In this document: in pieces, positions 1-40,247 of the stretch
Layout of the letters: every line of letters starts with the position of its first letter
Position numbering within the stretch: the stretch's first letter is position 1
Source: a virus
Reading direction: 5' to 3' (one strand)
IMG/VR virus record: IMGVR_UViG_3300045988_055798
DNA length: 40,247 nucleotides
The notes under the pieces: generated by a model
Told to the model about the DNA's origin: nothing
The model's database searches: none
Seen by the model: the letters and a program-made list of their open reading frames with translations, nothing else
Program-made: the position numbers and the translations under genes

Positions 1-119
1 CACCGCCTTTCACCCGCTCCTGCTGGAGCAGACGGATTTCCTGGTGGGCCAGTCCCGGCATGATAGCCCCGAAGGGCTCAAAAAAGTGGTTGGGGCCGGA
101 GGCAAAGGCGCGTATGTCC
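1..119. repeat. Terminal redundancy, left copy (identical to 40129-40247)
   Basis: Read by eye: caccgcctttcacccgctcc...ggcaaaggcgcgtatgtcc occurs exactly at both window ends. This implies a circular or circularly permuted molecule of 40128 unique bp. Confidence 0.95.
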
Positions 120-388
120 GGGATGCTCTTGCCGAGAACCGCCCCCCGGTGAATGATGAGCTCGTCACCGGCCTGGATGTCCACTTCGTTGTCACACTGG
201 AGCCAGTCCTTTTGGTCTGCTGATGCCGCGGCCTGGCTCATGCGGACCTCCGGCGCTTCCACCTGATAGAGGCGGCAAGGGATATTCCGGTACAGCTCTC
301 TCCGCTCGTGGCGTGTCAAGCTCCCATCCTGTACCGGAACCACCCGCCAGATGTCCACGGTATCGGTGTACCAGTCGCGGAAATTCAT
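1..388 (-). CDS. Head-tail adaptor / head-closure-like protein, 5' part of a gene split by the linearisation point (144 aa when joined to 40128..40082)
   Basis: ATG at 388. Hand translation gives MNFRDWYTDTVDIWRVVPVQDGSL...IPCRLYQVEAP...DIQAGDELIIHRG... with no stop down to base 1. It is absent from the ORF track because no stop lies in the window on this side. It sits between the connector and gp10-like genes. The listed ORFs 10..195 and 192..395 are off-frame. Confidence 0.6.
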   Translation of the reverse strand, partial: MNFRDWYTDTVDIWRVVPVQDGSLTRHERRELYRNIPCRLYQVEAPEVRMSQAAASADQKDWLQCDNEVDIQAGDELIIHRGAVLGKSIPDIRAFASGPNHFFEPFGAIMPGLAHQEIRLLQQERVKGG

Positions 389-873
389 AAGACATAACTC
401 CCTCCCATGCCCACCAGCCTGGCCTTTGTGGCCAGAAGCTGCCCGTATTGGGTGGCGTTCAGGTCGCCCCAGTCCTCCGTCGCTTTCGTGAGGGCGTCTG
501 TGTCATAAGTGACACTGTCCTGCCCCAGCTTGGCCGAGGCCACCACCCCCACCAGCGCCCCGGTGGCCGCGGCCTGCCCGGGCGTCTCGCTGGAGGGCGC
601 GTAGGTTTTCAGGTAGAGCGTGGCATAGTGGGCCGTATACAGCCCTGCGGCGTACCGCGAGCCGTCCAGCCACTTGTCCGGCTGGATGGCAGCATTGGCC
701 TGCCGGATGAACTCATCCAGCATGGTCCTGGGCAGCAAGCTCTCCCCCAACCCGGTAAAGAACTGCGGGAAATCCTCCTGGAATTGCTCTGCCGTGTAAT
801 TCCCCGCGCTGTTGCCAAGGTTGGCCGCCGCGGCCCGCACACCGTAAAATTGCGGCTGGCCCCAGTAGAACAT
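385..873 (-). CDS. Head-tail connector protein, DUF4054-like
   Basis: 162 aa. FQEDFPQFF...AGLYTAHYATLYL...SAKLGQDSVTY matches the DUF4054 pattern recalled from memory. Downstream of the capsid gene. Confidence 0.6.
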   Translation of the reverse strand: MFYWGQPQFYGVRAAAANLGNSAGNYTAEQFQEDFPQFFTGLGESLLPRTMLDEFIRQANAAIQPDKWLDGSRYAAGLYTAHYATLYLKTYAPSSETPGQAAATGALVGVVASAKLGQDSVTYDTDALTKATEDWGDLNATQYGQLLATKARLVGMGGSYVL

Positions 874-885
874 GGCTCCCGCCTC

Positions 886-1122
886 CTATTCCTCGGTGGT
901 CTCCGCGCCCCGTCGGGTCTTTACCTTTTTCTCCGCCGCTTTCTGTCCCTCCCTGTCGGAAGTGCCGGAGGGCACAACTTTTCCATCTCTGACAAGGGCC
1001 CGGAAATAGTCCGTCTCAGCCGCCCAACCGGGCACAGTCTCCATCATGCCAGCCCGCAGCCGGACGGCAGCAGAGCCGTCCGGGGCGGGAATGACAATGT
1101 TCCGTTTGCTCAGTACAAACAT
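886..1122 (-). CDS. Hypothetical small head-module protein (78 aa)
   Basis: ATG at 1122 preceded by GAGGAGG, just after the capsid stop at 1134. The longer 110-aa track version would overlap the capsid gene. Confidence 0.5.
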   Translation of the reverse strand: MFVLSKRNIVIPAPDGSAAVRLRAGMMETVPGWAAETDYFRALVRDGKVVPSGTSDREGQKAAEKKVKTRRGAETTEE

Positions 1123-1133
1123 GCGCGCCCTCC

Positions 1134-2171
1134 TCAGATGCCGTCCACGTACAGGATAGAGGTGGGGTAGAAGAGCTGCACCTCGGAGAGGTTGGCCATG
1201 TAGGCGGTGTCGTAGCACACATTGGCCACGTTAGGGGCGGACATGATGCGGCTCATGGGCACCAGCTCGTCCATCTTGACGAAGCGCTCGTGGTTCACAT
1301 AGACCACCATCCGGTCCTTGTCCCCGGTACCCGCGCCCTTGCACCACCGGGTGGCCCCGATGAAGAGGGAGCCGCCGTTCTTGGCCGCCGCGTTGTTCTT
1401 CAGCAGGAAGTCATAGATGGTCTCGGTGGCCAGGTCGGTAACCATAGTGGTGAGGATGTAGTTGTACTGCTCATAGGGAATGAGGATGTGGTTGGGCACA
1501 GCAGTCTCGTCGTACTCGTTTGCGGCCCACACAGAGGTAATGGCGTCGTTCACGTCCTTGAGGATTTCCTGGGGGGTCTTGGTGGCCCAGGCGGCGGTGC
1601 CCTTTGCGCCGTTGACGGCGGTGGTCTCGGTGGCGTCTGGGTTGTTGACCAAGCCGGTGGTCCCGTAGTCCCCGATACCCACATAACCATTGGCGTCCAT
1701 GTGCTTGTCGTAGGCCATTCTCACGCCGTCCTGGAGCAGGTTGTCCAGGCTGCGGCCGATGTAGTTGGCCCGCTGCATATCCTGGAACATCACCCGCAGG
1801 GCGGCGGCGAACACGTGGGCCTTGTATACCCCCTTGTCCACACTGGCCTGCACCACGGGAATGCCGTTGGCGCCGCCGGCCGTCACGGGGCTGTTGACCG
1901 CGCCGCCGGTGATACCATAGGCCACGCTCATGGCGGACACGTAATCCACCCAGCCGCCGCCGGTCTGGATTACGATGTCCCTGGGATAGGTAAAGCTGGT
2001 CAGTGGCTTGCGGATCAGGGGGTCGCGCTTCTCCAGCTCACTCACTAGAAAGGCGCCCCCAGAGGCGATGCCGTCGGCGTCCATGACGGGCACGCCGCCC
2101 ACGGGGGCGGGACCGGCCGCCTTGGGGGTAAACACCCCCGCATTGTAGGTTCCTACATTCTGAAAGCTCAT
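1134..2171 (-). CDS. Major capsid protein (DUF2184-type, HK97-fold family)
   Basis: 345 aa. VSELEKRDPLIRKPL and GGGWVDYVS motifs. Follows the scaffold/protease and decoration genes. Confidence 0.8.
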   Translation of the reverse strand: MSFQNVGTYNAGVFTPKAAGPAPVGGVPVMDADGIASGGAFLVSELEKRDPLIRKPLTSFTYPRDIVIQTGGGWVDYVSAMSVAYGITGGAVNSPVTAGGANGIPVVQASVDKGVYKAHVFAAALRVMFQDMQRANYIGRSLDNLLQDGVRMAYDKHMDANGYVGIGDYGTTGLVNNPDATETTAVNGAKGTAAWATKTPQEILKDVNDAITSVWAANEYDETAVPNHILIPYEQYNYILTTMVTDLATETIYDFLLKNNAAAKNGGSLFIGATRWCKGAGTGDKDRMVVYVNHERFVKMDELVPMSRIMSAPNVANVCYDTAYMANLSEVQLFYPTSILYVDGI

Positions 2172-2186
2172 TCTATGTCCCTCCTA

Positions 2187-2699
2187 TCAGGCGTTGTTCA
2201 TGGTCAGGATACGCAGCTCCGCGACACCGTTGGCATCGGCGGGCCCTGCCCACTGGCAATTGGTGAGCTGCACCACCTTGCCGCTGTCGTCCTCTGCCTC
2301 AAAGCCTCCCACAGCGGCGGTGGAAAAGCTGCCGTTAGCGGTGATGCGGACATAGACCGCGCCGCCCAGAGCGGGAGTGCCGCGCTGGCACTGCACATTG
2401 ATGGCCCCGCGCTGGAAGACGCTCACCGGCTCGCCAGGGGCATACTGGCCCTGACTCTGGTCCAGATAGGTGAGCGCGCTCTTGATCTCAGCTCCGGCCA
2501 CGCCCACAAACTGGGCCGCGGTTGCGGCCGCTCCCATGGGGACTACCTCTGCTCCGTCGTATTTCAGCGGCGTGCCGAAGGGAATGGGCGCACCGCCTCC
2601 GGCGGGGCGCGTGTTTACAATCATGTCAGGCTGCCGGGCGTAACAGCCCGCAAACCCGTGGGGCATTTCCTTGCCGATCACCTGGGGGTTGAGTCCCAT
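2187..2699 (-). CDS. Capsid decoration/cement-like protein, short paralog
   Basis: 170 aa from ATG 2699 (AAGGAG 8 nt upstream). Shares [21 protein letters not shown], [10 protein letters not shown] and NGVAELRI blocks with 2712..3521. Confidence 0.6.
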
Positions 2700-2711
2700 A
2701 ATATTCACTCC

Positions 2712-3521
2712 TTACGATGTAGCCAGCATCCCCGCGGTGCGGAGCGCGGCCAATAGGTTGTTGAAATCCTGCTGCGTGGGGGCTGCGCTCAGGTCCGCAA
2801 TGGCGGCCATCTGCTTCACGCCTCCGAGGGTGGCTGCGGCGGCAGCGGGCAGTGTATACGACGGCCCGGCCGGCCCCTGGTCACCCTTTGGCCCTTTGGG
2901 GCCTTCCGGTCCTGCGGGCCCCTGCGGCCCAGTTTCCCCTTGCGGTCCCGGTTCCCCCTGTGGGCCGGGGTCCCCTTTGGGGCCCTGAGGCCCCGCAGTG
3001 CCCTGCGCTGCGGGCACTGGCCCCACATAGGCAATGCGCAGCTCGGCCACGCCATTCCCGTCCGCCGGGCCGCCCCACTGGGCGTTGACCAGCGCCACAG
3101 TGTTTTCCCCGTCCGCCTCCGCCTCGAAGTCGCCCGGCTGATAGCCTCCGCTGGCAGTTACCCGGACATAGACTGTTCCATCCACCGCCGGAGCGCCCTT
3201 CCGGCACCTTACGTTGATGCACCCTCGCTGGAATACGGAGACTGGTTCTCCCGGGCCGTACCGCCCCTCATTCTGGCTGTAAAACTCGGACGCGGACTTG
3301 ACCTCCCGGCCGGCCACGCCGATGAACTGGTTTCCGGTGTTTCCAGCCCCCATGGGGATCACCTCGCCCTTCTGCCCCCGTACCAGGGGCATCCCGAAGG
3401 GTATGTCCTCCGCTCCGCCCAAAGGGGCGGTGGTGACGATCATATCCGGCTGTCTGGCATAGCTGCCGGAAAAGCCATGGGACATATCCCGGCCAATGGT
3501 CTGAGGACGAAGGGGCATCAT
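2712..3521 (-). CDS. Capsid decoration/cement-like protein with collagen-like repeat and C-terminal tail
   Basis: 269 aa. The N-terminal ~165 aa are paralogous to 2187..2699, followed by a Gly-X-Y run and then a [14 protein letters not shown]...[15 protein letters not shown] tail. Confidence 0.65.
2862..3002 (-). repeat. Collagen-like Gly-X-Y tract (about 15-16 triplets) inside the CDS
   Basis: aa 174-220: [47 protein letters not shown]. Confidence 0.9.
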
Positions 3522-4750
3522 TCCCCCTCCTTCCCCGCCTTGTGGGGATTACGGGCTGCATAGGCGGCCTGCGCCTCGGCGCAGGCAGTCTCATAGCTGG
3601 TGCGCCTGGCCGTGTCGGCGGCCTTCTGTGCGCTGTCCCGGGCGGCCTGAACAATCCCGCTCATCACATCGGGACCCTGGATGGTGGAGAGCAGCGCATC
3701 CACCACGCGGGCGCGTTCGGCCCGGTTCTGGATGGCCGCCACAGCGGGGCGCACCTTCTTGAGCAGGGCCACAGCCGCATCCCGTGTACCGGGCTCCATC
3801 AACTGGTCCGCCATTTCTTCGGCGGGGATAGTGACCGCCTTCTCCTTCGCCACCGTCTCCTCTCCGGCCAGCTTCTCAATCAGGTCGTCCAGGTCCTCTT
3901 CATCGTGGAGGGGCCGCTCTCCCCGGCCTCCCCGGGCCTTCGCCTCCAGCATCTCCAGAATGCGGTCCAGCTTGCTCCCGATGTCGTCGCCCTTGGGGGC
4001 GCGCTCCACCATCTCGTCAGAAGCCTGGGCTGCATCACCAGCGGGTTCCGCCTCCGGCGCCTTTGCGGCGGGTTCGGCGTCCAGCGCAGTGGCGACCGTA
4101 CTCACATCGCGGGTCAACTGCTCCAGCTCCTCCGGTGCAGCGTCATTTGCCGCCAGGCCGAAGAACCGGTAGAGCGCCTCTTTGGTCTCTTTTTTCATTC
4201 GTTTCAGTCCTTTCTCCGCCTTTCCGGCGGCGTGGTCTTTTATTGCAACACTGTGGCCCGCCCTGCCTCTCGGCACAACCGCCACGTGATTGCCCACCAG
4301 GTTTGTCTGCCGGTATCCGTCCAGGTATGGTTCAAACCTGCAATAATAGCCGCAGGAGACCTCCCTCAGCACGCCGCTTTCCACGTCGGAAGCCAGTCCG
4401 GGGTCCTTGATAATCAGGTCGGCCACGGTGTTGTCCCCATCCCGGCGCACATGCTCCAGGTGCCCCTTGGAGTAGGAAGCCTGGTTCTCCGCAGCCAGCA
4501 TCTCCGCCGGGTGCCCCCTGGTGATGTCCTTTCCCTCCAGGCTGGCCAGCGCCGCCGGAGAGAACACGTCCTCCTCCAGGCGGTAGACGGTCACTGGCCG
4601 CTCCGGTTCTCCTTCCAGCCCCAGTTCTCCCGCCGTATACATCTGCGTGCCGGTCCGGTTGATCGGCACATCGTAGCAGATCAGGTATCCCTCCGGCGTC
4701 TTGACCAGGTGCTCCGAGATATGGGAGCCATAGTACGCAACCGCCATCAC
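3518..4750 (-). CDS. Prohead protease/scaffolding fusion-like protein (DUF2213 N-terminal domain)
   Basis: 410 aa. The N-terminal domain carries [13 protein letters not shown]. The C-terminal half is Ala/Glu/Lys-rich and helical, which is scaffold-like. Confidence 0.65.
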
Positions 4751-4965
4751 TCCACCCCCGGCACCATTGCGGCATAGTCCGCGTCCCGGCCGGTCTGCCG
4801 GGAGATCAGGGAGGAAATCAGCGCCACATGGTCGGTCTCGTCCTTGTTGATCTCCAGCAGCACCCCCAGATCCTCCCGCGGTGCCAGGGCCATACAGGCC
4901 AGATACAGCCGCGTGGCCTCGATCTCCTCGGCCAGCGCCCTTTGCAGCAGTTCCAGATAGGTCAT
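4747..4965 (-). CDS. Two-helix ferritin-like (half-ferritin, rubrerythrin/EncFtn-like) protein
   Basis: 72 aa. E14-x6-Y21 (AEEIEATRLY) and E43-x2-H46 (DETDHV), the signature of one half of a di-iron site. GAGGTG RBS. Confidence 0.4.
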   Translation of the reverse strand: MTYLELLQRALAEEIEATRLYLACMALAPREDLGVLLEINKDETDHVALISSLISRQTGRDADYAAMVPGVE

Positions 4966-4983
4966 GCCGTCACCTCACTTTGC

Positions 4984-5023
4984 AAATAAAAAAGGAGCCG
5001 GCAGGATTTCTCCTGTCAGCTCC
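4984..5023 (-). terminator. Rho-independent terminator inside the head operon
   Basis: Minus strand: GGAGCTGACAGG-AGAAAT-CCTGCCGGCTCC followed by TTTTTTATTT. 12-bp stem with one wobble and one mismatch. Confidence 0.65.
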
Positions 5024-5046
5024 ATTCAGCTCTTCCCGCCCACCAT

Positions 5047-5184
5047 TCAGGGCGTGGGAACAATATTCAGTTTCTTGCGGGATACCGTCTGTACCTTGAT
5101 GGTTCCATCCTTGTCCAGCAGCAACTCCACCCGCAGTCCACGCTTGAGCGCGGCCTCAATGGCCCGTATCACTTGCTCTGTCAT
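5047..5184 (-). CDS. Hypothetical 45-aa protein (below the ORF-track cutoff)
   Basis: Hand translation: MTEQVIRAIEAALKRGLRVELLLDKDGTIKVQTVSRKKLNIVPTP. GGAGTGAAGGAAA precedes the ATG. Starts 7 nt after the upstream stop. Confidence 0.4.
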   Translation of the reverse strand: MTEQVIRAIEAALKRGLRVELLLDKDGTIKVQTVSRKKLNIVPTP

Positions 5185-5190
5185 TTTCCT

Positions 5191-5427
5191 TCACTCCAAA
5201 ATTCCCTGTTCCCTTAGCTGCCGCATGGATTCCCGGTACTTCCTATCCATCTCCTGTTCGGTCGCTTTCCGCTCAATCTCATCATCTGTGATACCATAAA
5301 CCGTCGCCCAATCTTCGGGAGAATCCCCAATATCGGCATCATAGGCTCCCGGCTCATAGACCTCCACAATTGTGGCGATCCGGCCATCCTTAAGTAAAAC
5401 AGATTCATATTGCTGATATTTTGCCAT
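5191..5427 (-). CDS. DUF4926-like small protein (candidate immunity partner of the MuF C-terminal module)
   Basis: 78 aa. YESVLLKDGRIATIVEVYEPGAYDADIGD resembles the DUF4926 SH3-like pattern. Its ATG directly abuts the MuF stop (TAA-ATG). Confidence 0.5.
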   Translation of the reverse strand: MAKYQQYESVLLKDGRIATIVEVYEPGAYDADIGDSPEDWATVYGITDDEIERKATEQEMDRKYRESMRQLREQGILE

Positions 5428-6936
5428 TTATATCTTCTCCATATGAGCTGTTACAAAGTGGGTTGTTCCATCCGGTCTGACATTCCAGGCAAGCAGTACA
5501 TTCGCAGGGCTTCCTTTACGTCCATACAGGACAACCAACTGTTCATAACGCCTTCCATGAACATCCTCCCGTTTGAGTACAGAGGGATACCTTGTTGCTG
5601 CATCCAGAATTTCTTCCCGCATCTTTTCCCAGTTGTCTTTATTATAGCCTAAGCGGGACGAAAATGCATCCCCCTTTGGATACCCGTCTCTGCTTTCCGG
5701 GTTAAAAAAATACCCTGTAAATTTGGCGTCTGCGGCGCTGGCTTTGTCTGCTCCGGGAAGTGCCCGCTCTGGATGCTCCAAAAGCCCGGCCCTCCTGCGG
5801 TAATCCAATCGCCACAGACGGTACCGCTCTCCGTCCTCCCGCTTCTGATGCAGGAAGGTCTCAAATCTCCCGGGCACCCGGTTCCCCAGCGTCACCCGGT
5901 AGCGCTCCCACTGGCGGTAATCCGCCAGCCATTGGGCCCGGGCCCGCTCTTTTTTGCGGTAAGCCGCAATCTGGCTCTCCGACCGCGGGTCTCGGCTGAA
6001 CGGGTTCTTGCGGGGGTTGGAGAAATCCTTTATTTTTTGGATCTCCCCATCTGTCCGGCCCGCCGCCGTCCAGGGCAGCAGCACATGGAGGCAGTTGGGG
6101 TGTATGTTCAGCCAGGTGTTTGCCAGTGTGTCCGGCCCTGCCGGGTCTACCTTCCCGAACGCCGCCGCCAGGGGCGGGAAGTCCGGGTCTGTGCCGCTGC
6201 GGGAGTACACCCGGCCCTCATAGGGTGCGCACAGGGCGCAGGTAGTGCCGTGGCTGGATATCATGTATAGGTCGTGCTCCGGGTCCGCGGTGAGCACCGC
6301 CAACACCTCCGCCTGCCGGGAGGTGGTTCGGGAGACCATCGTGCAGTAGGTATGCAGGCTCCAGTCCCGGCCCGCCTTGTCGGTAAAGGCCCGGACGCCC
6401 TCCCGCCGGAGCGCCTGCACAAAGGAGGGCACCGAGGCGTTCACGCCGCGTCCTGCGGCCTGCTGCTCCGCCACCTGTTCCAGCCCTACCCGGCGGTATA
6501 CGTCCGGCTCCACGCGGCCAAACAGGGCGGATTGCAGGGTAGCCATCACAGTCATGGAGGCGTCGGTTATCTCCCCCATCAAGTTTGCCGCCAGCCGGTC
6601 CACAATGGCGTGCTGCTCACCCGTGAGCACGGCCGCGTTGGCGTAGCCTGCGGCGTGCTTGGCCGCCGTCTCCGGCACCTCCAGGGCCTTCCGGGCCTCT
6701 GGCACCCGGACATAGAACTGCTTTTCAATCATCTTTGGGGCGTATTCCCAGCAGTCTGATTCCATCTGCCGGAGGATGGCCTGCACCCGCTCCAGGGCGG
6801 CCACAGCGTGGTAATCCACCAGGCCCTGGGAGCGAAGCCGCCCGATCTCGTTGATGATGGCGGTTTCCGCTCTTAGATAGATGGAGACGAGCGTTTCCAG
6901 CTCTTTCTCATTCGGCGCCCGATTCAGCGTTGGCAT
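5428..6936 (-). CDS. Head morphogenesis protein (SPP1 gp7 / Mu F family) with an extra C-terminal DUF6883-like module
   Basis: 502 aa. The MuF core ends at NIHPNCLHVLLPW. An Arg-rich linker follows. The last ~100 aa read KFTGYFFNPESRDGYPKGDAFSSRLGY...HFVTAHMEKI. Confidence 0.75.
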   Translation of the reverse strand: MPTLNRAPNEKELETLVSIYLRAETAIINEIGRLRSQGLVDYHAVAALERVQAILRQMESDCWEYAPKMIEKQFYVRVPEARKALEVPETAAKHAAGYANAAVLTGEQHAIVDRLAANLMGEITDASMTVMATLQSALFGRVEPDVYRRVGLEQVAEQQAAGRGVNASVPSFVQALRREGVRAFTDKAGRDWSLHTYCTMVSRTTSRQAEVLAVLTADPEHDLYMISSHGTTCALCAPYEGRVYSRSGTDPDFPPLAAAFGKVDPAGPDTLANTWLNIHPNCLHVLLPWTAAGRTDGEIQKIKDFSNPRKNPFSRDPRSESQIAAYRKKERARAQWLADYRQWERYRVTLGNRVPGRFETFLHQKREDGERYRLWRLDYRRRAGLLEHPERALPGADKASAADAKFTGYFFNPESRDGYPKGDAFSSRLGYNKDNWEKMREEILDAATRYPSVLKREDVHGRRYEQLVVLYGRKGSPANVLLAWNVRPDGTTHFVTAHMEKI

Positions 6937-6942
6937 AGAGTA

Positions 6943-7299
6943 TCACCAGAACTTAGAGAGGACTGTTCCCGCAATCTCACCAGCCGGCCCAAGAAATTCC
7001 GTCACTCGCTTCATGGTGGAGTTTTCTTCCAGGTATTCAATGCCCGCAGGAGTGATTTTTAGGCCGCTGGTTTCCTTGAACTGAACAGGGCTCCCAATTC
7101 TCCGGACTTCTGCAATCCCCTCGATGTATCCATCTGCCAACAGATGGGCCAGCATGTAGGTGAAGTATTCCTCGTGGACTGGGAAGTCCTTTGTGTTGGG
7201 GGCCAGCAGATTCCAGTCAGGGGCTATATTCTGTTTCAGGCATTTATACAGATAACTCAGGAATTTATTGACTAACACAAAGTAATCGTCTTTCGCCAT
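6943..7299 (-). CDS. YjcQ-like winged-helix protein
   Basis: 118 aa from ATG 7299 (GAGAGGGA RBS). LLADGYIEGI...ITPAGIEYLEENSTMKR resembles the YjcQ family. Lies in an AT-rich island. Confidence 0.55.
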   Translation of the reverse strand: MAKDDYFVLVNKFLSYLYKCLKQNIAPDWNLLAPNTKDFPVHEEYFTYMLAHLLADGYIEGIAEVRRIGSPVQFKETSGLKITPAGIEYLEENSTMKRVTEFLGPAGEIAGTVLSKFW

Positions 7300-7301
7300 G
7301 C

Positions 7302-7568
7302 TTATTCCCTCTCGTTGTCTTCCCAAATATCTTCCTGCCCTGGCGGGCAGTCGCCAGTATTATCAGAAAAATAATGATACAGCTCTTGTGTGGTAGCATT
7401 CGGATTTCTTTTTATATATTGCATCATTAAATCTTCCACGCCAAATGCTTCTATCGCTTCAACAAACCACTCTAAATCTTCTTCCAAAAAAGATTCAATT
7501 CTTGATTCCTCTTCATGGACAAAGGGCCGCAGGGCCGCTATTAACTGATAATGTCCATTCTCCCCCAT
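7302..7568 (-). CDS. Strongly acidic 88-aa hypothetical protein
   Basis: 22 Asp/Glu against 5 Arg/Lys by hand count. AT-rich codon usage unlike the neighbouring genes. Confidence 0.5.
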   Translation of the reverse strand: MGENGHYQLIAALRPFVHEEESRIESFLEEDLEWFVEAIEAFGVEDLMMQYIKRNPNATTQELYHYFSDNTGDCPPGQEDIWEDNERE

Positions 7569-7578
7569 AATACAAGCG

Positions 7579-9315
7579 TCACTCCTTCCAGGACTTTTTA
7601 ACGATCACACTTCCGCTACCATCCGCCTCAAGCCAATACCGCTTGCCCTTATAGCTGACTTGACCTTGTTGTCCCGTTTTGGCTCCCGGATATTTGGTAT
7701 TGAACTCACCCCGCAGAATACCGAAGGTCTTGGCTGAGACGGTTTTCCCCCGCTTGTTCGCCCTCTTTGACGGCGCGTACTTTGTTTCCCCAATTTTACT
7801 ATTTCCGCCGCCGCTTGTCCATCTCCCTTTTTTATCCCTTGGCTGGCTGGGCGAATAATCCCATGTCAGCGCGTCCTGCGCGGCCCCCTCAAAAGGGGCG
7901 GATATCTCCCCTCCGTACCCCAGCCCTGCCAATGGATCCCGCAGGGCGGTCACATCCTGGTAGGTTTTCCCGGCGTTGGCCGCGATCTCCTCTTCGGAAA
8001 TACTGTCAAACATCCCGGTCTCGTCCGCCAGCTTCTTGAGCTCCCTCTGAGCCGTGTCCGCCCGGAACAGGCCCGCCTGAAAGGTATCCCGGATGGCCTG
8101 GGCCTTTTTCAGCGCGATCTCCGCCACCTCGGCCGCCGTGGGAGTCCACAGGGGCGGGAAAGTGATGTCCAGCCCGTCGGGTACCGCCCCCCAGGCTGAC
8201 ATGGCCAGGACCGGCAGCAGCTTTTCCAGAATGGGCCGAAGCTTGGCCTCCCGCAGCGTGTCCACGTAGTCATAGTAGTTCCGAAGGTCGCTCTCCCCGG
8301 TGGCGTTCATCCCCGCCGGGGAGCGTCCGAACAGCTTGGTCACCGGAATCCGGGACGCGCCGGACAGGTCGAGGCACATGGAGTCGTAGACCTCCTGGAG
8401 CCCGGTAAAGGTGTACTGGGTATTCTTAATCTGGTCGCCCCGGTTGACCAACTGCATGCCGAAATTGGACTTCATCACGCTTTGGGCCTGCATCACGTTC
8501 CAGAACCGCCTCTGCTGCTCCCCGGACGTAACGGAAAAGAGCTGGTCCAGGTTCTGCACCTCCATGGTGTCCACGTTGGCCCGGAAGGTGAGCGCGGCCA
8601 TGTTGGCGGCCACGTTGTCATGCTTAACCACATCATTGTATAGGGCCTCCACCTCGGACTCTCCCCAGTACAGCTCCGCCACCCGCTCCAGGAAGGGCAG
8701 GTCGCGGCCGGTGAACCGCACCAGCCTTGAGTGGTGCACCTTCGCCACCGTGTTCCCCCTGGCGTTGGTGATGGAGTAATAGGCGGGCACCGGCTCTCCG
8801 CCCTCGAATACCAGCTCCATACCGGGTACCACGCCCTGCCAGCGGTCGAGTATGTAAAGCCCTTGGAAGGTACCGGGGTAAATGCTCTCCAGCTCCAGCG
8901 GCTGGCCCAGCATCCCCTCCTGTCCGCGGATCATGATAAGTCCGGCGGCGCCGCCGTACAGCCTGCCCCACCGCAGTCCCTCGTTGACCCGCTCCCGGAG
9001 CGCCGTCACGCGCTGAACGCGATCCAGTTCCTTCAGGTGCTCCGGCCCCACCGCTCCGGCGAGAGCAAACCACTTCTTTGTCATGTCGTCCGGGATGATG
9101 CCCACCACGTTCTGTACTACCCAGTTGTCCCGGTAGAGGGAGTTGAGCAGGGCGTAGTTGTCCGTCATCCGGGTCAGCGGATACTCTGTGGCCTCCAGCG
9201 GCGACTGGGAGCCATAGCCCAGCCGGAACAGCGGGTTGGAAAATGCGTCTTGTACGCTCACCGCCTCGGTATTTGGTTGTGCGCCCCTGGGGCGGCTTTT
9301 ATTGCGTCTGGACAC
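7579..9315 (-). CDS. Portal protein (DUF1073-type) with Lys/Gly-rich C-terminal extension
   Basis: 578 aa, immediately downstream of TerL. Its size and position fit a portal. The tail contains SQPRDKKGRWTSGGG and is basic. Confidence 0.8.
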   Translation of the reverse strand: MSRRNKSRPRGAQPNTEAVSVQDAFSNPLFRLGYGSQSPLEATEYPLTRMTDNYALLNSLYRDNWVVQNVVGIIPDDMTKKWFALAGAVGPEHLKELDRVQRVTALRERVNEGLRWGRLYGGAAGLIMIRGQEGMLGQPLELESIYPGTFQGLYILDRWQGVVPGMELVFEGGEPVPAYYSITNARGNTVAKVHHSRLVRFTGRDLPFLERVAELYWGESEVEALYNDVVKHDNVAANMAALTFRANVDTMEVQNLDQLFSVTSGEQQRRFWNVMQAQSVMKSNFGMQLVNRGDQIKNTQYTFTGLQEVYDSMCLDLSGASRIPVTKLFGRSPAGMNATGESDLRNYYDYVDTLREAKLRPILEKLLPVLAMSAWGAVPDGLDITFPPLWTPTAAEVAEIALKKAQAIRDTFQAGLFRADTAQRELKKLADETGMFDSISEEEIAANAGKTYQDVTALRDPLAGLGYGGEISAPFEGAAQDALTWDYSPSQPRDKKGRWTSGGGNSKIGETKYAPSKRANKRGKTVSAKTFGILRGEFNTKYPGAKTGQQGQVSYKGKRYWLEADGSGSVIVKKSWKE

Positions 9316-10536
9316 TTACTCGAACCTCCAGTCCGGCAGTGAATTGATGTAATAGCGCAGGGCGTCCGGCCCGTGGTCCCGCTCCTTCAGGGGCTTCTCA
9401 TCCCCCCGCTGGCCCGCCTTCTCGTCCCACAAATAGGTGCCCAGTTCGTCCAGCAGGCCGGCACAGGCTTCACTGACCAGAATTTTTCTGCGGTGAAACA
9501 GGCTTCCGGTCTTGCGTATACCGTCCAGCACCTCATTTTCCGCAGGGATGACATACACCCCCCGCCGCCTCAGTTCCTCGATAAACGAGGCCGCCGAGGG
9601 ATCTACGATCACCGCGCACCATTCCCTGCCCAGAAAGTCCAGAAGGTCGTCGGCATACTCCTGGTCGGTCTTCTGCCGGCGCTCCTTCCGGCTGTCCCAG
9701 CGGTACTCCCTGTCCACCCGGATCACTCCATCGTGGTCATAGATGTCCAGAAACACCGTAGGGTTGGCGGTACCGTAGTCACAGGCCACGGTTCTCTGGG
9801 AAACCCATTCCAGATCCACCGGGCGTTCCTGCGTCCGGTAGACATTCTCTGTCTGGTCAAACATGTCGTAGATAAGCCCCTCCGACATGACCCACAGGCC
9901 CAGAATGTACCGCTGGTAGAACACCCCGGCATACATGCTCCGGTATCTGGCCCGGGTGGCCTCGTCCAGCGCCGGGTTGTCCTCCATGGTGAAGTGCAGA
10001 TGGAGGGCCTTGTGCTCCTCCGCCTTTAGAATCCACTCCTGCCGGAACCAGTGCTGCGGCCCCTCCGGGTTGCAATTGAACCATAGCTTTGCCCCTGTCA
10101 CGGAGCACCGAGCCATGGCCTGTTCCACAAAAGAGCGGGGCATCAGGGCCACCTCGTCCAGCAAAACCCCCGCCAGGGTGATACCCTGAATCAGCGTGTA
10201 GGAGCTCTCGTCCTTGCCGCCGAACAGGTAGAAGCGGTTCTCCCGCACCCCACGCCGGGCCGTAATTACATGGCCGGAGCGGCTGTAGGAAATGGTGAAG
10301 TTCTGCCGCAAATACTGCACCGCCAGAAGCGGCGTCACAATGTTGCGCTCCACCGCCCCTACCGACTTCCCACAGAGTGCAAACGCGTAGCCGTTGAAAC
10401 GTCCCATTGCCCACAGGAAGAAGGACAACGACATGACTGAGGTTTTTCCCGACCGCACCGCCCCGTCACAGATAAGCGCATCATAGTCCCGGTATGGGAA
10501 ACGCAGAATCTCCCTCTGCTTTTCAGAGAAGCCCAT
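9316..10536 (-). CDS. terL: Terminase large subunit, PBSX/XtmB type
   Basis: 406 aa. Walker A CDGAVRSGKTS and a nuclease half. Overlaps the TerS end by 14 nt. Confidence 0.9.
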   Translation of the reverse strand: MGFSEKQREILRFPYRDYDALICDGAVRSGKTSVMSLSFFLWAMGRFNGYAFALCGKSVGAVERNIVTPLLAVQYLRQNFTISYSRSGHVITARRGVRENRFYLFGGKDESSYTLIQGITLAGVLLDEVALMPRSFVEQAMARCSVTGAKLWFNCNPEGPQHWFRQEWILKAEEHKALHLHFTMEDNPALDEATRARYRSMYAGVFYQRYILGLWVMSEGLIYDMFDQTENVYRTQERPVDLEWVSQRTVACDYGTANPTVFLDIYDHDGVIRVDREYRWDSRKERRQKTDQEYADDLLDFLGREWCAVIVDPSAASFIEELRRRGVYVIPAENEVLDGIRKTGSLFHRRKILVSEACAGLLDELGTYLWDEKAGQRGDEKPLKERDHGPDALRYYINSLPDWRFE

Positions 10537-10918
10537 TTCCCATCTCCTCCTTCAGCGACGCGGTGATCGGATCGTCGTCCATGTCCTGCATACCGCCGGC
10601 GCCCGCCGCCCCCTGCTCTCCCAACAAGTCAAACAGCACCTTTGCCGCCTTCGCGTCGCCCTTGGCCGCCTTTAGGGTCAGGCCCGCAATCACCGCCATC
10701 TGGTTATCCACATCCTCCGGTTCTACGCCGTCACGGGCCAGCTTGTTCCATGCCCGCTTGTCCGCCACCGGGAGAGAGAGGTACAGGTCTGCCGCTTCTC
10801 TCAGGCTACGCTTTCGCCGCCGTGACGCGCCGGATGCACGACCGCCTTCACGCCCGAGTTCTCTAGCTTCGCTCTGGCTTCGCTGATCCATCGGTATAAG
10901 ATTCTGTTCATTCGGCAT
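10523..10918 (-). CDS. Terminase small subunit (putative)
   Basis: 131 aa with a basic N-terminus, directly upstream of terL. GAGAGGTGGTG RBS. Confidence 0.55.
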   Translation of the reverse strand: MPNEQNLIPMDQRSQSEARELGREGGRASGASRRRKRSLREAADLYLSLPVADKRAWNKLARDGVEPEDVDNQMAVIAGLTLKAAKGDAKAAKVLFDLLGEQGAAGAGGMQDMDDDPITASLKEEMGNGLL

Positions 10919-11409
10919 GTCACCACCTCTCGGTCAATTCTTGGTGCCACCGCCCGCCTCATGCGGCGAGGAGCGGCGTATGTGCGCCGTCCCGCTTAGA
11001 TTGTCACACCAGTACTAATGCCGGTAGTTTTCAGCGGGATAGCGCTCGGTGGGAGTCATGGCACCGCCACCGCTTCCGCCTCCATGACAGGCGGGCGTCA
11101 TGTCCCTTCTCCGGGGCCGTCAGACGCTCTAGGCTACCCGGTATAGTGTCTTTCCACCGTCATTCGCCGCCAGAGGGGTGCGGCCCCTCATGCCCCGAAA
11201 TGTGGAGTGGTGTTCGACCGGCGGCATATTGCACACAGTAGGGGCAGCGGCTACACCGCCGCCACCCCATCCGTGTGAAGGAGGAAGGGGAATGAAAGAG
11301 AATGGGAGCGCAGGGGCACACGCTCCCACACTCCCATTTTCGCATACATATTTCTGTTCGCTCATAAAACCTTATGAATCCGCAATATTTTCTATGAGAT
11401 TATAAAAGG
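10919..11409 (-). promoter_or_regulatory. 490-nt non-coding leader upstream of terS (candidate late control and/or pac region)
   Basis: No credible ORF. TATAAT box (revcomp of 11399-11404). GC-rich hairpins. Three CACCGCC-type motifs (11254-11266, 11063-11074, 10946-10958). Mutually exclusive GTCATG/CATGAC pairings at 11054-11102. Confidence 0.4.
11301..11338 (-). terminator. Candidate terminator/attenuator hairpin after the early operon
   Basis: Minus strand: GGGAGCG-UGUGCCCCUG-CGCUCCC followed by AUUCUCUUUCAUU. An upstream AAUGGGAG can pair alternatively with the same 3' arm. Confidence 0.3.
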
Positions 11410-11622
11410 TTACTCGTCTTCCGTCTTGCACAGTTCGTCTAGGGTGATGTGATAATATGCCGCCATCAACTTGAGCGCCGTCATTTTTGGTTCAACTTCC
11501 CCGCGCTCATATTTCCTGAGAGCATCCGGGCTCAATCCCATCAATTGTGATGTGACTGTCATGCTCCGCACTGGCCGCACGGACTCCCGTAGTCTCCTCA
11601 GCCTCTCCGGAAACTCGTTCAA
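11410..11622 (-). CDS. XRE-family HTH regulator (70 aa)
   Basis: RLRRLRESVRPVRSMTVTSQLMGLSPDALRKYERGE is a typical HTH_3 pattern. Confidence 0.8.
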   Translation of the reverse strand: MNEFPERLRRLRESVRPVRSMTVTSQLMGLSPDALRKYERGEVEPKMTALKLMAAYYHITLDELCKTEDE

Positions 11623-11628
11623 GGGCTA

Positions 11629-12120
11629 TCACTCCTCATGCTGTCCGCCCTCCCCGTCGTGGATGTTGCCTCCGTGTATGAGATTGGGCCAATTCTCCGG
11701 CTTCGCCTTGTCCTCCAGCGTCCAGTCGTTACACAACCCGTTCTCGTCTGCCAATACATAGCGCCCTTCGTCTTCCCAATAGGTCACAACGCCGAGGATA
11801 CAGACACATTCGTTTCCGTCCTCGTCCTCGCCCCATTCGCCCAGCATATCGCCGGTAAAAATCTTGTGTACTTCGGATGACGGCCACGCTTCTCGCCGTA
11901 TGTCGATGTTGGTGTACTGGCAGACCGTGGAGGGGGCAACCTCAAAGAAACCGCCGAGCATGATTCCTTTTGTGGGCGGGTCTGCCCTGGCCGATACCAG
12001 CCGCGGTAGAATGTACGCTCCGGGCATAAAGTCGGCATCTTCCGGGACATCCACAATGTTTCCCTCCACCCACTCGCCGTTATCCAGCCGTTGGGCCTTG
12101 AAAAGTATTTCTCTGGTCAT
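11629..12120 (-). CDS. YopX-family protein
   Basis: Start at ATG 12120 (MTREILFKAQRLDNGEWVEG...), a typical YopX N-terminus. Confidence 0.7.
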   Translation of the reverse strand: MTREILFKAQRLDNGEWVEGNIVDVPEDADFMPGAYILPRLVSARADPPTKGIMLGGFFEVAPSTVCQYTNIDIRREAWPSSEVHKIFTGDMLGEWGEDEDGNECVCILGVVTYWEDEGRYVLADENGLCNDWTLEDKAKPENWPNLIHGGNIHDGEGGQHEE

Positions 12121-12284
12121 TTGGCACCTCCGATTGTTGGTATATAATCCATACTGAACGGAACTTCCTCCATCATTGCTCCGCAAGGGCAGGTATACAG
12201 TTCGACCCGTTCATCTTCGGAAATATCGTCAGGAAAGTCTACGCTGAAAAAGAACCCGCAATCAGGGCATTTCAAGGAAATCAT
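12117..12284 (-). CDS. 55-aa zinc-ribbon protein (below the ORF-track cutoff)
   Basis: MISLKCPDCGFFF...YTCPCGAMM. ATGA overlaps at both ends give translational coupling. Confidence 0.45.
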   Translation of the reverse strand: MISLKCPDCGFFFSVDFPDDISEDERVELYTCPCGAMMEEVPFSMDYIPTIGGAK

Positions 12285-12700
12285 TGGGCACCTCCGATGA
12301 TCTCGTCCAATGTGGCCCGCCTTATGCTCCTCAGCGTAGGAAACGTTTCATCAAGGTTATCAAGACTGCCCTTATAGTTGTCTTCGTCATCATACATGTA
12401 AAATGTCTGTCCCACTATATCAACGTATGCCAATGTTTTAACAACTGGATATAGCACTTTGATAGCCTTCGCCCTCTCCACCTCCTGCTCCGTCCAGCGG
12501 GGCTTGCGGGCGATGTTTTCTGGATGATTTATGAGATTGTTAAGACATTCCACAGTGGAGAATCCCCAGCAGTCATTTGATATTTCAATCTGGAATGTCC
12601 CATATTTATTGATACGAAATCGCCCTAACGTGTTTCCTCTAATTTCAAACTTTTCTTCTGGTTCAACCCCAAGCACCTCGCAAATTCTCGGCTTGTCCAT
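12281..12700 (-). CDS. Hypothetical protein (139 aa)
   Basis: AAGGAGGGGGG RBS. No family recognised. Confidence 0.6.
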   Translation of the reverse strand: MDKPRICEVLGVEPEEKFEIRGNTLGRFRINKYGTFQIEISNDCWGFSTVECLNNLINHPENIARKPRWTEQEVERAKAIKVLYPVVKTLAYVDIVGQTFYMYDDEDNYKGSLDNLDETFPTLRSIRRATLDEIIGGAQ

Positions 12701-13037
12701 GTTGGCCCCCCTCCTTGATTTTCAGGTACTTTTCGATGGCTTCGTTTAGGTCGGCCTCCTCGTCCATGCGAGCGCCGCAGTTGGGGCAGTACGTTAGCCT
12801 GTAAGGCTGGCTATACGCAATGTGGTTACAAGCAGAACACAAAAAATGATATGTTCCATAACTTTTCCCGCAAGAACAGTATGCATTATACTTTACGGGT
12901 TTCCACTTCCCATGCCGCACCGGGGCAACGTCGGCGGCGGGGAGCCCCTCAAAGTCCGAAACAACAGAGGCACATGATTCGTCTGCGAAAAGCCATAGCA
13001 GATTGATAGCATCCGCCTTCTCGATGTACTCCTTCAT
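12663..13037 (-). CDS. Cys-rich hypothetical protein (124 aa)
   Basis: Start at ATG 13037 (MKEYIEKADA...). CSC...CSAC...CPNC cysteine clusters. Confidence 0.55.
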   Translation of the reverse strand: MKEYIEKADAINLLWLFADESCASVVSDFEGLPAADVAPVRHGKWKPVKYNAYCSCGKSYGTYHFLCSACNHIAYSQPYRLTYCPNCGARMDEEADLNEAIEKYLKIKEGGQHGQAENLRGAWG

Positions 13038-13174
13038 TCCTCCGCCTCCCACTGTTTCTTCATGTCTTCGTATAACTCTTCCATCTTTCGATTCCACCCC
13101 TTGAGCTTCCACAGGACAAGCAGGCCAAGCGCTATCCACTCAACAGCAGCTATGATCGTCAGAATATCAGCCAT
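13034..13174 (-). CDS. 46-aa single-pass membrane peptide (below the ORF-track cutoff)
   Basis: MADILTIIAAVEWIALGLLVLWKLKGW... with ATGA overlap to the next gene. Confidence 0.4.
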   Translation of the reverse strand: MADILTIIAAVEWIALGLLVLWKLKGWNRKMEELYEDMKKQWEAEE

Positions 13175-13562
13175 CCTGCTCCCTCCGTAGTGCGGCCTCA
13201 TATTCTTCTTTTGTGATGACCCCGGTCACTTTCATGGTATACAATCCATCTTCATCTTTTGGGTTATAGATGGACACCACGCCATATCCGGGCTGGAACA
13301 CCACGCACCGCCCCTCCTTGTCCGCCTGGACCAGTTCGCGGAGGCGTTCAGGTGTTATACCAAGGGCTTGTCCGGCCAGCTTTAAAACATCATCCTCATT
13401 AAATGCCCGCTTTAGGTCCTCCGGCTCCAGACCAGTGTCCTCGTAGGCGGCGAGGCGGAGAAACCTTTCTTCGGGGATATTTCTGGGGTAACCTTGTTTT
13501 AGCCGGATCTCATATTCTCTGCGCTGTGCATCGGCTTCTTTTTTGTCTGTCAACCGTTCCAT
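13167..13562 (-). CDS. Hypothetical protein (131 aa)
   Basis: Track ORF in operon context. No family recognised. Confidence 0.6.
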   Translation of the reverse strand: MERLTDKKEADAQRREYEIRLKQGYPRNIPEERFLRLAAYEDTGLEPEDLKRAFNEDDVLKLAGQALGITPERLRELVQADKEGRCVVFQPGYGVVSIYNPKDEDGLYTMKVTGVITKEEYEAALRREQDG

Positions 13563-13573
13563 GTCAGTCTTCC

Positions 13574-13909
13574 TTATGTCTCATACACAACATCCAATCT
13601 ACACAAGGCCGCATCCCTCTCCCGCTTCACCTGCTCCAGCTCGGCCTCTTGCTCTTCTAATAGCAAGTGCCTCCTATCAAGTTCTTTCGCCTGTTGAAAT
13701 ACTAAATCCACCTTGCTTTTTAGCTCAGCCCGCAGCGTCTCGTTTTCGGCCTGGAGCGTGGAGAGGGTGCTCCGTACTTTCTCCACCACGGTTCTCATGT
13801 TCTGCATTGTGTGGTCGTCCCAGCTGGTTATCCAGCGCAGGAACCGCTTCTCTCTCTCCGTCAACTCTACACCCCGTAAAATGTCCTCAAATTCCGCTGG
13901 GATTTTCAT
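13574..13909 (-). CDS. Coiled-coil hypothetical protein (111 aa)
   Basis: ATG 13909 preceded by GGAAAGGGGAAAAAATA. Heptad-like LQAENETLRAELK... The N-terminal 39 aa of the track ORF are rejected. Confidence 0.5.
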   Translation of the reverse strand: MKIPAEFEDILRGVELTEREKRFLRWITSWDDHTMQNMRTVVEKVRSTLSTLQAENETLRAELKSKVDLVFQQAKELDRRHLLLEEQEAELEQVKRERDAALCRLDVVYET

Positions 13910-14132
13910 TATTTTTTCCCCTTTCCGGCGGCCCATCAAAGGCCGTCCAGTATTTGTCGTACAGATCCATCGCAAACGGCTTGATGTGCTTGCAGTACAG
14001 ATATCCATCCCTGCACCCTTCTGCAATCTCCAGGCCGCCCCATTGGAGCTGGGCTATCCCTGCGCCCTCAATGTAGATTGCCGTCTCCTGGGTAATGGAT
14101 TCCAGTTCTGCGCGTGTGTATTGGTGTCTCAC
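13887..14132 (-). CDS. Hypothetical protein (81 aa)
   Basis: Its start overlaps the upstream stop by 4 nt. Confidence 0.45.
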   Translation of the reverse strand: MRHQYTRAELESITQETAIYIEGAGIAQLQWGGLEIAEGCRDGYLYCKHIKPFAMDLYDKYWTAFDGPPERGKNNENPSGI

Positions 14133-14587
14133 GGCGATACCTGCTTCCCATCGTCAATCTCAAACTTGATTTTCATCTGGGCGGGGCATAGATCAACTTC
14201 TGGCCGGCGTTTCCCCGTCCACCGCAACCCGCCAGCCTGTCCTACGCATTTCCACCCAGCCGCCCGCAGGCTGGACCCGTTTTCGCTGTCCAGTATGTAT
14301 GTAATCAGTTTGTGGTAGCCCATTGCTCTGGCAGCTCTCCAGGCTGCGGCATAGAGCATACTGCAAGCGTTGTGCGTCCCATCGGTACAGAGGCGGTTAA
14401 CCTCCAGAGTCCAGCCGTCATCAAGATAACGGCTCACCGGCCTACCTACAATAGCAATGCCGACGATTTTCTCTCCGTCGGTGCAACCAATGGAAAATTT
14501 GTGGCCCGTGACCGGCTTGTGGTGCCGATGGTGCTGCTCCACAAAGGCATTGGCCTCTTTCAGTGTAATGGGACAAACCTCAAGCAT
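14129..14587 (-). CDS. XF1762-family GNAT-like acyltransferase-fold protein
   Basis: ANAFVEQHHRHHKP...IVGRPVSRYLDDGWTLEVNRLCTDG..NACSMLYAAAWRAARAMGY..LITY matches that family as recalled. Confidence 0.65.
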   Translation of the reverse strand: MLEVCPITLKEANAFVEQHHRHHKPVTGHKFSIGCTDGEKIVGIAIVGRPVSRYLDDGWTLEVNRLCTDGTHNACSMLYAAAWRAARAMGYHKLITYILDSENGSSLRAAGWKCVGQAGGLRWTGKRRPEVDLCPAQMKIKFEIDDGKQVSP

Positions 14588-15095
14588 TGGCTTCTCCCTC
14601 CGGCGGGCGGCGGTAGGCTAGCCAGGTAATCCCGTAAGCTCCAGCGCGAAACGCCCTACCATTGGCGAACGCGATGCCCTCCACCACGCTCTTGAATCCA
14701 GGCATTGGACAATCGTAAGCAATGGCAATAGGTTCTTTTCCTGTGATCACATTCCATTCTGCTATACCCATATCCTTTGCGATAATATATACCGGCTCCC
14801 CGTCCATCTCCCGCAGCTCCTCCAGCGTCAGCGGCTCGTTCGACTCGTTGCTCTGCCACTCTTTGCACCTTGGACAATCTAATGGAGCATATCCCCGAAG
14901 GGTACAGCTCCCCGATTTGCTGTAATGCAAACACGATTTTGCAATCATACGCTTTTTATCCAGCGTCAGCGGCTCGTTCGGCGGGGTGAGGGTGGGCATA
15001 TTAGAGATCGCCTGCAAAAGCGCACCCCGTTCAACAGCGGTTAAATCTGTTTTCTTGATATACTCCTTTAGCGCATCCGAATCAATCGCCCCCAT
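14580..15095 (-). CDS. Hypothetical protein (171 aa) with an internal repeat
   Basis: NEPLTL occurs twice, encoded by an exact 22-nt direct repeat. Confidence 0.6.
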   Translation of the reverse strand: MGAIDSDALKEYIKKTDLTAVERGALLQAISNMPTLTPPNEPLTLDKKRMIAKSCLHYSKSGSCTLRGYAPLDCPRCKEWQSNESNEPLTLEELREMDGEPVYIIAKDMGIAEWNVITGKEPIAIAYDCPMPGFKSVVEGIAFANGRAFRAGAYGITWLAYRRPPEGEANA

Positions 15096-15109
15096 CTTTC
15101 AGCGCCTCC

Positions 15110-15313
15110 TTAACCATGCGTGGGCTTCCCTTTGTGGGGATTTCTTGCGTTGGCAATAAAAGCATCCATAATAAGCGTGAGACGATTATGTTTGACTTCG
15201 CCATTTCCATCGATATAAAAGTTTTTCATGCTCCACCGCTGGAGTTCTCGACCAAATGGATAGTCTACAACTACGTCTTGCCCAATTAGGGCTATAAATT
15301 CATTTTTTGTCAT
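15110..15313 (-). CDS. Hypothetical protein (67 aa)
   Basis: GGAGG lies 10 nt upstream of the ATG. Confidence 0.5.
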   Translation of the reverse strand: MTKNEFIALIGQDVVVDYPFGRELQRWSMKNFYIDGNGEVKHNRLTLIMDAFIANARNPHKGKPTHG

Positions 15314-15316
15314 TGT

Positions 15317-15385
15317 TCAGCGCCTCCAGTTACAAACGATATATTTTCCTTCAAATCCTTTCACCGGTTTCCAATGCTCTTTCAT
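15317..15385 (-). pseudogene. 22-codon NUMOD4-like fragment (possible relic of an HNH homing endonuclease)
   Basis: MKEHWKPVKGFEGKYIVCNWRR-stop resembles the E.WK.I.GFEG.Y.VSN N-terminus of NUMOD4 endonucleases. Has a GGAGGGG RBS. Confidence 0.3.
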
Positions 15386-15476
15386 TCCATCCCCTCCAGC
15401 ATCTCCATCTCCTCCGCTCAACCTTCCTTGATACGAACAGGAAGAACCATTATCACCAAGCAGGGCTAATTTGATA

Positions 15477-16100
15477 TCATCCACCACAGATACCTCCCCA
15501 CTGTTGGGCCATAGCCTTGGCAATTCCTCCGAATGTTTTGGAGCGGGTTTTAGGATCACGCTCTTTGCGCCCCTGGAATCGCCTGTAATTCCCGTGAGCG
15601 TCCTTACATCCACCATTGACATAAGGCTTATGCTCCAAAATAATCTCGGTTGGCATAAGCGGCGGTAGTCCCTTCAACCACAGACAAGTTCTTTTGCTGT
15701 ATGGATGCCCGAATTGGTACGGCTGGATTGCCTGCTGATACGGTGGAAGGCCAACTATTTTCATCGGCGTAGGATTTTCAATCGCTATTCGGGGGCACTC
15801 CGCCTCATAGAATTTCATAAAAAACGCTTTTGCTTCCATAGCTTTTTCAAACCGTTCCGGTACGATTTCGCCGTTTACTCTCATTCGGACAGCCCCAGCT
15901 TTTGTCATGTAAGTACACGGCGGGTGGGCGATAATCAAATCCCACTGCATTTTCAGCAACTCCAGCGCGTCTGCTTGGATGTGCCATTGAGGGAAACCAC
16001 CGCTGCACGGCTCAATGTCGCAGCTGTACGCATCATGCCCCAACGCCCGGAACGCTTTGCAGACTTCCTGCGACTCCTCACAGGCCACCAACACCCTCAT
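15477..16100 (-). CDS. Short-form DNA (cytosine-5) methyltransferase-like protein
   Basis: 207 aa. VLVACEESQ, AHPPCTY (motif IV PPC), IENP (motif VI), QPYQFGH..K.TCLWLKGLP, TFGGIAKAMAQQW. Confidence 0.75.
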   Translation of the reverse strand: MRVLVACEESQEVCKAFRALGHDAYSCDIEPCSGGFPQWHIQADALELLKMQWDLIIAHPPCTYMTKAGAVRMRVNGEIVPERFEKAMEAKAFFMKFYEAECPRIAIENPTPMKIVGLPPYQQAIQPYQFGHPYSKRTCLWLKGLPPLMPTEIILEHKPYVNGGCKDAHGNYRRFQGRKERDPKTRSKTFGGIAKAMAQQWGGICGG

Positions 16101-16139
16101 AGCTTAGCCGCCTCGTGATCACCCAGCAGGGCGCGCGTC

Positions 16140-16568
16140 TTATCGTCCACCGTTTGGCACCTCCTTGGCTGCTTTCCATCGCTCTTTGCGGCTACACGTT
16201 CCGCCAGCCGCATCACAAATGCTCTTGGACGAGCAGCGTTCACATGGCCCCGCGCTAAAAAACTGTTTCATGTACTCTTTGGTGGTTGATATGGAGTATC
16301 CGGTTGCCTGTGCTATCTCCTCCGGCCCATTCCCGTCCAACGACATACGTTCCAGCAAATCACGGGATGGTCTGGGCTTTTTTACTTTGGTACGTAGGAG
16401 GCAGCCAGCTCTTTCCGTGTAGCAGTCTGGCAGAGGGCACCGCTCACAGATTTTGGCCTTCTCGGCATCCCATTCGTCAACTTTGCGCTCTGCAACCGGT
16501 TCCATCGCGTCCAGACTGCGCCAGGGTGCCACCGCTCCGCTGATGCCGTAGGGATCTGCGGTTATCAA
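16140..16568 (-). CDS. Cys-rich protein with a sigma-region-4/LuxR-like HTH (possible transcription regulator)
   Basis: CERCPLPDC...GPEEIAQATGYSISTTKEYM...CERCSSKSIC. Confidence 0.45.
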   Translation of the reverse strand: MITADPYGISGAVAPWRSLDAMEPVAERKVDEWDAEKAKICERCPLPDCYTERAGCLLRTKVKKPRPSRDLLERMSLDGNGPEEIAQATGYSISTTKEYMKQFFSAGPCERCSSKSICDAAGGTCSRKERWKAAKEVPNGGR

Positions 16569-16945
16569 AGCTCCATCACCTCCACCTGGATGCAGCCGGC
16601 GTCATGAAACCCGGTGGTGATGGACTTCACATAGCGCGGGTTATCGTCTACGATGACCCAGCCCTTCATGGCGTCCTCCACGGCTTTTATTATGACTGCG
16701 TGATTGGAACAGTCTAGCCCATCGTCAAACAGGAACGTCAGGCTGACGGGGCGCTGGAACACGGCTCGGCGGACGTGGGCCCGCCGCATGGCGGCCAGAG
16801 TCAGCGCGTGAAGTTCGTTGGCGTCCTTCTTCCGCTGCGCCCAGTGCTTGCCGGAGTAGTAGGCGTTCAGCCCAAACCGGCGGCAAAAGGCCGACTTGCC
16901 CTTCTTCGTGGGCGGGTATGGTATGTTAAACGTGATTTTCTCCAT
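16565..16945 (-). CDS. RusA-like Holliday-junction resolvase
   Basis: 126 aa. YYSGKHWAQRKK...LDCSNHAVIIKAVEDAMKGWVIVDDNPRYV. Confidence 0.55.
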   Translation of the reverse strand: MEKITFNIPYPPTKKGKSAFCRRFGLNAYYSGKHWAQRKKDANELHALTLAAMRRAHVRRAVFQRPVSLTFLFDDGLDCSNHAVIIKAVEDAMKGWVIVDDNPRYVKSITTGFHDAGCIQVEVMEL

Positions 16946-17099
16946 CGTTCCGCTCCAACACTAGGGCAAACAGCGCATAGGCCACCTCGAAATGCCCCTT
17001 CGCCAATTCTACTCCGCCTCCGTCCAACGCAAAAATACCGATTTTCATATGACGCATGGCCTCTTCCGCCGCTATGCCTATCGCCTTATCCATGTCCAT
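16926..17099 (-). CDS. 57-aa hypothetical protein (below the ORF-track cutoff)
   Basis: MDMDKAIGIAAEEAMRHMKIG... fills the helicase-RusA gap and overlaps both neighbours. Confidence 0.35.
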   Translation of the reverse strand: MDMDKAIGIAAEEAMRHMKIGIFALDGGGVELAKGHFEVAYALFALVLERNDGENHV

Positions 17100-18354
17100 C
17101 TCTGGCTGCCTCCCAACTATATCTCTTTGTCGGGTTTCCTCCCGCGTCGTAGTATCTCCGTGATTTGGTGTCGAACATCAACGGGATTACCTCGCGGCTG
17201 CCGGTCTCTCTGGCCTTGATAATCCTGATCCTGGAGTCAACTTCGTCAGATTCTTTTGCCCGCTCAACAGAAAAAACATTGTCAGCGAGGTTGGTAATCT
17301 CCGCCGCCCCCGCAACGTCGTCTGCTGTCAGTCCCCGCTCCTCTCCAGCCTTCCTGGGATGGGCCACCAGATGCACATGTACATCGTGGCGTTTTGCGAA
17401 GGCGCTGAGTCTCTGCGTAAAAGCTTTCTGGGCCCCATAATGACCAAGCTCCACTTCTCCCTTCAGACTTGCGGTCATGATGTTGTCCACCAAGTACACC
17501 GAACACCCGTATCGGCGGTAGGCATACTCAAACAGGCGCAGTATGTTGTCCTCGTCATGGGCATTTGACTGTCGCAAATCGGTCAGGAGAAAGCTCCCTT
17601 CCAGCCATTGGTCAATCGCCCGAACAGCTTCTTTTGACGGCGCGTACTCCATCCGCCCCGTTCTGGGGTCTGGCTGCTCTACAAGATTCCTCGGCCCTGC
17701 GATCTGCGGCAGCACAAACCGTTTGAACTGCCTCGCCGGGAGCTCCCCGGAATAGGCACATACAGTTCGGTTCTGGTTGATTGATTCCACGAGCATCTGC
17801 CCGAGAAGCGTCGATTTCCCTTCGCCGCGCCTGCCTGTCCATACTGACAATTCGCCTCCCCGGAATCCGCCGGTGCAGTAGTCCAGCGGCACCAGCCCGG
17901 ACATCATGCGGTTTTGCGAAATGGGCGCGTCCATCTCCACTTGCGACAGGTCAATCAGCCCCGGCCTCGGCACATCCAAAGCGCCAAACAAAAGGCTTTC
18001 TACCGCCTTTGGGCCAGCATTGTCCAGCAGTTCGACCACTGATTCATTCCCGCGAAACGCCGCCTTATCCGCCACAAGGATAGTGACCGGCACCCACTTC
18101 TGGAGCTGGCCTACAATCTCTTCCCGGTCTGCATCGTTTGGTGTTGCGACGAACACATAGCAGAACTGGGTGATAAACTCCGTGCAGGCAGCTAAGTCCT
18201 CCCAAGCCGCGTATCTGTTCTTGCACACGGCGTTAATACCAACCGCCGCCGCGTCCTCCGGCGTAGCGCACCACCAAAGTCCTGTCGGCAGGGATGGGTC
18301 AATCATTTCTGCCCGGAATGTCAGCAGCAGTGAAATATCGCTCTGGCTGGTCAT
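17086..18354 (-). CDS. DnaB-family replicative helicase
   Basis: Walker A GRRGEGKST, SVYLVDNIM, HVHLVAHPRK. About 150 aa of unassigned N-terminal domain. Strong RBS GGAAGGGGGGG. Confidence 0.8.
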   Translation of the reverse strand: MTSQSDISLLLTFRAEMIDPSLPTGLWWCATPEDAAAVGINAVCKNRYAAWEDLAACTEFITQFCYVFVATPNDADREEIVGQLQKWVPVTILVADKAAFRGNESVVELLDNAGPKAVESLLFGALDVPRPGLIDLSQVEMDAPISQNRMMSGLVPLDYCTGGFRGGELSVWTGRRGEGKSTLLGQMLVESINQNRTVCAYSGELPARQFKRFVLPQIAGPRNLVEQPDPRTGRMEYAPSKEAVRAIDQWLEGSFLLTDLRQSNAHDEDNILRLFEYAYRRYGCSVYLVDNIMTASLKGEVELGHYGAQKAFTQRLSAFAKRHDVHVHLVAHPRKAGEERGLTADDVAGAAEITNLADNVFSVERAKESDEVDSRIRIIKARETGSREVIPLMFDTKSRRYYDAGGNPTKRYSWEAARDGHG

Positions 18355-18958
18355 GGTTCCCCCCCTTCCTGCGCTTCTCCCACGTCCGCACAGCAGCTTT
18401 CCAGTCTTTCATTTTGGCCTTCCCCAGCATCCACCCTCTGGCCGCGTAGTAGTCCACAAACTCCTGCGGGTCTATGCCGTTTTTGCGTGCAAGGCAGTAT
18501 TCTCTCACCTCGTCCACCGTGGGAGGAACAAACACTTTTCTTTTTGACTCCGTAGGAGTCTTTTCTTTTGTCTTAGTCTTAGTCTTATATATGGGTAAAG
18601 TTTCTTGTAAAGGATTCTGTAAAGGAAACTGTAAAGGTTTATGTAACGTTTCCTGTAAAGAATCAATACCAGAATTTGATTGTTCCGATAGGGAATAGCG
18701 GCTCGGGGCCCCTTTTTTCCCTTGCTGGTATCGGATAAATCCAGCCTTTACAAGCTCGTCCCTCGCTCTGTAAGCGGATGGCTTTGACAATCCATTTGTC
18801 ATTACCTGCAACCGAATGGTGTCTACTGGAACCCACTCAGGCCACCCAGCCCGGTTAAATACGTTCAGCAGCCTGAAGTACAAGACCTGCGCCGGAAGCG
18901 TCAAGTGGTTGTTTTCGATCCAACGGTTGAACTCATTAAGGTAATCAATGTAAGTCAA
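18299..18958 (-). CDS. Replication initiator/organiser (winged-helix N-terminus, DnaD-like C-terminus)
   Basis: 219 aa. C-terminal VDEVREYC...IDPQEFVDYYAARGW..GK..MKDWKAAVRTWE. A central LQxx repeat coincides with the iterons. Confidence 0.6.
   Translation of the reverse strand: MTYIDYLNEFNRWIENNHLTLPAQVLYFRLLNVFNRAGWPEWVPVDTIRLQVMTNGLSKPSAYRARDELVKAGFIRYQQGKKGAPSRYSLSEQSNSGIDSLQETLHKPLQFPLQNPLQETLPIYKTKTKTKEKTPTESKRKVFVPPTVDEVREYCLARKNGIDPQEFVDYYAARGWMLGKAKMKDWKAAVRTWEKRRKGGNHDQPERYFTAADIPGRND
18606..18660. repeat. Five iterons TGTAA(A/C)G(G) at exact 12-bp spacing (candidate origin)
   Basis: Copies start at 18606, 18618, 18630, 18642 and 18654. Flanked by the AT-rich gtcttagtcttagtcttatatat at 18570-18592. 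Confidence 0.55.
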
Positions 18959-18970
18959 CCCATCACCGCC

Positions 18971-19384
18971 CTAGAACGGGAGCTCTCCGTCGTCGTCCAC
19001 CTCCGAGAACTCCTGCCCATTCTGTTCTGGAAATTCAGACTCTGGTGCGTTCCCCTCCGACTTCCGGCTGTCGCCAAAGTACACACTATCAGCCACAACC
19101 TCCAGGCTCGACCGCTTGTTCCCGTCCTTGTCTGTCCAGATGTTGGTTTGCAATCTGCCGTCTACCACAGCCATGCGGCCCTTGGAGAAATATTTGCTTA
19201 CAAACTCCGCCGTGGAGCGCCATGCGGTCACATTAACCCAATCGGTGGTTTTTTCGCCAGTGGCCTTGTCTTTAAAATCCCGGTCAACCGCGATGGAGAA
19301 ACTGACCACCGAGACACCGGACTGCGTGTGACGCAGTTCGATGTCCTTTCCAATGCGGCCCTGGATCACAACCCTATTTAGCAT
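18971..19384 (-). CDS. ssb: Single-stranded DNA-binding protein
   Basis: OB-fold N-terminus MLNRVVIQGRIGKDIELR and acidic tail DDDGELPF. Confidence 0.92.
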   Translation of the reverse strand: MLNRVVIQGRIGKDIELRHTQSGVSVVSFSIAVDRDFKDKATGEKTTDWVNVTAWRSTAEFVSKYFSKGRMAVVDGRLQTNIWTDKDGNKRSSLEVVADSVYFGDSRKSEGNAPESEFPEQNGQEFSEVDDDGELPF

Positions 19385-19689
19385 TTTGGCCCTTCTTTCT
19401 TGTATATCAATTTTGATTCATCCCATCCTGGGTATAAAGTGCGGAGGTAGTCCTGCATCTGCTTATGAAGCGGACCATCCGCCCCCTCGTTGTCAAATGC
19501 CGCATGGCACCGCTGGCAGCCTGTCCAAATGTTCTCTGGAATCCCAAGACCGCCCTGACTCCGCCGTATGTAATGACAGTGTGGCCCCGCATTGATGGAG
19601 CCGCAGAGTACGCACCGCCCAAAATCCCTCTCCCATACGGCCTTTTTGGTTGCCGCGGATATGGCGGTGGCCTTAGTCTCTCGATGCAC
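19378..19689 (-). CDS. HNH endonuclease
   Basis: RCVLCGS...HCHYIRR...NIWTGCQRCH. Start inferred at GTG 19689 because the upstream gene ends at 19673. Confidence 0.65.
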   Translation of the reverse strand: MHRETKATAISAATKKAVWERDFGRCVLCGSINAGPHCHYIRRSQGGLGIPENIWTGCQRCHAAFDNEGADGPLHKQMQDYLRTLYPGWDESKLIYKKEGPKC

Positions 19690-20014
19690 GCCCCCACTCC
19701 CTTTCCAACTGCGCGTCCAGGATGCGAATTTGCAGTTTGTAGCCCTGTATGGCCTCCCGTGCGGATTCGTACACTGTCTGCGCAATATCTCTTTCCAAGC
19801 GTAGTCGGGCGATCTCCGCGTCACCACGGCAAATATCAGAGATAATAGTTACAGGCGTGCCCTCCGCCCTGGCCTCCAGAACAGCTTTTCGGAGGGCTAC
19901 CCTGTAATCGCGTTCCGCCTGCGCATATGCTCTGCCGCGGGCTCCGAGCTGCCCGATTGCCTTATCCAGGAGTGCGGACTTTGCGCCGATCTCGTTTATC
20001 AGCTCATAGCCCAT
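19673..20014 (-). CDS. Helical hypothetical protein (113 aa)
   Basis: Track ORF inside the recombination module. No family recognised. Confidence 0.55.
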   Translation of the reverse strand: MGYELINEIGAKSALLDKAIGQLGARGRAYAQAERDYRVALRKAVLEARAEGTPVTIISDICRGDAEIARLRLERDIAQTVYESAREAIQGYKLQIRILDAQLEREWGRASRD

Positions 20015-20520
20015 ACAAACGCCCGCTTTCCTGTCCGGTTGTTCAGGATAGATAAACCGGAAATCCTACGGTTGTCACCATAAGCAATTTTCTCAACCGA
20101 GAAGGTGTCGAAGGTACGAAACTTCCCATTGGATTCCAGGATGTTCATTTTCTCAGAGGGTACCCAAATAAACGGGGCGGTATAAAGCTCTCTGCCAATG
20201 CCCCATCGGAAACCAGCACGTTTGAATGCGTCGCTTGCCTCCCCCTTTTTCTCGTTGCCCTCGCCGTCCTCCCTGGACTCTATTCCACAATCCCACTTCC
20301 ACGTCCAGGCGTCTCCCTCACGGATGGCAATCCCACAATACAGGTTCCCTTTGATTTCCCGGTAATCGTTCGTCCAGTTTTCAGAGCCAACCGTCTCATC
20401 CAGGATATCCATATCCGTCCTGGCCGTCTTATAAAGGAGGAGAACCGCCCCATTCTTTTTGACCTGCTTGACCTTCACCTCAATGTCGGAAGCCTCCAGC
20501 AGACGGAACTTGTCCATCAC
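19999..20520 (-). CDS. Rad52/Sak-like single-strand annealing protein
   Basis: KKGEASDAFKRAGFRWGIGRELY motif. Confidence 0.75.
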   Translation of the reverse strand: MMDKFRLLEASDIEVKVKQVKKNGAVLLLYKTARTDMDILDETVGSENWTNDYREIKGNLYCGIAIREGDAWTWKWDCGIESREDGEGNEKKGEASDAFKRAGFRWGIGRELYTAPFIWVPSEKMNILESNGKFRTFDTFSVEKIAYGDNRRISGLSILNNRTGKRAFVWAMS

Positions 20521-21005
20521 TTCACCCCCACACTTCTGCCCTGTTCAATGTGGGCGTAGGGGACTGGAACACCGTCTTTAATGAGCTTGCCAACTCCAGT
20601 TTTGCTGACCTCCGGTTCCTTGTACTTGACGCACTCCGCGTCATAGCCGTTCTGCTCCAGCCAGCGGATTAAAGCTTCTGGATTAGACACTTGAACGGAC
20701 GAGGTTTTGCGGAAAATGACGGAGCACCTGGCCGTCTGGAACTTCTCGCCGTCTAATGCAAGGGACAGATAGGATTTCAGTCGTTCCGCCTTGTTCTCCA
20801 GGGCCTTTCTGCGCTCATTGAGTGTGTCCGCCTCCTCCTTGATTGCCTTGGCGTCGGCCATCAAATCCTTGTACCAAAGGGCCATATTCTCAATCTTAGC
20901 GTCCCGATCCATCTGGAGCGCAGCAAACGCCTCATAGTCCATTAGTTCCCCTGTCTCCGGGTCTACCAGACCTTGAATCGCCTGGTCAATTTCATACAGT
21001 GTCAT
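20517..21005 (-). CDS. Siphovirus Gp157-family protein
   Basis: MTLYEIDQAI...KEEADTLNERRKALENKAERLKSYL... matches the Gp157 pattern. Confidence 0.8.
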   Translation of the reverse strand: MTLYEIDQAIQGLVDPETGELMDYEAFAALQMDRDAKIENMALWYKDLMADAKAIKEEADTLNERRKALENKAERLKSYLSLALDGEKFQTARCSVIFRKTSSVQVSNPEALIRWLEQNGYDAECVKYKEPEVSKTGVGKLIKDGVPVPYAHIEQGRSVGVK

Positions 21006-21135
21006 TTTGTTCCTCCTTACATTTCTGGCACATTTCTTCGTTTTGGTAAAGTTCTGCTCCGCAATTTGGGCAATTCCCTGCGGTTGGATCCTGTTGCATA
21101 TCCCGGTATGGTGAAAATGGAAGCCACCACTCCAT
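20992..21135 (-). CDS. 47-aa zinc-ribbon protein
   Basis: Start at ATG 21135 (MEWW...). CPNCG...CQKC. The longer track version overlaps the upstream gene. Confidence 0.4.
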   Translation of the reverse strand: MEWWLPFSPYRDMQQDPTAGNCPNCGAELYQNEEMCQKCKEEQNDTV

Positions 21136-21136
21136 A

Positions 21137-21319
21137 TCAGGCAATCGCCGGAAGCACCGCCCGCGGGCAGCCATCCTCACCCATATAAAGGAATCCGGTT
21201 CGGCCATCCGAGAGGCGGATATGTATTGTCCCGTCCAGGGCGTTAATCTCGTCGATTGGGTAGCCGATATTCTCCATCGCCCAGCGCAGCAGGGCAGAAA
21301 TATTTGTGGTATTCAGCAT
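21137..21319 (-). CDS. Hypothetical protein (60 aa)
   Basis: GGAAGGAGGAAAAG RBS. Confidence 0.5.
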   Translation of the reverse strand: MLNTTNISALLRWAMENIGYPIDEINALDGTIHIRLSDGRTGFLYMGEDGCPRAVLPAIA

Positions 21320-21407
21320 TGACTTTTCCTCCTTCCAGCCCTAAAATAAGGGCAGATGTTCTTTCTCTTGCCGCCCTCTGGTCTCGCACACCGGGGAGCG
21401 GCGCTTT

Positions 21408-21758
21408 TTAATATAGCTCGATTGCAAAGCCATCTTTGATGAGCTTTGGGCGCTTGCCATTTACCTGCTCCGGCCTTATCCCGAGTTTGCTGACGACGCC
21501 GGCCATCGGGATCGAAAACCCGCCGGAATATCTCGACACAGCAAAGCCTTTTTTGCTGTCGGTGAAATGGAATAGCAGATACTTTCCGGCCTTGCCGATC
21601 AGGACTCGAGGCAATATGTTGGGGATACACTTTGCGGCGGCGGAACTCACATATAGGGCGGTGTTCGGGCTTGCCAGCTTCACGTATTGCTCTGTGACCG
21701 TCTTCTGGATTATCTCTTCGTCAGTGCCAATTTCGATAAAATCTAGGGTTTCATTCAT
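21408..21758 (-). CDS. Hypothetical protein (116 aa)
   Basis: Start at ATG 21758 (MNETLDFIEIG...). The Pro/Arg-rich N-terminal extension of the track ORF is rejected. Confidence 0.55.
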   Translation of the reverse strand: MNETLDFIEIGTDEEIIQKTVTEQYVKLASPNTALYVSSAAAKCIPNILPRVLIGKAGKYLLFHFTDSKKGFAVSRYSGGFSIPMAGVVSKLGIRPEQVNGKRPKLIKDGFAIELY

Positions 21759-21996
21759 TTTCGTTCCCTCCAGGTATTTCGATGACCGCCCACACATCGT
21801 CGATGCTCTCCGCGCCCTCCAGGCCGGTGATCTGGATGGTGAGCGGGCCGGTGGGCGTGGGGGCCGGGGTGGTGGTTGCTGTCGGGGGCTCAATGGCTGG
21901 CTGCTCCGGCTCCTGGTTCCAGATGATTTCAACTAGTACAACCAGCGCCAGCAAGAGAAACAGAGCCACAACGCTCGTAATCAGATAGCGGTTCAT
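21751..21996 (-). CDS. Membrane-anchored protein with Pro/Thr-rich linker (81 aa)
   Basis: MNRYLITSVVALFLLLALVVLV then PPTATTTPAPTPT. ATGA-coupled to the upstream mini-ORF. Confidence 0.5.
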   Translation of the reverse strand: MNRYLITSVVALFLLLALVVLVEIIWNQEPEQPAIEPPTATTTPAPTPTGPLTIQITGLEGAESIDDVWAVIEIPGGNENE

Positions 21997-22115
21997 AGTA
22001 GCCACTCCACCCAGTTAGGCAGCCCGCAGGCTACCACGATGCAGGCGGTAAACACTACCGAGCTCACAGCTTCCCGGCGTGTCCGGCGGCGCTCGTTTCG
22101 GGTACGGTTTTTCAT
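21993..22115 (-). CDS. 40-aa basic/hydrophobic peptide (below the ORF-track cutoff)
   Basis: MKNRTRNERRRTRREAVSSVVFTACIVVACGLPNWVEWLL. ATGA overlaps at both ends. Confidence 0.35.
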   Translation of the reverse strand: MKNRTRNERRRTRREAVSSVVFTACIVVACGLPNWVEWLL

Positions 22116-22315
22116 ATAGATACCGCCTCCCTGACTGTCTTCCGTTCAAATTCCTCTAGGTCTGAGGGACGATATACATAAGGCCCATACCGATTTCCGC
22201 CTAAGTTTAGAGCGGTCAAACGCCCCTCCCTCACCCACCGCTGAACTGTTGTGATCTTTACTCCGTAGCGATTTGCGACCTCTTCGGTCGTAAATCGCGG
22301 TTCCAAATTCTCCAT
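22112..22315 (-). CDS. HTH_17 / excisionase-family (MerR-like) DNA-binding protein; first gene of the leftward early operon
   Basis: FTTEEVANRYGVKITTVQRWVREGRL. Confidence 0.7.
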   Translation of the reverse strand: MENLEPRFTTEEVANRYGVKITTVQRWVREGRLTALNLGGNRYGPYVYRPSDLEEFERKTVREAVSI

Positions 22316-22370
22316 AACGTCCTCCTTTCTGCCTCAGTCGATGGTACACCACTGGCCGGGGCGCTTTTTG

Positions 22371-22399
22371 TTGTCCTCCCTTCCTTGCAGTGGTATACT
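22371..22399 (+). promoter_or_regulatory. Sigma-70-type promoter for the rightward 67-aa gene
   Basis: TTGTCC, 17 nt, TATACT, with TGg immediately upstream of the -10. Confidence 0.4.
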
Positions 22400-22422
22400 G
22401 GGCGCGGAAGGGGGGTGAAATT

Positions 22423-22626
22423 ATGTCTCGCAAAGGTTTTCGCTATGAGTACAAGTTAACCTCGCACGATATTCTTGAATATGAAGCCGTAAACTTTGCC
22501 TACACGCAGGCCGGATGGAAAGACCTCGGTGCACCTCCTGGAGAAGGTTTCCCGGAGTCTATCATCTTTGAATGGGAAAAGGATGGGACTCCGTTGTACC
22601 CCGCAGTCAACTGGCCCCCGCTTTAA
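22423..22626 (+). CDS. Hypothetical protein (67 aa)
   Basis: ATG 22423 preceded by GGAAGGGGGGTGAAATT. MSRKGFRYEYKL... Confidence 0.5.
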   Translation: MSRKGFRYEYKLTSHDILEYEAVNFAYTQAGWKDLGAPPGEGFPESIIFEWEKDGTPLYPAVNWPPL

Positions 22627-22762
22627 CCCCTGCGATGTAGATATTGTGGTCGCTATCCTCGATGATTGCCGTCATCGCTGGATTGGCGGCCACAATGTCT
22701 TTGAAGTCGTTTTCATCAGAAAATATTACAATCTGATTGAACCCCGCCGGGGAAAAACCCAT
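22607..22762 (-). CDS. Hypothetical 51-aa protein
   Basis: Internal ATG of the 65-aa track ORF. Converges on and overlaps 22423..22626 by 20 nt. RBS is weak. Confidence 0.3.
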   Translation of the reverse strand: MGFSPAGFNQIVIFSDENDFKDIVAANPAMTAIIEDSDHNIYIAGVKAGAS

Positions 22763-22828
22763 AGATGTTCCCACCGTCCTCACCCCCTTCACCTCCCGCC
22801 CCATCAGGTGCGGGCTTTATTGTCCGGT

Positions 22829-23044
22829 TTATTGGACTTGCTCTGTGGTATCTTGAATCTGTCCAGAAACAAGTCTCCCAAGAGCGGCGTTCAGCTTTTC
22901 CTCCGCGCCCTTTGGCTCCTTGTGTCCGTTAAGTACAACACTGAGATACTTTGGGTTCCAGCCGACCTCAGCGGCAAGCTGCTTGGCCGTGACTCCGGCC
23001 AGGTGCATCCTGCCCAGCAGGTCAGCAGTCCACTTTGCAGGCAT
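22829..23044 (-). CDS. Cro/YdaS-like HTH protein (71 aa)
   Basis: ATG 23044 with GAAGGTGA RBS. GVTAKQLAAEVGWNPKYLSVVLNG. Confidence 0.55.
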   Translation of the reverse strand: MPAKWTADLLGRMHLAGVTAKQLAAEVGWNPKYLSVVLNGHKEPKGAEEKLNAALGRLVSGQIQDTTEQVQ

Positions 23045-23048
23045 ACCA

Positions 23049-23077
23049 TTGTCACCTTCTTTCTGTTTTGGTAGAAT
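23049..23077 (+). promoter_or_regulatory. Sigma-70-type promoter for 23100..23531
   Basis: TTGTCA, 17 nt, TAGAAT with a TGg extension. AAGGAGG RBS follows. Confidence 0.5.
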
Positions 23078-23099
23078 AGCCTCGTAAGGAGGCGTAAAA

Positions 23100-23531
23100 A
23101 TGGAAAACGAATTAGTTAGCATTTTGTCTGTTCAAGTATCTATCATTGCTTCGGTGGTATCCATTATCGCAGTTACAATTTGCTCGGTTATTTCAGCTGT
23201 AATAACTCAGCGAGGGGCTAAGAGCACAAAACAAACCGAGCTGATTTTCCATGAAATGATTACCGCCTATTATGATTTGCTGCGTGCTGGAGGTGAGTTT
23301 TCCGATGTAACCAGTCAAGAGCAAGTCACAAGATTTACAGATGCCTATACACGCGCATTGCTCTTTGCAACCCCAAAGACCAAAGAGTTAATACAGGAAT
23401 ACAGAGACAGCATCACAAAAATATCGGTGTTGAAACTAAATCCGCCTGAGGATTTTATGGAACAGGTTCGCCAACACGAAGATCTGTCTACTGATTTAGT
23501 CAACGCTATGCAAAAGGATTTACGAAAGTAA
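23100..23531 (+). CDS. Membrane-anchored helical protein (143 aa), candidate superinfection-exclusion/abortive-infection factor
   Basis: N-terminal TM stretch ILSVQVSIIASVVSIIAVTICSVISAVI. AT-rich. Has its own promoter. Confidence 0.6.
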   Translation: MENELVSILSVQVSIIASVVSIIAVTICSVISAVITQRGAKSTKQTELIFHEMITAYYDLLRAGGEFSDVTSQEQVTRFTDAYTRALLFATPKTKELIQEYRDSITKISVLKLNPPEDFMEQVRQHEDLSTDLVNAMQKDLRK

Positions 23532-23708
23532 ATCGTGGAACATAACAACCAGCAACACAACAGCTAGGACCAAGGCCGGGGCGGCAATCAACCAGGGCCT
23601 ATTGCTTTCCGGGTTCTCTCTTATTAGGTGACAAGCGGCCAGGGCAGAAAACATAAATGCCAATGCCATGATTAGATAAACCAGCAAGCGAACCGTAAGC
23701 AACGACAC
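23520..23708 (-). CDS. 62-aa two-TM hydrophobic protein
   Basis: LLVYLIMALAFMFSALAA and WLIAAPALVLAVVLLVVMF. GTG/TTG start after AAGGGGGG. Overlaps the 23100..23531 end by 12 nt. Confidence 0.4.
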   Translation of the reverse strand: MSLLTVRLLVYLIMALAFMFSALAACHLIRENPESNRPWLIAAPALVLAVVLLVVMFHDLLS

Positions 23709-23769
23709 TCACCCCCCTTCATTTCCACCAATTCCACCCACCTCCTTCCTTATTCACCGTTTTTCTGTG

Positions 23770-23798
23770 TTGCGATTGTCCCGCCGATGGGTTATACT
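23770..23798 (+). promoter_or_regulatory. Sigma-70-type promoter for 23820..24074
   Basis: TTGCGA, 17 nt, TATACT. Confidence 0.45.
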
Positions 23799-23819
23799 TT
23801 CCCCAAAGGGGGTATTTGC

Positions 23820-24074
23820 ATGGTAACGACATCCATACTTAAATCTAACAACGGGGAATGTCCCTTGTGGGCTGTTGATGTATCAGTTTGCGGGTGGTAT
23901 AGAGAGACAGAAGGCGGCATATGGCAATTCCTCCGAGCCGAGTGCCCTATTATTGAAAACGCAAAACTGCCTCTACATAAGCAAGACCCAAGATACAAAC
24001 TGATGTTTTGTAAGGACAAATTTTCTTGTCCACTTTACTCGCAGTTCCAGCCAAAGATCACGAAGGGCATATAG
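23820..24074 (+). CDS. Cys-rich hypothetical protein (84 aa)
   Basis: ATG 23820 after AAAGGGGGT. ECPLW...VCGW...ECPII...FCKDKFSCPLY. Confidence 0.5.
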   Translation: MVTTSILKSNNGECPLWAVDVSVCGWYRETEGGIWQFLRAECPIIENAKLPLHKQDPRYKLMFCKDKFSCPLYSQFQPKITKGI

Positions 24075-24235
24075 CGGAACACCTTTTCGCAGGTCTCCGG
24101 TTCCCTTGTCAGTTTATGCTTTGCAATCACAAACGCCAGATCTTCCCCCAAGGCCTTAAATTCGTTCGGGCCAAGAATCTTGTCCAGTTCGTCCCCAAGC
24201 GCCGTCTGTTCGGCGCTCTTTTTCTTTTCGTCCAT
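24035..24235 (-). CDS. Hypothetical 66-aa protein downstream of the XRE gene
   Basis: ATG 24235 after AAGGGGTG. Overlaps the 23820..24074 end by 40 nt. Confidence 0.4.
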   Translation of the reverse strand: MDEKKKSAEQTALGDELDKILGPNEFKALGEDLAFVIAKHKLTREPETCEKVFRYMPFVIFGWNCE

Positions 24236-24263
24236 CGGGTTCACCCCTTTCTATCAGTCCTGT

Positions 24264-24470
24264 TTATTGGGCTTTATCTTTGGTATCATGCTCGCTAAGA
24301 AGATCATCAACAGTGACACCATATAATCGAGCAATCTCAAGAAGTCTTTTGGCGTTTGGCCTAGTTACTCCGGTTTCCCATTGGTATACTGCGGCATCTG
24401 ATACACCTATATTTTTCATTACTTGACTTACAGAAAGCCCAGCCGAGATACGTGCATCACGGAATCCCAT
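24264..24470 (-). CDS. XRE-family HTH regulator (68 aa, Cro/CI-like)
   Basis: ISAGLSVSQVMKNIGVSDAAVYQWETG. GGAGGTG RBS. Confidence 0.8.
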   Translation of the reverse strand: MGFRDARISAGLSVSQVMKNIGVSDAAVYQWETGVTRPNAKRLLEIARLYGVTVDDLLSEHDTKDKAQ

Positions 24471-24498
24471 TTTTTCACCTCCGAATACTAAGTTTTAC

Positions 24499-24527
24499 TT
24501 GACAATTCGATAGACTTAGCTTAATAT
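24499..24527 (+). promoter_or_regulatory. Rightward sigma-70-type promoter
   Basis: TTGACA, 17 nt, TAATAT. Confidence 0.5.
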
Positions 24528-24556
24528 AGGATATCATGGAGTATTATGGATGTCAA
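24528..24556 (-). promoter_or_regulatory. Leftward promoter for the XRE gene, interdigitated with the rightward one
   Basis: Minus strand: TTGACA, 17 nt, TATCCT. The two -10 boxes abut at 24527/24528. Confidence 0.35.
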
Positions 24557-24597
24557 TAACGAGAGGGGGCACTTAATCTTGGTGCCCCCTTTTTCTT
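24534..24597 (+). ncRNA. Candidate ~60-nt transcript from the rightward promoter to the shared terminator
   Basis: Predicted start about 24534. Ends at the hairpin 24565-24589 plus T-tract. Only a 7-codon ORF (MEYYGCQ) lies inside. Confidence 0.3.
24565..24597. terminator. Intrinsic terminator, probably bidirectional (ends the holin operon and the rightward short transcript)
   Basis: GGGGGCAC-ttaatcttg-GTGCCCCC followed by TTTTTCTT on the plus strand. An A-tract precedes it on the minus strand. Confidence 0.7.
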
Positions 24598-24599
24598 GC

Positions 24600-25082
24600 C
24601 TATTTACTTTCTCTCTGGTCACCGCCGCCCAGCTTGTCCCCCGCGCCGTCCACAGTGGACTCCAGGGCGGCGATGGCCTTGCAGAGCCATGCGGGTACAG
24701 GCGCACCGAGGGCACCGATGTTCTCCACAATGCTCCCCAGCTCGGTCATGATATACCAGACCAGCACTAGAACACTCACAAATACCTCATACTGGAAGGG
24801 CAGCTCCAGTGCCGGAATGTTGGCGAGGATCAAACCGATCACCCCGTCCAGAATGGCGGCCACCAGGACGGCCACCACGGCCCCCAGCTTGTGCCACAGG
24901 CCGTCCCTTGCCACCTTGGACGACCACTCCCCGGCCCGGAGGGCGGCGGCGGTGCCGGTGCCGTAGTCGAGCGCCATACAGAGCAGCCAGGCAAGCACCA
25001 GCCAGCCAAACCAGCCCCACAGGGCCGTCAGACCGCCCAGCACGGCGGCGACCGCCGCCTTGAATCCGTTGATATGCTCCAT
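24600..25082 (-). CDS. Holin (toxin-secretion/phage-lysis holin family, TcdE-like)
   Basis: 160 aa with multiple TM segments. LDYGTGTAAALRAGEWSSKVARDGLWHK motif. Confidence 0.8.
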   Translation of the reverse strand: MEHINGFKAAVAAVLGGLTALWGWFGWLVLAWLLCMALDYGTGTAAALRAGEWSSKVARDGLWHKLGAVVAVLVAAILDGVIGLILANIPALELPFQYEVFVSVLVLVWYIMTELGSIVENIGALGAPVPAWLCKAIAALESTVDGAGDKLGGGDQRESK

Positions 25083-25083
25083 A

Positions 25084-26565
25084 TCAATCGTCCTCCCTTA
25101 CATAATCCGCCGTTTTCCCGATCAGGGCCTCCACAGTATCCTTGGAGTAGTTCCCGGCTTTCCAGTAGTCGGGCTGGTCAATAATGCCGACATTAGCCAG
25201 CGTGTCCACGTCGGTGTCCAACTTGGATACATTCGCCGTCTCTCCCCGGCAGAGCGCCAGGAACGCCTCCCAGGCCCCGGCGGTGGCCCGGATGGTCTTG
25301 GGACAGTCCTTGCCGTTCCAGCGGTTGTGCTGGACTACATTGTCCAGCGGGATGCCGTGCTCCTCCATGAGCAGGCGCACCAGGGCAGCCGCGTTGGCTT
25401 TGGCCGCCTCAAAGTTCCCTCCCGCGTTGACGCAGATCTCGATACCGATGCTGGTGGTGTTGCCCGGCCCATCCTTGCCGTCCCCAGCATGATACGCCGT
25501 CTCATAATCGGGCAGGTGCTGGACAATGGCGTGGTCGTCCACGGTGTAGTGCCAGCTCACCAGATCATCCTCCCCGGCGGCGCTGTCCAGGTAGACCCCG
25601 TGGGCCGCGGCGTCGGCGCCCTTGGCCGCGTTGCCGGTCTCATGGATTGTGATGTAGGTGTCCGGGTTGGTGTCCCTGCCCGGCCGGTTTTTGCGCCCGT
25701 CGGAGATGATATGCTCCTGGATGGCGATGCCGTTGTCTGTGGCCCTCTGAGGGCCCTCCACGGCCTCCAGATAGGCCAGGGACACCCAGCCCTTATCTGT
25801 CCTGCCCCAGCCGTCCCGGGCCTCCAGCACGTCCACCACGGCCCCGCAAGGGTACGCCCCCGCCTTGCCGTAGCCGGTGCCGGGGCCGCTGCGGATGTTG
25901 ACGCCGATGCTGGGCGTCACGGTGTACTTGCTCATAGGCTTGTCCTCCTGTTCCGGCGGCGTCTCAGTACCGCCCTGCTTGAGATACACGCAAATCCAGT
26001 TGTGAACCTTGCGGCTGGCGGTAATGCGCTCTCCGCCAAAGTCACACTGGCTGGAGCCGCCCCCGTCCAGCATGACGGCGGAGGACCAGCTCAGCCCGGC
26101 CAGCTCGTCCCGCAGAGTCTCCGGCGTGGCTGTATCCCTGGTACCGTTGCCGGAGCAGTAAAGGGCCAGACTGCCACCGCGCAGGCCGATGACGCTGCGC
26201 CCCCGCTTGCCCCCCTGGGCCGAGCCATAGGAGGGCTTATCCACCGGCTTGCCGGAGGCAATGAGGGCAGTAACCGCGATAAAGTTGGCCGCTCCCTCGT
26301 ACTCGGAGGTCATGCGGATGTCCGGGCCCTTGTCCCAGGCGTAGCCCATTGTCCTCCATGGTGTGCCGGAGCGCATTACCCCACCCACCTTGAGCAGCGG
26401 GCAGGCCGAGCCATCTGGGTTCCACATGCCGCCATTCAACACATAGTGGGCACCAGTCTCTGACTTGACCTGGGAAAGTGTCTTGCGGCAGTTGGTGACT
26501 CTCAGCTCAATCCGCTCCACGGACGAGAGCGGGATGTATGTAATGAGCTTACTCATTTGATTCAC
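25084..26565 (-). CDS. Multidomain endolysin: phosphodiester-glycosidase (NAGPA/DUF2233)-like + SH3b + N-acetylmuramoyl-L-alanine amidase (Amidase_2) + C-terminal tail
   Basis: VLNGGMW...MLDGGGSS in the N-terminal domain. VNIRSGPGTGY...WVSLAYL is SH3b-like. ITIHETGN..WHYTVDD..YHAGDG..SIGIE is the amidase. Confidence 0.8.
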   Translation of the reverse strand: MNQMSKLITYIPLSSVERIELRVTNCRKTLSQVKSETGAHYVLNGGMWNPDGSACPLLKVGGVMRSGTPWRTMGYAWDKGPDIRMTSEYEGAANFIAVTALIASGKPVDKPSYGSAQGGKRGRSVIGLRGGSLALYCSGNGTRDTATPETLRDELAGLSWSSAVMLDGGGSSQCDFGGERITASRKVHNWICVYLKQGGTETPPEQEDKPMSKYTVTPSIGVNIRSGPGTGYGKAGAYPCGAVVDVLEARDGWGRTDKGWVSLAYLEAVEGPQRATDNGIAIQEHIISDGRKNRPGRDTNPDTYITIHETGNAAKGADAAAHGVYLDSAAGEDDLVSWHYTVDDHAIVQHLPDYETAYHAGDGKDGPGNTTSIGIEICVNAGGNFEAAKANAAALVRLLMEEHGIPLDNVVQHNRWNGKDCPKTIRATAGAWEAFLALCRGETANVSKLDTDVDTLANVGIIDQPDYWKAGNYSKDTVEALIGKTADYVREDD

Positions 26566-26594
26566 ATCCTTTTATCCAGCGATCCCGCTGTTGA

Positions 26595-26744
26595 TTACTG
26601 TTCCTGGGCCAGCAGCCCGGCCAGCTCCTGGTACTCCTCCGGGGTGAGCCGGTCGGCGGCGAGATAGACATCCATCTTGTCCTGTAGGCCGTCGGTGCGG
26701 CCCCGGTCAATGAGCAGCTTGCATAGGTTGTATACGGTTGTCAT
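26595..26744 (-). CDS. XkdX-like small tail-associated protein (49 aa)
   Basis: ATG 26744 after AAGGAG. MTTVYNLCKLLIDRGRT...LTPEEYQEL resembles XkdX. Confidence 0.55.
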   Translation of the reverse strand: MTTVYNLCKLLIDRGRTDGLQDKMDVYLAADRLTPEEYQELAGLLAQEQ

Positions 26745-26757
26745 GGCGTCTCCTTTC

Positions 26758-27066
26758 TCATGTGGCAGCGGTGAGTTCCAGCATGCACAGCCGCGCCTCG
26801 TGCTCGGACAGCATGTCCAGAGTGATGTCCTCTGCGAGGGGCGGCTGGGGTTCCGGCTCCGGCTCTGGAGGCCGCTCAGTAGGCGTGATGCCCACCAGCT
26901 TGTCCCCCTGGATGTCCAGGTCACACCAGCCATAGGTCGCCCACACCGCGTCATGGAGGTGGGCGGGCACCTCTATGTAGCCATCCAGCCAGCAGGCGCG
27001 CCGCCCGCTCTGGCTCTGGATCGGGTGCTGGCCGCTTTCCAGCGGGTTAATTTTGATAATTGTCAT
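26758..27066 (-). CDS. Hypothetical protein in the XkdW position (102 aa)
   Basis: Follows the fibre gene. Contains a PEPEPEPQPP linker. Confidence 0.45.
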   Translation of the reverse strand: MTIIKINPLESGQHPIQSQSGRRACWLDGYIEVPAHLHDAVWATYGWCDLDIQGDKLVGITPTERPPEPEPEPQPPLAEDITLDMLSEHEARLCMLELTAAT

Positions 27067-27077
27067 TTCAGTTCACC

Positions 27078-27842
27078 TCATTTCCAAGTCAAATAATAAT
27101 ATTTCTGGCTGGCGACATTGGTACGGCCGTTGTGATTGGCGCTAGTCCCGTCAAATACTTGGAATCCACCCTCTACAACGCTCACTACATTGCTATTGAC
27201 CTCTGCGGCTGGATATCCATCAAGCGCCAACCCTTCGGCGTAATGATTTTGGTATCCCCGGCTAAGTATACCGTTTTGGCAAACCAATACTGCTTTGGGC
27301 GTAAAGCCTAATTGTATTGTTTGGCTAGGAGCACCATCGCCAATGTACGTTCCCATGACCACGCGGGAGGATCCCACCTGTGCATCTACGTACTGCTTGT
27401 TAGCGGCGTCCGTTAGGTCAGTAGGAGCGGCCAGATTGGCTATCTTGTGACCACTCATGCTAATTGCCCCGGACATGACTCCACCGGAACTTGCAAGAGC
27501 CCCCACCTGCTCCGCCGTGACGGCGTGGGGGTTGTCCTTGTTCCCGGTGTGGGCGGTCAGGGCCTTCTGCACCGCCTCCGCGCTGCCCGCCGGGTCATAG
27601 TTCATCGCCGGAAGCTGTCCGGCGGGCACCTTGCCATCGGGCCCCAGCGTCGCCAGTCCCGAAAATGCCTCTCCGATCTCTTTAGCGGCCGTCTGCGCTG
27701 CGTTGACCTGCTCCATGAGGTAGTTGTAGCCGTGCTGCTCGCTCAAGCCCACCTCTGCCCCGGTGGGGGCCACGGTCTGTCCGCCGGTCCAGTCCTCCGG
27801 CAAGTCCGCCGGAAGCGGAGTTTTGATCGGATTTTCAGCCAT
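27078..27842 (-). CDS. Tail fibre / receptor-binding protein
   Basis: 254 aa downstream of the baseplate genes. Fibre-type motifs GHKIANLAAPTDLTDAANKQYVD. Confidence 0.65.
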   Translation of the reverse strand: MAENPIKTPLPADLPEDWTGGQTVAPTGAEVGLSEQHGYNYLMEQVNAAQTAAKEIGEAFSGLATLGPDGKVPAGQLPAMNYDPAGSAEAVQKALTAHTGNKDNPHAVTAEQVGALASSGGVMSGAISMSGHKIANLAAPTDLTDAANKQYVDAQVGSSRVVMGTYIGDGAPSQTIQLGFTPKAVLVCQNGILSRGYQNHYAEGLALDGYPAAEVNSNVVSVVEGGFQVFDGTSANHNGRTNVASQKYYYLTWK

Positions 27843-28740
27843 TGCTTACCACTCCTTCCGCGACGGGGATAATGTGCTTCAAGACCACATTCGTGGTAAC
27901 AGGGATATACACGGTAGAGGACGTGAGGATATTCCCCTCTGCATCCAGCAGTTCCAGGGCGGTGATCTCTGTGGCCTGGGACGGCATGATGGTATAGGTG
28001 ACGGTCAGCTCCGACCCCTCCACGGTCTTGGTCAGTCCGGTAATCGCAACTGTTCCGTTGACCCGGGCGGAGGCCACATCGCCGCTGACGAAGTTCGCCA
28101 CACCGGCCAAGAGGGCCTGCTGGATGGATGGCGTCTCAGGCATCTTAATCACTCCCTCCGGGCCGTCGGTTGCGAAGGGCAGCCGCCCCAGCTCCCACGC
28201 CCCCAGCTTGTAGTTATAAATTCTCTGCGCGGACGAAATTATCTCGGAGAGCAGCAGCCCCGTCCGCACAAACGGGGCGTTGACCCACACGATATGCGCC
28301 GGTTTGATACGGTTGATGGTGAAAGCCAGCTCAGTGGCGTAGTTCTGGTTTTGGGCCGCGCTTTCGATATAAAGTGTGTAGTTTGGGTAGTCTACCGTGA
28401 CCTTCCATTCACCCGGCCCAATCAGCTCGTCCAGCTTTTGATAGAGGAATCCCAGGGTATAGGGCGGACGGGTAGAAATGCGGTTGAGCACGCGGGTCCT
28501 TCGGAATGCCAGGCTTTCCACCTGTGGGTTTGGTACAATTCGGAATACCTGCTCCCACATGCCAACCGCCCTCTCGTCCATCGTCTGGAAAAAGAAATTG
28601 TCAGCCACACCCACGATTTCCTCCGCCAGGGCCTCAAACTGCTGCTGTTCGGTCAAGCAGATCTGCTGATAGTCCAGCACCTCCCGGTACCACGGGGGCA
28701 ACAGGGACAGCAGGCTGGTATCCAGCTCAATTGGATTCAT
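27835..28740 (-). CDS. DUF2313 (XkdU/YmfQ, gpI-like) baseplate protein with C-terminal extension
   Basis: LLSLLPPWYREVLDYQQI...RRTRVLNRI... Confidence 0.7.
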   Translation of the reverse strand: MNPIELDTSLLSLLPPWYREVLDYQQICLTEQQQFEALAEEIVGVADNFFFQTMDERAVGMWEQVFRIVPNPQVESLAFRRTRVLNRISTRPPYTLGFLYQKLDELIGPGEWKVTVDYPNYTLYIESAAQNQNYATELAFTINRIKPAHIVWVNAPFVRTGLLLSEIISSAQRIYNYKLGAWELGRLPFATDGPEGVIKMPETPSIQQALLAGVANFVSGDVASARVNGTVAITGLTKTVEGSELTVTYTIMPSQATEITALELLDAEGNILTSSTVYIPVTTNVVLKHIIPVAEGVVSNG

Positions 28741-29848
28741 TCAGCGTCACCGTCCCTATCACGGGCACCTGCTGGGTTTCGCCCGTCTCCGTCAAGAGGA
28801 GATCTGCCGTACCGCCGTTGAGCTGCACGTTGGTGGCGTTGACCACGCCGGCCACCCCTACGATAGCGGCGGTAACCCTGGCCACGTACACATCGGCAGC
28901 GTAGGACACGTTGTTGGAGGACACGTTGGCGTCCCACCCCTGCCGCACACTGCGCAGATATGTCTCAATGGCCTGCTCCACCGGTTCCTGCACCTGTCCG
29001 ATGGCATGTCCGGCGGCCAGCAGGAGAGTGGCGGAGACATTCACCGCCAACTCTGTCGGGGCCACCGCCGTCACCTTTGCCCCGATAGGGGCCAAGCCCA
29101 GCCCCAGCCCCTGGTTGGGGGGCGGGTCGATGGCATTCTGCACCTTCTCCACCAGTGTGGATGAGGCAGGCAGGAAGTCCGCCCCCAGCACGGACAGCTT
29201 CACAGTGCCACCGCCGTTCCAGGTGGGGTATACCTGCACCCCGCCCACGCCGTCAATGGCGAGGACGTTCTGGCGGTAGTCGGCAATATTGCCGCCAAAG
29301 GGACGGTTATTGAGCGCCTCAATCAGCCGTTCCCGAAATGCGCTGTCGGTCTCCGTGTCGTCACCAGGCACCAGGATATCCGTAATCTGTGCACTGGTCA
29401 GCCCCGGGATGGCGGTAATCGGCAGGATGGGCCCGGTGTACTCGTTTCCGATGGCGCCGGGGGTCTCCGCGGCCAGCTGGTACTGGTTCCCCGTATCGGT
29501 TGCCGCCGTTACGGTAAAGTTGATTGAGCCCGCTCCGTTGATGGTGGAGAACCGGGCTCCAATGGGCACAGAGGTATTGAACACGCCCAGGCGTACCGCG
29601 GCGGAGGCCGGATATCGGGTCAGGCCGCCAATCACAGCCAGCATATCCAGGGAATCCCCCACTGCTGTCTGCACGAAGGCCGCCCGCTGTACCTGATCCA
29701 GGCTGAGATAGAACCCCGCCAGGGTGTAGGCCGCCGGAGAGATGGCCGTCGGGATGGGGGCCGTGTCCCGCTTGTCATAAGTATCGGGCACCCGGTCCAG
29801 CATCTCCTGACGGAGGCTCGCATAGGTCTCTTGAGTAAAGTCAATCAT
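28727..29848 (-). CDS. Baseplate J-like protein (XkdT type)
   Basis: 373 aa. N-terminal FTQETYASLRQEMLDRVP. Position and size fit. Confidence 0.8.
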   Translation of the reverse strand: MIDFTQETYASLRQEMLDRVPDTYDKRDTAPIPTAISPAAYTLAGFYLSLDQVQRAAFVQTAVGDSLDMLAVIGGLTRYPASAAVRLGVFNTSVPIGARFSTINGAGSINFTVTAATDTGNQYQLAAETPGAIGNEYTGPILPITAIPGLTSAQITDILVPGDDTETDSAFRERLIEALNNRPFGGNIADYRQNVLAIDGVGGVQVYPTWNGGGTVKLSVLGADFLPASSTLVEKVQNAIDPPPNQGLGLGLAPIGAKVTAVAPTELAVNVSATLLLAAGHAIGQVQEPVEQAIETYLRSVRQGWDANVSSNNVSYAADVYVARVTAAIVGVAGVVNATNVQLNGGTADLLLTETGETQQVPVIGTVTLNESN

Positions 29849-29861
29849 GTACTCACCTCAC

Positions 29862-29898
29862 AATAAAAAATCCCGCTGCCTCATACCGAGACAGCGGG
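29862..29898 (-). terminator. Strong rho-independent terminator abutting the baseplate-J RBS
   Basis: Minus strand: CCCGCTGTCTC-GGTAT-GAGGCAGCGGG (11 bp, one G-U pair) followed by ATTTTTTATT. Confidence 0.8.
29879..29895. repeat. Left arm of the 17-nt inverted repeat bracketing the cassette
   Basis: cctcataccgagacagc. Its reverse complement gctgtctcggtatgagg matches 32044-32060 at 16 of 17 positions. Confidence 0.85.
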
Positions 29899-29905
29899 AA
29901 GATGG

Positions 29906-30454
29906 TTATGCGGTTAGTCCCTTCGCACCGTCCATCCCCGGAAGACACATCTGTCCGGGAATTTGGCGGTTCAGGGAAACGGGAACCGGAATGTTCCAGG
30001 TGACGAACACGTCTCTTGCCATTGCGCCCACCTCCTGGGGCGTACTCCCCATGTCCAGCATCACCCGGCGGGTAACGCGAATCAGGTTTGCAATTGCGTT
30101 GGGGGATACTTCCGGGGCAAGTCGGGCGGGGGCTGTCAACTGCTCGCTCATCTTCTCGAAGGCCGTCACATAGGCGGCAGTGAACAGCACCCCCTTCTTG
30201 CCGGGCATTTTGTTGGCGATCATGTCACAACCCTTTCGGGTAATCAGGTAGCAGGGGAGTTCTCGGCCAGTTAAATCTTTATAGCTGGACTGAATGAAGA
30301 AATCACTGAGGGGGACTTCGCCCTCAGTAAGATACCCGGAATATGTACGGATACTTTTCAAAAGCTCGTTGTGGCTCCGCTCTACCATCCGCGCCACATC
30401 ACGGCTATCTACCACGTCCACGTCGTGGAAGTTGAAAACTTTTAGCTCGTTCAT
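29906..30454 (-). CDS. Rha-family phage regulatory protein
   Basis: Start at ATG 30454 (MNELKVFNFHDVDVVDSRDVARMVERSHNELLKSIR) after AAGGA. Confidence 0.7.
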   Translation of the reverse strand: MNELKVFNFHDVDVVDSRDVARMVERSHNELLKSIRTYSGYLTEGEVPLSDFFIQSSYKDLTGRELPCYLITRKGCDMIANKMPGKKGVLFTAAYVTAFEKMSEQLTAPARLAPEVSPNAIANLIRVTRRVMLDMGSTPQEVGAMARDVFVTWNIPVPVSLNRQIPGQMCLPGMDGAKGLTA

Positions 30455-30486
30455 TGATTCTATCCTTTCTACCAGTTGTTGTGCCC

Positions 30487-30687
30487 TCACAGCCCCAAAT
30501 AGAAGGTAAAGAGTCCACTAGCTACCCCGGCGGACTCCAGCCGCTCTTGGGCCAGCTCCTTTGCCTGTTTGCTGTCCAGCCTCGCCAGGGCGCAAGCGTC
30601 CGACTCGTAGTAGCTCTCCAAGTCCCGCATGGCCTCAATCGTGGCCGTCAGAATCTCCTGCGGAATCAGATACATTACTTCATTCAT
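30487..30687 (-). CDS. Hypothetical 66-aa protein
   Basis: ATG 30687 (MNEVMYLIPQ...) after GAGGAAA. Confidence 0.45.
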   Translation of the reverse strand: MNEVMYLIPQEILTATIEAMRDLESYYESDACALARLDSKQAKELAQERLESAGVASGLFTFYLGL

Positions 30688-30697
30688 GGCCGTTTCC

Positions 30698-31270
30698 TCA
30701 CGACCGGGCGGGAAGTTCACGTTCAACCGCCCGTTTTATGTCCGTGGCATCAAATACGGAATCAAAATACAACATGCGAAGTGTATCGCTGAGCGGTATA
30801 AGATACTCTGCACTCGTGAACCTCTCTATCATACCCCGTATTACTTCTATGGCGGCGTTCCGTTCTTTTACACGTTTCAGAAGTTCGTCCACAGATTTCC
30901 GTGGCGTTTCCACTTTAGGCGGCTCCGTCCGTTTGTTGAAGTAATTCCGCACAAGCTCCCGCTGCACCTTCCACGCCAGATCGTCCGTGAAGGACTTCAC
31001 CAGCATTAAGTAGCCGGTCTCGGTAATCAGGGTAACATCCATGCACTGTCTTGTATCCATCCCGCCGAACGCTGTCCGAAATTCGGACGCCGTTATTTTG
31101 AAGAAGTCGGTTCCCTCAAGAAACCGCTCCCGGTGGTCGTTGAAGCGCTTCCGGGCCGTACCGGGCGCTCTGCCGTGTACGGCGTCGATTTCCCGGAACG
31201 TAACCACCCTCTGGCCCAGATACTCTTTCACGGCCAGATTCTGGCCATTGACCGCCATATATTCGTTCAT
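30698..31270 (-). CDS. ORF6N-domain (KilA-N-related) antirepressor-like protein
   Basis: GQRVVTFREIDAVHGRAPGTARKRFNDHRERFLEGTDFFKI matches the ORF6N pattern. Confidence 0.8.
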   Translation of the reverse strand: MNEYMAVNGQNLAVKEYLGQRVVTFREIDAVHGRAPGTARKRFNDHRERFLEGTDFFKITASEFRTAFGGMDTRQCMDVTLITETGYLMLVKSFTDDLAWKVQRELVRNYFNKRTEPPKVETPRKSVDELLKRVKERNAAIEVIRGMIERFTSAEYLIPLSDTLRMLYFDSVFDATDIKRAVERELPARS

Positions 31271-31282
31271 AAAAACCTCCTG

Positions 31283-31311
31283 TTGTTTTTCCCAGAAGGC
31301 TGTGGCATAAT
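31283..31311 (+). promoter_or_regulatory. Antisense promoter, unit B
   Basis: TTGTTT, 17 nt, CATAAT with a TGg extension. Same geometry as unit A. Confidence 0.55.
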
Positions 31312-31317
31312 AGATTT

Positions 31318-31391
31318 GCCAAACCTTTTGGGTTGGGTGGCAGGGTGCTCGTTGTTCTCTTGGTCGGGAGAACGGGCACCCTGTTTTTATT
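31318..31391 (+). ncRNA. Candidate ~74-nt cis-antisense RNA, unit B
   Basis: From about 7 nt after the -10 to the hairpin CAGGGTGC..GTTCTC-ttggtcgg-GAGAAC..GCACCCTG followed by TTTTTATT on the plus strand. Confidence 0.5.
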
Positions 31392-31560
31392 CACCGAGTT
31401 CTTCGTCGATCTTTCGATTGAGCCATTCTGCTTTAGAGATTTGCAGTTCTTTTAGTTTTTGCTCAAACTGCTCCATCTTCTGACGTTCAATCTCGACCGT
31501 AAACGACTTAAACTTGATTCTCCGCTCTTTGAAGTACTCGGCCCTGCTCTCAGGTGCCAC
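31387..31560 (-). CDS. Ribbon-helix-helix protein, unit B (57 aa, Arc/CopG-like)
   Basis: GTG start 7 nt after AAGGAGG. (M)APESRAEYFKERRIKFKSFTVEIERQKMEQFEQKLKELQISKAEWLNRKIDEELGE. Shares the MAP start with unit A. Confidence 0.55.
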   Translation of the reverse strand: MAPESRAEYFKERRIKFKSFTVEIERQKMEQFEQKLKELQISKAEWLNRKIDEELGE

Positions 31561-31586
31561 ATCTTCACCTCCTTGTTACGGGCAAC

Positions 31587-31615
31587 ATTATATTATGTTG
31601 CGGGCAACAAGTCAA
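31587..31615 (-). promoter_or_regulatory. Consensus sigma-70-type promoter B with operator-like repeats
   Basis: Minus strand: TTGACT, 17 nt, TATAAT. GTTGCCCGCAAC and GTTGCCCGTAAC flank the -10. A/T-rich AAAATTTTAAAAA lies upstream. Confidence 0.65.
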
Positions 31616-31683
31616 GAGATTTTTAAAATTTTATTCTGTGCGGCGATGGTAATGTCCTGTCCGTTGATTGCTAGGGTGTTCAA
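31612..31683 (-). pseudogene. Truncated 5' remnant of a second ORF6N-type gene (23 codons)
   Basis: AGGAGG, 7 nt, TTG. MNTLAINGQDITIAAQNKILKIS-stop aligns with MNEYMAVNGQNLAVKEY of the intact gene, then runs into promoter B. Confidence 0.5.
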
Positions 31684-31699
31684 TCTAAAAACCTCCTGA

Positions 31700-31728
31700 T
31701 TGATTTTCCCGCGGAGGTCTGGTAGAAT
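31700..31728 (+). promoter_or_regulatory. Antisense promoter, unit A
   Basis: TTGATT, 17 nt, TAGAAT with a TGg extension. Confidence 0.55.
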
Positions 31729-31734
31729 AGATTT

Positions 31735-31808
31735 GCCAAACCTCCGGGTGTGGTGCATAAGGCAATCGGGTACAGCTTCCTACGGCGGGCCCGGTTGTCT
31801 TATTTTTT
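31735..31808 (+). ncRNA. Candidate ~74-nt cis-antisense RNA, unit A
   Basis: Shares the 5' GCCAAACCT with unit B. Ends at the hairpin AAGGCAATCGGG...CCCGGTTGTCTT followed by ATTTTTT. Confidence 0.5.
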
Positions 31809-31964
31809 GACCGCTTCAATCCCCTTACGAATCAGCTCAAGTAGAGAAAATCCACTCTTCCGTGTGAAGTCTTGAATCTCTGCTTTTTCTTTTGGAGTTA
31901 CCCTTATAAATAGCCGTTCGGTCTTAGGGTTATCGCTTTTCGGTCTTCCTTGTGACGGAGCCAC
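31800..31964 (-). CDS. Ribbon-helix-helix protein, unit A (54 aa, MobC/CopG-like)
   Basis: GTG start after AAAGGGGGTG. (M)APSQGRPKSDNPKTERLFIRVTPKEKAEIQDFTRKSGFSLLELIRKGIEAVKK. Confidence 0.6.
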   Translation of the reverse strand: MAPSQGRPKSDNPKTERLFIRVTPKEKAEIQDFTRKSGFSLLELIRKGIEAVKK

Positions 31965-31994
31965 CCAAACACCCCCTTTATTGTCCGCACATTA

Positions 31995-32023
31995 AATATA
32001 TATCGTACGCACAATAAAGTCAA
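31995..32023 (-). promoter_or_regulatory. Sigma-70-type promoter A with an inverted-repeat operator
   Basis: Minus strand: TTGACT, 17 nt, TATATT. TTATTGTGCG / CGGACAATAA inverted repeat spans the -10. AAAAAATTTTGGAAAA lies upstream. Confidence 0.6.
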
Positions 32024-32043
32024 GAGGTTTTCCAAAATTTTTT

Positions 32044-32060
32044 GCTGTCTCGCTATGAGG
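32044..32060. repeat. Right arm of the 17-nt inverted repeat bracketing the cassette
   Basis: gctgtctcgctatgagg. Lies upstream of the promoter A -35, between it and the gp25-like gene stop. Confidence 0.85.
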
Positions 32061-32084
32061 TTGTCAAGGTGCAATCTGGATAGG

Positions 32085-32495
32085 TCAGTTTAGAGTGACC
32101 TCCACACTGGTCTGCATCTCTCCATATACTGTGCTCACGGTGAGGGAGGCCCTCAACATATCCCCTTCCACGGCATACGTAAAGCCGGAGATCCCCCGCA
32201 CCCGGTCGTCCATTTTCAGCGCCTCGGTGATACGCCGCTGAAGTTCCGAGGCCACATACCCCGGGTCCTGCCCGATGAGCCCATCCCACTGCATCCCGGA
32301 GTAGGGGGAATAAATCTGCCAGCGGAACCGCTCCACGTTGAGAATGACTTCCACGGCCTGGCGGACGGACTGCCAGCCGTCGCACTCCCCCTGGATGCGG
32401 TTGGTTTCCTTGTTGATATACCACGTCCTGGAGGGCTGGGAGACGAAGGACACCCCGGCGGACAGGTCGATGGCGGATGTAGGTAAAGTCGGCAT
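32085..32495 (-). CDS. Baseplate wedge protein, gp25/W-like (DUF2634, XkdS type)
   Basis: 136 aa. SRTWYINKETNRIQGECDGWQSVRQAVEVILNVERF pattern. Confidence 0.7.
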   Translation of the reverse strand: MPTLPTSAIDLSAGVSFVSQPSRTWYINKETNRIQGECDGWQSVRQAVEVILNVERFRWQIYSPYSGMQWDGLIGQDPGYVASELQRRITEALKMDDRVRGISGFTYAVEGDMLRASLTVSTVYGEMQTSVEVTLN

Positions 32496-32983
32496 CAGGC
32501 TTCCTCCTCAAAAATCCGGGACAGGACGATGAACTTCTGCCCGTGCTGTACCCGCAGCAGGAGCACTCTGTCCCCCTCCTCCAGCCTGCGGTTCAGGATA
32601 ATAAAACCGTCCTTGACAGGCAGCTTCTTCCCGTCCTCCCAGCACACAATGTCCTCCCCCTGTAGGGTGGCGTCCGCCCCCTCAGAAACCAGAGCGTATT
32701 CCCCCAGGTAGGAGCCGTCCAGTCCCGTGGTGGTGGTGCCCGCCGAGTTGGCATGGGTGTGGGAGAGGGTCTGAATCCGGTGCCTGTGGGCCAGCACCGG
32801 GATTTTCTTCTCAATCACCGGCTCAGTGAGGCAGAGCTGCCTCCGTCTCAGGGGAGATGTGGCAGGGTTAATGGTAATCTCCAGCGGTTCTTCTCTGGTC
32901 ACCGTGCCCACCCGCAGGTCTGTTGGCTGCCCGGCGGCGGTGTTCTCCTGCATCATCTGGTACAGAACATCTTTCAGATCCAC
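32495..32983 (-). CDS. DUF2577 (XkdR-type) baseplate/spike-associated protein
   Basis: 162 aa. GTVTREEPLEITINP...GDRVLLLRVQHGQKFIVLSRI. Confidence 0.65.
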   Translation of the reverse strand: MDLKDVLYQMMQENTAAGQPTDLRVGTVTREEPLEITINPATSPLRRRQLCLTEPVIEKKIPVLAHRHRIQTLSHTHANSAGTTTTGLDGSYLGEYALVSEGADATLQGEDIVCWEDGKKLPVKDGFIILNRRLEEGDRVLLLRVQHGQKFIVLSRIFEEEA

Positions 32984-32994
32984 GCACTCACCTC

Positions 32995-33972
32995 TTACAC
33001 ATGTTCCAGCCCCAGGGTCTCAAACTCCATTGTGTGGTCGTCATTTGCCCAGGTGTGGGTCACCTTCTCCAGAAGGACGTATTGGTCGAGATTGATATCC
33101 CCAAGACCCTGCACCTTCATGAGCACCATCTGTCCCGCCCGCAGGCCGGGCACCCCCAGGGAGGATACCTTCAGCGTCCGCATCCGGCGGTTATAGCACG
33201 ACAAGGTGGCCCGGGCCTGGGCCTGTACCTGCGCGTCATTCATGGTACCATCCACCGTCTGGTAGAGCTGGAGCATGCCCCACTGTGCAATTGTGGCGCT
33301 GTCCTCCGCTACGAACACATCCGCCCTGCCGGTCTCCTCGTTGGGCCGGGCCAGTTTGACGTGGTTGTAGGTCTGCTCGTCGATGTCGGTCTTGTAGGTG
33401 TAGTCGGTCAGCAGGGACATGTCGCCGATGACCACGTTGGAGACCATATCCCGGGGCTGCCGGAGGGCCAGTCCGTTTCCATCATCGAACAGTACATAGA
33501 TGTTCCCGGTGTTGAGCAGGGTCTGTTGGATGGCTTCCCCCAGGATATCCAGGCAGCTCTCGTCCTCCTTATAGAAGTCCGGGATAGCGTACCCCGTATC
33601 CGCTACCTGCCCCACGTCAATCTGGAGGTCGGCGGCGATCTGCCGGAGCATATCCCCGGCGGTCTGCGCCTCAAAGTTATAGGATGCGTTGGCCTTCAGA
33701 TAGCGGATGCGGTCGTAGCATGTGACCTGAATCTCCCCCCAGCGGTCCTTGCTCTTGGTGAATACCCAGCCGTAGAACTGGAGCTGGCCGTCCGCCGAGA
33801 ACCGGACGATATCGCCCTCGGCGAAGCTCAGATCCCCGGCTTTCAGTACATTGAATTTCAGTGTGCCCGGCGAACCGGTGCGTTCCGTGCTCCAGGTAAC
33901 CTCCGGCACGGAGTTGGATATCTCCCACATCTTTCCGCCGGACTTGTTGGCAATAATCAGCTCTGTCTTCAC
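32995..33972 (-). CDS. Baseplate hub protein (XkdQ/YqbQ, gpD-like)
   Basis: 325 aa. WSTERTGSPGTLKFNV...CYDRIRYLK. Confidence 0.75.
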   Translation of the reverse strand: MKTELIIANKSGGKMWEISNSVPEVTWSTERTGSPGTLKFNVLKAGDLSFAEGDIVRFSADGQLQFYGWVFTKSKDRWGEIQVTCYDRIRYLKANASYNFEAQTAGDMLRQIAADLQIDVGQVADTGYAIPDFYKEDESCLDILGEAIQQTLLNTGNIYVLFDDGNGLALRQPRDMVSNVVIGDMSLLTDYTYKTDIDEQTYNHVKLARPNEETGRADVFVAEDSATIAQWGMLQLYQTVDGTMNDAQVQAQARATLSCYNRRMRTLKVSSLGVPGLRAGQMVLMKVQGLGDINLDQYVLLEKVTHTWANDDHTMEFETLGLEHV

Positions 33973-34718
33973 GTATCGCTCACCACCTGGAGGGCGTTTT
34001 TGTCTATCCAGCCCAGGGGATTCCCGGCCTCGTCTGTGATGTGGACGCTGGCGGGGCGGGTGGCGTCTACAATCCGTGACACCAATACCCTCCGTCCGGA
34101 GGCCGTGCCGTGGGGCTCATCCCCGTAGCTGGTGTAAAAATAGGAGCCGTTGGCAATGCACGCCGCACCGGCATAAAGCTGTCCTTGCGGGATTGTGCGG
34201 GAGGGTTCCGCTGTGACTTCCACCGGCATCCCCGCGGGCTGCCGGCCGCTCTGTGCAGAAAGAGACTGCGGGGTATAATCCCGATACTCGGTCAGAGTCA
34301 GATCGTAGTAAAAATCGCCGGTCTCCCCTCCGCGCTCCTCGGTGTTGAACTGGGTGACCAGCACTTCAAAGCCGGTGTCGCCAGTCATGAATGGCTCCCC
34401 GTTCTCATAGTACCGCACAGGGGTGTAGATGATGGGCGCCTTGTCGTTCATGGCGCTCTCAAAGAACTGGATGTAATACTCAGGCGGGTGGAAGGTGCCC
34501 CATTGATTGATTCCAGAGAACTCCCGCCCGGGGAAAAAGGAGGAAATGGTCACCTCCCGCAGCTTGGGTATGCGGGGGATCATGATGGGGCCGATGCCCA
34601 GCACGTTGTATTCGCTGTTGTCGTTGTCCCGGGCCACGGGCAGCTTTTCCGGGTTCACCGGCAGGCGGATGACCGTACCGTCCCGCGTGAAAAACAATCC
34701 GAAGTTATTGACGGACAT
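33969..34718 (-). CDS. XkdP-position tail protein (N-terminal XkdP-like region, SH3-like C-terminus instead of LysM)
   Basis: VIRLPVNPEKLPV...ISSFFPGR. Directly downstream of the tape measure gene. Confidence 0.6.
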   Translation of the reverse strand: MSVNNFGLFFTRDGTVIRLPVNPEKLPVARDNDNSEYNVLGIGPIMIPRIPKLREVTISSFFPGREFSGINQWGTFHPPEYYIQFFESAMNDKAPIIYTPVRYYENGEPFMTGDTGFEVLVTQFNTEERGGETGDFYYDLTLTEYRDYTPQSLSAQSGRQPAGMPVEVTAEPSRTIPQGQLYAGAACIANGSYFYTSYGDEPHGTASGRRVLVSRIVDATRPASVHITDEAGNPLGWIDKNALQVVSDT

Positions 34719-34735
34719 ACCGGCCTCCTCTTTTC

Positions 34736-36601
34736 TTATCCGCTTGCGGGCCGCGCCGTGCTGCGCGTGGAGCCGGAGGCGGTCTGCTCGATCAGAATGT
34801 CCCGGATGGCATTGGCGAGGCTCTGGCGGTCGGCGGCGGTCCGCCCGGTATTGGCTCCGTTGACCGTGATCACCGGAGTCTGTGCCGTCAGGTTGACGTT
34901 GTTCACATACCGCCGCTCCGCCACGTCCACCAGGGATTTGATGTCCTCGTCGCTCATCTTGACCGACTTCTCGATGCTCCCTACGCTCCCGGCGATATCG
35001 CCCAACTGGCCGGAGAGCTCGTCGTAGGGCACGCCGGAAAGAGCCGCGCCAACGGCGTCGTTCCCATTTCCGCTGAACAGATTGGCTCCCCAGTTATAGC
35101 CCGTGTTCCAAGCGTCTCCATAGTTGAACCGGTAATCAATCGTCGGTGCATTCCTGTCCAATGTAATAGCGTTTTCGTTTTTGCCCCACTTGAGGACGGA
35201 GTCTTGCAGCGAAGTGAGGCCGGCGGTCCAATTTGTTCCGAAGATGGCGTCAATAATCTTCGTCACAACTTTGCCCAAATCTAGAAACCAGGAGATAATA
35301 TTTCCGATTAAATTGGCGACTGCCCCGCCGAACGAATCAAACCCGCCGTTCGTAACATTCAGGACCCATTCGATGATTCCAAGAAAAGGTGTCACAAAGA
35401 TAGACCATACAGCCTGAATGATTCCATTGAGCAATCCGATGACTGTATTTCCAATAATCGCGGCTACTGTGAGCACTGCTCCGGCAATAATTCCGGTGGC
35501 CGACACACTGGTCCCGGCGAAGTGATTCACCGCCGCCGTCACTGCGTAAATGGCCCCGATCACCAGCGCAATGATGATAAGCGGCAGCCCCCAGGTGGTC
35601 GCCATGACCGCCCCAAGCATCTCCTGTGCGGTTGTCAAGGCCGTAGTCGCCGCCGTGCAAATGTTGGTCCAGTTGGCTGCCAGAAGGAACACGCCGAACG
35701 CAGCACCCAGGCCCAGGACAATGGGGCCCACTAGGTCGATATTATTTGCCAGCCAGGAGATTGCATCCAGCACCGGGTCAAGGGCCTGAATGGCGACGTT
35801 CTGGAACATCGTCCACACCTGCGCCCAGGTCATGGGCATCTGCTCAAACTGGGCGTTGGTCTCCTCCGCCGCCCCAAGCATGGCGTTCTTGACCACCTCC
35901 GCGGTGACCTTTCCCTCGCTGGCCAGCTCCCGCATCTCCCCGGTGGTGACGCCCATATACTCCGCGATGGTCTGGGCAATCATGGGGGTCTGCTCCAGCA
36001 CCGAATTGAGCTCCTCGCCCCGCAGGGTACCGGAGGCCAGGCCCTGGGTAAGCTGCACCAGCGCGGCCTGGGCAGACGCACCGGAGGCCCCGGAGATCGC
36101 CATCTGCTTTTGAATCTGCTCGGCGAAAGCCACCAGCTCGTCCGTTCCTGTAAATGCGTTCCCGGCTACCGTGCCGAGCTGGGAAACAAAGTCCGCCATA
36201 TCGGCGTAGGCTCCACGGCTGCGCATGGCCGCCTGATAAATCTCCTCCTGGGCTGCGGCCGCCGCCTCGGCGCTGCCGGTCATGAGCCGCAACCGGGCGT
36301 TGATGCTGGTGAGCTGGTCGGAGGTGTTTACCAGCCAGCGGACGGACTGCATACCCAAGAAGGTGCCTGCGAGGTTGCGGATCGTACCAAGCAGGGATGT
36401 CCCCCGGCTGTTGGTCTGCGTCATCTTCCCCGCAAGTTCTTGCATCTGTACGGCTGTGGCCGCAGCGGCGGTTTCCACATTCATCGTGGAAGCCCGCACA
36501 TCGTCCAGCATATTTGCCATCCTCTGCGCTACCTGTAAGCACTGGGTCATGGTGGACGTGAATTTATCCTCCAGAATCAGGGTTTCTCGAATTGCGGCCA
36601 T
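34736..36601 (-). CDS. Tail tape measure protein
   Basis: 621 aa, helical with a central hydrophobic stretch. Follows the chaperone pair. Confidence 0.85.
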   Translation of the reverse strand: MAAIRETLILEDKFTSTMTQCLQVAQRMANMLDDVRASTMNVETAAAATAVQMQELAGKMTQTNSRGTSLLGTIRNLAGTFLGMQSVRWLVNTSDQLTSINARLRLMTGSAEAAAAAQEEIYQAAMRSRGAYADMADFVSQLGTVAGNAFTGTDELVAFAEQIQKQMAISGASGASAQAALVQLTQGLASGTLRGEELNSVLEQTPMIAQTIAEYMGVTTGEMRELASEGKVTAEVVKNAMLGAAEETNAQFEQMPMTWAQVWTMFQNVAIQALDPVLDAISWLANNIDLVGPIVLGLGAAFGVFLLAANWTNICTAATTALTTAQEMLGAVMATTWGLPLIIIALVIGAIYAVTAAVNHFAGTSVSATGIIAGAVLTVAAIIGNTVIGLLNGIIQAVWSIFVTPFLGIIEWVLNVTNGGFDSFGGAVANLIGNIISWFLDLGKVVTKIIDAIFGTNWTAGLTSLQDSVLKWGKNENAITLDRNAPTIDYRFNYGDAWNTGYNWGANLFSGNGNDAVGAALSGVPYDELSGQLGDIAGSVGSIEKSVKMSDEDIKSLVDVAERRYVNNVNLTAQTPVITVNGANTGRTAADRQSLANAIRDILIEQTASGSTRSTARPASG

Positions 36602-36605
36602 GCTC

Positions 36606-36785
36606 TCACCTCCGATTCGCCCGGTCTTGGGCTTCCTTCTGGTCTCTCATGCTTTTCAGGGCGAACTCGGTCACCAGCCGTTTCTCCCTGGACGGGAGGG
36701 CGTCATACCGGGACGGGGCCCAGCCGAGGTTCACGAAGCAGTAATATGCCACCAGCATCTCCGTGTCCCAGCCGGCCCCGTCCAT
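36606..36785 (-). CDS. Downstream (T-like) frame of the tail assembly chaperone, reached by a -1 frameshift
   Basis: 59 codons (MDGAGWDTEMLVAYYCFVNLGW...). In frame with a -1 slip at AAAAAAC. Confidence 0.6.
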   Translation of the reverse strand: MDGAGWDTEMLVAYYCFVNLGWAPSRYDALPSREKRLVTEFALKSMRDQKEAQDRANRR

Positions 36786-37189
36786 CAGTTTTTTACCTCA
36801 TCCTCCTGCTCCGCAAAGCCGGACAGCTTCGTAATCTCCTTGACCAGCCGGGCATACTCGCCGGACAGCAGCAATTTACCGGGCACCAGCAGCGGGTCCA
36901 GGACGCCGCACCCGTCGCACAGCTCCTTGCTGGAAAAGTCGGGTTCCACCGTGGCGGCCACCACCATGCGGCGGGTGAAATCCACACTGTCCAACTGCTC
37001 GATTGTCTGTCCGCCCTCCTTCCGGCGGCGGGTGGCCTGCCGGGTGATGGCGTCGTTCTCCTCCTGGGTCAGCGCCCGGATCTTGAAGGGCACGGGCTGG
37101 CCACTTTCGTCCTGAAAGCGGTTGGAGATGACAACCTCCTTCTCCTCCGAGGTAGTGACGGGATGCAGAAATGCGGAAAGCTTACTCAT
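36785..37189 (-). CDS. Tail assembly chaperone (XkdN-like, G-like frame)
   Basis: 134 aa, between the tube and tape measure genes. Confidence 0.7.
   Translation of the reverse strand: MSKLSAFLHPVTTSEEKEVVISNRFQDESGQPVPFKIRALTQEENDAITRQATRRRKEGGQTIEQLDSVDFTRRMVVAATVEPDFSSKELCDGCGVLDPLLVPGKLLLSGEYARLVKEITKLSGFAEQEDEVKN
36788..36794 (-). promoter_or_regulatory. Slippery heptamer A_AAA_AAC for the programmed -1 ribosomal frameshift
   Basis: Minus strand ...GAG GTA AAA AAC TGA. After the slip, the reading CTG ATG GAC... continues in the 36606..36785 frame. Confidence 0.65.
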
Positions 37190-37201
37190 ATCGGTTCCTC
37201 C

Positions 37202-37678
37202 TTAATTACCCAGTTGGGCCGGATCGTTGAACGCCTGGAGCCGTGCCACGCGGGTGTAGGCGAAGTTGAAGTCATAGTTCAGCATGGTTTCCTCACTGTT
37301 CAGAACGGAGAGGGGCACGGTGCCGGTCAGGTGGCATCCGTAATAGGCCATAACCTGGGAGCCCAGTGTCGCCGAAGCGGAATCGGAGTTGGTAATCTGA
37401 ATATCAAACTCCGGCATAACGCCCGTCTGGATGTACTGGAGCACCATGTCCGTCCACAGGTTGGTGCCGTAGTAGATGTTGCCGGTACCCGTCAGCTTGG
37501 CCCCGTTGGGCTTGTCCTGGATGGTGCGGGTGCCAATGACCCGCATATCGCTGCTCTGGATTTCCGCATTGGTGGTGATGTTCCGCATACCGGCCACCAC
37601 ATAGTTCCGGCCCTCTTTGGTAACCACCACGGAGCCCTCCGCGCCGGTGACGGTGTCTTTTGCCAACAGATAAGCCAT
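37202..37678 (-). CDS. Tail tube protein (XkdM-like)
   Basis: ATG 37678 after GGGAGGTG. MAYLLAKDTVTGAEG... Confidence 0.8.
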   Translation of the reverse strand: MAYLLAKDTVTGAEGSVVVTKEGRNYVVAGMRNITTNAEIQSSDMRVIGTRTIQDKPNGAKLTGTGNIYYGTNLWTDMVLQYIQTGVMPEFDIQITNSDSASATLGSQVMAYYGCHLTGTVPLSVLNSEETMLNYDFNFAYTRVARLQAFNDPAQLGN

Positions 37679-37691
37679 ATTCACACCTCCC

Positions 37692-39029
37692 TCAATTCAC
37701 GGTGATGGTGACGTAGATCTTCTCCACGCTGTCCACCGGCTGGATCGCCAGGTTGACCACGATGGCGTCAATGGCCTCGCCGGGCTCTACGGTCACGTCC
37801 TCGGCCTCAAAGTTCTGAATGCCGTTATTGGCCTGGATGTCCAGCAGATATCCCACGATGGCGCTCTTGAACATCATGCGGCCCTGCCCATTGTTGTTCA
37901 CGGAGCCGATGTAGCCGTCGGAGAACTGCTGATAGATGTCGTTGGCGACGGTGTTCAGCAGCCGGATCACCCGGTTCTTGTGATAGGGCCCGGTGATATC
38001 GGTGGTATAGGTCACCAGAGAGTTGATATCCTGCTCCACCTTCACCACCCCGTCGTCGGCAAAGAGGACAAACTGGCCGGCAGTCAGGGCGTCGATGTAC
38101 CCGGAGTTGGTCAGCTTGGGGGACACGTCCACCGCGTTTGGATAGGCGGCGTAGGTCAGGGACTCGTTATACTGGGCCCCAGCCAGGGCCCCGCCGGCCC
38201 ACCAGGTCACCTGCTGGGGGGTGAGTGCGGTGCCATCACTGAGCACAACGCCGCTCATGATGTTGACCACAAAGCGGTCGTCCGGGTTGGTGAGCCCCGC
38301 AGCCACCAGTTGGGTATAAGCCCCCTCCTCCGCCGCCAGGCGCTTCACAAAGGCCACCATCGCGTCCTGCACGGTGGTGTCGGCGCCGTCGTAAATGAGT
38401 ACGTCGAATTTGTAGGGTTCGATGGCTGCCAGGAAGTCGGTGTAATCGGCGGATGCGGGAGAACCATCGGCGCCGCCGGAGAGCGCCTTTCCCACCGTGG
38501 CGGCCAGGGCTCCGGTACCACTCCAGGCCACCCAGTCGTTGGCGGATAGCTCCTCCACCGTCTTTGCGGTCTGCTGGTCCACAATCTCCCCGCCCACCAC
38601 CGTGGACACGGCGAAAGCATCCTCCGGGTCAGTCAGCTCGGTAATGACGATGGAGATATCGTTGCCCCGAACCCCGGGATACTTTGCGGTGGCCGTCAGG
38701 GGCGAAACCTCTGCGCTTGCCTGCTTCTGCCCGGTGGCCCCCAGGCGGTAGAGCAGCAGCTTATTGGGGGCCGCCGTCCGGTTGGTGCCCTTGAAGATCT
38801 CGTTGAGGAACCGGTTCTTGGGATTGGTGATGTCATACCCGGTGTAGGGGGTCATATTGGCCCCGGCCTCGATCTCCTGCACCGTCTCCACCGGGCCCCA
38901 GCTCATGGCCTCCGCGATGGCTACCACGCCCCGGTCGCTGACCGTGAGCCCCAGCCCCCGGTCCGAGGCAAACCGGATGTAGACGCCGGGCCGCACCTTG
39001 TTCTGGCTCGCCCAGGTACCTCCTGCCAT
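37692..39029 (-). CDS. Contractile tail sheath protein (XkdK-like)
   Basis: ATG 39029 after AAGGAG. MAGGTWASQNKVRPGVYIRF is a typical sheath N-terminus. Confidence 0.9.
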   Translation of the reverse strand: MAGGTWASQNKVRPGVYIRFASDRGLGLTVSDRGVVAIAEAMSWGPVETVQEIEAGANMTPYTGYDITNPKNRFLNEIFKGTNRTAAPNKLLLYRLGATGQKQASAEVSPLTATAKYPGVRGNDISIVITELTDPEDAFAVSTVVGGEIVDQQTAKTVEELSANDWVAWSGTGALAATVGKALSGGADGSPASADYTDFLAAIEPYKFDVLIYDGADTTVQDAMVAFVKRLAAEEGAYTQLVAAGLTNPDDRFVVNIMSGVVLSDGTALTPQQVTWWAGGALAGAQYNESLTYAAYPNAVDVSPKLTNSGYIDALTAGQFVLFADDGVVKVEQDINSLVTYTTDITGPYHKNRVIRLLNTVANDIYQQFSDGYIGSVNNNGQGRMMFKSAIVGYLLDIQANNGIQNFEAEDVTVEPGEAIDAIVVNLAIQPVDSVEKIYVTITVN

Positions 39030-39030
39030 G

Positions 39031-39192
39031 TCAATCACGCTCCTTGTCTTTGAAGAATGCCTTGACCGCCTTGTCGGCCTCGGCGATGGTATACTCGCTC
39101 TTACACAGGACTACCCCGAGGAAGTCCTGCTGATATTTCGCATAGCGGTGAGCTTTCAGCAGAATCTCCCGCCGGTACTTTTTAGCTTTCAT
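39031..39192 (-). CDS. 53-aa basic hypothetical protein (below the ORF-track cutoff)
   Basis: MKAKKYRREILLKAHRYAKYQQDFLGVVLCKSEYTIAEADKAVKAFFKDKERD. Fills the gap before the sheath gene. Confidence 0.4.
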   Translation of the reverse strand: MKAKKYRREILLKAHRYAKYQQDFLGVVLCKSEYTIAEADKAVKAFFKDKERD

Positions 39193-39640
39193 CTTTCAGC
39201 CTCTCGTCGTAGTTCATGGCCTGCATCTTGACCACAGCTTCGGGGATAGATACCCGCTCCAGCAATTCGAAGCGATAGTGCAGGGCGTCCAGATCTATGC
39301 GCCATTCCCGTTCATGGGCCCGCAGCAGGATGGTTCCCGCCGTCTCCCCGTCGGAGTAGGGGAAGGTCTCCATCAGCAGATCCAGGGTCTCCCCTGCCCG
39401 CTGGTACCTCTGCTGCAAATCCGGGCGGTTGTAGTCCTCCAGATAGGTGAGGTCAAGCCCCAGCCTCCGCCGCCAGAACCCGCCGGTCTCCAGGGTTGTA
39501 TAGTTGTAACGGGTCTGGAGGAACATGCAGGGCGGAATACTGCCCTGCTGGTTGGGGTCTTCGTAGAAGGCCACACTTGGGAAGCAGGGGGCCAGGTAGT
39601 CCGCCAAGGATTTGGCGATGGTGGTTACAGTCAGGTTCAT
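39182..39640 (-). CDS. Tail completion/terminator-like protein
   Basis: 152 aa in the neck-tail junction position. PPCMFLQTRY...LDLTYLEDY pattern. Confidence 0.45.
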   Translation of the reverse strand: MNLTVTTIAKSLADYLAPCFPSVAFYEDPNQQGSIPPCMFLQTRYNYTTLETGGFWRRRLGLDLTYLEDYNRPDLQQRYQRAGETLDLLMETFPYSDGETAGTILLRAHEREWRIDLDALHYRFELLERVSIPEAVVKMQAMNYDERLKDES

Positions 39641-40122
39641 TCCATCAGCTCCTCCAATCCCTTCAACTCCTCCCGCAGTACCCGGCGGTACTCCTCCACC
39701 GCCTTGTCTACCATGAACAGGCCGGGGACATAGGCCGTCCGGGTACCTACCACGATACCGCCCGTTCCGTCTGGGTTAAATTCCAGCAGCCCGGAGCCCG
39801 GATTGATGACCAGCCCAGGCACAAAGTGGCGGTCCATCCGGTGCCCGTCGTTGACAAAGGAGGCGTACTGCTTGTCGTTGTTGAGCTCCGACACATAGCT
39901 GTCCCCCTGCCGTACCGGTCTGGGACGGCTGTCGGTCACCCAGTGCTGCTTCATCTCTCCGGTGCGGGTGTTGGTTCCGCGCAGACTGTTGACGGTGGGC
40001 GGCGTCTCCTCCACTGCCTTTTCCACGGCCCGTAGGGCAGCATTCATTCCGGCCCGCGCCAGAATACCCGGAATTTGCGTCTTAGCCTGTCTGAGCTGCC
40101 TTATGCGCTCCTCCAGGTTCAT
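39637..40122 (-). CDS. HK97 gp10-family neck/tail-completion protein
   Basis: ATG 40122 (MNLEERIRQL...). YASFVNDGHR motif. Confidence 0.65.
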   Translation of the reverse strand: MNLEERIRQLRQAKTQIPGILARAGMNAALRAVEKAVEETPPTVNSLRGTNTRTGEMKQHWVTDSRPRPVRQGDSYVSELNNDKQYASFVNDGHRMDRHFVPGLVINPGSGLLEFNPDGTGGIVVGTRTAYVPGLFMVDKAVEEYRRVLREELKGLEELME

Positions 40123-40247
40123 CTTCCACACCGCCTTTCACCCGCTCCTGCTGGAGCAGACGGATTTCCTGGTGGGCCAGTCCCGGCATGATAGCCCCGA
40201 AGGGCTCAAAAAAGTGGTTGGGGCCGGAGGCAAAGGCGCGTATGTCC
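40082..40247 (-). CDS. 3' part of the split head-tail adaptor gene (same gene as 1..388; 40129-40247 duplicates 1-119)
   Basis: The frame continues ...RVKGGVEDEPGGAHKAAQTG to a TAA at 40082-40084. Confidence 0.6.
   Translation of the reverse strand, partial: DIRAFASGPNHFFEPFGAIMPGLAHQEIRLLQQERVKGGVEDEPGGAHKAAQTG
40129..40247. repeat. Terminal redundancy, right copy (identical to 1-119)
   Basis: Same 119-nt string as 1-119. Confidence 0.95.

Follow-up and report, generated by a model that had tools for sequence, protein, structure and literature searches.

The locus described here is read as a MuF-family polymorphic toxin locus of a Flavonifractor plautii prophage, a reading to which a probability of roughly 80% is assigned, with RNase activity of the toxin, its neutralisation and its delivery in virions as the steps that we infer. 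In the analysed window (40,247 nucleotides of IMG/VR record IMGVR_UViG_3300045988_055798), three open reading frames lie on the minus strand at the positions given in a preliminary description of the sequence: a 502-aa MuF-type minor head protein (5428..6936), composed of a Phage_min_cap2 domain, an Arg-rich linker and a DUF6883 domain, a 78-aa protein (5191..5427) and a 45-aa protein (p45, 5047..5184). The polymorphic toxin/immunity layout proposed in that description is supported by the linkage of the DUF6883 domain and the 78-aa gene in both directions, by a clean allelic swap of the two, and by relatives in which alternative toxins are accompanied by orphan immunity genes.

An identical locus was found inside contigs of 1.1-4.5 Mb, including the chromosome CP097282.1, and 4-Mb F. 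plautii chromosomes carry the prophage with its proteins named as those of Flavonifractor plautii. No integrase was found among the open reading frames scanned in the window, and the prophage status is drawn from the chromosomal contigs. A megablast search of positions 4700..7600 against the GenBank phage collection gave zero matches. Read along the minus strand, the genes come as terminase, portal (7579..9315), an 88-aa gene, YjcQ, MuF, protease/scaffold, cement protein and major capsid protein, which places the MuF gene behind the portal gene in the head/packaging module. The gap between portal and MuF is occupied by two small genes here (the 88-aa gene and YjcQ) and by a single 61-aa gene in sibling prophages.

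The N-terminal part of the 502-aa protein (aa 1-332, 5941..6936, minus strand) is a MuF-superfamily minor head domain of the Phage_min_cap2 (MuF2) type, as identified by Pfam (PF06152, aa 11-332, E = 7.6e-19, 68.3 bits against a cutoff of 26.3), by the PHROG match of the protein (phrog_581, minor head protein, E = 4e-54) and by its NCBI name (“phage minor capsid protein [Flavonifractor plautii]”). The peptide HPNCLHVLLPW, quoted earlier as the end of the MuF core, lies near aa 279-289, and the other quoted peptides are also present. Proteins of the MuF/gp7 type attach to the portal, with a few copies in each capsid. The domain is followed by an Arg-rich basic linker, or pre-toxin region (aa 333-392, 5761..5940, minus strand, pI = 10.75), which is conserved to the toxin junction: it is shared with an Ntox50-bearing relative as far as aa ~379, and the motif LDYxRR..L.HPE..LP is common to DUF6883 fusions with Phage_Mu_F or Phage_min_cap2 N-termini. 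NCBIfam and PADLOC searches gave no match for either the MuF protein or the 78-aa protein.

At the other end of the unit, p45 (5047..5184, minus strand) is a conserved backbone gene (phrog_29211, E = 1.7e-35) that is 100% identical in prophages carrying a second allele of the toxin-immunity pair (allele B, see below); its weak matches to PLDc_2, Cro and DrmC (PADLOC DrmC, E = 0.0026) were taken as noise. It is followed by an intrinsic terminator (4984..5023, minus strand) made up of an interrupted hairpin of 13 bp (4994..5023) and a U-run (4984..4993). A simple consensus terminator rule missed the hairpin, which has a free energy of -21.3 kcal/mol (z = -4.05, matched by 0 of 200 shuffles) and is kept in a diverged relative (L001) with a change in the loop and a G-C to G-U change. 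The 45-aa frame and the terminator, earlier taken to close the unit, are thus both real, but they belong to the conserved phage backbone and lie outside the exchanged cassette.

The G+C content falls from ~0.65 to 0.45-0.53 across ~5000-5800. This departure of the unit from the backbone and its moron-like closure by a terminator, together with four loci that encode the toxin as a separate open reading frame (L005-L008) and the frequent occurrence of BECR RNases in toxin-antitoxin and defence systems (bioRxiv 10.64898/2026.08.28.747851), would agree with a toxin-antitoxin or abortive-infection module whose action is confined to the lysogen, in addiction or in defence against other phages, the fusion to MuF being incidental and virion delivery playing no part. 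Such a module is considered unlikely, as in ~150 loci the domain is almost always found at the C-terminal end of a head protein of the MuF1 or MuF2 type, within the late head module, PADLOC gave no match, and a consensus promoter scan of positions 4600..7700 returned zero promoter-like sites for lysogenic expression, including none that would express the immunity gene in the lysogen. Furthermore, the stand-alone form in L005 reflects one extra G in a G5 run and not an independent gene design; a programmed frameshift was considered for this split of MuF and toxin and dropped in favour of the extra G as the simpler cause.

The C-terminal part of the MuF protein (aa 393-502, 5428..5760 with the stop codon, minus strand) carries the predicted RNase toxin domain DUF6883 / BECR-Tox3. 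The similarity to DUF6883, suggested in the preliminary description, was confirmed by the Pfam profile PF21814, which matches aa 393-499 over profile positions 2-108 of 110 and scores 50.2 bits where the gathering cutoff is 27 (E = 3.5e-13). In the AF2 model of the module (pLDDT 93.7) five helical segments precede four strands, and the predicted fold is the colicin-like BECR fold (pre-alpha helix, alpha helix and four-stranded antiparallel sheet). The Foldseek matches of the model (6CP9, 6VEK and 6CP8) are BECR tRNases (CdiA-CT Kp342 and EC3006), the best being the CdiA-CT Kp342 tRNase in 6CP9 (E = 1.5e-4, TM 0.72, probability 1.0), and PDB sequence searches with the domain, by single sequence and by profile, gave chance-level matches only. 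Eleven residues that are invariant or near-invariant among 65 homologues are all present (K405, Y409, K421, R428, Y431, N435, Y464, Q466, N479, W484 and S/T496), and no conserved histidine was found in this family alignment; many colicin-like BECR RNases use a His (bioRxiv 10.64898/2026.08.28.747851). The domain is placed in the colicin-like BECR group as a predicted metal-independent endoribonuclease, most likely a tRNase. Its putative active site, assigned by analogy, would comprise the invariant K405-x3-Y409 helix, K421/R428 and, on the last strand, S/T496, in parallel to K157/Y160/H170/R252/T255 of Kp342 and K204/Y208 of EC3006 (PMC9086364).

CdiA-CT Kp342/CdiI (PDB 6CP9) is an EF-Tu/EF-Ts/GTP-dependent tRNase system of contact-dependent inhibition (PMC9086364). 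The toxin domain shares with CdiA-CT Kp342 the reported order of five helices and four strands (PMC9086364), the Lys and Tyr on the N-terminal helix, and an Arg and a Thr/Ser. The two differ in that identity in the structural alignment is 18-20%, with no HMMER-detectable homology, and in that a Lys stands here in place of the His, leaving the K/Y/H/R/T set incomplete. The carrier is a phage head protein with a presumed delivery role instead of a two-partner secretion filament, and CdiI Kp342 is built of one helix and nine strands (PMC9086364) whereas the 78-aa protein is modelled as a small SH3-like barrel. The likeness would thus be one of fold and, by analogy, of mechanism. The PBECR fusions (Iyer et al. 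2017, PMC5512222) likewise place a C-terminal BECR-fold predicted RNase on a MuF head protein; such domains are fused to MuF and portal proteins, and packaging and injection have been proposed for them (PMC5512222). Their N-terminal helix is described as carrying a conserved His (or Arg), in contrast to the K-x3-Y helix found here, and they usually come without a dedicated immunity gene, which is tightly linked at the present locus.

The gene of the 78-aa candidate immunity protein (5191..5427, minus strand) begins directly after the MuF stop, as first noticed, the junction reading ATA TAA ATG. Its AF2 model (pLDDT 94.5) has five strands and a helix at residues 57-73, suggesting an acidic SH3-like barrel with a C-terminal helix, and the protein (pI 4.4, net charge -9.5) is complementary in charge to the toxin domain (pI 8.9). 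A Foldseek search of the model against the PDB returned generic SH3/KOW/Tudor barrels only (E ≥ 0.1), CdiI of 6CP9 not being among these matches, and PDB sequence and profile searches gave chance-level matches only. The proposed likeness to DUF4926 holds in part: PF16277 is the sole Pfam match, but it covers only aa 8-35 and stays below the threshold (18.8 bits against 29.1, E = 1e-3). Since 22 of 145 representatives of the 78-aa family match DUF4926 at E ≤ 0.01 (best E = 7.1e-7), the family is treated on the basis of these profile matches as a peripheral or sister family of DUF4926. A scan of genome contigs identified 12 loci, all of them Firmicutes prophage-like, with no canonical DUF4926 set among them. 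Compared with L001, the immunity gene shows 20 synonymous and 23 non-synonymous codon changes and p45 shows 20 and 2; by this count, the immunity gene is evolving fast and the neighbouring p45 is not. The exact 78-aa protein is present in >25,000 blocks of the assembly collection.

The BECR-fold domain could instead be a catalytically inactive, RNA- or DNA-binding structural appendage, with the 78-aa protein as its assembly chaperone or partner. The MuF-C domain of Mu gp30 has been described as an inactive PBECR domain with a predicted binding role (Iyer et al., PMC5512222), the DUF6883 family is devoid of a conserved His, and the 78-aa gene persists where MuF has a different C-terminus. This explanation is nevertheless judged very unlikely. 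The eleven or so polar residues are invariant or near-invariant among homologues of 23-100% identity, which is typical of an enzyme, Ntox50 and DUF4258, which are genuine toxin domains, can take the place of DUF6883 at this junction, and the partner is strongly acidic and fast-diverging like an immunity protein. Moreover, natural deletions, one of them of 12 aa, frameshifts and splits strike the toxin domain while the phage backbone stays whole, indicating that the domain is dispensable for morphogenesis; toxin-null variants exist in nature.

The reading as a toxin with a cognate immunity protein is supported by the distribution of the two parts. The DUF6883 module is immediately followed by a gene of the 78-aa family in 76 of 80 IMG/VR loci and, in the reverse direction, the 78-aa-family gene is preceded by DUF6883 in 70 of 74 loci, a linkage that is far above chance. 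There are four apparent exceptions (L046-L049), and the one that was inspected (L049) contains a diverged SH3-like 65-aa gene downstream. The 78-aa family tracks DUF6883 on two MuF N-terminal families and on several backbones without p45 and p72. A mirror-tree comparison of toxin and 78-aa gene gave a correlation of r = 0.52 (at most 0.19 in 999 permutations), which is kept as weak support because linked genes share their history anyway.

The exchangeable toxin-immunity cassette (5229..5728, minus strand) was delimited by comparison with allele B, which is present in two prophages (L035/L036) and in F. plautii ATCC 29863, the type strain (L166). Identity to allele B is 64% in the toxin and 68% in the immunity protein on a backbone that is 97-100% identical overall and 98-100% identical in ATCC 29863. 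At the DNA level, identity to L035/L036 is 92-100% on either side and 40-88% inside the cassette, so that the swap, with edges at 5728 and 5229, replaces only the toxin domain and the immunity gene.

Other relatives carry different toxins at the same position. One locus (L001), 75% identical over aa 1-379 of the MuF protein, encodes Ntox50 and a 61-aa gene, a second (L113) encodes DUF4258 and a 91-aa gene on a related MuF N-terminal domain, and a third (L126) combines a related MuF N-terminal domain with an unassigned toxin. An orphan gene of the 78-aa family follows the alternative toxin in each of the three, and L113 additionally contains an orphan 43-aa toxin fragment followed by a 78-aa-family gene. 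That the 78-aa protein is a conserved small head-module gene beside the toxin, with immunity located elsewhere or unneeded, could be argued from its score below the DUF4926 threshold, its generic SH3 fold and the occurrence of its family after Ntox50 and other toxins, where a toxin-independent role is possible, but this is highly improbable given that allele B swaps the gene with the toxin domain and nothing else, that the family follows DUF6883 across two MuF N-terminal families and backbones lacking p45 and p72 and even follows the orphan toxin fragment in L113, and that the gene occurs in tandem duplicates, as in immunity arrays.

MuF polymorphic toxins of temperate Firmicutes phages were described in 2017 (Jamet et al., PMC5576092), and the locus resembles them in its N-terminal MuF-superfamily domain (PF06152, their MuF2), in its position in the head/packaging module after the portal, in its variable C-terminal toxin, in its gut Firmicute prophage and in the small open reading frame of <150 aa directly downstream (78 aa here). 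It differs in the two small genes (88 aa and YjcQ) between portal and MuF. DUF6883 was not found named in that study, and orphan immunity genes do not appear in its main text (“orphan” occurs 0 times; PMC5576092). For BECR-Tox3/DUF6883, a downstream DUF4926 is reported as common and a fusion to Phage_Mu_F as frequent (Pham et al., bioRxiv 10.64898/2026.08.28.747851), so that the pair, which had seemed new as MuF cargo, is already on record as such. The present locus shares with BECR-Tox3 the Pfam domain above threshold, the colicin-like BECR topology, the small downstream gene and the MuF-type fusion, but its N-terminus is Phage_min_cap2 rather than Phage_Mu_F, and its downstream protein falls below the DUF4926 threshold and has an extra C-terminal helix; the validation in that study covers BECR-Tox2, not Tox3. 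MuF-Apk2 with its immunity proteins IapK/Aph1 (PMC12226406) follows the same locus logic and is the sole MuF toxin class found for which toxicity and cognate protein-protein immunity were shown experimentally. It is a (p)ppApp synthetase, a nucleotide pyrophosphokinase, as opposed to the predicted RNase here, and it has two immunity genes.

In the proposed mechanism, the MuF2 domain (aa 1-332) would serve as the head-incorporation module, joined by the basic linker to the C-terminal DUF6883/BECR-Tox3 domain, which would be packaged in the virion and delivered into target cells to act on RNA. The acidic SH3-like 78-aa protein would be the cognate immunity protein, binding the toxin directly within the cell that produces it and so neutralising it, its gene probably being translationally coupled to the toxin gene; it would shield lysogens too, if expressed there. 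Toxin domain and immunity gene would move between phages as one cassette of ~500 bp and would recombine through two handles, the conserved pre-toxin linker and, at the other edge, the 3' end of the immunity gene.

Human gut phages are rich in MuF toxins, whose candidate roles include host takeover, the lysogeny decision and use as an inter-strain weapon. Overall, the locus adds a clear if ordinary case to a known class of phage toxins and leaves the knowledge of that class unchanged: MuF polymorphic toxins have been on record since 2017, and a 2026 preprint names the association of DUF6883, DUF4926 and MuF. It is a favourable test case, with a cultivable host (F. plautii), two natural alleles on a near-identical backbone and toxin-null variants. 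If selection maintains the orphan 78-aa genes, the toxin has to come to the cells from elsewhere, carried by virions of related phages, and MuF toxin/immunity cassettes might then serve gut lysogens as a system of superinfection and kin discrimination at the strain level. This suggestion is based on two observations: F. plautii strains have two or more toxin/immunity alleles on a prophage that is identical in all other respects, and prophages in which Ntox50, DUF4258 or another toxin has taken the place of DUF6883 still have an intact gene of the 78-aa family. It is offered tentatively, as a possibility about which we are doubtful. If true, it would open a direct way to the question of what purpose MuF toxins serve.

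The 502-aa MuF minor head protein gene (5428..6936), the 78-aa gene behind it (5191..5427) and a 45-aa gene (p45, 5047..5184) were all found as open reading frames on the minus strand where the preliminary description had placed them. The junction between the MuF stop and the 78-aa start reads ATA TAA ATG, so that the ATG directly abuts the stop codon as claimed, and the layout was confirmed as a real feature. The setting is a phage late operon with the minus-strand order large terminase (9316..10536), portal (7579..9315, PF06381), an 88-aa ORF, a YjcQ-family gene, the 502-aa, 78-aa and 45-aa genes, an intrinsic terminator (hairpin and U-run, 4984..5023, minus strand), a 72-aa gene, a DUF2213 protease/scaffold, a cement/head-fibre protein and the major head protein. 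Genes for the sheath, tape measure, baseplate, holin and endolysin lie in other parts of the window.

In the cement/minor capsid protein (2712..3521, minus strand) of this head module there is a collagen-like repeat of the Gly-X-Y type, and its C-terminus is that of a head fibre. The 72-aa gene (4747..4965, minus strand), just upstream of the protease/scaffold gene, encodes EExxE and ExxH motifs and has weak matches to encapsulin ferritin-like cargo proteins, all sub-threshold (NCBIfam EncB_fam, E = 1e-4; TIGR04535, E = 2.5e-4; Pfam EncFtn-like, E = 4e-3); a ferritin-like protein within a phage head module would be unusual, if the gene encodes one.

The 502-aa protein matches Phage_min_cap2 (PF06152, aa 11-332, E = 7.6e-19) and, in an HMM check that bears out the proposed C-terminal module, DUF6883 (PF21814, aa 393-499, E = 3.5e-13) scoring 50.2 bits where the gathering cutoff is 27. 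Relatives were collected by word-indexed searching, first with the module and then with a seven-sequence profile; the 88 identified are all pre-annotated as PF21814 except for a few short or frameshifted fragments. PDB searches detected no solved structure homologous to the module by sequence. An AlphaFold2 model based on a 65-sequence alignment was confident (mean pLDDT 93.7, pTM 0.86) and displays five helical segments and, after them, an antiparallel sheet of four strands. The top four Foldseek matches in the PDB were chains of 6CP9 (E = 1.5e-4 to 8.7e-4, probability 1.0, TM ~0.7), which is CdiA-CT from Klebsiella pneumoniae 342, followed by CdiA-CT EC3006 (6VEK, 6CP8); the best matches in BFVD were "minor capsid proteins" of two uncultured phages (TM 0.84 and 0.79) and one metallopeptidase fusion. 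A review lists both CdiA-CT toxins as BECR-fold tRNases, and the Kp342 enzyme, which requires GTP, EF-Tu and EF-Ts, shares the five-helix, four-strand order with the window module (PMC9086364).

Four residues (K405, Y409, K421 and W484) are invariant across the 65 aligned sequences, six more (R428, Y431, N435, Y464, Q466 and N479) are present in at least 90%, and position 496 in the last strand is Ser or Thr in 62 of the 65; the window protein keeps all of them, including the Ser/Thr at 496. The K-x3-Y helix, the Arg and the C-terminal Ser/Thr resemble the active sites of Kp342 (K157, Y160, H170, R252, T255) and EC3006 (K204, Y208, H256, R260, T330; PMC9086364), whereas the His of both enzymes has no conserved counterpart among the 65 sequences. 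The putative active site of the DUF6883 module is assigned by analogy to CdiA-CT rather than as a result.

The downstream gene had been described as DUF4926-like, which holds as a distant relationship and fails as family membership: the sole Pfam match of the 78-aa protein is a sub-threshold hit to DUF4926 (aa 8-35, 18.8 bits against 29.1), and none of 87 close relatives carries a precomputed Pfam domain. A profile search run exhaustively over 1.84 billion representatives retrieved 266 proteins at E <= 1e-3, mostly of 55-80 aa; among the 145 that were checked, 22 match DUF4926 at E <= 0.01 (best 7.1e-7), and the MutS2 SH3 domain (five matches) is the only other recurrent family. "DUF4926-like" in this distant sense is a fair description. 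AlphaFold2 modelled the protein (pLDDT 94.5) as an SH3-like barrel of five strands followed by a C-terminal helix (aa 57-73), a fold for which Foldseek returned generic SH3/KOW/Tudor matches only (E >= 0.1). With a pI of 4.4 and a net charge of -9.5 the protein is strongly acidic; the pI of the toxin domain is 8.9 and that of the linker preceding it 10.75. An acidic partner and a basic toxin are the usual pattern of nuclease/immunity pairs.

The two genes are tightly linked. A scan of IMG/VR with the toxin profile identified 80 loci (43-100% identity), and in 76 of them a gene of the 78-aa family begins a few bases at most from the stop codon of the toxin; the remaining four (L046-L049, of which L049 was inspected) carry a diverged, weakly DUF4926-like 65-aa SH3-like gene in that place. 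A reciprocal scan with the 78-aa profile added 75 new loci, in 70 of which a DUF6883 module ends at the gene start; one of the other five (L108) lacks the upstream sequence. The DUF6883 domain is borne by two head-protein families, Phage_min_cap2 and Phage_Mu_F, with the small gene downstream on both. Toxin and immunity identities are correlated in a mirror-tree comparison (r = 0.52, 75 pairs, permutation maximum 0.19); this agrees with a pair but weighs little, as any linked genes have a common history.

Some related loci depart from the simple arrangement. Proteins of ~800 aa (L046-L049, L113, L126) have an intein (PF14890) within the MuF domain, ahead of the C-terminal toxin, three loci (L143, L145 and L147, 3992-4339) carry a tandem pair of immunity-family genes after a single DUF6883 toxin, and in L157 (3809-4168) and L159 a fusion protein has a Cys_rich_CPCC zinc ribbon N-terminal to the immunity-family domain, in a non-MuF context with a second CPCC gene adjoining.

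Three prophages with a different version of the pair (allele B: L035, L036 and L166, the last being Flavonifractor plautii ATCC 29863) were compared with the window (allele A). The portal, MuF aa 1-380, p45, the 72-aa protein and the protease are 97-100% identical, the toxin domain 64% and the 78-aa protein 68%. DNA identity is 92-100% down to 5729, 40-88% between 5728 and 5229, and 98-100% from 5228, indicating that the replaced segment begins at approximately codon 403 in MuF and ends at codon 66 in the 78-aa gene. Judged from these alignments, the segment takes in only the predicted catalytic domain and its partner; the pre-toxin linker and the 3' end of the immunity gene, both conserved, are likely recombination handles. 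A fall in G+C from ~0.65 to 0.45-0.53 over ~5000-5800 spans the cassette and also p45 and the terminator.

A second variable spot (6943..7935, minus strand) lies between the portal and MuF genes and comprises a C-terminal extension of the portal (aa ~461-578) with low G+C (0.39-0.52), the 88-aa ORF and the YjcQ-family gene. It is present in some otherwise 97-100% identical prophages; others have a different portal tail and a 61-aa gene.

The 45-aa gene and the terminator, which had been taken to close the toxin unit, are both real and are identical in the allele-B prophages, outside the exchanged segment (5229..5728); they are part of the phage backbone, not of the toxin unit. p45 matches phrog_29211 and, compared with its homologue in the related prophage L001, displays 20 synonymous and two non-synonymous codon changes (96% identity, against 55-75% for the backbone), indicating strong purifying selection; the 78-aa gene displays 20 and 23. 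The p45 protein is basic (pI 10.2) and far more conserved than its neighbours. The terminator 3' of p45 consists of a 13-bp hairpin, interrupted and capped by a GAAA loop, and a U-run (-21.3 kcal/mol, z = -4.05; 0 of 200 shuffles fold as well), was missed by a consensus terminator scanner because of one mismatch, and is kept in L001 with structure-preserving changes.

Other loci replace the toxin altogether. In L001-L004 and L109, a prophage whose 78-aa homologue is named Pseudoflavonifractor hominis by NCBI, MuF is 75% identical over aa 1-379 and thereafter carries Ntox50 (PF15542, E = 4e-30), followed by a 61-aa gene, a 71%-identical 78-aa gene and p45. L113 contains a MuF-intein-DUF4258 gene and a 91-aa gene; at some distance from these, the last 43 aa of a DUF6883 domain remain, followed by an immunity-family gene. 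L126 has another, unassigned MuF C-terminus, a 74-aa gene and an orphan immunity-family gene. Polymorphic toxin loci are reportedly marked by displaced toxin fragments and by orphan immunity genes (e.g. Poole et al. 2011, cited in PMC5576092).

The toxin is dispensable, as natural variants disrupt it while the immunity gene stays intact. In L028 (3965-4315) an in-frame 12-aa deletion (SRLGYNKDNWEK) removes R428-W436, with near-invariant residues of the toxin, and the immunity gene is 100% identical. Frameshifted fragments (P0009, P0010) and other fragmented forms (L151-L153) were also found, and in L005-L008 the MuF/toxin gene is split by one extra G in a G5 run. This split, which places MuF (357 aa) and the DUF6883 module in different frames (L005:5860-6040) and recurs in four samples, may reflect either a plain inactivating mutation or a tract prone to slippage.

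The exact 78-aa and 45-aa proteins are named F. plautii in NCBI and UniProt, and a "phage minor capsid protein [F. plautii]" of 502 aa (WP_257591730.1) belongs to the 90%-identity cluster of the window MuF. No integrase was found among the window ORFs scanned. The identical locus lies within contigs that range from 1.1 to 4.5 Mb, among them chromosome CP097282.1, and the element is therefore a prophage of a gut Firmicute. It is very common: in the assembly collection, 25,157 indexed blocks contain the exact 78-aa sequence.

The locus combines a MuF2 head domain, a basic linker and a BECR-fold domain carrying an enzyme-like set of conserved polar residues with an abutting acidic SH3-like partner that is exchanged with the toxin as one cassette within a prophage. 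The class was defined in two papers (Zhang et al. 2012, PMC3482391; Jamet et al. 2017, PMC5576092), Iyer et al. 2017 (PMC5512222) reported BECR domains of phages on MuF, and an August 2026 preprint (bioRxiv 10.64898/2026.08.28.747851) lists DUF6883 as BECR-Tox3, commonly followed by DUF4926 and often fused to Phage_Mu_F. The idea of a toxin/immunity pair on MuF was thus right and, computationally, already in the literature. Not found in these texts were precise allelic cassette boundaries within a single host species, orphan immunity genes and toxin remnants at MuF loci, and a phage-borne partner family scoring below the DUF4926 model.

The MuF-DUF6883 locus is a real feature that, from its sequence, belongs to an already described toxin class with a predicted activity. 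Family knowledge suggests that the toxin is probably packaged in the head and passes together with the DNA into the cell, where it would likely act as a tRNase that halts translation, since most colicin-like BECR enzymes cleave specific tRNAs (bioRxiv 10.64898/2026.08.28.747851). The 78-aa partner probably binds and blocks the active face of the toxin; in the producing cell it would be made 1:1 with the toxin, in coupled fashion, and if expressed in lysogens it would protect them.

Follow-up and report, generated by a model that had tools for sequence, protein, structure and literature searches.

The window analysed here, a stretch of 40,247 nucleotides (IMG/VR record IMGVR_UViG_3300045988_055798), belongs to a gut Oscillospiraceae myovirus that occurs as a prophage. 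Between its gp25-like and baseplate J genes lies a cassette of small regulatory genes; every gene of the region is on the minus strand, except for two antisense RNA genes, which are on the plus strand. The protein-coding features are as follows.

32085–32495, minus strand: gp25-like sheath-initiator gene, upstream flank (Pfam PF10934 Sheath_initiator, E 1.9e-18)
31800–31964, minus strand: RHH1, candidate RHH-type repressor of 54 aa (NikA-like/MobC_2-like in Pfam; PHROG 876)
31612–31683, minus strand: 5' remnant of a second ORF6N gene (LNTLAINGQD...; direct repeats; 99% identity to locus L001, ending at 31652)
31387–31560, minus strand: RHH2-like protein of 57 aa with an extra N-terminal helix (PHROG 3896, function unknown; AF2 with MSA)
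30698–31270, minus strand: ORF6N-domain antirepressor-like protein of 190 aa (Pfam PF10543, E 5.4e-14; PHROG 4608 “anti-repressor,” E 1e-41)
30487–30687, minus strand: 66-aa ORF of unknown function (ORF list)
29906–30454/30490, minus strand: Rha-domain antirepressor-like protein (Pfam PF09669, E 5.2e-21; PHROG 373/63)
29846–29859, minus strand: insert-derived Shine-Dalgarno sequence (GAGGTGA) and ATG of baseplate J (junction comparison)
28727–29848, minus strand: baseplate J gene, downstream flank (Pfam PF04865 Baseplate_J, E 1.6e-57)

Pfam and PHROGs searches and signal scans place the genes, two promoters and a terminator (the latter three predicted) where a preliminary description of this DNA had put them, and the ORF6N and Rha genes it named are recovered by HMM. 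Of its two RHH genes, the first stands: the NikA-like match of RHH1 reaches 26.1 bits, marginally below the 27-bit cut-off, the match to PHROG 876 “transcriptional repressor” has E 3.7e-7, and the protein is 98% identical among relatives carrying cassette A. The second is a probable RHH protein only. The Pfam search of its 57 residues returned no matches, and its AF2 model, built with an MSA, is predicted to consist of a helix, an extended segment and two further helices (pLDDT 87), the sole fold match being a weak one to the RHH antitoxin RelB; none of its 104 homologues is annotated, and homologues have weak RepB/ParG/HicB-like Pfam matches. The C-terminal domain of the Rha protein is 99% common to cassettes with a non-matching N-terminal part, and the ORF6N remnant is, judging by its sequence, a relic of a fusion between two cassette heads. 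Several other cassettes have small ORFs at the position equivalent to the 66-aa ORF. No CI-type repressor that could serve as a target was identified in the window, where only small HTH proteins were found.

Comparison of filled and empty junctions in relatives sets the bounds of the 2.25-kb insert at 29849–32097 (corrected from 29862–32084), where it stands in for 10 bp of the empty site. The insert contributes the final three codons and stop of the gp25 gene and, at its other end, the new Shine-Dalgarno sequence and ATG of J. In the empty site, the two genes overlap (...ACTTGATTGAC; TTGA) with no nucleotide between them, the TTG start of J overlapping the gp25 stop; the 17 loci of this kind, with flanking proteins 97–99% identical, bear out the expectation that gp25 and J are contiguous where the cassette is missing. 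The translational coupling of J via TTGA would have been exchanged for the insert's own Shine-Dalgarno sequence and ATG. The insert is also AT-richer than its surroundings, as had been noted (GC 0.507 versus ~0.60 in both flanks; lowest 5% of same-size windows).

At the gp25/J site of near-identical loci, 17 are empty, three carry allele A (1827 bp) and five to six carry allele B (1241 bp), while a lineage with 79% identity in J has unrelated cargo between the same ends. The allele of the window corresponds to allele A with a 616-bp replacement comprising the second promoter, RHH2 and a new ORF6N N-terminus. Missing from many near-identical relatives and present as other alleles in others, the cassette agrees with the earlier proposal of an inserted, independently regulated moron, for which derepression of other prophages and countering of host immunity were suggested as putative roles.

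Regulatory signals within the cassette

The predicted promoters, operators and antisense RNA genes of the cargo are the following.

31995–32023, minus strand: promoter P1, TTGACT-17-TATATT, 10/12 (sigma-70-like site scan; 3' of L)
31976–32019, no strand: operator-like palindrome O1 covering P1 (22-nt arms, 77%; inverted-repeat search)
31700–31811, plus strand: antisense RNA gene 1, RNA ~31733–31811, promoter TTGATT-17-TAGAAT with TG (31700–31728)
31587–31615, minus strand: promoter P2, TTGACT-17-TATAAT, 11/12 (sigma-70-like site scan)
31572–31611, no strand: operator-like palindrome O2 at P2 (two TGTTRCGGGCAACA sub-sites, 22 bp apart; inverted and direct repeats)
31283–31392, plus strand: antisense RNA gene 2, RNA ~31316–31392, promoter TTGTTT-17-CATAAT with TG (31283–31311)

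P1 and P2 are the top two predicted sigma-70-like sites within 9 kb. Both are overlain by an operator-like palindrome of 40–44 bp, whose two sub-sites have a spacing of 22 bp, and have a small repressor-like gene downstream. The preliminary description had called these promoters constitutive-looking; since palindromic operators overlie them, and RHH-type repressor genes and a ~75-nt antisense RNA gene, the latter preceding the antirepressor genes, accompany them, they rather look autoregulated.

Antisense RNA 1 is predicted to form a 5' hairpin and a long hairpin followed by a U-run (dG −34.7, z −2.2), and scores 67 bits with covariance model R1; the corresponding values for antisense RNA 2, whose promoter has its −35 element separated from the ORF6N Shine-Dalgarno sequence by 1 nt, are dG −38.2, z −4.2 and 80.9 bits. 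The covariance model has 21 matches among 40 sources, with compensatory changes at 11 of the 24 pairs of the family, and in the window and the oriented loci (L001, L002, L023, L222) the matches lie on the strand opposite the cassette. The Rfam search of the cassette gave no matches.

The L and R elements and the cassette family

The ends of the cassette are formed by two elements, L and R.

32060–32073, minus strand: 5' boxA-like block of L, TGCACCTTGACAAC (one exact site in the window; family consensus TGCACCTTGAAAAC)
32044–32060, minus strand: leader strand of L, CCTCATAGCGAGACAGC (16/17 complementary to the 5' arm and loop of R, 2.15 kb downstream)
29865–29899, minus strand: R, predicted intrinsic terminator, 13-bp stem and T6 (5' arm and loop complementary to L)

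L as a whole (32044–32073), located upstream of the first cassette promoter and downstream of the gp25 stop, consists of the boxA-like block and, across the family, 17–19 nt complementary to R. The consensus of the block is identical at 14 of 14 positions to the boxA in the 16S–23S spacer of Pusillibacter faecalis, which reads TGCACCTTGAAAAC (13/14 for the copy in the window), and the spacer boxA of Vescimonas fastidiosa has 15/15 identity to L. Within the 6.2-kb rrn operon of Pusillibacter, ACCTTGWAAA occurs at exactly two sites, the 16S leader and the 16S–23S spacer, and 15 nt starting within boxA are perfectly complementary to the 23S trailer, a layout the same as in L. RNA folding revealed no boxB-like hairpin ahead of the L boxA. 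We infer from these identities that the boxA-like block of L reproduces the rrn boxA of the host. The literature supports a role of the rrn antitermination complex in tethering the leader and promoting the leader–trailer helix (PMC8632103, PMC10250234). In E. coli, this complex acts chiefly against Rho-dependent termination; no study of Nus factors in Oscillospiraceae is known to us.

The predicted terminator hairpin of R (29899–29871) has dG −23.6 kcal/mol and z −5.9, and its T-run stops 5 nt ahead of the J Shine-Dalgarno sequence. The complementarity of L and R in the window was matched by two of 300 shuffles. Throughout 29 distinct cassettes, 97.6% of 551 L:R pair cells are standard pairs, versus 28–50% with the partner slid, the former percentage being inflated, as partners were picked by complementarity and many loci are mutually related. 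Covariation appears modest: double changes are seen at two of 19 pairs, and C·A mismatches occur; almost all one-sided changes yield G·U in the sense RNA. The duplex, a helix of 19 bp with up to six more pairs involving the boxA region, is predicted at −34 to −51 kcal/mol in the family, versus −7 to −32 when R folds into its own hairpin. The family's weakest pair is that of the window: 16/17 positions match, a G·G mismatch lies in the centre, and AA stands at the end instead of GG; in a linked fold, its duplex and hairpin states are near-isoenergetic. In some cassettes (L068, L122, L147) R has no U-run or a decayed 3' arm.

One L/R pair flanks at least 29 distinct cassettes of 0.37–3.7 kb with unrelated cargo in Oscillospiraceae phages. 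The L motif was found in 56 IMG/VR, 56 metagenome and seven GTDB genome stretches, and all named genomes carrying it are Oscillospiraceae or Clostridia. The R partner lies 365–3684 nt 3' of L (34 distinct L/R/distance combinations). When R alone was the starting point, L was present upstream in 29 of 38 contexts, and eight of the remaining nine are truncated; conversely, no R was found in 8.0 and 3.4 kb downstream of L in L074 and L181, respectively. A co-oriented ORF ends 8–17 nt before L in 25 of 29 cassettes (47 nt in one) and another begins shortly past R, typically after 15–27 nt, in 20 of 28. A promoter of at least 9/12 follows within 70 nt 3' of L in 33 of 52 distinct post-L segments, and the L/UP-like/TTGACT frame is common to most cassettes. 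Some cassettes (L102) have reverse-oriented cargo. A siphovirus (L222) carries the same cargo with a different terminator and without L, so the cargo does not depend on the L/R pair.

Proposed mechanism and alternative explanations

The explanation that we favour, and to which as a whole we give slightly better than even credence, is that 29849–32097 is a horizontally acquired, self-contained “ant moron” at the gp25-like/baseplate J stop/start overlap, and that late read-through RNAs, the sole carriers of L, would escape R, while RNAs started in the cassette would stop there. According to homology and anatomy, the cargo would comprise two operator-covered promoters, each followed by a small RHH-type autorepressor, an antisense RNA of ~75 nt from the leader ahead of the first antirepressor gene, and two antirepressor-like proteins with ORF6N and Rha N-terminal domains, separated by the 66-aa ORF. 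By analogy with P22 immI, naive DNA entry would lead to an antirepressor burst, shut off by the RHH proteins and the antisense RNAs.

P1 transcripts lack L, because P1 is downstream of it. RNAs started at P1 or P2 would terminate at R, and therefore the baseplate genes would not be expressed from the cassette. Late RNAs arriving through gp25 would contain L, whose boxA may load NusB/NusE-type factors and, like the boxA of rrn operons, hold L at the RNA exit channel; the emerging 5' arm of R would then pair with L, the terminator hairpin would not form, and transcription would run on into J. The L:R helix could double as an RNase III site. The earlier suggestion that late transcripts are antiterminated hence gains a candidate signal, a host-rrn-type boxA with a terminator-complementary strand ahead of the first cassette promoter. 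We know of no experimental precedent for an antiterminator strand acting over 0.4–3.7 kb against an intrinsic terminator.

It is possible, though unlikely, that L and R chiefly delimit, as DNA, a cassette that is mobile or can be exchanged, serving as conserved homology blocks or subterminal inverted repeats through which it is inserted and its alleles are swapped between phages, with boxA merely blocking Rho-dependent polarity in the untranslated gap and R passed via a general late antiterminator or inefficient termination. Identical ends around unrelated cargo at gp25/J, at LysM-like/YqbQ, after Gp15-like chaperones and in the early region fit this, as do the precise junctions in two phage lineages, with lineage-specific sequence resuming just outside the ends, the allele breakpoints at the −35 hexamer and within the Rha C-terminal domain, a “solo” L joined to an R tail (L121) that resembles a deletion scar, and the Rad52-like annealing protein encoded by the phage genome. 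However, no cassette contains a transposase or recombinase and no target-site duplication was found, the repeat is subterminal and just 19 nt long, and all cassettes examined have one orientation relative to the operon. A DNA repeat would not predict the G·U bias of the one-sided substitutions, and the 14–15-nt rrn boxA identity, with the complementary strand beginning exactly at the start of the rrn leader–trailer helix, points to an RNA function. Exchange at the DNA level and antitermination by the RNA can both hold.

We consider it decidedly unlikely that L:R is an rRNA-like processing helix rather than an antiterminator, i.e., that the boxA complex aids its folding in the late polycistronic RNA and RNase III then cuts, excising the cassette RNA and parting the upstream and downstream late mRNAs, so that antirepressor or J expression is set post-transcriptionally. 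The architecture is identical to that of the rrn boxA and leader–trailer helix, and rrn leader–trailer helices are RNase III substrates (PMC10250234, PMC8632103). The 19 bp plus up to six pairs with the boxA region come close in length to what RNase III cuts, but 19 bp is at the lower limit for this enzyme; in three cassettes (L122, L128, L147) the 3' arm and U-run of R have decayed and the segment complementary to L is retained, but in most R is a canonical hairpin-and-U-run terminator. Moreover, the L:R helix necessarily competes with the R hairpin, and so antitermination would ensue even with processing.

It is very unlikely that the cassette is a constitutive moron with a terminator that does no more than attenuate late transcription and with similar ends that are functionless inherited baggage: near-consensus promoters, a strong terminator and the effect, perhaps accidental, attributed to the P22 ant moron on the number of late transcripts reaching the tailspike gene (PMC2629481) are consistent with it, but the operators, the repressor genes and the conserved genes for antisense RNA speak for tight regulation, L and R are almost always found together and stay complementary despite unrelated cargo and flanks, and the essential J gene lies behind the −23.6 kcal/mol terminator.

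Relation to known systems

The preliminary description took antirepressor modules to sit usually in the early or lysogeny region, overlooking the immI “ant moron” of P22 (mnt, arc, sar and ant), which precedes the tailspike gene inside the late operon (PMC2629481). Like the cassette, immI is a variable, independently regulated module directly ahead of a tail gene, with small RHH repressor(s) on a strong promoter, antirepressor gene(s) and a short antisense RNA gene between them, and it has many alleles and is missing from some syntenic relatives (PMC2629481). Unlike P22, the cassette resides in a myovirus of a Firmicute and shares no sequence homology with Arc, Mnt, Sar or Ant, having ORF6N and Rha N-terminal domains instead; it has two antirepressor-like genes, both repressor genes are co-oriented with these, with no divergent mnt, and the ribosome-binding site lies outside the antisense RNA, which spans the leader and the 3' end of the repressor gene and has just its −35 element next to the Shine-Dalgarno sequence. 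P22 depends on gp23 antitermination, whereas the cassette carries its own boxA.

The rrn system shares with L a 14–15-nt identical boxA (Oscillospiraceae 16S–23S spacer) and a directly following strand that pairs at kilobase range with a downstream site, bracketing the sequence between (0.4–3.7 kb in the cassettes) (PMC10250234, PMC8632103); in contrast to rrn, L and R bracket protein-coding phage cargo, and the role of the trailer strand falls to the 5' half of a predicted intrinsic terminator. Similar to lambda nut, L is a phage boxA in nascent RNA before terminators that must be passed, and a polymerase would be modified only after transcribing the site. However, nut (boxA and boxB, with the N protein) lies just after the early promoter, while L, with neither a boxB hairpin nor an N-like protein, lies inside the late operon at the moron border and is matched to one cognate terminator through complementarity.

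Lambdoid morons (HK97, HK022) resemble the cassette as units between late genes with their own promoter and terminator, differing composition and relatives without them, but the classical ones have no conserved common frame, whereas in this family a left end with a boxA and an antiterminator-like strand recurs along with its cognate terminator. The PeSL (promoter-early stem-loop) cassettes of T4-type phages (Arbiol et al., in 2010) reportedly have conserved regulatory sequences flanking small cargo genes, with apparent modular shuffling. Small cargo between conserved regulatory sequences is common to both, but sequences, hosts and logic differ: PeSL are direct repeats of promoter and stem-loop, lacking a boxA and complementarity between left end and terminator. 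Thus, the cargo type has a precedent in P22 immI, and the new part is the frame, a boxA and terminator-complementary L with its cognate R.

Genomic setting, empty site and alternative cassettes

Taken whole, the window appears to be a complete phage genome, about 40 kb long and circularly permuted, with the DUF4054 gene at 385–873 running on into the connector and tail genes at 39–40 kb.

Features of the window (coordinates, strand where assigned, and description)
1134–2171: capsid
7579–9315: portal
9316–10536: large terminase
17–21 kb: replication and recombination genes
22112–22315, − strand: 67-aa Xis-like HTH_17 gene
22829–23122, − strand: 97-aa small HTH gene
24264–24470, − strand: 68-aa XRE-type HTH gene
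24.6–26.6 kb: holin and endolysin
27 kb to the end of the window: contractile tail module
28727–29848, − strand: baseplate J (Pfam), flank of the insert
29865–29899, − strand: terminator element R
29906–30454, − strand: Rha protein, 182 aa counted from ATG
30698–31270, − strand: ORF6N protein, 190 aa
31387–31560, − strand: RHH2, 57 aa
31587–31615, − strand: predicted promoter P2
31800–31964, − strand: RHH1, 54 aa
31995–32023, − strand: predicted promoter P1
32044–32073, − strand: left-end element L
32085–32495, − strand: gp25-like sheath initiator (Pfam), flank of the insert

Neither an integrase nor a long CI-type repressor was recognised in the window; the search there found just small HTH proteins, the 68-aa XRE-type protein among them, and no candidate for a CI-type repressor target. 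The cassette and the tail module recur identically in a 168.8-kb contig (L220), where host-like genes, including one for a response regulator, follow the holin, which indicates that the phage occurs as an integrated prophage. Between the lysis and early genes lies an AT-rich patch (22400–24500, GC 0.43–0.48) with ORFs of no annotated function on the + strand, a 143-aa membrane protein and a 95-aa Cys-rich protein, and with the small HTH genes listed above on the − strand; it is probably a switch or attachment region. Two paralogous capsid cement/decoration genes occupy 2187–2708 and 2712–3521, one of them with a collagen-like repeat and a phi29-type head-fibre C-terminal domain, and the early region encodes a Mom-family protein and a DNA methyltransferase (14129–14587 and 15477–16100), suggesting that the phage modifies its own DNA.

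According to the preliminary description, an AT-richer cassette with two promoters and a strong terminator splits the operon of the gp25-like and J genes. This observation is confirmed: the genes of the region all lie on the − strand, and a promoter/terminator scan recovered both promoters and the terminator. P2 and P1 coincide with the two best predicted sigma-70-like sites in 9 kb (11/12 and 10/12, respectively), and R, a 13-bp hairpin followed by T6 at 29899–29865, is the only strong − strand terminator. The insert has a GC content of 0.507, compared with about 0.60 for each flank. Relatives without the cassette were sought in 65 IMG/VR loci encoding relatives of J: in 17 phages, with flanking proteins 97–99% identical to those of the window, gp25 and J overlap with nothing between them, and the TTG start of J shares TTGA with the gp25 stop codon. 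With empty sites and alternative alleles among syntenic relatives, the interpretation of this segment as a moron cassette proves largely right.

Allele A (three loci, 1827 bp) has the same RHH1 and an ORF6N protein that is 77% identical, the second promoter and the second repressor being absent. Allele B (5–6 loci, 1241 bp) differs from the window in its RHH protein and operator, and joins a different N-terminal domain to the same Rha C-terminal domain. In a lineage with 79% J identity, an unrelated RHH plus Bro-N cargo occupies the same gp25|J junction. The window allele equals allele A save for a 616-bp replacement (31036–31651), which adds P2, the 57-aa gene and a new ORF6N N-terminus, and 23 codons of the original ORF6N start persist as a remnant; this double-headed arrangement is also found in other assemblies, one of them a siphovirus. 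The last gp25 codons and the stop codon come from the insert, which also gives J its own SD and ATG in place of the translational coupling of the empty site.

As in a moron, presence among syntenic relatives is patchy, there is a compositional break, and the insert has its own promoter and terminator, these two as judged from sequence. A transposon or MITE would carry its inverted repeat at the extreme ends; here the repeat is subterminal, filled and empty junctions reveal no target-site duplication, and transposase is absent from every cassette. An invertible segment was rejected, as orientation is uniform in 11/11 related loci and in all examined cassettes, and a search for an invertase found none. 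INPHARED phages included no close relative and yielded short matches to the antirepressor genes only.

Cargo genes and their predicted control

Pfam confirms both the ORF6N and the Rha gene between gp25 and J. ORF6N and Phage_pRha are the only Pfam domains of these putative antirepressors, PHROG families named "anti-repressor" match them, and ANT or P22 antirepressor domains were not found by Pfam in any cassette protein. Of the two RHH genes claimed, the first encodes a candidate repressor of this type and the second a probable RHH protein. RHH1 has near-threshold matches to RHH-family Pfam models (NikA-like at 26.1 bits against a 27-bit cut-off, and also MobC_2) and a PHROGs match to "transcriptional repressor." RHH2 has no Pfam match and its homologues are unannotated in 104/104 cases; it is probably an RHH protein, given that these homologues weakly match the RHH families RepB, ParG and HicB-like, that the AlphaFold2 model built with an MSA consists of a helix, an extended segment and two further helices, and that the sole, weak, Foldseek match of this fold in the PDB is the RHH antitoxin RelB. 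A single long helix in the single-sequence AlphaFold2 model was an artefact, superseded by the MSA-based model. PDB sequence searches with both small proteins returned nothing meaningful.

Just upstream of the last antirepressor-like gene lies a small ORF of 66–95 aa (30487–30687 in the window, with small ORFs at equivalent positions in the loci L002, L068 and L116, of which L116 differs in layout). These ORFs match neither Pfam nor PHROG, and their products might modulate the antirepressor. Inside the Rha coding sequence, a terminator-like hairpin of 10 pairs followed by TTTCTTCATT (30303–30330, − strand) may be either a chance occurrence or an internal attenuator.

The promoters had been described as constitutive-looking, a view we do not share: the operator-like sequences over both, the repressor-like genes and the conserved antisense RNA genes point to regulation. 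Each promoter is overlapped by a palindrome of 40–44 bp whose two sub-sites are spaced by 22 bp, as is usual for the binding of RHH tetramers. The alleles share the −35 hexamer and then differ in their palindromes, as expected if these were the determinants of immunity specificities.

The conserved leader before the ORF6N gene, repeated before the ORF6N remnant, is predicted to encode an RNA on the opposite strand. Its promoter would be of the extended −10 type (TTGATT or TTGTTT, 17 nt, TAGAAT or CATAAT, with TG), and the candidate RNA folds into a conserved 5′ hairpin and then a second, long one, variable but with compensatory changes, before a U-run. A covariance model built from five copies detected it in at least 12 further cassettes; in the window, as in the other loci of known cassette orientation, the matches fall on the opposite strand. 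The putative RNA does not cover the RBS. The leader motif GGTTTGGCAAATCTATT was also considered as a sigma-54 or other alternative promoter and rejected by sequence inspection, since it better fits the −10 element and the start of the antisense RNA.

This organization recalls the immI region of P22, where mnt, arc, sar, and ant form a module of the late operon, ahead of the tailspike gene, that varies among P22-like phages (PMC2629481). Both modules are located in a late operon upstream of a tail gene, here between gp25-like and J, and the candidate repressor genes, putative antisense RNA genes and antirepressor-like genes would follow the logic of the P22 module. However, there is no homology: the cassette proteins lack Ant domains, and no Rfam family matches the antisense RNAs, L or R (gathering thresholds over the whole window; E ≤ 1 over 29700–32200). 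The cassette is thus a functional analogue of the P22 ant moron and not a member of its family, that is, a new analogue of a known module type.

The L/R frame and the host boxA

The same double-headed cargo is found in a siphovirus with an integrase (L222, 9480–11960), arranged as a truncated ORF6N remnant, P2, the 57-aa gene, ORF6N, the 66-aa ORF and then a Bro-N/ANT protein. There the terminator differs, L is absent, and no L-like complement to that terminator was found; the cargo is thus a module that can be separated from the L/R frame.

In the window, the borders of the insert carry a 17-nt inverted repeat (16/17; 32044–32060 and 29879–29895), equalled in only 2 of 300 shuffles. The lineage with 79% J identity has two copies unlike those of the window that nevertheless match one another. 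The consensus of L is TGCACCTTGA(A/C)AAC followed by C(C/T)TCATAT(C/T)GAGA(T/C)AGCGG, and that of R is CCCCGCT(A/G)TCTCGATATGAGG(T/C)(A/G)GCGGGG with a T-run after it. Reverse-complemented, the 19 nt of L give the 5′ arm, loop and first 3′-arm bases of R.

A scan with the left-end motif retrieved 56 stretches from IMG/VR, 56 from metagenomes and 7 from GTDB genomes; where a genome is named, it belongs to Oscillospiraceae (Oscillibacter, Colidextribacter, etc.) or unclassified Clostridia. Candidate isolates with such cassettes are Colidextribacter sp. OB.20 (NZ_QWKG01000034.1), Bacterium 1xD42-67 (RAYO01000055.1) and Oscillospiraceae bacterium 38-13. L and R bracket cargo at distances of 365–3684 nt, in 34 combinations that differ in L, R or spacing; in the search that started from R, L was found upstream in 29 of 38 contexts, eight of the remaining nine being truncated. 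The cargo varies between cassettes, from RHH–antirepressor operons to membrane proteins, sets of several genes, or a 50-aa ORF that may be accompanied by a small RHH-like gene, and the sites include gp25|J, LysM-like|YqbQ, positions after siphovirus Gp15-like chaperones, and an early region. A co-oriented ORF ends 8–17 nt before L (47 nt in one case) in 25/29 cassettes, another starts shortly after R, typically at 15–27 nt, in 20/28, and most cassettes have a strong predicted promoter about 21 nt past L. Some have an R with no U-run or with a decayed 3′ arm, and some have reverse cargo.

Several individual loci illustrate this variety. The baseplate operon of L096/L120 (IMG/VR 3300006141_000181, 3300006153_000127) contains two L/R cassettes (434 and 498 nt), at LysM-like|YqbQ-like and gp25|J; the latter carries a 50-aa ORF and a small RHH-like gene, and a 43-aa ORF is all that was seen in the former. 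In the siphovirus L068 (2380–3400), an L/R antirepressor cassette follows a Gp15-like chaperone, and its R is preceded by an A-run with no U-run after it, so that it would terminate the convergent 311-aa reverse-strand gene between the cassette and the tape-measure gene. In L074 (− strand, L at about 1860 as oriented), L102 (about 10090–10800) and L181 (− strand, L at about 464 as oriented), a CCGGGGAT..CTCCCCGG hairpin directly after L can be read as terminating a cargo gene in reverse orientation. In L102, an R that lacks 1 nt of its loop lies about 700 nt downstream of L; none was found downstream of L within the available 8.0 and 3.4 kb of L074 and L181, respectively.

The first block of L has a counterpart in host rRNA operons. 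In the rrn operon of Pusillibacter faecalis, ACCTTGWAAA occurs exactly twice, about 170 nt before 16S and in the 16S–23S spacer, the canonical boxA positions. The spacer copy, TGCACCTTGAAAAC, is identical to the L block at 14/14 positions (13/14 for the window copy), and TTGCACCTTGAAAAC of Vescimonas fastidiosa matches L at 15/15. Judged by these identities, L begins with the host rrn boxA, in the transcribed strand. Moreover, 15 nt starting inside the Pusillibacter boxA (AAACTGAACAATGTG) have a perfect complement in the 23S trailer; hence the rrn leader–trailer helix begins exactly where the complementary strand of L begins. Both systems have a strand right after boxA that can pair with a distal downstream strand, of 19 nt in the cassette family.

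Published work shows that the rrn complex, nucleated by boxA, holds the leader in place at the RNA exit channel; it is thought to bring it to its complement after 1.5–2.9 kb of transcription, and the resulting leader–trailer helix is an RNase III substrate (PMC8632103, PMC10250234). L is rrn-like rather than lambda nut-like: a lambda-type boxB hairpin is absent at L, where the region folds weakly (dG −8.3, z −1.5), and no gene for an N-like protein was recognised in the window. The E. coli rrn complex mainly counters Rho, not intrinsic terminators.

In 29 distinct L:R pairs, with partners chosen by complementarity and sequences related to each other, 97.6% of cells over the 19 nt are standard pairs, compared to 28–50% with the partner slid. 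Covariation is modest, with double changes at two positions. One-sided changes are nearly all U.G in the sense RNA, a bias that speaks for pairing within the mRNA rather than for a repeat at the DNA level. By calculated energy, the L:R duplex (−34 to −51 kcal/mol) is more stable than the terminator hairpin (−7 to −32). The window has the weakest pair of the family (16/17, a G.G mismatch, two terminal pairs missing), its duplex and hairpin states being nearly isoenergetic.

A candidate conditional terminator

L sits downstream of the gp25 stop codon and upstream of the first cassette promoter, and is therefore present only in transcripts that come from the late operon. Our tentative reading, quite possible though somewhat short of probable, is that this Oscillospiraceae phage moron family carries a portable "conditional terminator," in which a host-type boxA and a complement of the cassette's own terminator hijack the rRNA leader–trailer delivery. 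Termination would be set by transcript origin: cassette RNAs would stop, and read-through RNAs would pass and/or be processed by RNase III. In the mechanism that we consider most likely, polymerases transcribing the late operon would be modified at boxA and carry L along; the emerging 5′ arm of R would pair with L, the terminator hairpin would be blocked, and transcription would proceed into J. Transcripts from P1 and P2, having no L, would stop at R. Cleavage of the L:R helix by RNase III is a plausible additional or alternative outcome. The cassette could then be expressed in a lysogen or in early infection with the baseplate genes staying off, and would not make the late operon polar. The sequence anatomy, the co-occurrence of L and R, their complementarity, the strand bias and the match to the rrn boxA are direct observations; factor loading, pairing in vivo, the effect on termination, the activity of promoters and operators, the antisense RNAs and the antirepressor function are deduced from them.

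The L/R ends may, additionally or instead, serve cassette exchange. Consistent with this role are the precise junctions in two lineages and a "solo" site in the Oscillospiraceae MAG JAETSB010000003.1 (L121, 6031–6100), where the boxA and L strand are joined to the R tail (GAGATAGCGGGGATTCTCTTTT) and followed by the SD of the next gene; by its sequence, this site looks like a scar of cassette deletion via the short direct repeat TAGCGG common to L and the 3′ arm of R. On the other hand, neither a recombinase nor a target duplication was seen, nor any cassette in the opposite orientation.

A full-text literature search found no paper on the L and R sequences or on morons that carry a boxA. The L/R frame, i.e., boxA, the antiterminator strand, and the cognate terminator, is common to the cassette family, was not found in Rfam or the literature searched, and makes a testable candidate.

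If the conditional terminator is real, arbitrary cargo could be inserted in essential late operons without polarity, which would explain how phages with no lambda-Q-type antiterminator tolerate promoter–terminator cassettes in the middle of the late operon. To our knowledge, it would be the first mobile cassette to borrow the host rRNA boxA and leader–trailer logic, the first intrinsic terminator with its antiterminator strand kilobases upstream, and the first case of terminator efficiency governed by transcript origin. It would also offer a compact portable insulator for synthetic biology in Firmicutes, and L and R would provide a sequence signature for accessory cargo in gut phage genomes. 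Apart from the frame, the cargo takes the P22 immI design to abundant human-gut Clostridia phages, and bears on prophage cross-induction in the microbiome. The L/R frame itself is a candidate for a new way to insulate accessory genes in essential phage operons.

Follow-up and report, generated by a model that had tools for sequence, protein, structure and literature searches.

How can an accessory gene cassette that ends in its own terminator be accommodated within an essential tail operon, and what is the role of the inverted repeat that brackets it? The question is raised by a stretch of viral DNA of 40,247 nt (the window), in which a 2236-nt antirepressor cassette lies between the sheath-initiator and baseplate J genes. 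All genes in the cassette region are on the - strand, and the features of the locus are listed in the direction of transcription.

32085..32495, - strand: sheath initiator (gp25-like), 136 aa, upstream host gene; PF10934
32054..32075, - strand: 5' part of the U element, boxA-like motif, ATTGCACCTTGACAACCTCATA; begins 10 nt past the sheath-initiator stop codon
32044..32060, - strand: 3' part of the U element, upstream arm, CCTCATAGCGAGACAGC; pairs with 29879-29895 and shares 7 nt with the end of the boxA-like motif
31995..32023, - strand: cassette promoter A, TTGACT-17-TATATT; downstream of U
31976-32019, - strand: palindromic operator over promoter A; inverted-repeat search
31800..31964, - strand: repressor A, ribbon-helix-helix type, 54 aa; phrog_876 (transcriptional repressor) and NikA-like
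31612..31683, - strand: stump of the first ORF6N antirepressor gene, 23 codons; truncated by inserted module B
31587..31615, - strand: cassette promoter B, TTGACT-17-TATAAT; sequence motif
31572-31611, - strand: palindromic operator at promoter B; inverted-repeat search
31387..31560, - strand: small protein B, 57 aa; phrog_3896 (3.8e-20), unknown function, in the expected repressor slot
30698..31270, - strand: ORF6N-domain antirepressor, 190 aa; PF10543 (5.4e-14), anti-repressor phrogs
30487..30726, - strand: 79-aa protein; 92% conserved in L001, L007 and L059
29906..30490, - strand: Rha-family antirepressor-like protein, 194 aa; PF09669 (5.2e-21), PHROG match
29861..29899, - strand: D element, intrinsic terminator; hairpin 29899-29871 TCCCGCTGTCTCGGTATGAGGCAGCGGGA, then T-run 29870-29861 TTTTTTATTG
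29879..29895, - strand: downstream arm, GCTGTCTCGGTATGAGG on the - strand; 9 nt of the terminator 5' stem, the loop and the first 3'-stem bases
28727..29848, - strand: baseplate J, 373 aa, downstream host gene; PF04865

The NikA-like match of repressor A (E 9.6e-06, 26.1 bits) is slightly below the curated cut-off of 27. The Pfam search with small protein B yielded no match, and Pfam and PHROG searches with the 79-aa protein gave no family. The window is 99% identical to L059 as far as position 31652 and diverges beyond it. The hairpin of D contains 13 pairs, eight of which are G-C, with a predicted stability of -23.6 kcal/mol, and the ribosome-binding site and ATG (29848) of baseplate J follow 12 nt past the T-run. 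Endolysin and holin genes lie downstream of the cassette on the same strand, and therefore insulation of the cassette matters.

The 17-nt inverted repeat was recovered with a repeat finder at 29879-29895 and 32044-32060. The arms are 2148 nt apart and match at 16 of 17 positions (94% complementary); the right arm reads GCTGTCTCGCTATGAGG on the + strand, and GCTGTCTCGGTATGAGG is the reverse complement of the left arm. Direct re-reading of the window bore out the repeat as described in the initial annotation, including its sequence, coordinates and quality. Both placements were also correct: the left arm is located in the 5' stem and loop of the terminator, and additionally covers the first 3'-stem bases, while the right arm lies just upstream of the promoter A -35 box, its end being 20 nt before it. 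When the window was scanned for the arm with up to three mismatches, only the two known arms were found, with 0.19 sites expected by chance. The further claim that the match is very unlikely by chance holds for a 2.8-kb region, in which about 0.01 pairs of such quality are expected arithmetically, but not for the 40-kb window, in which about two would be expected. From the window alone, non-randomness of the repeat is only suggestive. The pair was accepted as real because the same pair, with compensating changes, is conserved in 32 distinct cassettes elsewhere.

The U and D elements and their pairing

The upstream element, U, is about 45 nt long, starts with CACCTTGACAACCTCATA and has the arm as its 3' part. 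Its boxA-like motif has a single match within the window and is conserved at the upstream cassette edge in many viral contigs. The 18-mer at the 5' end of U (CACCTTGA[A/C]AAC[C/T]TCATA) is also present, in identical form, in the 16S-23S spacers of three Clostridia (L239, L241 and L209), where it precedes the start of the 23S rRNA by 200-260 nt, and a cyanobacterial rRNA spacer contains GAACCTTGAAAACTGCATA at the corresponding place. The motif agrees with GYTCTTTAANA at 8 of 11 positions, including the critical C4 and T6; this consensus is gamma-proteobacterial and may differ in other groups (PMC5725501). The position in three spacers, the preceding hairpin and the similarity to known boxA sequences suggest that the motif is an rRNA-type boxA and a candidate loading site for Nus factors. 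In 34 unique cassettes the orientation of U is that of the flanking operon, which places the motif on the transcribed strand, and in the window its start 10 nt past a stop codon leaves the RNA free of ribosomes. U of the window alone is almost unstructured (-3.6 kcal/mol). Promoters A and B of the window lie downstream of U, and in many other cassettes U is followed by the same promoter.

The downstream element, D, is an intrinsic terminator, and U is complementary to its 5' stem, its loop and the first four bases of its 3' stem. Both elements co-occur in the 34 unique cassettes, with a spacing of 366-4074 nt, so that the competing strand is not within one short leader. In most of these cassettes an ORF ends just before U and a co-directional ORF starts just after D. 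The junction between sheath initiator and baseplate J is backed by family searches; two further junctions, between a conserved ORF of about 190 aa and a long tape-measure-like ORF and between terminase-like and portal-like genes, were assigned by reading the translations of the flanking ORFs only. Altogether, 32 distinct U-D pairs were found around accessory cassettes, in every case co-directional with phage structural operons. Directionality was also evident among unique viral boxA contexts flanked by 2 kb or more on each side. Of these 39 contexts, 21 contain a strong complement in the 3 kb downstream of boxA, and one contains it upstream.

The pairing is supported by covariation. In alignment A1, 4 of 525 cells of the 17 core pairs lack a standard pair, and the core is 99% paired over the 32 distinct pairs. 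Compensatory changes were observed at two U:D pairs (UA 9, CG 6, UG 5 and UA 25, CG 3, UG 3, respectively), and an indel of 0-2 nt varies in U and D together. None of 500 shuffled sets attained the observed percentage of pairing or covariation score, and when the partner was slid out of register, pairing fell from 87% to 33-48%. Pairing within the D hairpin amounts to 95.9%, again with compensatory changes, and where its own 3' stem has G.U pairs, U offers Watson-Crick complementarity. In all 33 further cassettes the U:D duplex is predicted to be stronger than the D hairpin (median -42.2 versus -25.0 kcal/mol). The same applies to the window (-34.2 versus -23.6 kcal/mol), although its duplex is the shortest in the family, with 17 pairs and a central G.G mismatch; three cassettes contain a 1-nt bulge (L133, L142 and L147). 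Differences between the arms were more often G.U-compatible than of the A.C type, with about 9-11 versus 3-7 events in an estimate that allows for repeated inheritance. This excess, which would favour pairing in the sense RNA, is modest. For the U elements of L096, L081 and L296, no D was found within 3 kb. Given the spacing of its two strands, U-D would work like an attenuator without being a leader attenuator.

A second family was found in Lachnospiraceae chromosomes (L166, L173 and L181). Here the same boxA is followed by another arm, TCTTATACC..GGGA, whose complement is the 5' stem and loop of a terminator other than D. This terminator is located 780-890 nt downstream, with an internal promoter between it and the boxA/arm. 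The register is the same: CTTCATA, with which boxA ends, pairs with the loop of the terminator. The family is independent and has the same layout.

Proposed conditional terminator and alternative explanations

We consider it probable that the two arms function as components of a conditional terminator, which would insulate the accessory cassette within the essential phage operon and be read through by tail-operon transcripts alone. Transcripts of the tail operon begin upstream and would contain U. NusB/S10 and other Nus factors may bind boxA on the nascent RNA and hold it at the RNA exit channel, with the stretch in between looped out as in rRNA operons. The arm would be at hand when the 5' stem of D emerges 0.4-4 kb later, and the arm:D duplex could outcompete the terminator hairpin, allowing the polymerase to continue into the baseplate J, fibre and lysis genes. 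The same complex may shield the polymerase from Rho across untranslated or antisense-read cargo. Transcripts from promoters A and B would lack U, leave D active and end short of the tail and lysis genes, and the cassette could be expressed, e.g. in a lysogen, without activation of these genes.

In one of two readings offered in the initial annotation, the repeat is a long-range antiterminator whose right arm is present solely in transcripts that begin upstream. The premise of this reading that promoter A and B transcripts lack the right arm agrees with the location of both promoters downstream of U, and the reading is the best-supported explanation, given the covariation in 32 distinct cassettes, the fusion of boxA and arm, and the second family. 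The boxA fusion makes delivery of the arm over kilobases plausible. In E. coli, antitermination of the rRNA type acts chiefly against Rho-dependent termination and not against intrinsic terminators, and therefore the arm is needed in the model. In rRNA transcription complexes, boxA RNA is kept attached next to the exit channel, with the RNA looped out (PMC8632103); Nus factors create a loop that extends from BoxA to the elongating polymerase (PMC5725501).

It is unlikely, but worth considering, that U:D is instead an rRNA-like processing stem, which would be cut by RNase III to excise the cassette RNA from the tail-operon mRNA or to adjust how stable the flanking messages are, with termination affected at most secondarily. 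The layout of a boxA followed by one strand of a kilobase-enclosing helix is indeed that of rRNA operons, and helices of 27-30 bp, long enough for RNase III, are present in several cassettes (L091, L095, L098 and L114), but the helix of the window has just 17 pairs with one mismatch. The retention of U-D in two kinds of cassette also speaks for this rival: in one group D is a hairpin without a good T-run and U is nonetheless kept (L111, L126, L108, L105 and L082), and some cassettes have cargo on the reverse strand only (L123 and L147), so that no terminator in the forward direction is required to halt cargo transcription. In these cassettes U-D may be carried along or may have another role. 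However, the helix requires that the polymerase has already passed D, and the pairing takes the 5' stem of D; antitermination is therefore almost implied wherever D works. In addition, the complement targets the 5' stem and loop of a terminator in two unrelated families, an aim for which a processing site would have no need.

A quite improbable alternative is that boxA alone is functional, recruiting Nus factors against Rho-dependent polarity over the cassette, and that the U:D complementarity is a by-product of the origin and spread of the cassettes, e.g. an inverted partial duplication of the terminator homogenised by recombination among cassettes. Anti-Rho roles of boxA are known outside rRNA (PMC5725501, PMC8632103), the cassettes hold untranslated and antisense stretches, and boundary recombination is evident in hybrid cassettes such as L008. 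Moreover, a subgroup typified by L079 has kept boxA with a truncated arm, and no D was detected in it. A by-product would be expected to decay, however, whereas the nearly complete core pairing is maintained by compensated substitutions and indels. The recurrence of the register in the second family, with a different arm and terminator, also speaks against this explanation, which moreover leaves a strong intrinsic terminator in front of essential genes unexplained.

Comparison with relatives revealed both empty sites and the same repeat around different cargo, which the initial annotation had proposed to search for; the observations it had named as contrary, absence of the repeat from close relatives that keep the cassette or a lack of empty and alternative sites, were not made. 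In phages 97-99% identical to the window, the sheath-initiator stop codon overlaps the baseplate J start and there is no insert. Other relatives contain 1241 or 1827 nt of cargo between the same boundaries, and a 79%-identical lineage contains 1832 nt. When filled and empty sites were compared, 10 nt of the empty site were found to be replaced in the filled one, which is not a simple interruption of the empty site, and there was no target-site duplication. Pfam and PHROG searches detected no transposase or recombinase among the cassette proteins of the window, and inspection by eye revealed no transposase-like or recombinase-like ORFs in the cargo of other cassettes. All 75 cassette copies (34 unique) have a single orientation in the host operon, with U on the upstream and D on the downstream side, and inverted copies were not found. 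Two types of element are not supported on these grounds: a transposable element with terminal inverted repeats (no transposase in the window cassette, no target-site duplication, a single orientation) and an invertible segment of the Hin/Gin type or like the gut 'invertons' (no recombinase in the window cassette, no inverted copy among related loci). The other reading in the initial annotation, terminal inverted repeats of a mobile or recombined cassette, is thus valid only in the sense that the arms mark the modular boundaries of exchangeable cassettes, and not as transposon ends. A DNA-level role of the arms, as ends recognised by a transposase or as recombinase sites for insertion, excision or inversion, is very improbable: cassette presence varies among near-identical phages and the same boundaries recur at several gene junctions around varied cargo, but to the evidence just given it must be added that most of the upstream 'repeat' is a transcription signal of host type on the sense strand, and that arms of 17 bp, with one mismatch between them, are short for recombination sites.

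Comparison with known systems and significance

The proposed conditional terminator shares features with several characterized systems. The nut-like sites of rRNA operons consist of boxA, boxC and a strand of the processing stem. Their boxA sequence in the Clostridia 16S-23S spacers is that of U, and the segment after boxA pairs kilobases downstream and encloses the intervening RNA, as in U-D. The delivery-by-looping mechanism of the rRNA antitermination complex would fit U-D directly (PMC8632103). The partner of U is, however, the 5' half of an intrinsic terminator and not the 3' flank of an rRNA, and U-D sits in a protein-coding phage operon and encloses an accessory cassette with its own promoters. 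The nut site of lambda is likewise a boxA-containing RNA site made from specific promoters only, and the Nus-tethered polymerase passes distant terminators (PMC8632103). In U-D, too, a promoter-restricted boxA RNA would allow passage of a terminator far downstream, but neither an N-like protein nor a need for boxB is apparent in U-D, and while lambda antitermination acts on any terminator, the specificity of U-D apparently arises from pairing with one cognate terminator.

In Tn916, an insulating terminator, T1, is overridden by the cis-acting RNA antiterminator canT (PMC11658703). The likeness would include the terminator as an insulator, the override by a cis RNA from the correct promoter, and the orientation specificity. 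In contrast to the short arm of U, canT is a 452-nt structured RNA that is active on heterologous terminators, and neither boxA nor terminator complementarity is mentioned in that report (PMC11658703). In the classical attenuators of trp leaders, T-boxes and riboswitch expression platforms, two mutually exclusive pairings also share the 5' stem of a terminator, and in U-D both covary. However, the competing strand of U-D is 0.4-4 kb away instead of in a leader of about 100-200 nt, and the choice would depend on the transcription start, where the classical systems respond to a ligand, a tRNA or a ribosome.

In the immI region of P22 (arc, ant and sar RNA), a terminator reportedly lies between ant and the tailspike gene, as is said to have been described by Susskind and co-workers and by Berget, Poteete and Sauer in 1983. 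That terminator is passed through the action of gp23, a general late antiterminator, and not of an arm in cis. The window cassette resembles immI in having a strong promoter under operator control that serves a small ribbon-helix-helix repressor and an antirepressor, in its location within the late operon directly before a tail gene, in candidate antisense RNAs in the repressor-antirepressor leader, and in an end terminator that would be passed by late but not by cassette transcripts. The likeness is one of layout: the cassette proteins belong to the ORF6N and Rha families and are not relatives of Arc and Ant.

Phage 'morons', reportedly introduced by Juhala et al. in 2000, are said to be accessory genes that carry a promoter and a terminator of their own and are inserted between late-operon genes. 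The cassettes are similar in their cargo types, their own promoter and terminator, their intergenic position in structural operons and their presence or absence among close relatives. To our knowledge, and in the literature searched, a dedicated cis signal that reconciles a moron terminator with its host operon has not been described.

The repeat of the window is one instance of a two-part signal that is widespread at the accessory-gene cassettes of gut Clostridia phages. It is conceivable, and we put this forward tentatively, that Clostridia and their phages share a portable, sequence-addressed module in which the boxA-recruited rRNA machinery carries an antisense arm to one cognate terminator kilobases downstream, so that the outcome at the terminator is set by where transcription started; this could be a general way of nesting independently regulated genes in operons, both in phages and in chromosomes. 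The tolerance of cassettes within operons is a long-standing practical puzzle of phage genome mosaicism. If correct, the conditional terminator would explain how accessory cassettes with their own terminators can reside inside tightly coupled essential operons without loss of the downstream genes. It would also add a new task to the Nus/boxA system, beyond protection against Rho and help with rRNA folding, namely to bring an antisense strand across kilobases to one particular intrinsic terminator. At about 45 nt plus the terminator, the element is short, and it is modular and apparently portable across gene junctions, which makes it directly testable. It may find use as a promoter-dependent insulator for synthetic operons in Gram-positive anaerobes, and it would provide a simple annotation signature of cassette boundaries in gut phage genomes.

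The cassette between the sheath initiator and baseplate J genes

The initial annotation had described a 17-nt inverted repeat and read it either as the terminal inverted repeats of a mobile cassette or as a long-range antiterminator acting on transcripts started upstream. The repeat itself was confirmed: 29879-29895 (reverse complement GCTGTCTCGGTATGAGG) and 32044-32060 (+ strand GCTGTCTCGCTATGAGG) match at 16 of 17 positions, and the repeat finder reported it as I2, the top long-range inverted pair of the region. All genes of the region are encoded on the - strand, and the interval between the sheath initiator and baseplate J genes is 2236 nt long.

Genes and cassette elements, in the direction of transcription
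32085-32495, - strand: sheath initiator gene (PF10934)
Cassette item 1: promoter A with a palindromic operator
Cassette item 2: ribbon-helix-helix-type repressor, 54 aa
Cassette item 3: structured leader
Cassette item 4: stump of an ORF6N gene, 23 codons
Cassette item 5: promoter B with its own palindrome
Cassette item 6: 57-aa protein
Cassette item 7: second leader
Cassette item 8: ORF6N antirepressor
Cassette item 9: 79-aa protein
Cassette item 10: Rha-family protein
Cassette item 11: terminator
28727-29848, - strand: baseplate J gene (PF04865)

The left arm lies inside a terminator-like hairpin (29899-29871) of 13 pairs followed by TTTTTTATTG, and the right arm lies upstream of a near-consensus promoter (32023-31995), its end 20 nt from the -35. 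By our arithmetic, chance alone would yield about 0.01 pairs of this kind in the 2.8-kb stretch concerned and about two in the whole window. Because of the latter value, the repeat on its own is only suggestive, and the comparative data decide.

Near-perfect palindromes at 31976-32019 (22-nt arms) and 31572-31611 (20-nt arms) overlap the -10 regions of promoters A and B and probably serve as operators of the two small proteins whose genes come next. Within the cassette, the sequence is mosaic: the window and the related locus L059 are 99% identical down to 31652, and from there to 31036 a different module takes over, in which promoter B and the 57-aa protein are followed by leader B and the 5' portion of an ORF6N gene. 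This replacement leaves the stump of the first ORF6N gene (31683-31612). Both repressor-to-antirepressor leaders (31688-31810 and 31261-31390) contain an extended -10 promoter on the antisense (+) strand, namely TTGATT-17-TAGAAT, with TG before it, at 31700-31728 in leader A and TGGCATAAT near 31303-31311 in leader B. Each is followed by a hairpin and a T-run on the + strand; these features are candidate antisense RNAs of about 70 nt, reminiscent of P22 sar. The leader stem shows compensating changes between the copies (CCAAAAGG/CCTTCTGG versus CGGAGGT/ACCTCCG). The overall layout of the cassette resembles that of the P22 immI region. Downstream of the cassette, Mu gp48-like and fibre genes and then amidase endolysin and holin genes follow on the same strand. 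After the holin gene (24600-25082) comes a Cro/CI-type helix-turn-helix gene (24264-24470) of the same orientation, so that the late operon appears to abut the regulatory region at this point.

A search of deposited phage genomes yielded no close relative of the region, and 65 IMG/VR loci retrieved with baseplate J were used as relatives. The cassette is absent in many phages with flanking proteins that are 97-99% identical; at these empty sites, the stop codon of the sheath initiator gene overlaps the start of the J gene (…GTGGAGGTGGATATCACTTGATTGAC…). Close relatives contain cassette versions of 1827 nt (L001, L007, L059) or 1241 nt (L002 and others), and two loci in which J is only 79% identical (L023, L024) contain an unrelated cargo of 1832 nt that encodes another repressor together with a BRO-N antirepressor. 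Both empty sites and the same repeat around different cargo, for which the initial annotation had suggested a search, were thus found. The only sequences common to the window and L023 are 32120-32035, i.e. the last bases of the sheath initiator gene and the upstream arm region, and 29915-29822, i.e. the terminator and the J start. Three positions in the L023 arms (CTTCATATTGAGATAGC and GCTATCTCAATATGAGG) are changed in both arms together relative to the window, and the terminator's own 3' stem changes along. At the filled site, 10 nt of the empty site are replaced, and no target-site duplication was found. The two junctions do contain the similar strings GTGGAGGT and GTGAGGTG, but these look like two ribosome-binding sites for baseplate J, the original one and one brought in by the cassette. 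An ancestral hairpin split by insertion into its loop was rejected, because the empty sites lack such a hairpin and the genes simply overlap.

Pairing between the upstream element and the terminator

The upstream arm is the 3' part of an element of about 45 nt, designated U, with the consensus ATTGCACCTTGA[C/A]AAC[C/T]TCATA(0-2 nt)GAGA[T/C]AGCGGAAA…. The downstream arm is part of the intrinsic terminator at the far end of the cassette, designated D, with the consensus CCCGCTATCTC(0-2 nt)TATGAGGT[G/A]GCGGG and a T-run. An Rfam scan of 28500-33500 with E values up to 5 gave three chance-level hits and placed U and D in no known RNA family. On viral contigs, U is found directly after the stop codons of many unrelated genes, and 34 unique U-D cassettes (75 copies) were collected, with U-to-D distances of 366-4074 nt. 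In most of them, a co-directional ORF ends right before U and another one begins right after D. The junction of sheath initiator and baseplate J, assigned by family search, is used in five lineages. Other junctions, assigned by reading the translations of the flanking ORFs, include that of a conserved ORF of about 190 aa with a long tape-measure-like ORF and that of a terminase-like with a portal-like gene. The cargo includes repressor-antirepressor sets, membrane proteins and lipoproteins, and a toxin-antitoxin-like pair (outside the window by ORF inspection, not family searches), which is typical accessory material, and part of it lies on the reverse strand. A given site may be occupied by cargo A, by cargo B or by the two together (L114, L123, L137). 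The U motif was examined at 39 unique viral sites flanked by 2 kb on either side; a strong complement lies downstream at 21 of them and upstream at one. A few U elements are without a detectable D.

The pairing was quantified in an alignment of 32 distinct U and D pairs (A1). Of the 525 cells that make up the 17 core pairs, only 4 are non-standard, one of which is the G.G of the window. Two pairs show full compensation (UA 9, CG 6, UG 5 and UA 25, CG 3, UG 3), and an indel of 0-2 nt is matched in both U and D. None of 500 shuffles reached the observed percentage paired or covariation score, and pairing, 87% in register, dropped to 33-48% when the partner was shifted by 1-3 columns. Several cassettes have a longer complementarity, of 27-30 nt. 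The D hairpin is 95.9% paired, and U is Watson-Crick to the 5' stem of D where D's own 3' stem has G.U. By prediction, the U:D duplex is more stable than the D hairpin in every case, in the window with -34.2 versus -23.6 kcal/mol, the weakest duplex of the family, and in the other cassettes with medians of -42.2 versus -25.0 kcal/mol. By itself, U has hardly any structure. Whether arm mismatches are of the G.U or the A.C type was considered as a discriminator between RNA pairing and DNA-level explanations; the outcome is suggestive, not decisive, and would be compatible with single-stranded DNA, too. A hybrid cassette at L008 (1659-2985) combines a U of the common type with a D of the window type; all three arm differences place a T in U opposite a G in D and are still G.U-compatible in the sense RNA.

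The boxA motif and a second family

Genome-wide scans with the query CACCTTGAMAACYTCATA, which also gave chance and coding matches, detected the motif in the 16S-23S spacers of one Lachnospiraceae, one Oscillospiraceae and one other Bacillota genome, in all three at 200-260 nt before the 23S 5' end. At L239, a small hairpin precedes the spacer motif. The rRNA antiterminator boxA has this location and this arrangement. The spacer motif of cyanobacteria is named Box A in studies of these spacers. One cyanobacterial spacer has GAACCTTGAAAACTGCATA at the same place (PMC7699214). The U motif matches GYTCTTTAANA at 8 of 11 positions, a gamma-proteobacterial consensus that may differ in other groups, and it matches both consensus positions whose mutation abolishes function (PMC5725501). 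Because the motif sits at the boxA place in three spacers and resembles known boxA sequences, we regard U as a boxA to which an arm is joined. The repeat begins with seven bases, CCTCATA, that belong to boxA as its conserved 3' end; the window contains exactly one boxA-type site. TTGACA in U was rejected as a promoter -35, because there is no consistent -10, the spacing shifts with the 0-2-nt indel and the promoter scan was silent. CACCTT in U, considered as an anti-Shine-Dalgarno for a downstream ribosome-binding site, showed weak generic complementarity and was dropped once the motif was recognized as boxA.

Three chromosomal loci of Lachnospiraceae (L166, L173, L181) have the same boxA after a stop codon, followed by a different arm, CTTCATATCTTATACC..GGGA. 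At a distance of 780-890 nt downstream there is a different terminator (AAACTCCCGGTATAAGATAGGAAG…), to whose loop and 5' stem this arm is complementary; boxA and terminator enclose a promoter and one gene, and a co-directional gene follows. Common to both families is the register, with the boxA 3' end opposite the terminator loop and the arm opposite the 5' stem. That the same design occurs with a different sequence speaks more for function than for common descent.

In other genomic boxA contexts, the complements are mostly chance-level 11-mers (L206, L277, L278). At L234, 13 nt after boxA are complementary to bases immediately 5' of a terminator that lies 4.2 kb farther downstream, which is suggestive only. 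An identical stretch, AGTGAGAGGGAAATCCTTTCACTTGCACCTTGACAACCTCATATACGAATCATTAAGTTTGATCC, is present at L164, L169, L171, L172, L178, L183, L190, L201, L203, L204, L234 and others; because over 15 species, from Clostridia as well as Erysipelotrichia, share it, it belongs to a widely transferred element. Several Clostridia genomes (L200 2364-2558; L185, L180, L235, L179) have the boxA-like 18-mer of U, with a small hairpin in front of it, at about 130 nt upstream from the pemK RNA motif (RF02913), and boxA may be used in other mobile or toxin-antitoxin contexts, too. Large viral contigs of 55-130 kb (L079, L080, L084-L087, L089, L093, L101, L103, L104) contain boxA and CTTCATACCG, a truncated arm, and directly after it a reverse-strand terminator. 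A search for a complementary partner terminator downstream found none in this group, and the element may be a truncated U or a boxA used alone.

Proposed antitermination and alternatives

In rRNA transcription complexes, NusB/S10 and partners fasten the boxA RNA by the RNA exit channel and the downstream RNA loops out; NusA is repositioned such that it no longer stabilises terminator hairpins (PMC8632103; PMC5725501). From the observed sequence features we infer Nus binding, looping and read-through as follows. Tail-operon transcripts started upstream would carry U, and Nus factors would hold it at the polymerase. The emerging 5' stem of D would then meet a stronger partner already in place, so that the hairpin would be blocked and the polymerase would continue past D into baseplate J. 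Because U would be kept at the polymerase, the main objection to the antiterminator of the initial annotation, a kinetic one, a 2-kb search in a fraction of a second, would be removed. The same complex would suppress Rho-dependent polarity over untranslated or antisense cargo, which would account for the retention of U where the cargo lies on the reverse strand. With promoters A and B, transcription starts downstream of U and should end at D, so that expression of the cassette would be separate from that of the tail and lysis genes.

Alternatively, the main role of the helix may be that of an RNase III site, by analogy with rRNA operons, in agreement with the groups whose D lacks the T-run; however, such a helix requires that the polymerase be already beyond D, and the complement is targeted exactly to the terminator. 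That boxA may be the only functional part and the complementarity a relic is hard to square with 99% pairing, compensated indels and the second family. It is very improbable that the arms are DNA-level inverted repeats for transposition or inversion, as neither an enzyme nor a duplication was found, none of the 75 copies is inverted, and the host transcription signal is on a fixed strand. Chance is excluded by the conservation of the repeat.

Antitermination by U at D would work like terminator/antiterminator switches, but over kilobases and with the choice set by the promoter of origin, and would borrow the boxA and long-range helix logic of rRNA operons. P22 gp23 acts at the ant terminator, and U would serve the same purpose. 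This would also apply to canT of Tn916, which acts against terminator T1 (PMC11658703). Unlike lambda N, put and canT, U appears to address one cognate terminator by base pairing. A literature search for a link between boxA and morons or for a kilobase-range antiterminator found nothing equivalent, and a cis element of this kind appears to have no prior description in the literature searched.

Two small U-D cassettes on the - strand of L088, 5289-5724 (435 nt) and 7699-8198 (499 nt), are located at different junctions of the same operon and contain no obvious gene. They may be remnants after cargo loss, and, if so, U and D would seem hard to lose singly.

Follow-up and report, generated by a model that had tools for sequence, protein, structure and literature searches.

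Antirepressors set when prophages wake up and, to our knowledge, almost nothing is known about antirepressor silencing in gut Clostridia and Clostridioides difficile. In the immI region of phage P22 (arc-sar-ant), a small repressor gene of the ribbon-helix-helix (RHH) type is located directly upstream of, and is co-transcribed with, the antirepressor gene, and a convergent antisense RNA of ~70 nt, expressed from a promoter between the two genes, limits antirepressor translation (PMC2629481). As the ‘ant moron’, the P22 module occupies a place among the structural genes of the late operon; in phages P1 and P7, the 77-nt c4 RNA blocks antirepressor synthesis and sets heteroimmunity, and lambda OOP is a 77-nt convergent RNA that overlaps the 3' end of the upstream regulator gene (PMC12197685).

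Related arrangements have been described in plasmids. In pMV158, the RHH autorepressor CopG is co-transcribed with the controlled gene, and the antisense RNAII is wholly intergenic, with an intrinsic terminator adjoining the RHH stop codon and a target immediately upstream of the translation signals, the signals themselves being excluded (PMC4485353). [quoted passage not shown] In pT181 and pIP501, the countertranscript takes one arm of a pre-emptor hairpin, so that an alternative downstream hairpin forms, and in pIP501 it is paired with a small Cop repressor (PMC5703833).

Two tandem cassettes in a phage of gut Clostridia

The 40,247-nt stretch of viral DNA analysed here (the window) comes from a gut-Clostridia phage and contains two tandem cassettes, A and B, each consisting of a small repressor gene, a predicted antisense RNA of ~74 nt and a predicted three-part mRNA switch. 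This phage has a contractile tail, and the module is a ‘moron’ flanked by two of its baseplate genes; the same A-B order is found again in two other loci (L125 and L132). The small repressor gene lies directly upstream of the ORF6N gene on the same strand; this layout of small gene, antisense unit and ORF6N start was proposed for both units in a first-pass annotation, and the elements are where it placed them. A core of 17 nt common to units A and B occurs twice in the window, compared with 0.02 occurrences expected.

The sense promoter of cassette A (TTGACT-17-TATATT, 31995-32023, minus strand) lies in a 44-bp imperfect palindrome (31976-32019), which is probably the operator of protein A. 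The RHH-A gene (31800-31964, minus strand) encodes a repressor candidate of 54 amino acids that scores 26.1 bits against the NikA-like family of Pfam (cutoff 27) and matches PHROG 876, ‘transcriptional repressor’. Homologues of the upstream small protein reach RHH_1 over the cutoff, several being assigned to the ‘copG family’, and the upstream partner is of the RHH_1/CopG type in many cassettes. The sense promoter of cassette B (TTGACT-17-TATAAT, 31587-31615, minus strand, 11/12 consensus positions) is accompanied by two 14-bp palindromic operator-like sites (31574-87 and 31596-609). Small protein B (57 amino acids, 31387-31560, minus strand) is a putative RHH protein: it has no Pfam match, belongs to a PHROG of unknown function (3896) and, when compared by hhalign with the RHH family of homologous cassettes, yields a weak match that is in register (probability 37%). 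The AlphaFold single-sequence model of protein B is one long helix and is uninformative on the fold, and PDB sequence searches with both small proteins returned no match. The RHH label previously given to both genes stands, by profiles, for protein A and many homologues; for protein B it goes further than the weak in-register match. The upstream proteins are charged DNA-binding types, RHH or HTH, rather than small hydrophobic peptides, so that a type I toxin-antitoxin system was considered and rejected.

The ORF6N gene of cassette B (30698-31282, minus strand; Shine-Dalgarno sequence (SD) CAGGAGG at 31276-82, ATG at 31268-70) encodes 190 amino acids and matches Pfam ORF6N (5.4e-14) and the PHROG anti-repressor family (1e-41); judging from this annotation, the product is likely to be an antirepressor. 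In cassette A (31612-31698, minus strand; SD 31692-98, TTG start 31681-83), fusion to cassette B has truncated the gene to a 23-codon remnant (31612-31683). Hence the earlier claim of an ORF6N start behind each unit applies to an intact gene in unit B and only to a remnant in unit A of the window. Elsewhere, unit A precedes an intact ORF6N gene, namely in loci L001-L007 and, among the 12 gut-metagenome contigs with this unit, in 10.

Predicted convergent antisense RNAs

Both units have a plus-strand promoter with a 17-nt spacer and a TG-type extension, at the positions given by the first-pass annotation. Promoter A (TTGATT-17-TAGAAT, TG extension, 31700-31728) was detected by the promoter scanner (9/12), and promoter B (TTGTTT-17-CATAAT, with a TGTG-type extended -10, 31283-31311) lies under the scanner threshold, as its -35 box matches at only 3/6 positions. 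Each of these promoters would give rise to an antisense RNA of ~74 nt. The predicted RNA A (31735-31808, plus strand; dG -34.4, z -3.6) consists of a small 5' hairpin and a terminator hairpin (31757-31803) followed by TTTTTT (T-tract 31803-31808), and is invariant across the 12 gut-metagenome contigs. The predicted RNA B (31318-31391, plus strand; about 74-75 nt, dG -38.1, z -5.6) similarly has a 5' hairpin and a terminator hairpin (31339-31385, apical loop TTGGTC at 31360-65) followed by TTTTTATT (T-tract 31384-31391). Read on the minus strand, the two hairpins precede CCACCC or GCACCA and so would not terminate sense transcription; sequence and fold energies bear out the notion of a T-tract behind the hairpin that is confined to the plus strand. 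Each T-tract overlaps the stop codon of the small-protein gene (31387-89 and 31800-02), also as noticed before.

Two details of the earlier description call for correction. The hairpin starts ~21 nt, not ~45 nt, after the predicted start of the RNA, and the two hairpins, which were said to share no sequence, are identical at 23 of 47 positions (~49%). For asRNA-A and asRNA-B, the predicted non-cognate duplexes have energies of -52 to -64 kcal/mol, compared with -160 kcal/mol for cognate ones. An Rfam search of positions 29800-32600 (cmscan, E<=10) gave five sub-threshold chance matches, none on the plus strand in 31271-31808, and revealed no similarity, in sequence or structure, to sar RNA or to a curated family of antisense RNAs.

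Predicted competing pairings in the mRNA leader

In unit A, the 5' arm of the minus-strand leader (CCCGGAGGTTTGG, 31736-31748), an SD mimic, lies under the antisense RNA, and the 3' arm (CCAGACCTCCGCGG, 31709-31722), an anti-SD, lies within the antisense promoter spacer. Unit B is organized in the same way, with an anti-anti-SD as the 5' arm (CCCAAAAGGTTTGGC, 31318-31332, minus strand) and an anti-SD as the 3' arm (CACAGCCTTCTGGG, 31291-31304, minus strand). A promoter farther upstream, from which the whole hairpin formed by the two arms would enter the plus-strand RNA, was considered and rejected, as there is no plausible candidate. The predicted pairing between anti-SD and SD amounts to -14.9 kcal/mol in unit A and -13.1 kcal/mol in unit B (CAGCCTTCTGG x ACAGGAGGTTT). 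The shorter segments quoted previously (31740-47, 31709-18, 31324-32 and 31291-99) and both SDs proved correct at each base. With predicted 5' ends at 31318 and 31735, the antisense RNAs do not overlap the SDs (31276-82 and 31692-98), in agreement with the first reading. The alternative, SD-containing hairpin is not followed by a U-tract, and its interpretation as a sense-strand terminator was rejected on this ground.

Exact-core scans of viral and metagenomic sequences returned invariant copies only, and therefore no near-neighbour compensatory changes; the alignment-based covariation count was replaced by permutations of duplex energies, cognate versus non-cognate, across 19 sequence-unrelated cassettes. 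The 5' arm pairs with its own 3' arm at -20.7 kcal/mol, compared with -8.9 kcal/mol for non-cognate partners (own partner ranked first in 17/19), and the 3' arm pairs with its own TIR at -12.4 versus -7.5 kcal/mol (p<2e-5 in each case, the p-values here and below being optimistic because the cassettes are not strictly independent phylogenetically). The latter complementarity holds even where the TIR is 63-126 nt away (p=0.001). The 5' arm and the TIR, in contrast, display no cognate specificity (p=0.6), which rules out a composition artefact, and shuffled 3' arms give -6.1±0.7 compared with the observed -13.1. The compensatory changes previously noticed between two units thus extend to cognate-specific pairing in 19 cassettes, the result of the covariation search that had been suggested as a check: the upstream element covaries with the anti-SD, and the anti-SD with its own SD/start region. 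The sense strand is the more stable one in 13/19 (p=0.013) and 15/19 (p=0.005) cassettes for the two pairings, and this G·U bias indicates that both belong to the sense mRNA.

In each of the 19 cassettes, the two pairings overlap in the 3' arm, where they compete for 9.9 nucleotides on average and never for fewer than 4. The antisense footprint contains 92% of the 5'-arm nucleotides, as expected from the proposal that the antisense RNA covers only the upstream element. Of the 10 nucleotides in the SD window, 7.8 are paired. When the footprint is blocked, the predicted accessibility of the TIR drops from 0.44 to 0.25 (Wilcoxon p=0.0008); the SD, whose folding in the presence of the antisense RNA was another check proposed at the outset, is predicted to become less accessible in both unit B (0.62 to 0.37) and unit A (0.40 to 0.24). 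The positions, conservation, three-way covariation, strand and mutual exclusivity of the elements are evident in silico. In four cassettes (L027, L077, L011 and L039), the minimum-free-energy fold hides the TIR even without the antisense RNA, so that the switch there would be kinetic or co-transcriptional.

The apical loop of the terminator hairpin, or that of its mRNA complement, contains UUGG in 15/24 cassettes, against ~6% expected; unit A lacks this motif. It fits the YUNR U-turn recognition loops that occur in antisense systems (PMC6562991) and suggests kissing-loop recognition via a conserved loop motif.

Recurrence of the design

An nhmmer profile of units A and B detects only identical copies of unit A and four marginal matches; homologous cassettes were therefore collected via the ORF6N protein and a detector of geometry (antisense promoter plus terminator). 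Upstream of ORF6N homologues, the detector fires in 38/62 unique viral loci on the antisense strand; for the sense strand the figure is 11/62, and control blocks yield 1 to 21 positives in about 60. Among genomes taken one per species, 16/37 loci are positive, from Oscillospiraceae, Ruminococcus, Eubacterium, Lachnospiraceae and C. difficile. The predicted RNA lengths cluster at 65-80 nt, the match to the promoter consensus is 12/12 in several loci (L008, L070 and L090), and the -35/-10 pair, spaced by 16-18 nt (mostly 17), keeps a constant position relative to the hairpin and T-tract even though the cassettes are unrelated in sequence. The loss of hexamers and hairpins from homologous cassettes had been named as an outcome that would speak against the proposal; their position and the length of the RNA turned out to be kept.

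The same design with unrelated sequence thus recurs in many Firmicutes phages, including C. difficile prophages, with the RNA unannotated. A blastn search of GenBank phages found no related cassette, and with a C. difficile-type query it found antirepressor genes only, with no RNA annotated. The published literature that was searched contains no paper joining ORF6N to an antisense RNA, a 2025 review of phage sRNAs gives no example from a Gram-positive phage (PMC12197685), and no matching design was found in Rfam or the searched literature. In the clade L008-L031, the ORF6N gene is displaced downstream by 95-126 nt and may be served by a promoter of its own, in which case only read-through transcripts would be controlled.

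A candidate two-layer switch and its alternatives

The comparative analysis of homologous cassettes supports, in silico, the switch mechanism put forward in the first-pass annotation, and we consider it somewhat better than an even bet that the cassette is a two-layer off-switch for the ORF6N-family antirepressor gene. In the first layer, the RHH-type protein, expressed from a strong promoter with its own palindromic operators, would repress that promoter. In the second, a constitutive convergent promoter in the interval from the RHH stop codon to the ORF6N start would produce the ~74-nt RNA that ends at the intrinsic terminator overlapping the RHH stop codon. The sense leader would adopt either of two mutually exclusive folds. 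In the ON state, the 5' and 3' arms would form a hairpin whose loop is the complement of the antisense -10 box, leaving the SD and the start codon free. In the OFF state, the antisense RNA would pair with the leader over a stretch that begins at the RHH stop codon and takes in the 5' arm, probably nucleating at the UUGG U-turn loop of the terminator hairpin, and the freed 3' arm, which corresponds to the antisense promoter spacer and its -35 box, would then pair with the SD/start region and block translation. Because the antisense promoter is inside the anti-SD segment, its -10 and -35 boxes would double as switch elements.

According to this model, the antisense RNA would act via refolding rather than RNase III cleavage or transcriptional interference. 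The converse, that it acts by plain duplex formation, through RNase III decay, steric hindrance beside the TIR or convergent transcriptional interference, with the leader hairpin a mirror image and the anti-SD pairing secondary, appears unlikely but deserves serious consideration: a perfect duplex of 74 bp is possible between the antisense RNA and the mRNA, pMV158 RNAII inhibits repB from a position immediately before the TIR in a model that does without refolding (PMC4485353), and the predicted fold of some homologues is already closed when the RNA is absent. Plain duplex formation, however, does not predict the cognate-specific complementarity between the 3' arm and the TIR, distant TIRs included, or the position of the 3' arm, which shares bases with both partners and is not covered by the antisense RNA. 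It is more doubtful still that no plus-strand RNA exists, the hairpins serving as stabilizers of the 3' end of the RHH mRNA, as sites where it is processed or as a block to stray antisense transcription, and the hexamers being fortuitous. Consensus scans are weak evidence by themselves, given that the detector finds nine plus-strand matches in the 40-kb window and fires in up to 21/60 control blocks; against this stand the recurrence of the promoter pair (scores up to 12/12) in a constant position with respect to the hairpin and T-tract in sequence-unrelated cassettes, the T-tracts on the antisense strand only and the tight clustering of RNA lengths.

The least credible of these explanations, and one to which we give very little weight, involves no RNA switch; on this view, the inverted repeats on either side of the antisense -10 box would be operator sites in the DNA, at which a protein specific to the cassette controls the antisense promoter. 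The repeats do bracket a promoter element, and each cassette has its own divergent DNA-binding protein, but the evident operators at the RHH promoters (two copies of TGTTGCGGGCAACA and the cassette A palindrome) are unrelated to the repeats, so that RHH operators were rejected as their identity. Furthermore, the wobble bias points to the sense RNA strand, an operator would not be expected to covary with the TIR as a third partner, and C. difficile-type cassettes have the repeats without a small-protein gene ending at the terminator.

Implications

The two-layer switch, if it works as predicted, adds an RNA layer to antirepressor control. It is possible, although we would not call it probable, that the cassettes represent a widespread, unrecognized class of modular ‘immunity’ cassettes in Firmicutes phages (gut Clostridia, C. 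difficile prophages), in which the antisense promoter is written into the anti-SD of its target mRNA and three pairing segments diversify together as a heteroimmunity code. With the segments diversifying in this way, each cassette type would have its own specificity, and the code, if real, would decide which resident prophage silences which incoming phage's antirepressor. A switch that works as predicted would extend the ‘immunity I’ idea of P22 and P1 to Gram-positive phages, show that the control architecture of small Gram-positive plasmids (Cop repressor plus countertranscript) also serves phages, and provide a compact natural case of antisense-triggered RBS sequestration with clear covariation rules, with potential uses in phage genome annotation, in predicting cross-immunity between prophages that share a host and as a riboregulator open to design.

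Comparison with known systems

The likeness to arc-sar-ant, drawn in the first-pass annotation, is apt as logic and comprises the co-transcribed gene order, the convergent RNA (predicted here) and the location in a late-gene ‘moron’. The differences are that sar pairs with the ant ribosome-binding region itself, whereas the RNA predicted here comes no nearer than 34 nt to the SD, on the upstream side, and would act via a released anti-SD, that the antirepressor belongs to the ORF6N family, that there is no divergent Mnt-like gene and that the hosts are Gram-positive Clostridia. Among the other phage RNAs, similar in size and convergence or in their antirepressor target, c4 arises by processing of the same transcript and has its site of action around the RBS, and OOP, which overlaps the coding sequence of cII, causes the mRNA of this upstream gene to decay.

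Mechanistically, pMV158 CopG/RNAII and pSK41 RNAI are closer. As in pMV158, an RHH gene is co-transcribed with the target and a (here predicted) intergenic antisense RNA lies upstream of the TIR; RNAII, however, is a 48-nt RNA with a single-stranded 5' tail and one hairpin, for which direct steric hindrance is proposed, with no anti-SD element, and it controls the plasmid Rep gene repB, not a phage antirepressor. The target here is an ORF6N/anti-repressor protein in a tail-gene cluster and so not a rolling-circle plasmid initiator. As in pSK41, upstream antisense binding would, in silico, free an RBS-pairing segment; the pSK41 system differs in being a plasmid RepA_N replicon without an RHH partner and reported as confined to staphylococcal plasmids, and the description of its antisense promoter does not place it inside the anti-SD segment. 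The pre-emptor logic and the Cop-countertranscript pair of pT181/pIP501 are likewise reminiscent, but there the alternative hairpin is a transcription terminator, whereas here it lacks a U-tract and contains the SD and start codon. By analogy, the predicted design unites features of P22 arc-sar-ant, pMV158 CopG/RNAII and pSK41 RNAI.

Organization of the module

All the genes surrounding the antisense units lie on the minus strand of the window. In the order of transcription, these are the sheath-initiator gene (32085-32495); the gene for small protein A (31800-31964; Pfam NikA-like ribbon-helix-helix (RHH), 26.1 bits vs the cutoff of 27; PHROG 'transcriptional repressor'); a 23-codon ORF6N remnant (31612-31683); the gene for small protein B (31387-31560), a putative RHH protein with zero Pfam matches; the ORF6N gene (30698-31270; Pfam 5e-14; PHROG anti-repressor 1e-41), a putative antirepressor by annotation; an ORF of 66-79 amino acids; a Rha-family gene (29906-30451); and, after a strong minus-strand intrinsic terminator (29899-29871; 13-bp stem followed by TTTTTTATT) just ahead of it, the baseplate J gene (28727-29848). 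This gene order, from the sheath initiator to baseplate J, identifies the regulatory module as a promoter-to-terminator 'moron' within the baseplate gene cluster. With the terminator at 29871-29899 ending the module, late transcription over the baseplate cluster would require read-through or re-initiation.

Near-consensus sense promoters precede both small-protein genes (32023-31995, 10/12; 31615-31587, 11/12), each within its own palindromes, at 31976-32019 in one cassette and, in the second, TGTTACGGGCAACA / TGTTGCGGGCAACA at 31574-87 and 31596-609. Opposing these genes, both plus-strand promoters and both hairpin and T-tract terminators, the latter on the plus strand only, were found where the first-pass annotation had placed them, as were all the complementary segments that it quoted. 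The hairpins begin ~21 nt after the predicted transcription start rather than the ~45 nt originally claimed and, although described as sharing no sequence, are identical in 23/47 positions. The predicted antisense RNAs (75-76 nt) fold with -38.1 kcal/mol (z -5.6) and -34.4 kcal/mol (z -3.6); the -35 box of the unit B antisense promoter is weak.

Units A and B are diverged tandem copies (74% column identity), with an identical 18-nt core around the antisense -10 box; a scan with 17 nt of this core gave two occurrences in the window vs 0.02 expected. The proposal that both units precede ORF6N holds for unit B, with its intact gene, and fails for unit A, which in the window precedes only an ORF6N remnant. 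Roughly 11 codons into the ORF6N gene of cassette A, the sequence switches to the promoter region of cassette B; the product of this fusion is a tandem array in the order repressor-antisense-repressor-antisense, together with the remnant of 23 codons (31612-31683). This tandem form is not an assembly artefact because it recurs, with an identical junction, in two independent gut-metagenome contigs (L125 and L132). Three viral contigs, and 10/12 human-gut contigs bearing unit A, have an intact copy of its ORF6N gene. In another metagenome contig (L128, around position 114, minus strand), the antisense region is identical to that of unit A, but the upstream small protein has a different C-terminal coding sequence, suggesting that recombination took place with its boundary precisely at the stop codon and terminator.

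Recurrence of the cassette

Sequence search by itself yielded only identical copies of unit A and marginal matches, and therefore, loci were collected through the ORF6N protein (80 viral loci and 37 from one-genome-per-species contigs). Inspection of the regions upstream of ORF6N revealed the same layout in cassettes without detectable sequence similarity: a small gene, mostly RHH_1/CopG-like and sometimes HTH; a hairpin overlapping its stop codon and preceded by an A-run, that is, a terminator on the opposite strand; an inverted repeat around an opposite-strand -10 box, 20-30 nt beyond the hairpin; and a TTGAC/TTGAAA -35 box separated from the -10 box by 16-18 bp (mostly 17). The predicted antisense RNAs are 65-80 nt long, and the hosts include Oscillospiraceae, Ruminococcus, Eubacterium, Lachnospiraceae and Clostridioides difficile. 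A mechanical detector (promoter scoring 8/12 or more, followed by a hairpin of -12 kcal/mol or lower and a T-run) matched the antisense strand upstream of ORF6N in 38/62 viral loci and in 16/37 genome loci; it matched the sense strand of these viral regions in 11/62 cases and, depending on the set, between 1 and 21 of about 60 control blocks.

Among viral loci L004-L083, the detector was also positive in 21/60 blocks downstream of the ORF6N homologues (600-1260 nt past the ORF6N start) and in 15/62 far-upstream blocks; cassettes of this kind may also lie in front of neighbouring genes, for example those for Rha-type antirepressors. The AT-rich C. difficile-type version (L046-L078, L094, L102) lacks the small repressor gene; its consensus sense promoter begins the leader only ~10 nt ahead of the antisense terminator, and a 10-bp anti-SD (CAUUCCUUAA x UUAAGGAGUG) adjoins the hairpin. 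In the clade L008-L031, L084, L086, 95-126 nt separate the antisense -35 box from ORF6N, with a conserved extra segment that contains an extended -10-like element (e.g. TGTGGAATAAT or TGTTATGCT) and may be a second, internal sense promoter for ORF6N.

Within the window, a third promoter and terminator pair (21319-21412, plus strand; TTGACT-17-TAAAAT; ~57 nt predicted; hairpin -20.5 kcal/mol) lies between the minus-strand genes 21408-21932 and 21137-21319. The T-tract adjoins the upstream stop codon, and the -35 box and spacer cover the SD and start of the downstream gene, a layout like that of the ORF6N cassettes, but next to an unrelated 60-aa gene. At 24499-24599 (plus strand), a consensus-like promoter (TTGACA-17-TAATAT) with a strong terminator predicts a ~64-nt transcript, possibly a further small RNA or else a micro-ORF. 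Two minus-strand genes flank it: an Xre-type HTH gene (24264-24470), from which it diverges, and a membrane-protein gene (24600-25082), with which it converges.

A proposed three-part switch in the leader

The upstream element/anti-SD/SD covariation proposed in the first pass was borne out across 19 sequence-independent cassettes by comparison of cognate and non-cognate duplex energies for the 5' arm (R5; 34 nt of sense mRNA lying 5' to the -10 complement), the 3' arm (R3, the anti-SD; -10 complement through -35 complement) and the start region of the first downstream gene (TIR, -18 to +4). Cognate pairs were the more stable both for R5 x R3 (-20.7 vs -8.9 kcal/mol; cognate first in 17/19) and for R3 x TIR (-12.4 vs -7.5 kcal/mol), each with a permutation p<2e-5 that, given the shared ancestry of the cassettes, overstates independence. 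R5 x TIR had no cognate preference (-6.1 vs -6.3 kcal/mol, p 0.6; 19 cassettes) and serves as an internal check that base composition does not explain the other results. For R3 x TIR, the preference is seen with adjacent TIRs (n=10, p<5e-5) and with those 63-126 nt away (n=6, p=0.001), and shuffled R3 gives -6.1±0.7 vs -13.1 observed. In the clade with the extra segment, the 3' arm matches the distant TIR; in L077, R3 and TIR, 63 nt apart, form a 20-bp duplex, and in L025, the 5' arm (AAAAUAGGCUAUG) copies the start region (AAAAAAGGCUAUG) at 12/13.

Such complementarity might reflect DNA operators or structures of the small RNA itself, and both readings are disfavoured by the greater stability of the sense strand for R5 x R3 (13/19, p=0.013) and R3 x TIR (15/19, p=0.005). 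Both pairings are thus predicted to be RNA structures of the sense mRNA.

The two pairings largely use the same R3 bases (mean 9.9 shared; at least 4 in 19/19), and the duplex of R3 with the TIR takes in 7.8 of the 10 bases of the SD window, often together with the start codon. The antisense RNA had been proposed to cover only the upstream element, and 92% of the R5 arm lies within its predicted footprint. Partition-function folding of each leader, a check suggested at the outset, showed that blocking this footprint lowers the predicted TIR accessibility from 0.44 to 0.25 (Wilcoxon p=0.0008), from 0.40 to 0.24 in unit A, where GACCUCC pairs with GGAGGUU in the minimum free energy structure, and from 0.62 to 0.37 in unit B, where GCCUUCUGG pairs with ACAGGAGGU. 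In four homologues, the TIR is predicted to be closed even without the antisense RNA.

UUGG is found in the apical loop of the terminator hairpin in 11 cassettes, often as a C-G-closed hexaloop UUGGUC (31360-65 in unit B), and in the complementary mRNA loop in 4 more (15/24 vs ~6% expected); unit A lacks it. A YUNR U-turn in the recognition loop of either partner is known to enhance the pairing rate in antisense systems (PMC6562991); the motif is independent support for an RNA-RNA pairing function.

Proposed mechanism

What is supported in silico is the geometry of the cassettes, their conservation, the three-way covariation, the strand and the mutual exclusivity of the pairings. In the absence of the small RNA, R5 would pair with R3 during transcription of the leader and the TIR would emerge free; in its presence, pairing would begin at the hairpin loops and proceed through R5, so that R3 is released and can close the TIR. 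Repression of the sense promoter would fall to the RHH protein, and the small RNA would mop up leaky transcripts along with late-operon read-through; a terminator scan found no sense terminator between the sheath-initiator gene and the cassette. The antisense promoter would be written into R3, so that its -10 and -35 boxes also serve as anti-TIR parts; in L080, UUUCAA pairs with UUGAAA directly upstream of the SD. RNAs A and B form far stronger cognate (~-160 kcal/mol) than non-cognate (-52 to -64) duplexes, a modelled difference that suggests sufficient specificity for cassette-specific, heteroimmunity-like control.

Comparison with known systems

The cassettes have zero Rfam family matches, and a literature search found no paper connecting ORF6N genes to antisense RNA; among the phage small RNAs covered by a 2025 review, antirepressor control is listed for sar, c4 and 24B_1 alone, and all three belong to Gram-negative hosts (PMC12197685). 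P22 arc-sar-ant resembles the cassettes in logic and genomic setting, but sar overlaps the RBS, and the proteins and RNA are unrelated (PMC2629481; PMC12197685). The pMV158 CopG/RNAII system shares an RHH Cop protein, an intergenic countertranscript that terminates at the stop codon of the Cop gene and a target just upstream of the TIR, but has no anti-SD element and controls a plasmid Rep gene (PMC4485353). The pre-emptor logic of pT181 and pIP501 is the same, although their output is a terminator, whereas RNAI of pSK41, a plasmid replicon without an RHH partner, employs the same refolding mechanism as that proposed here (PMC5703833).
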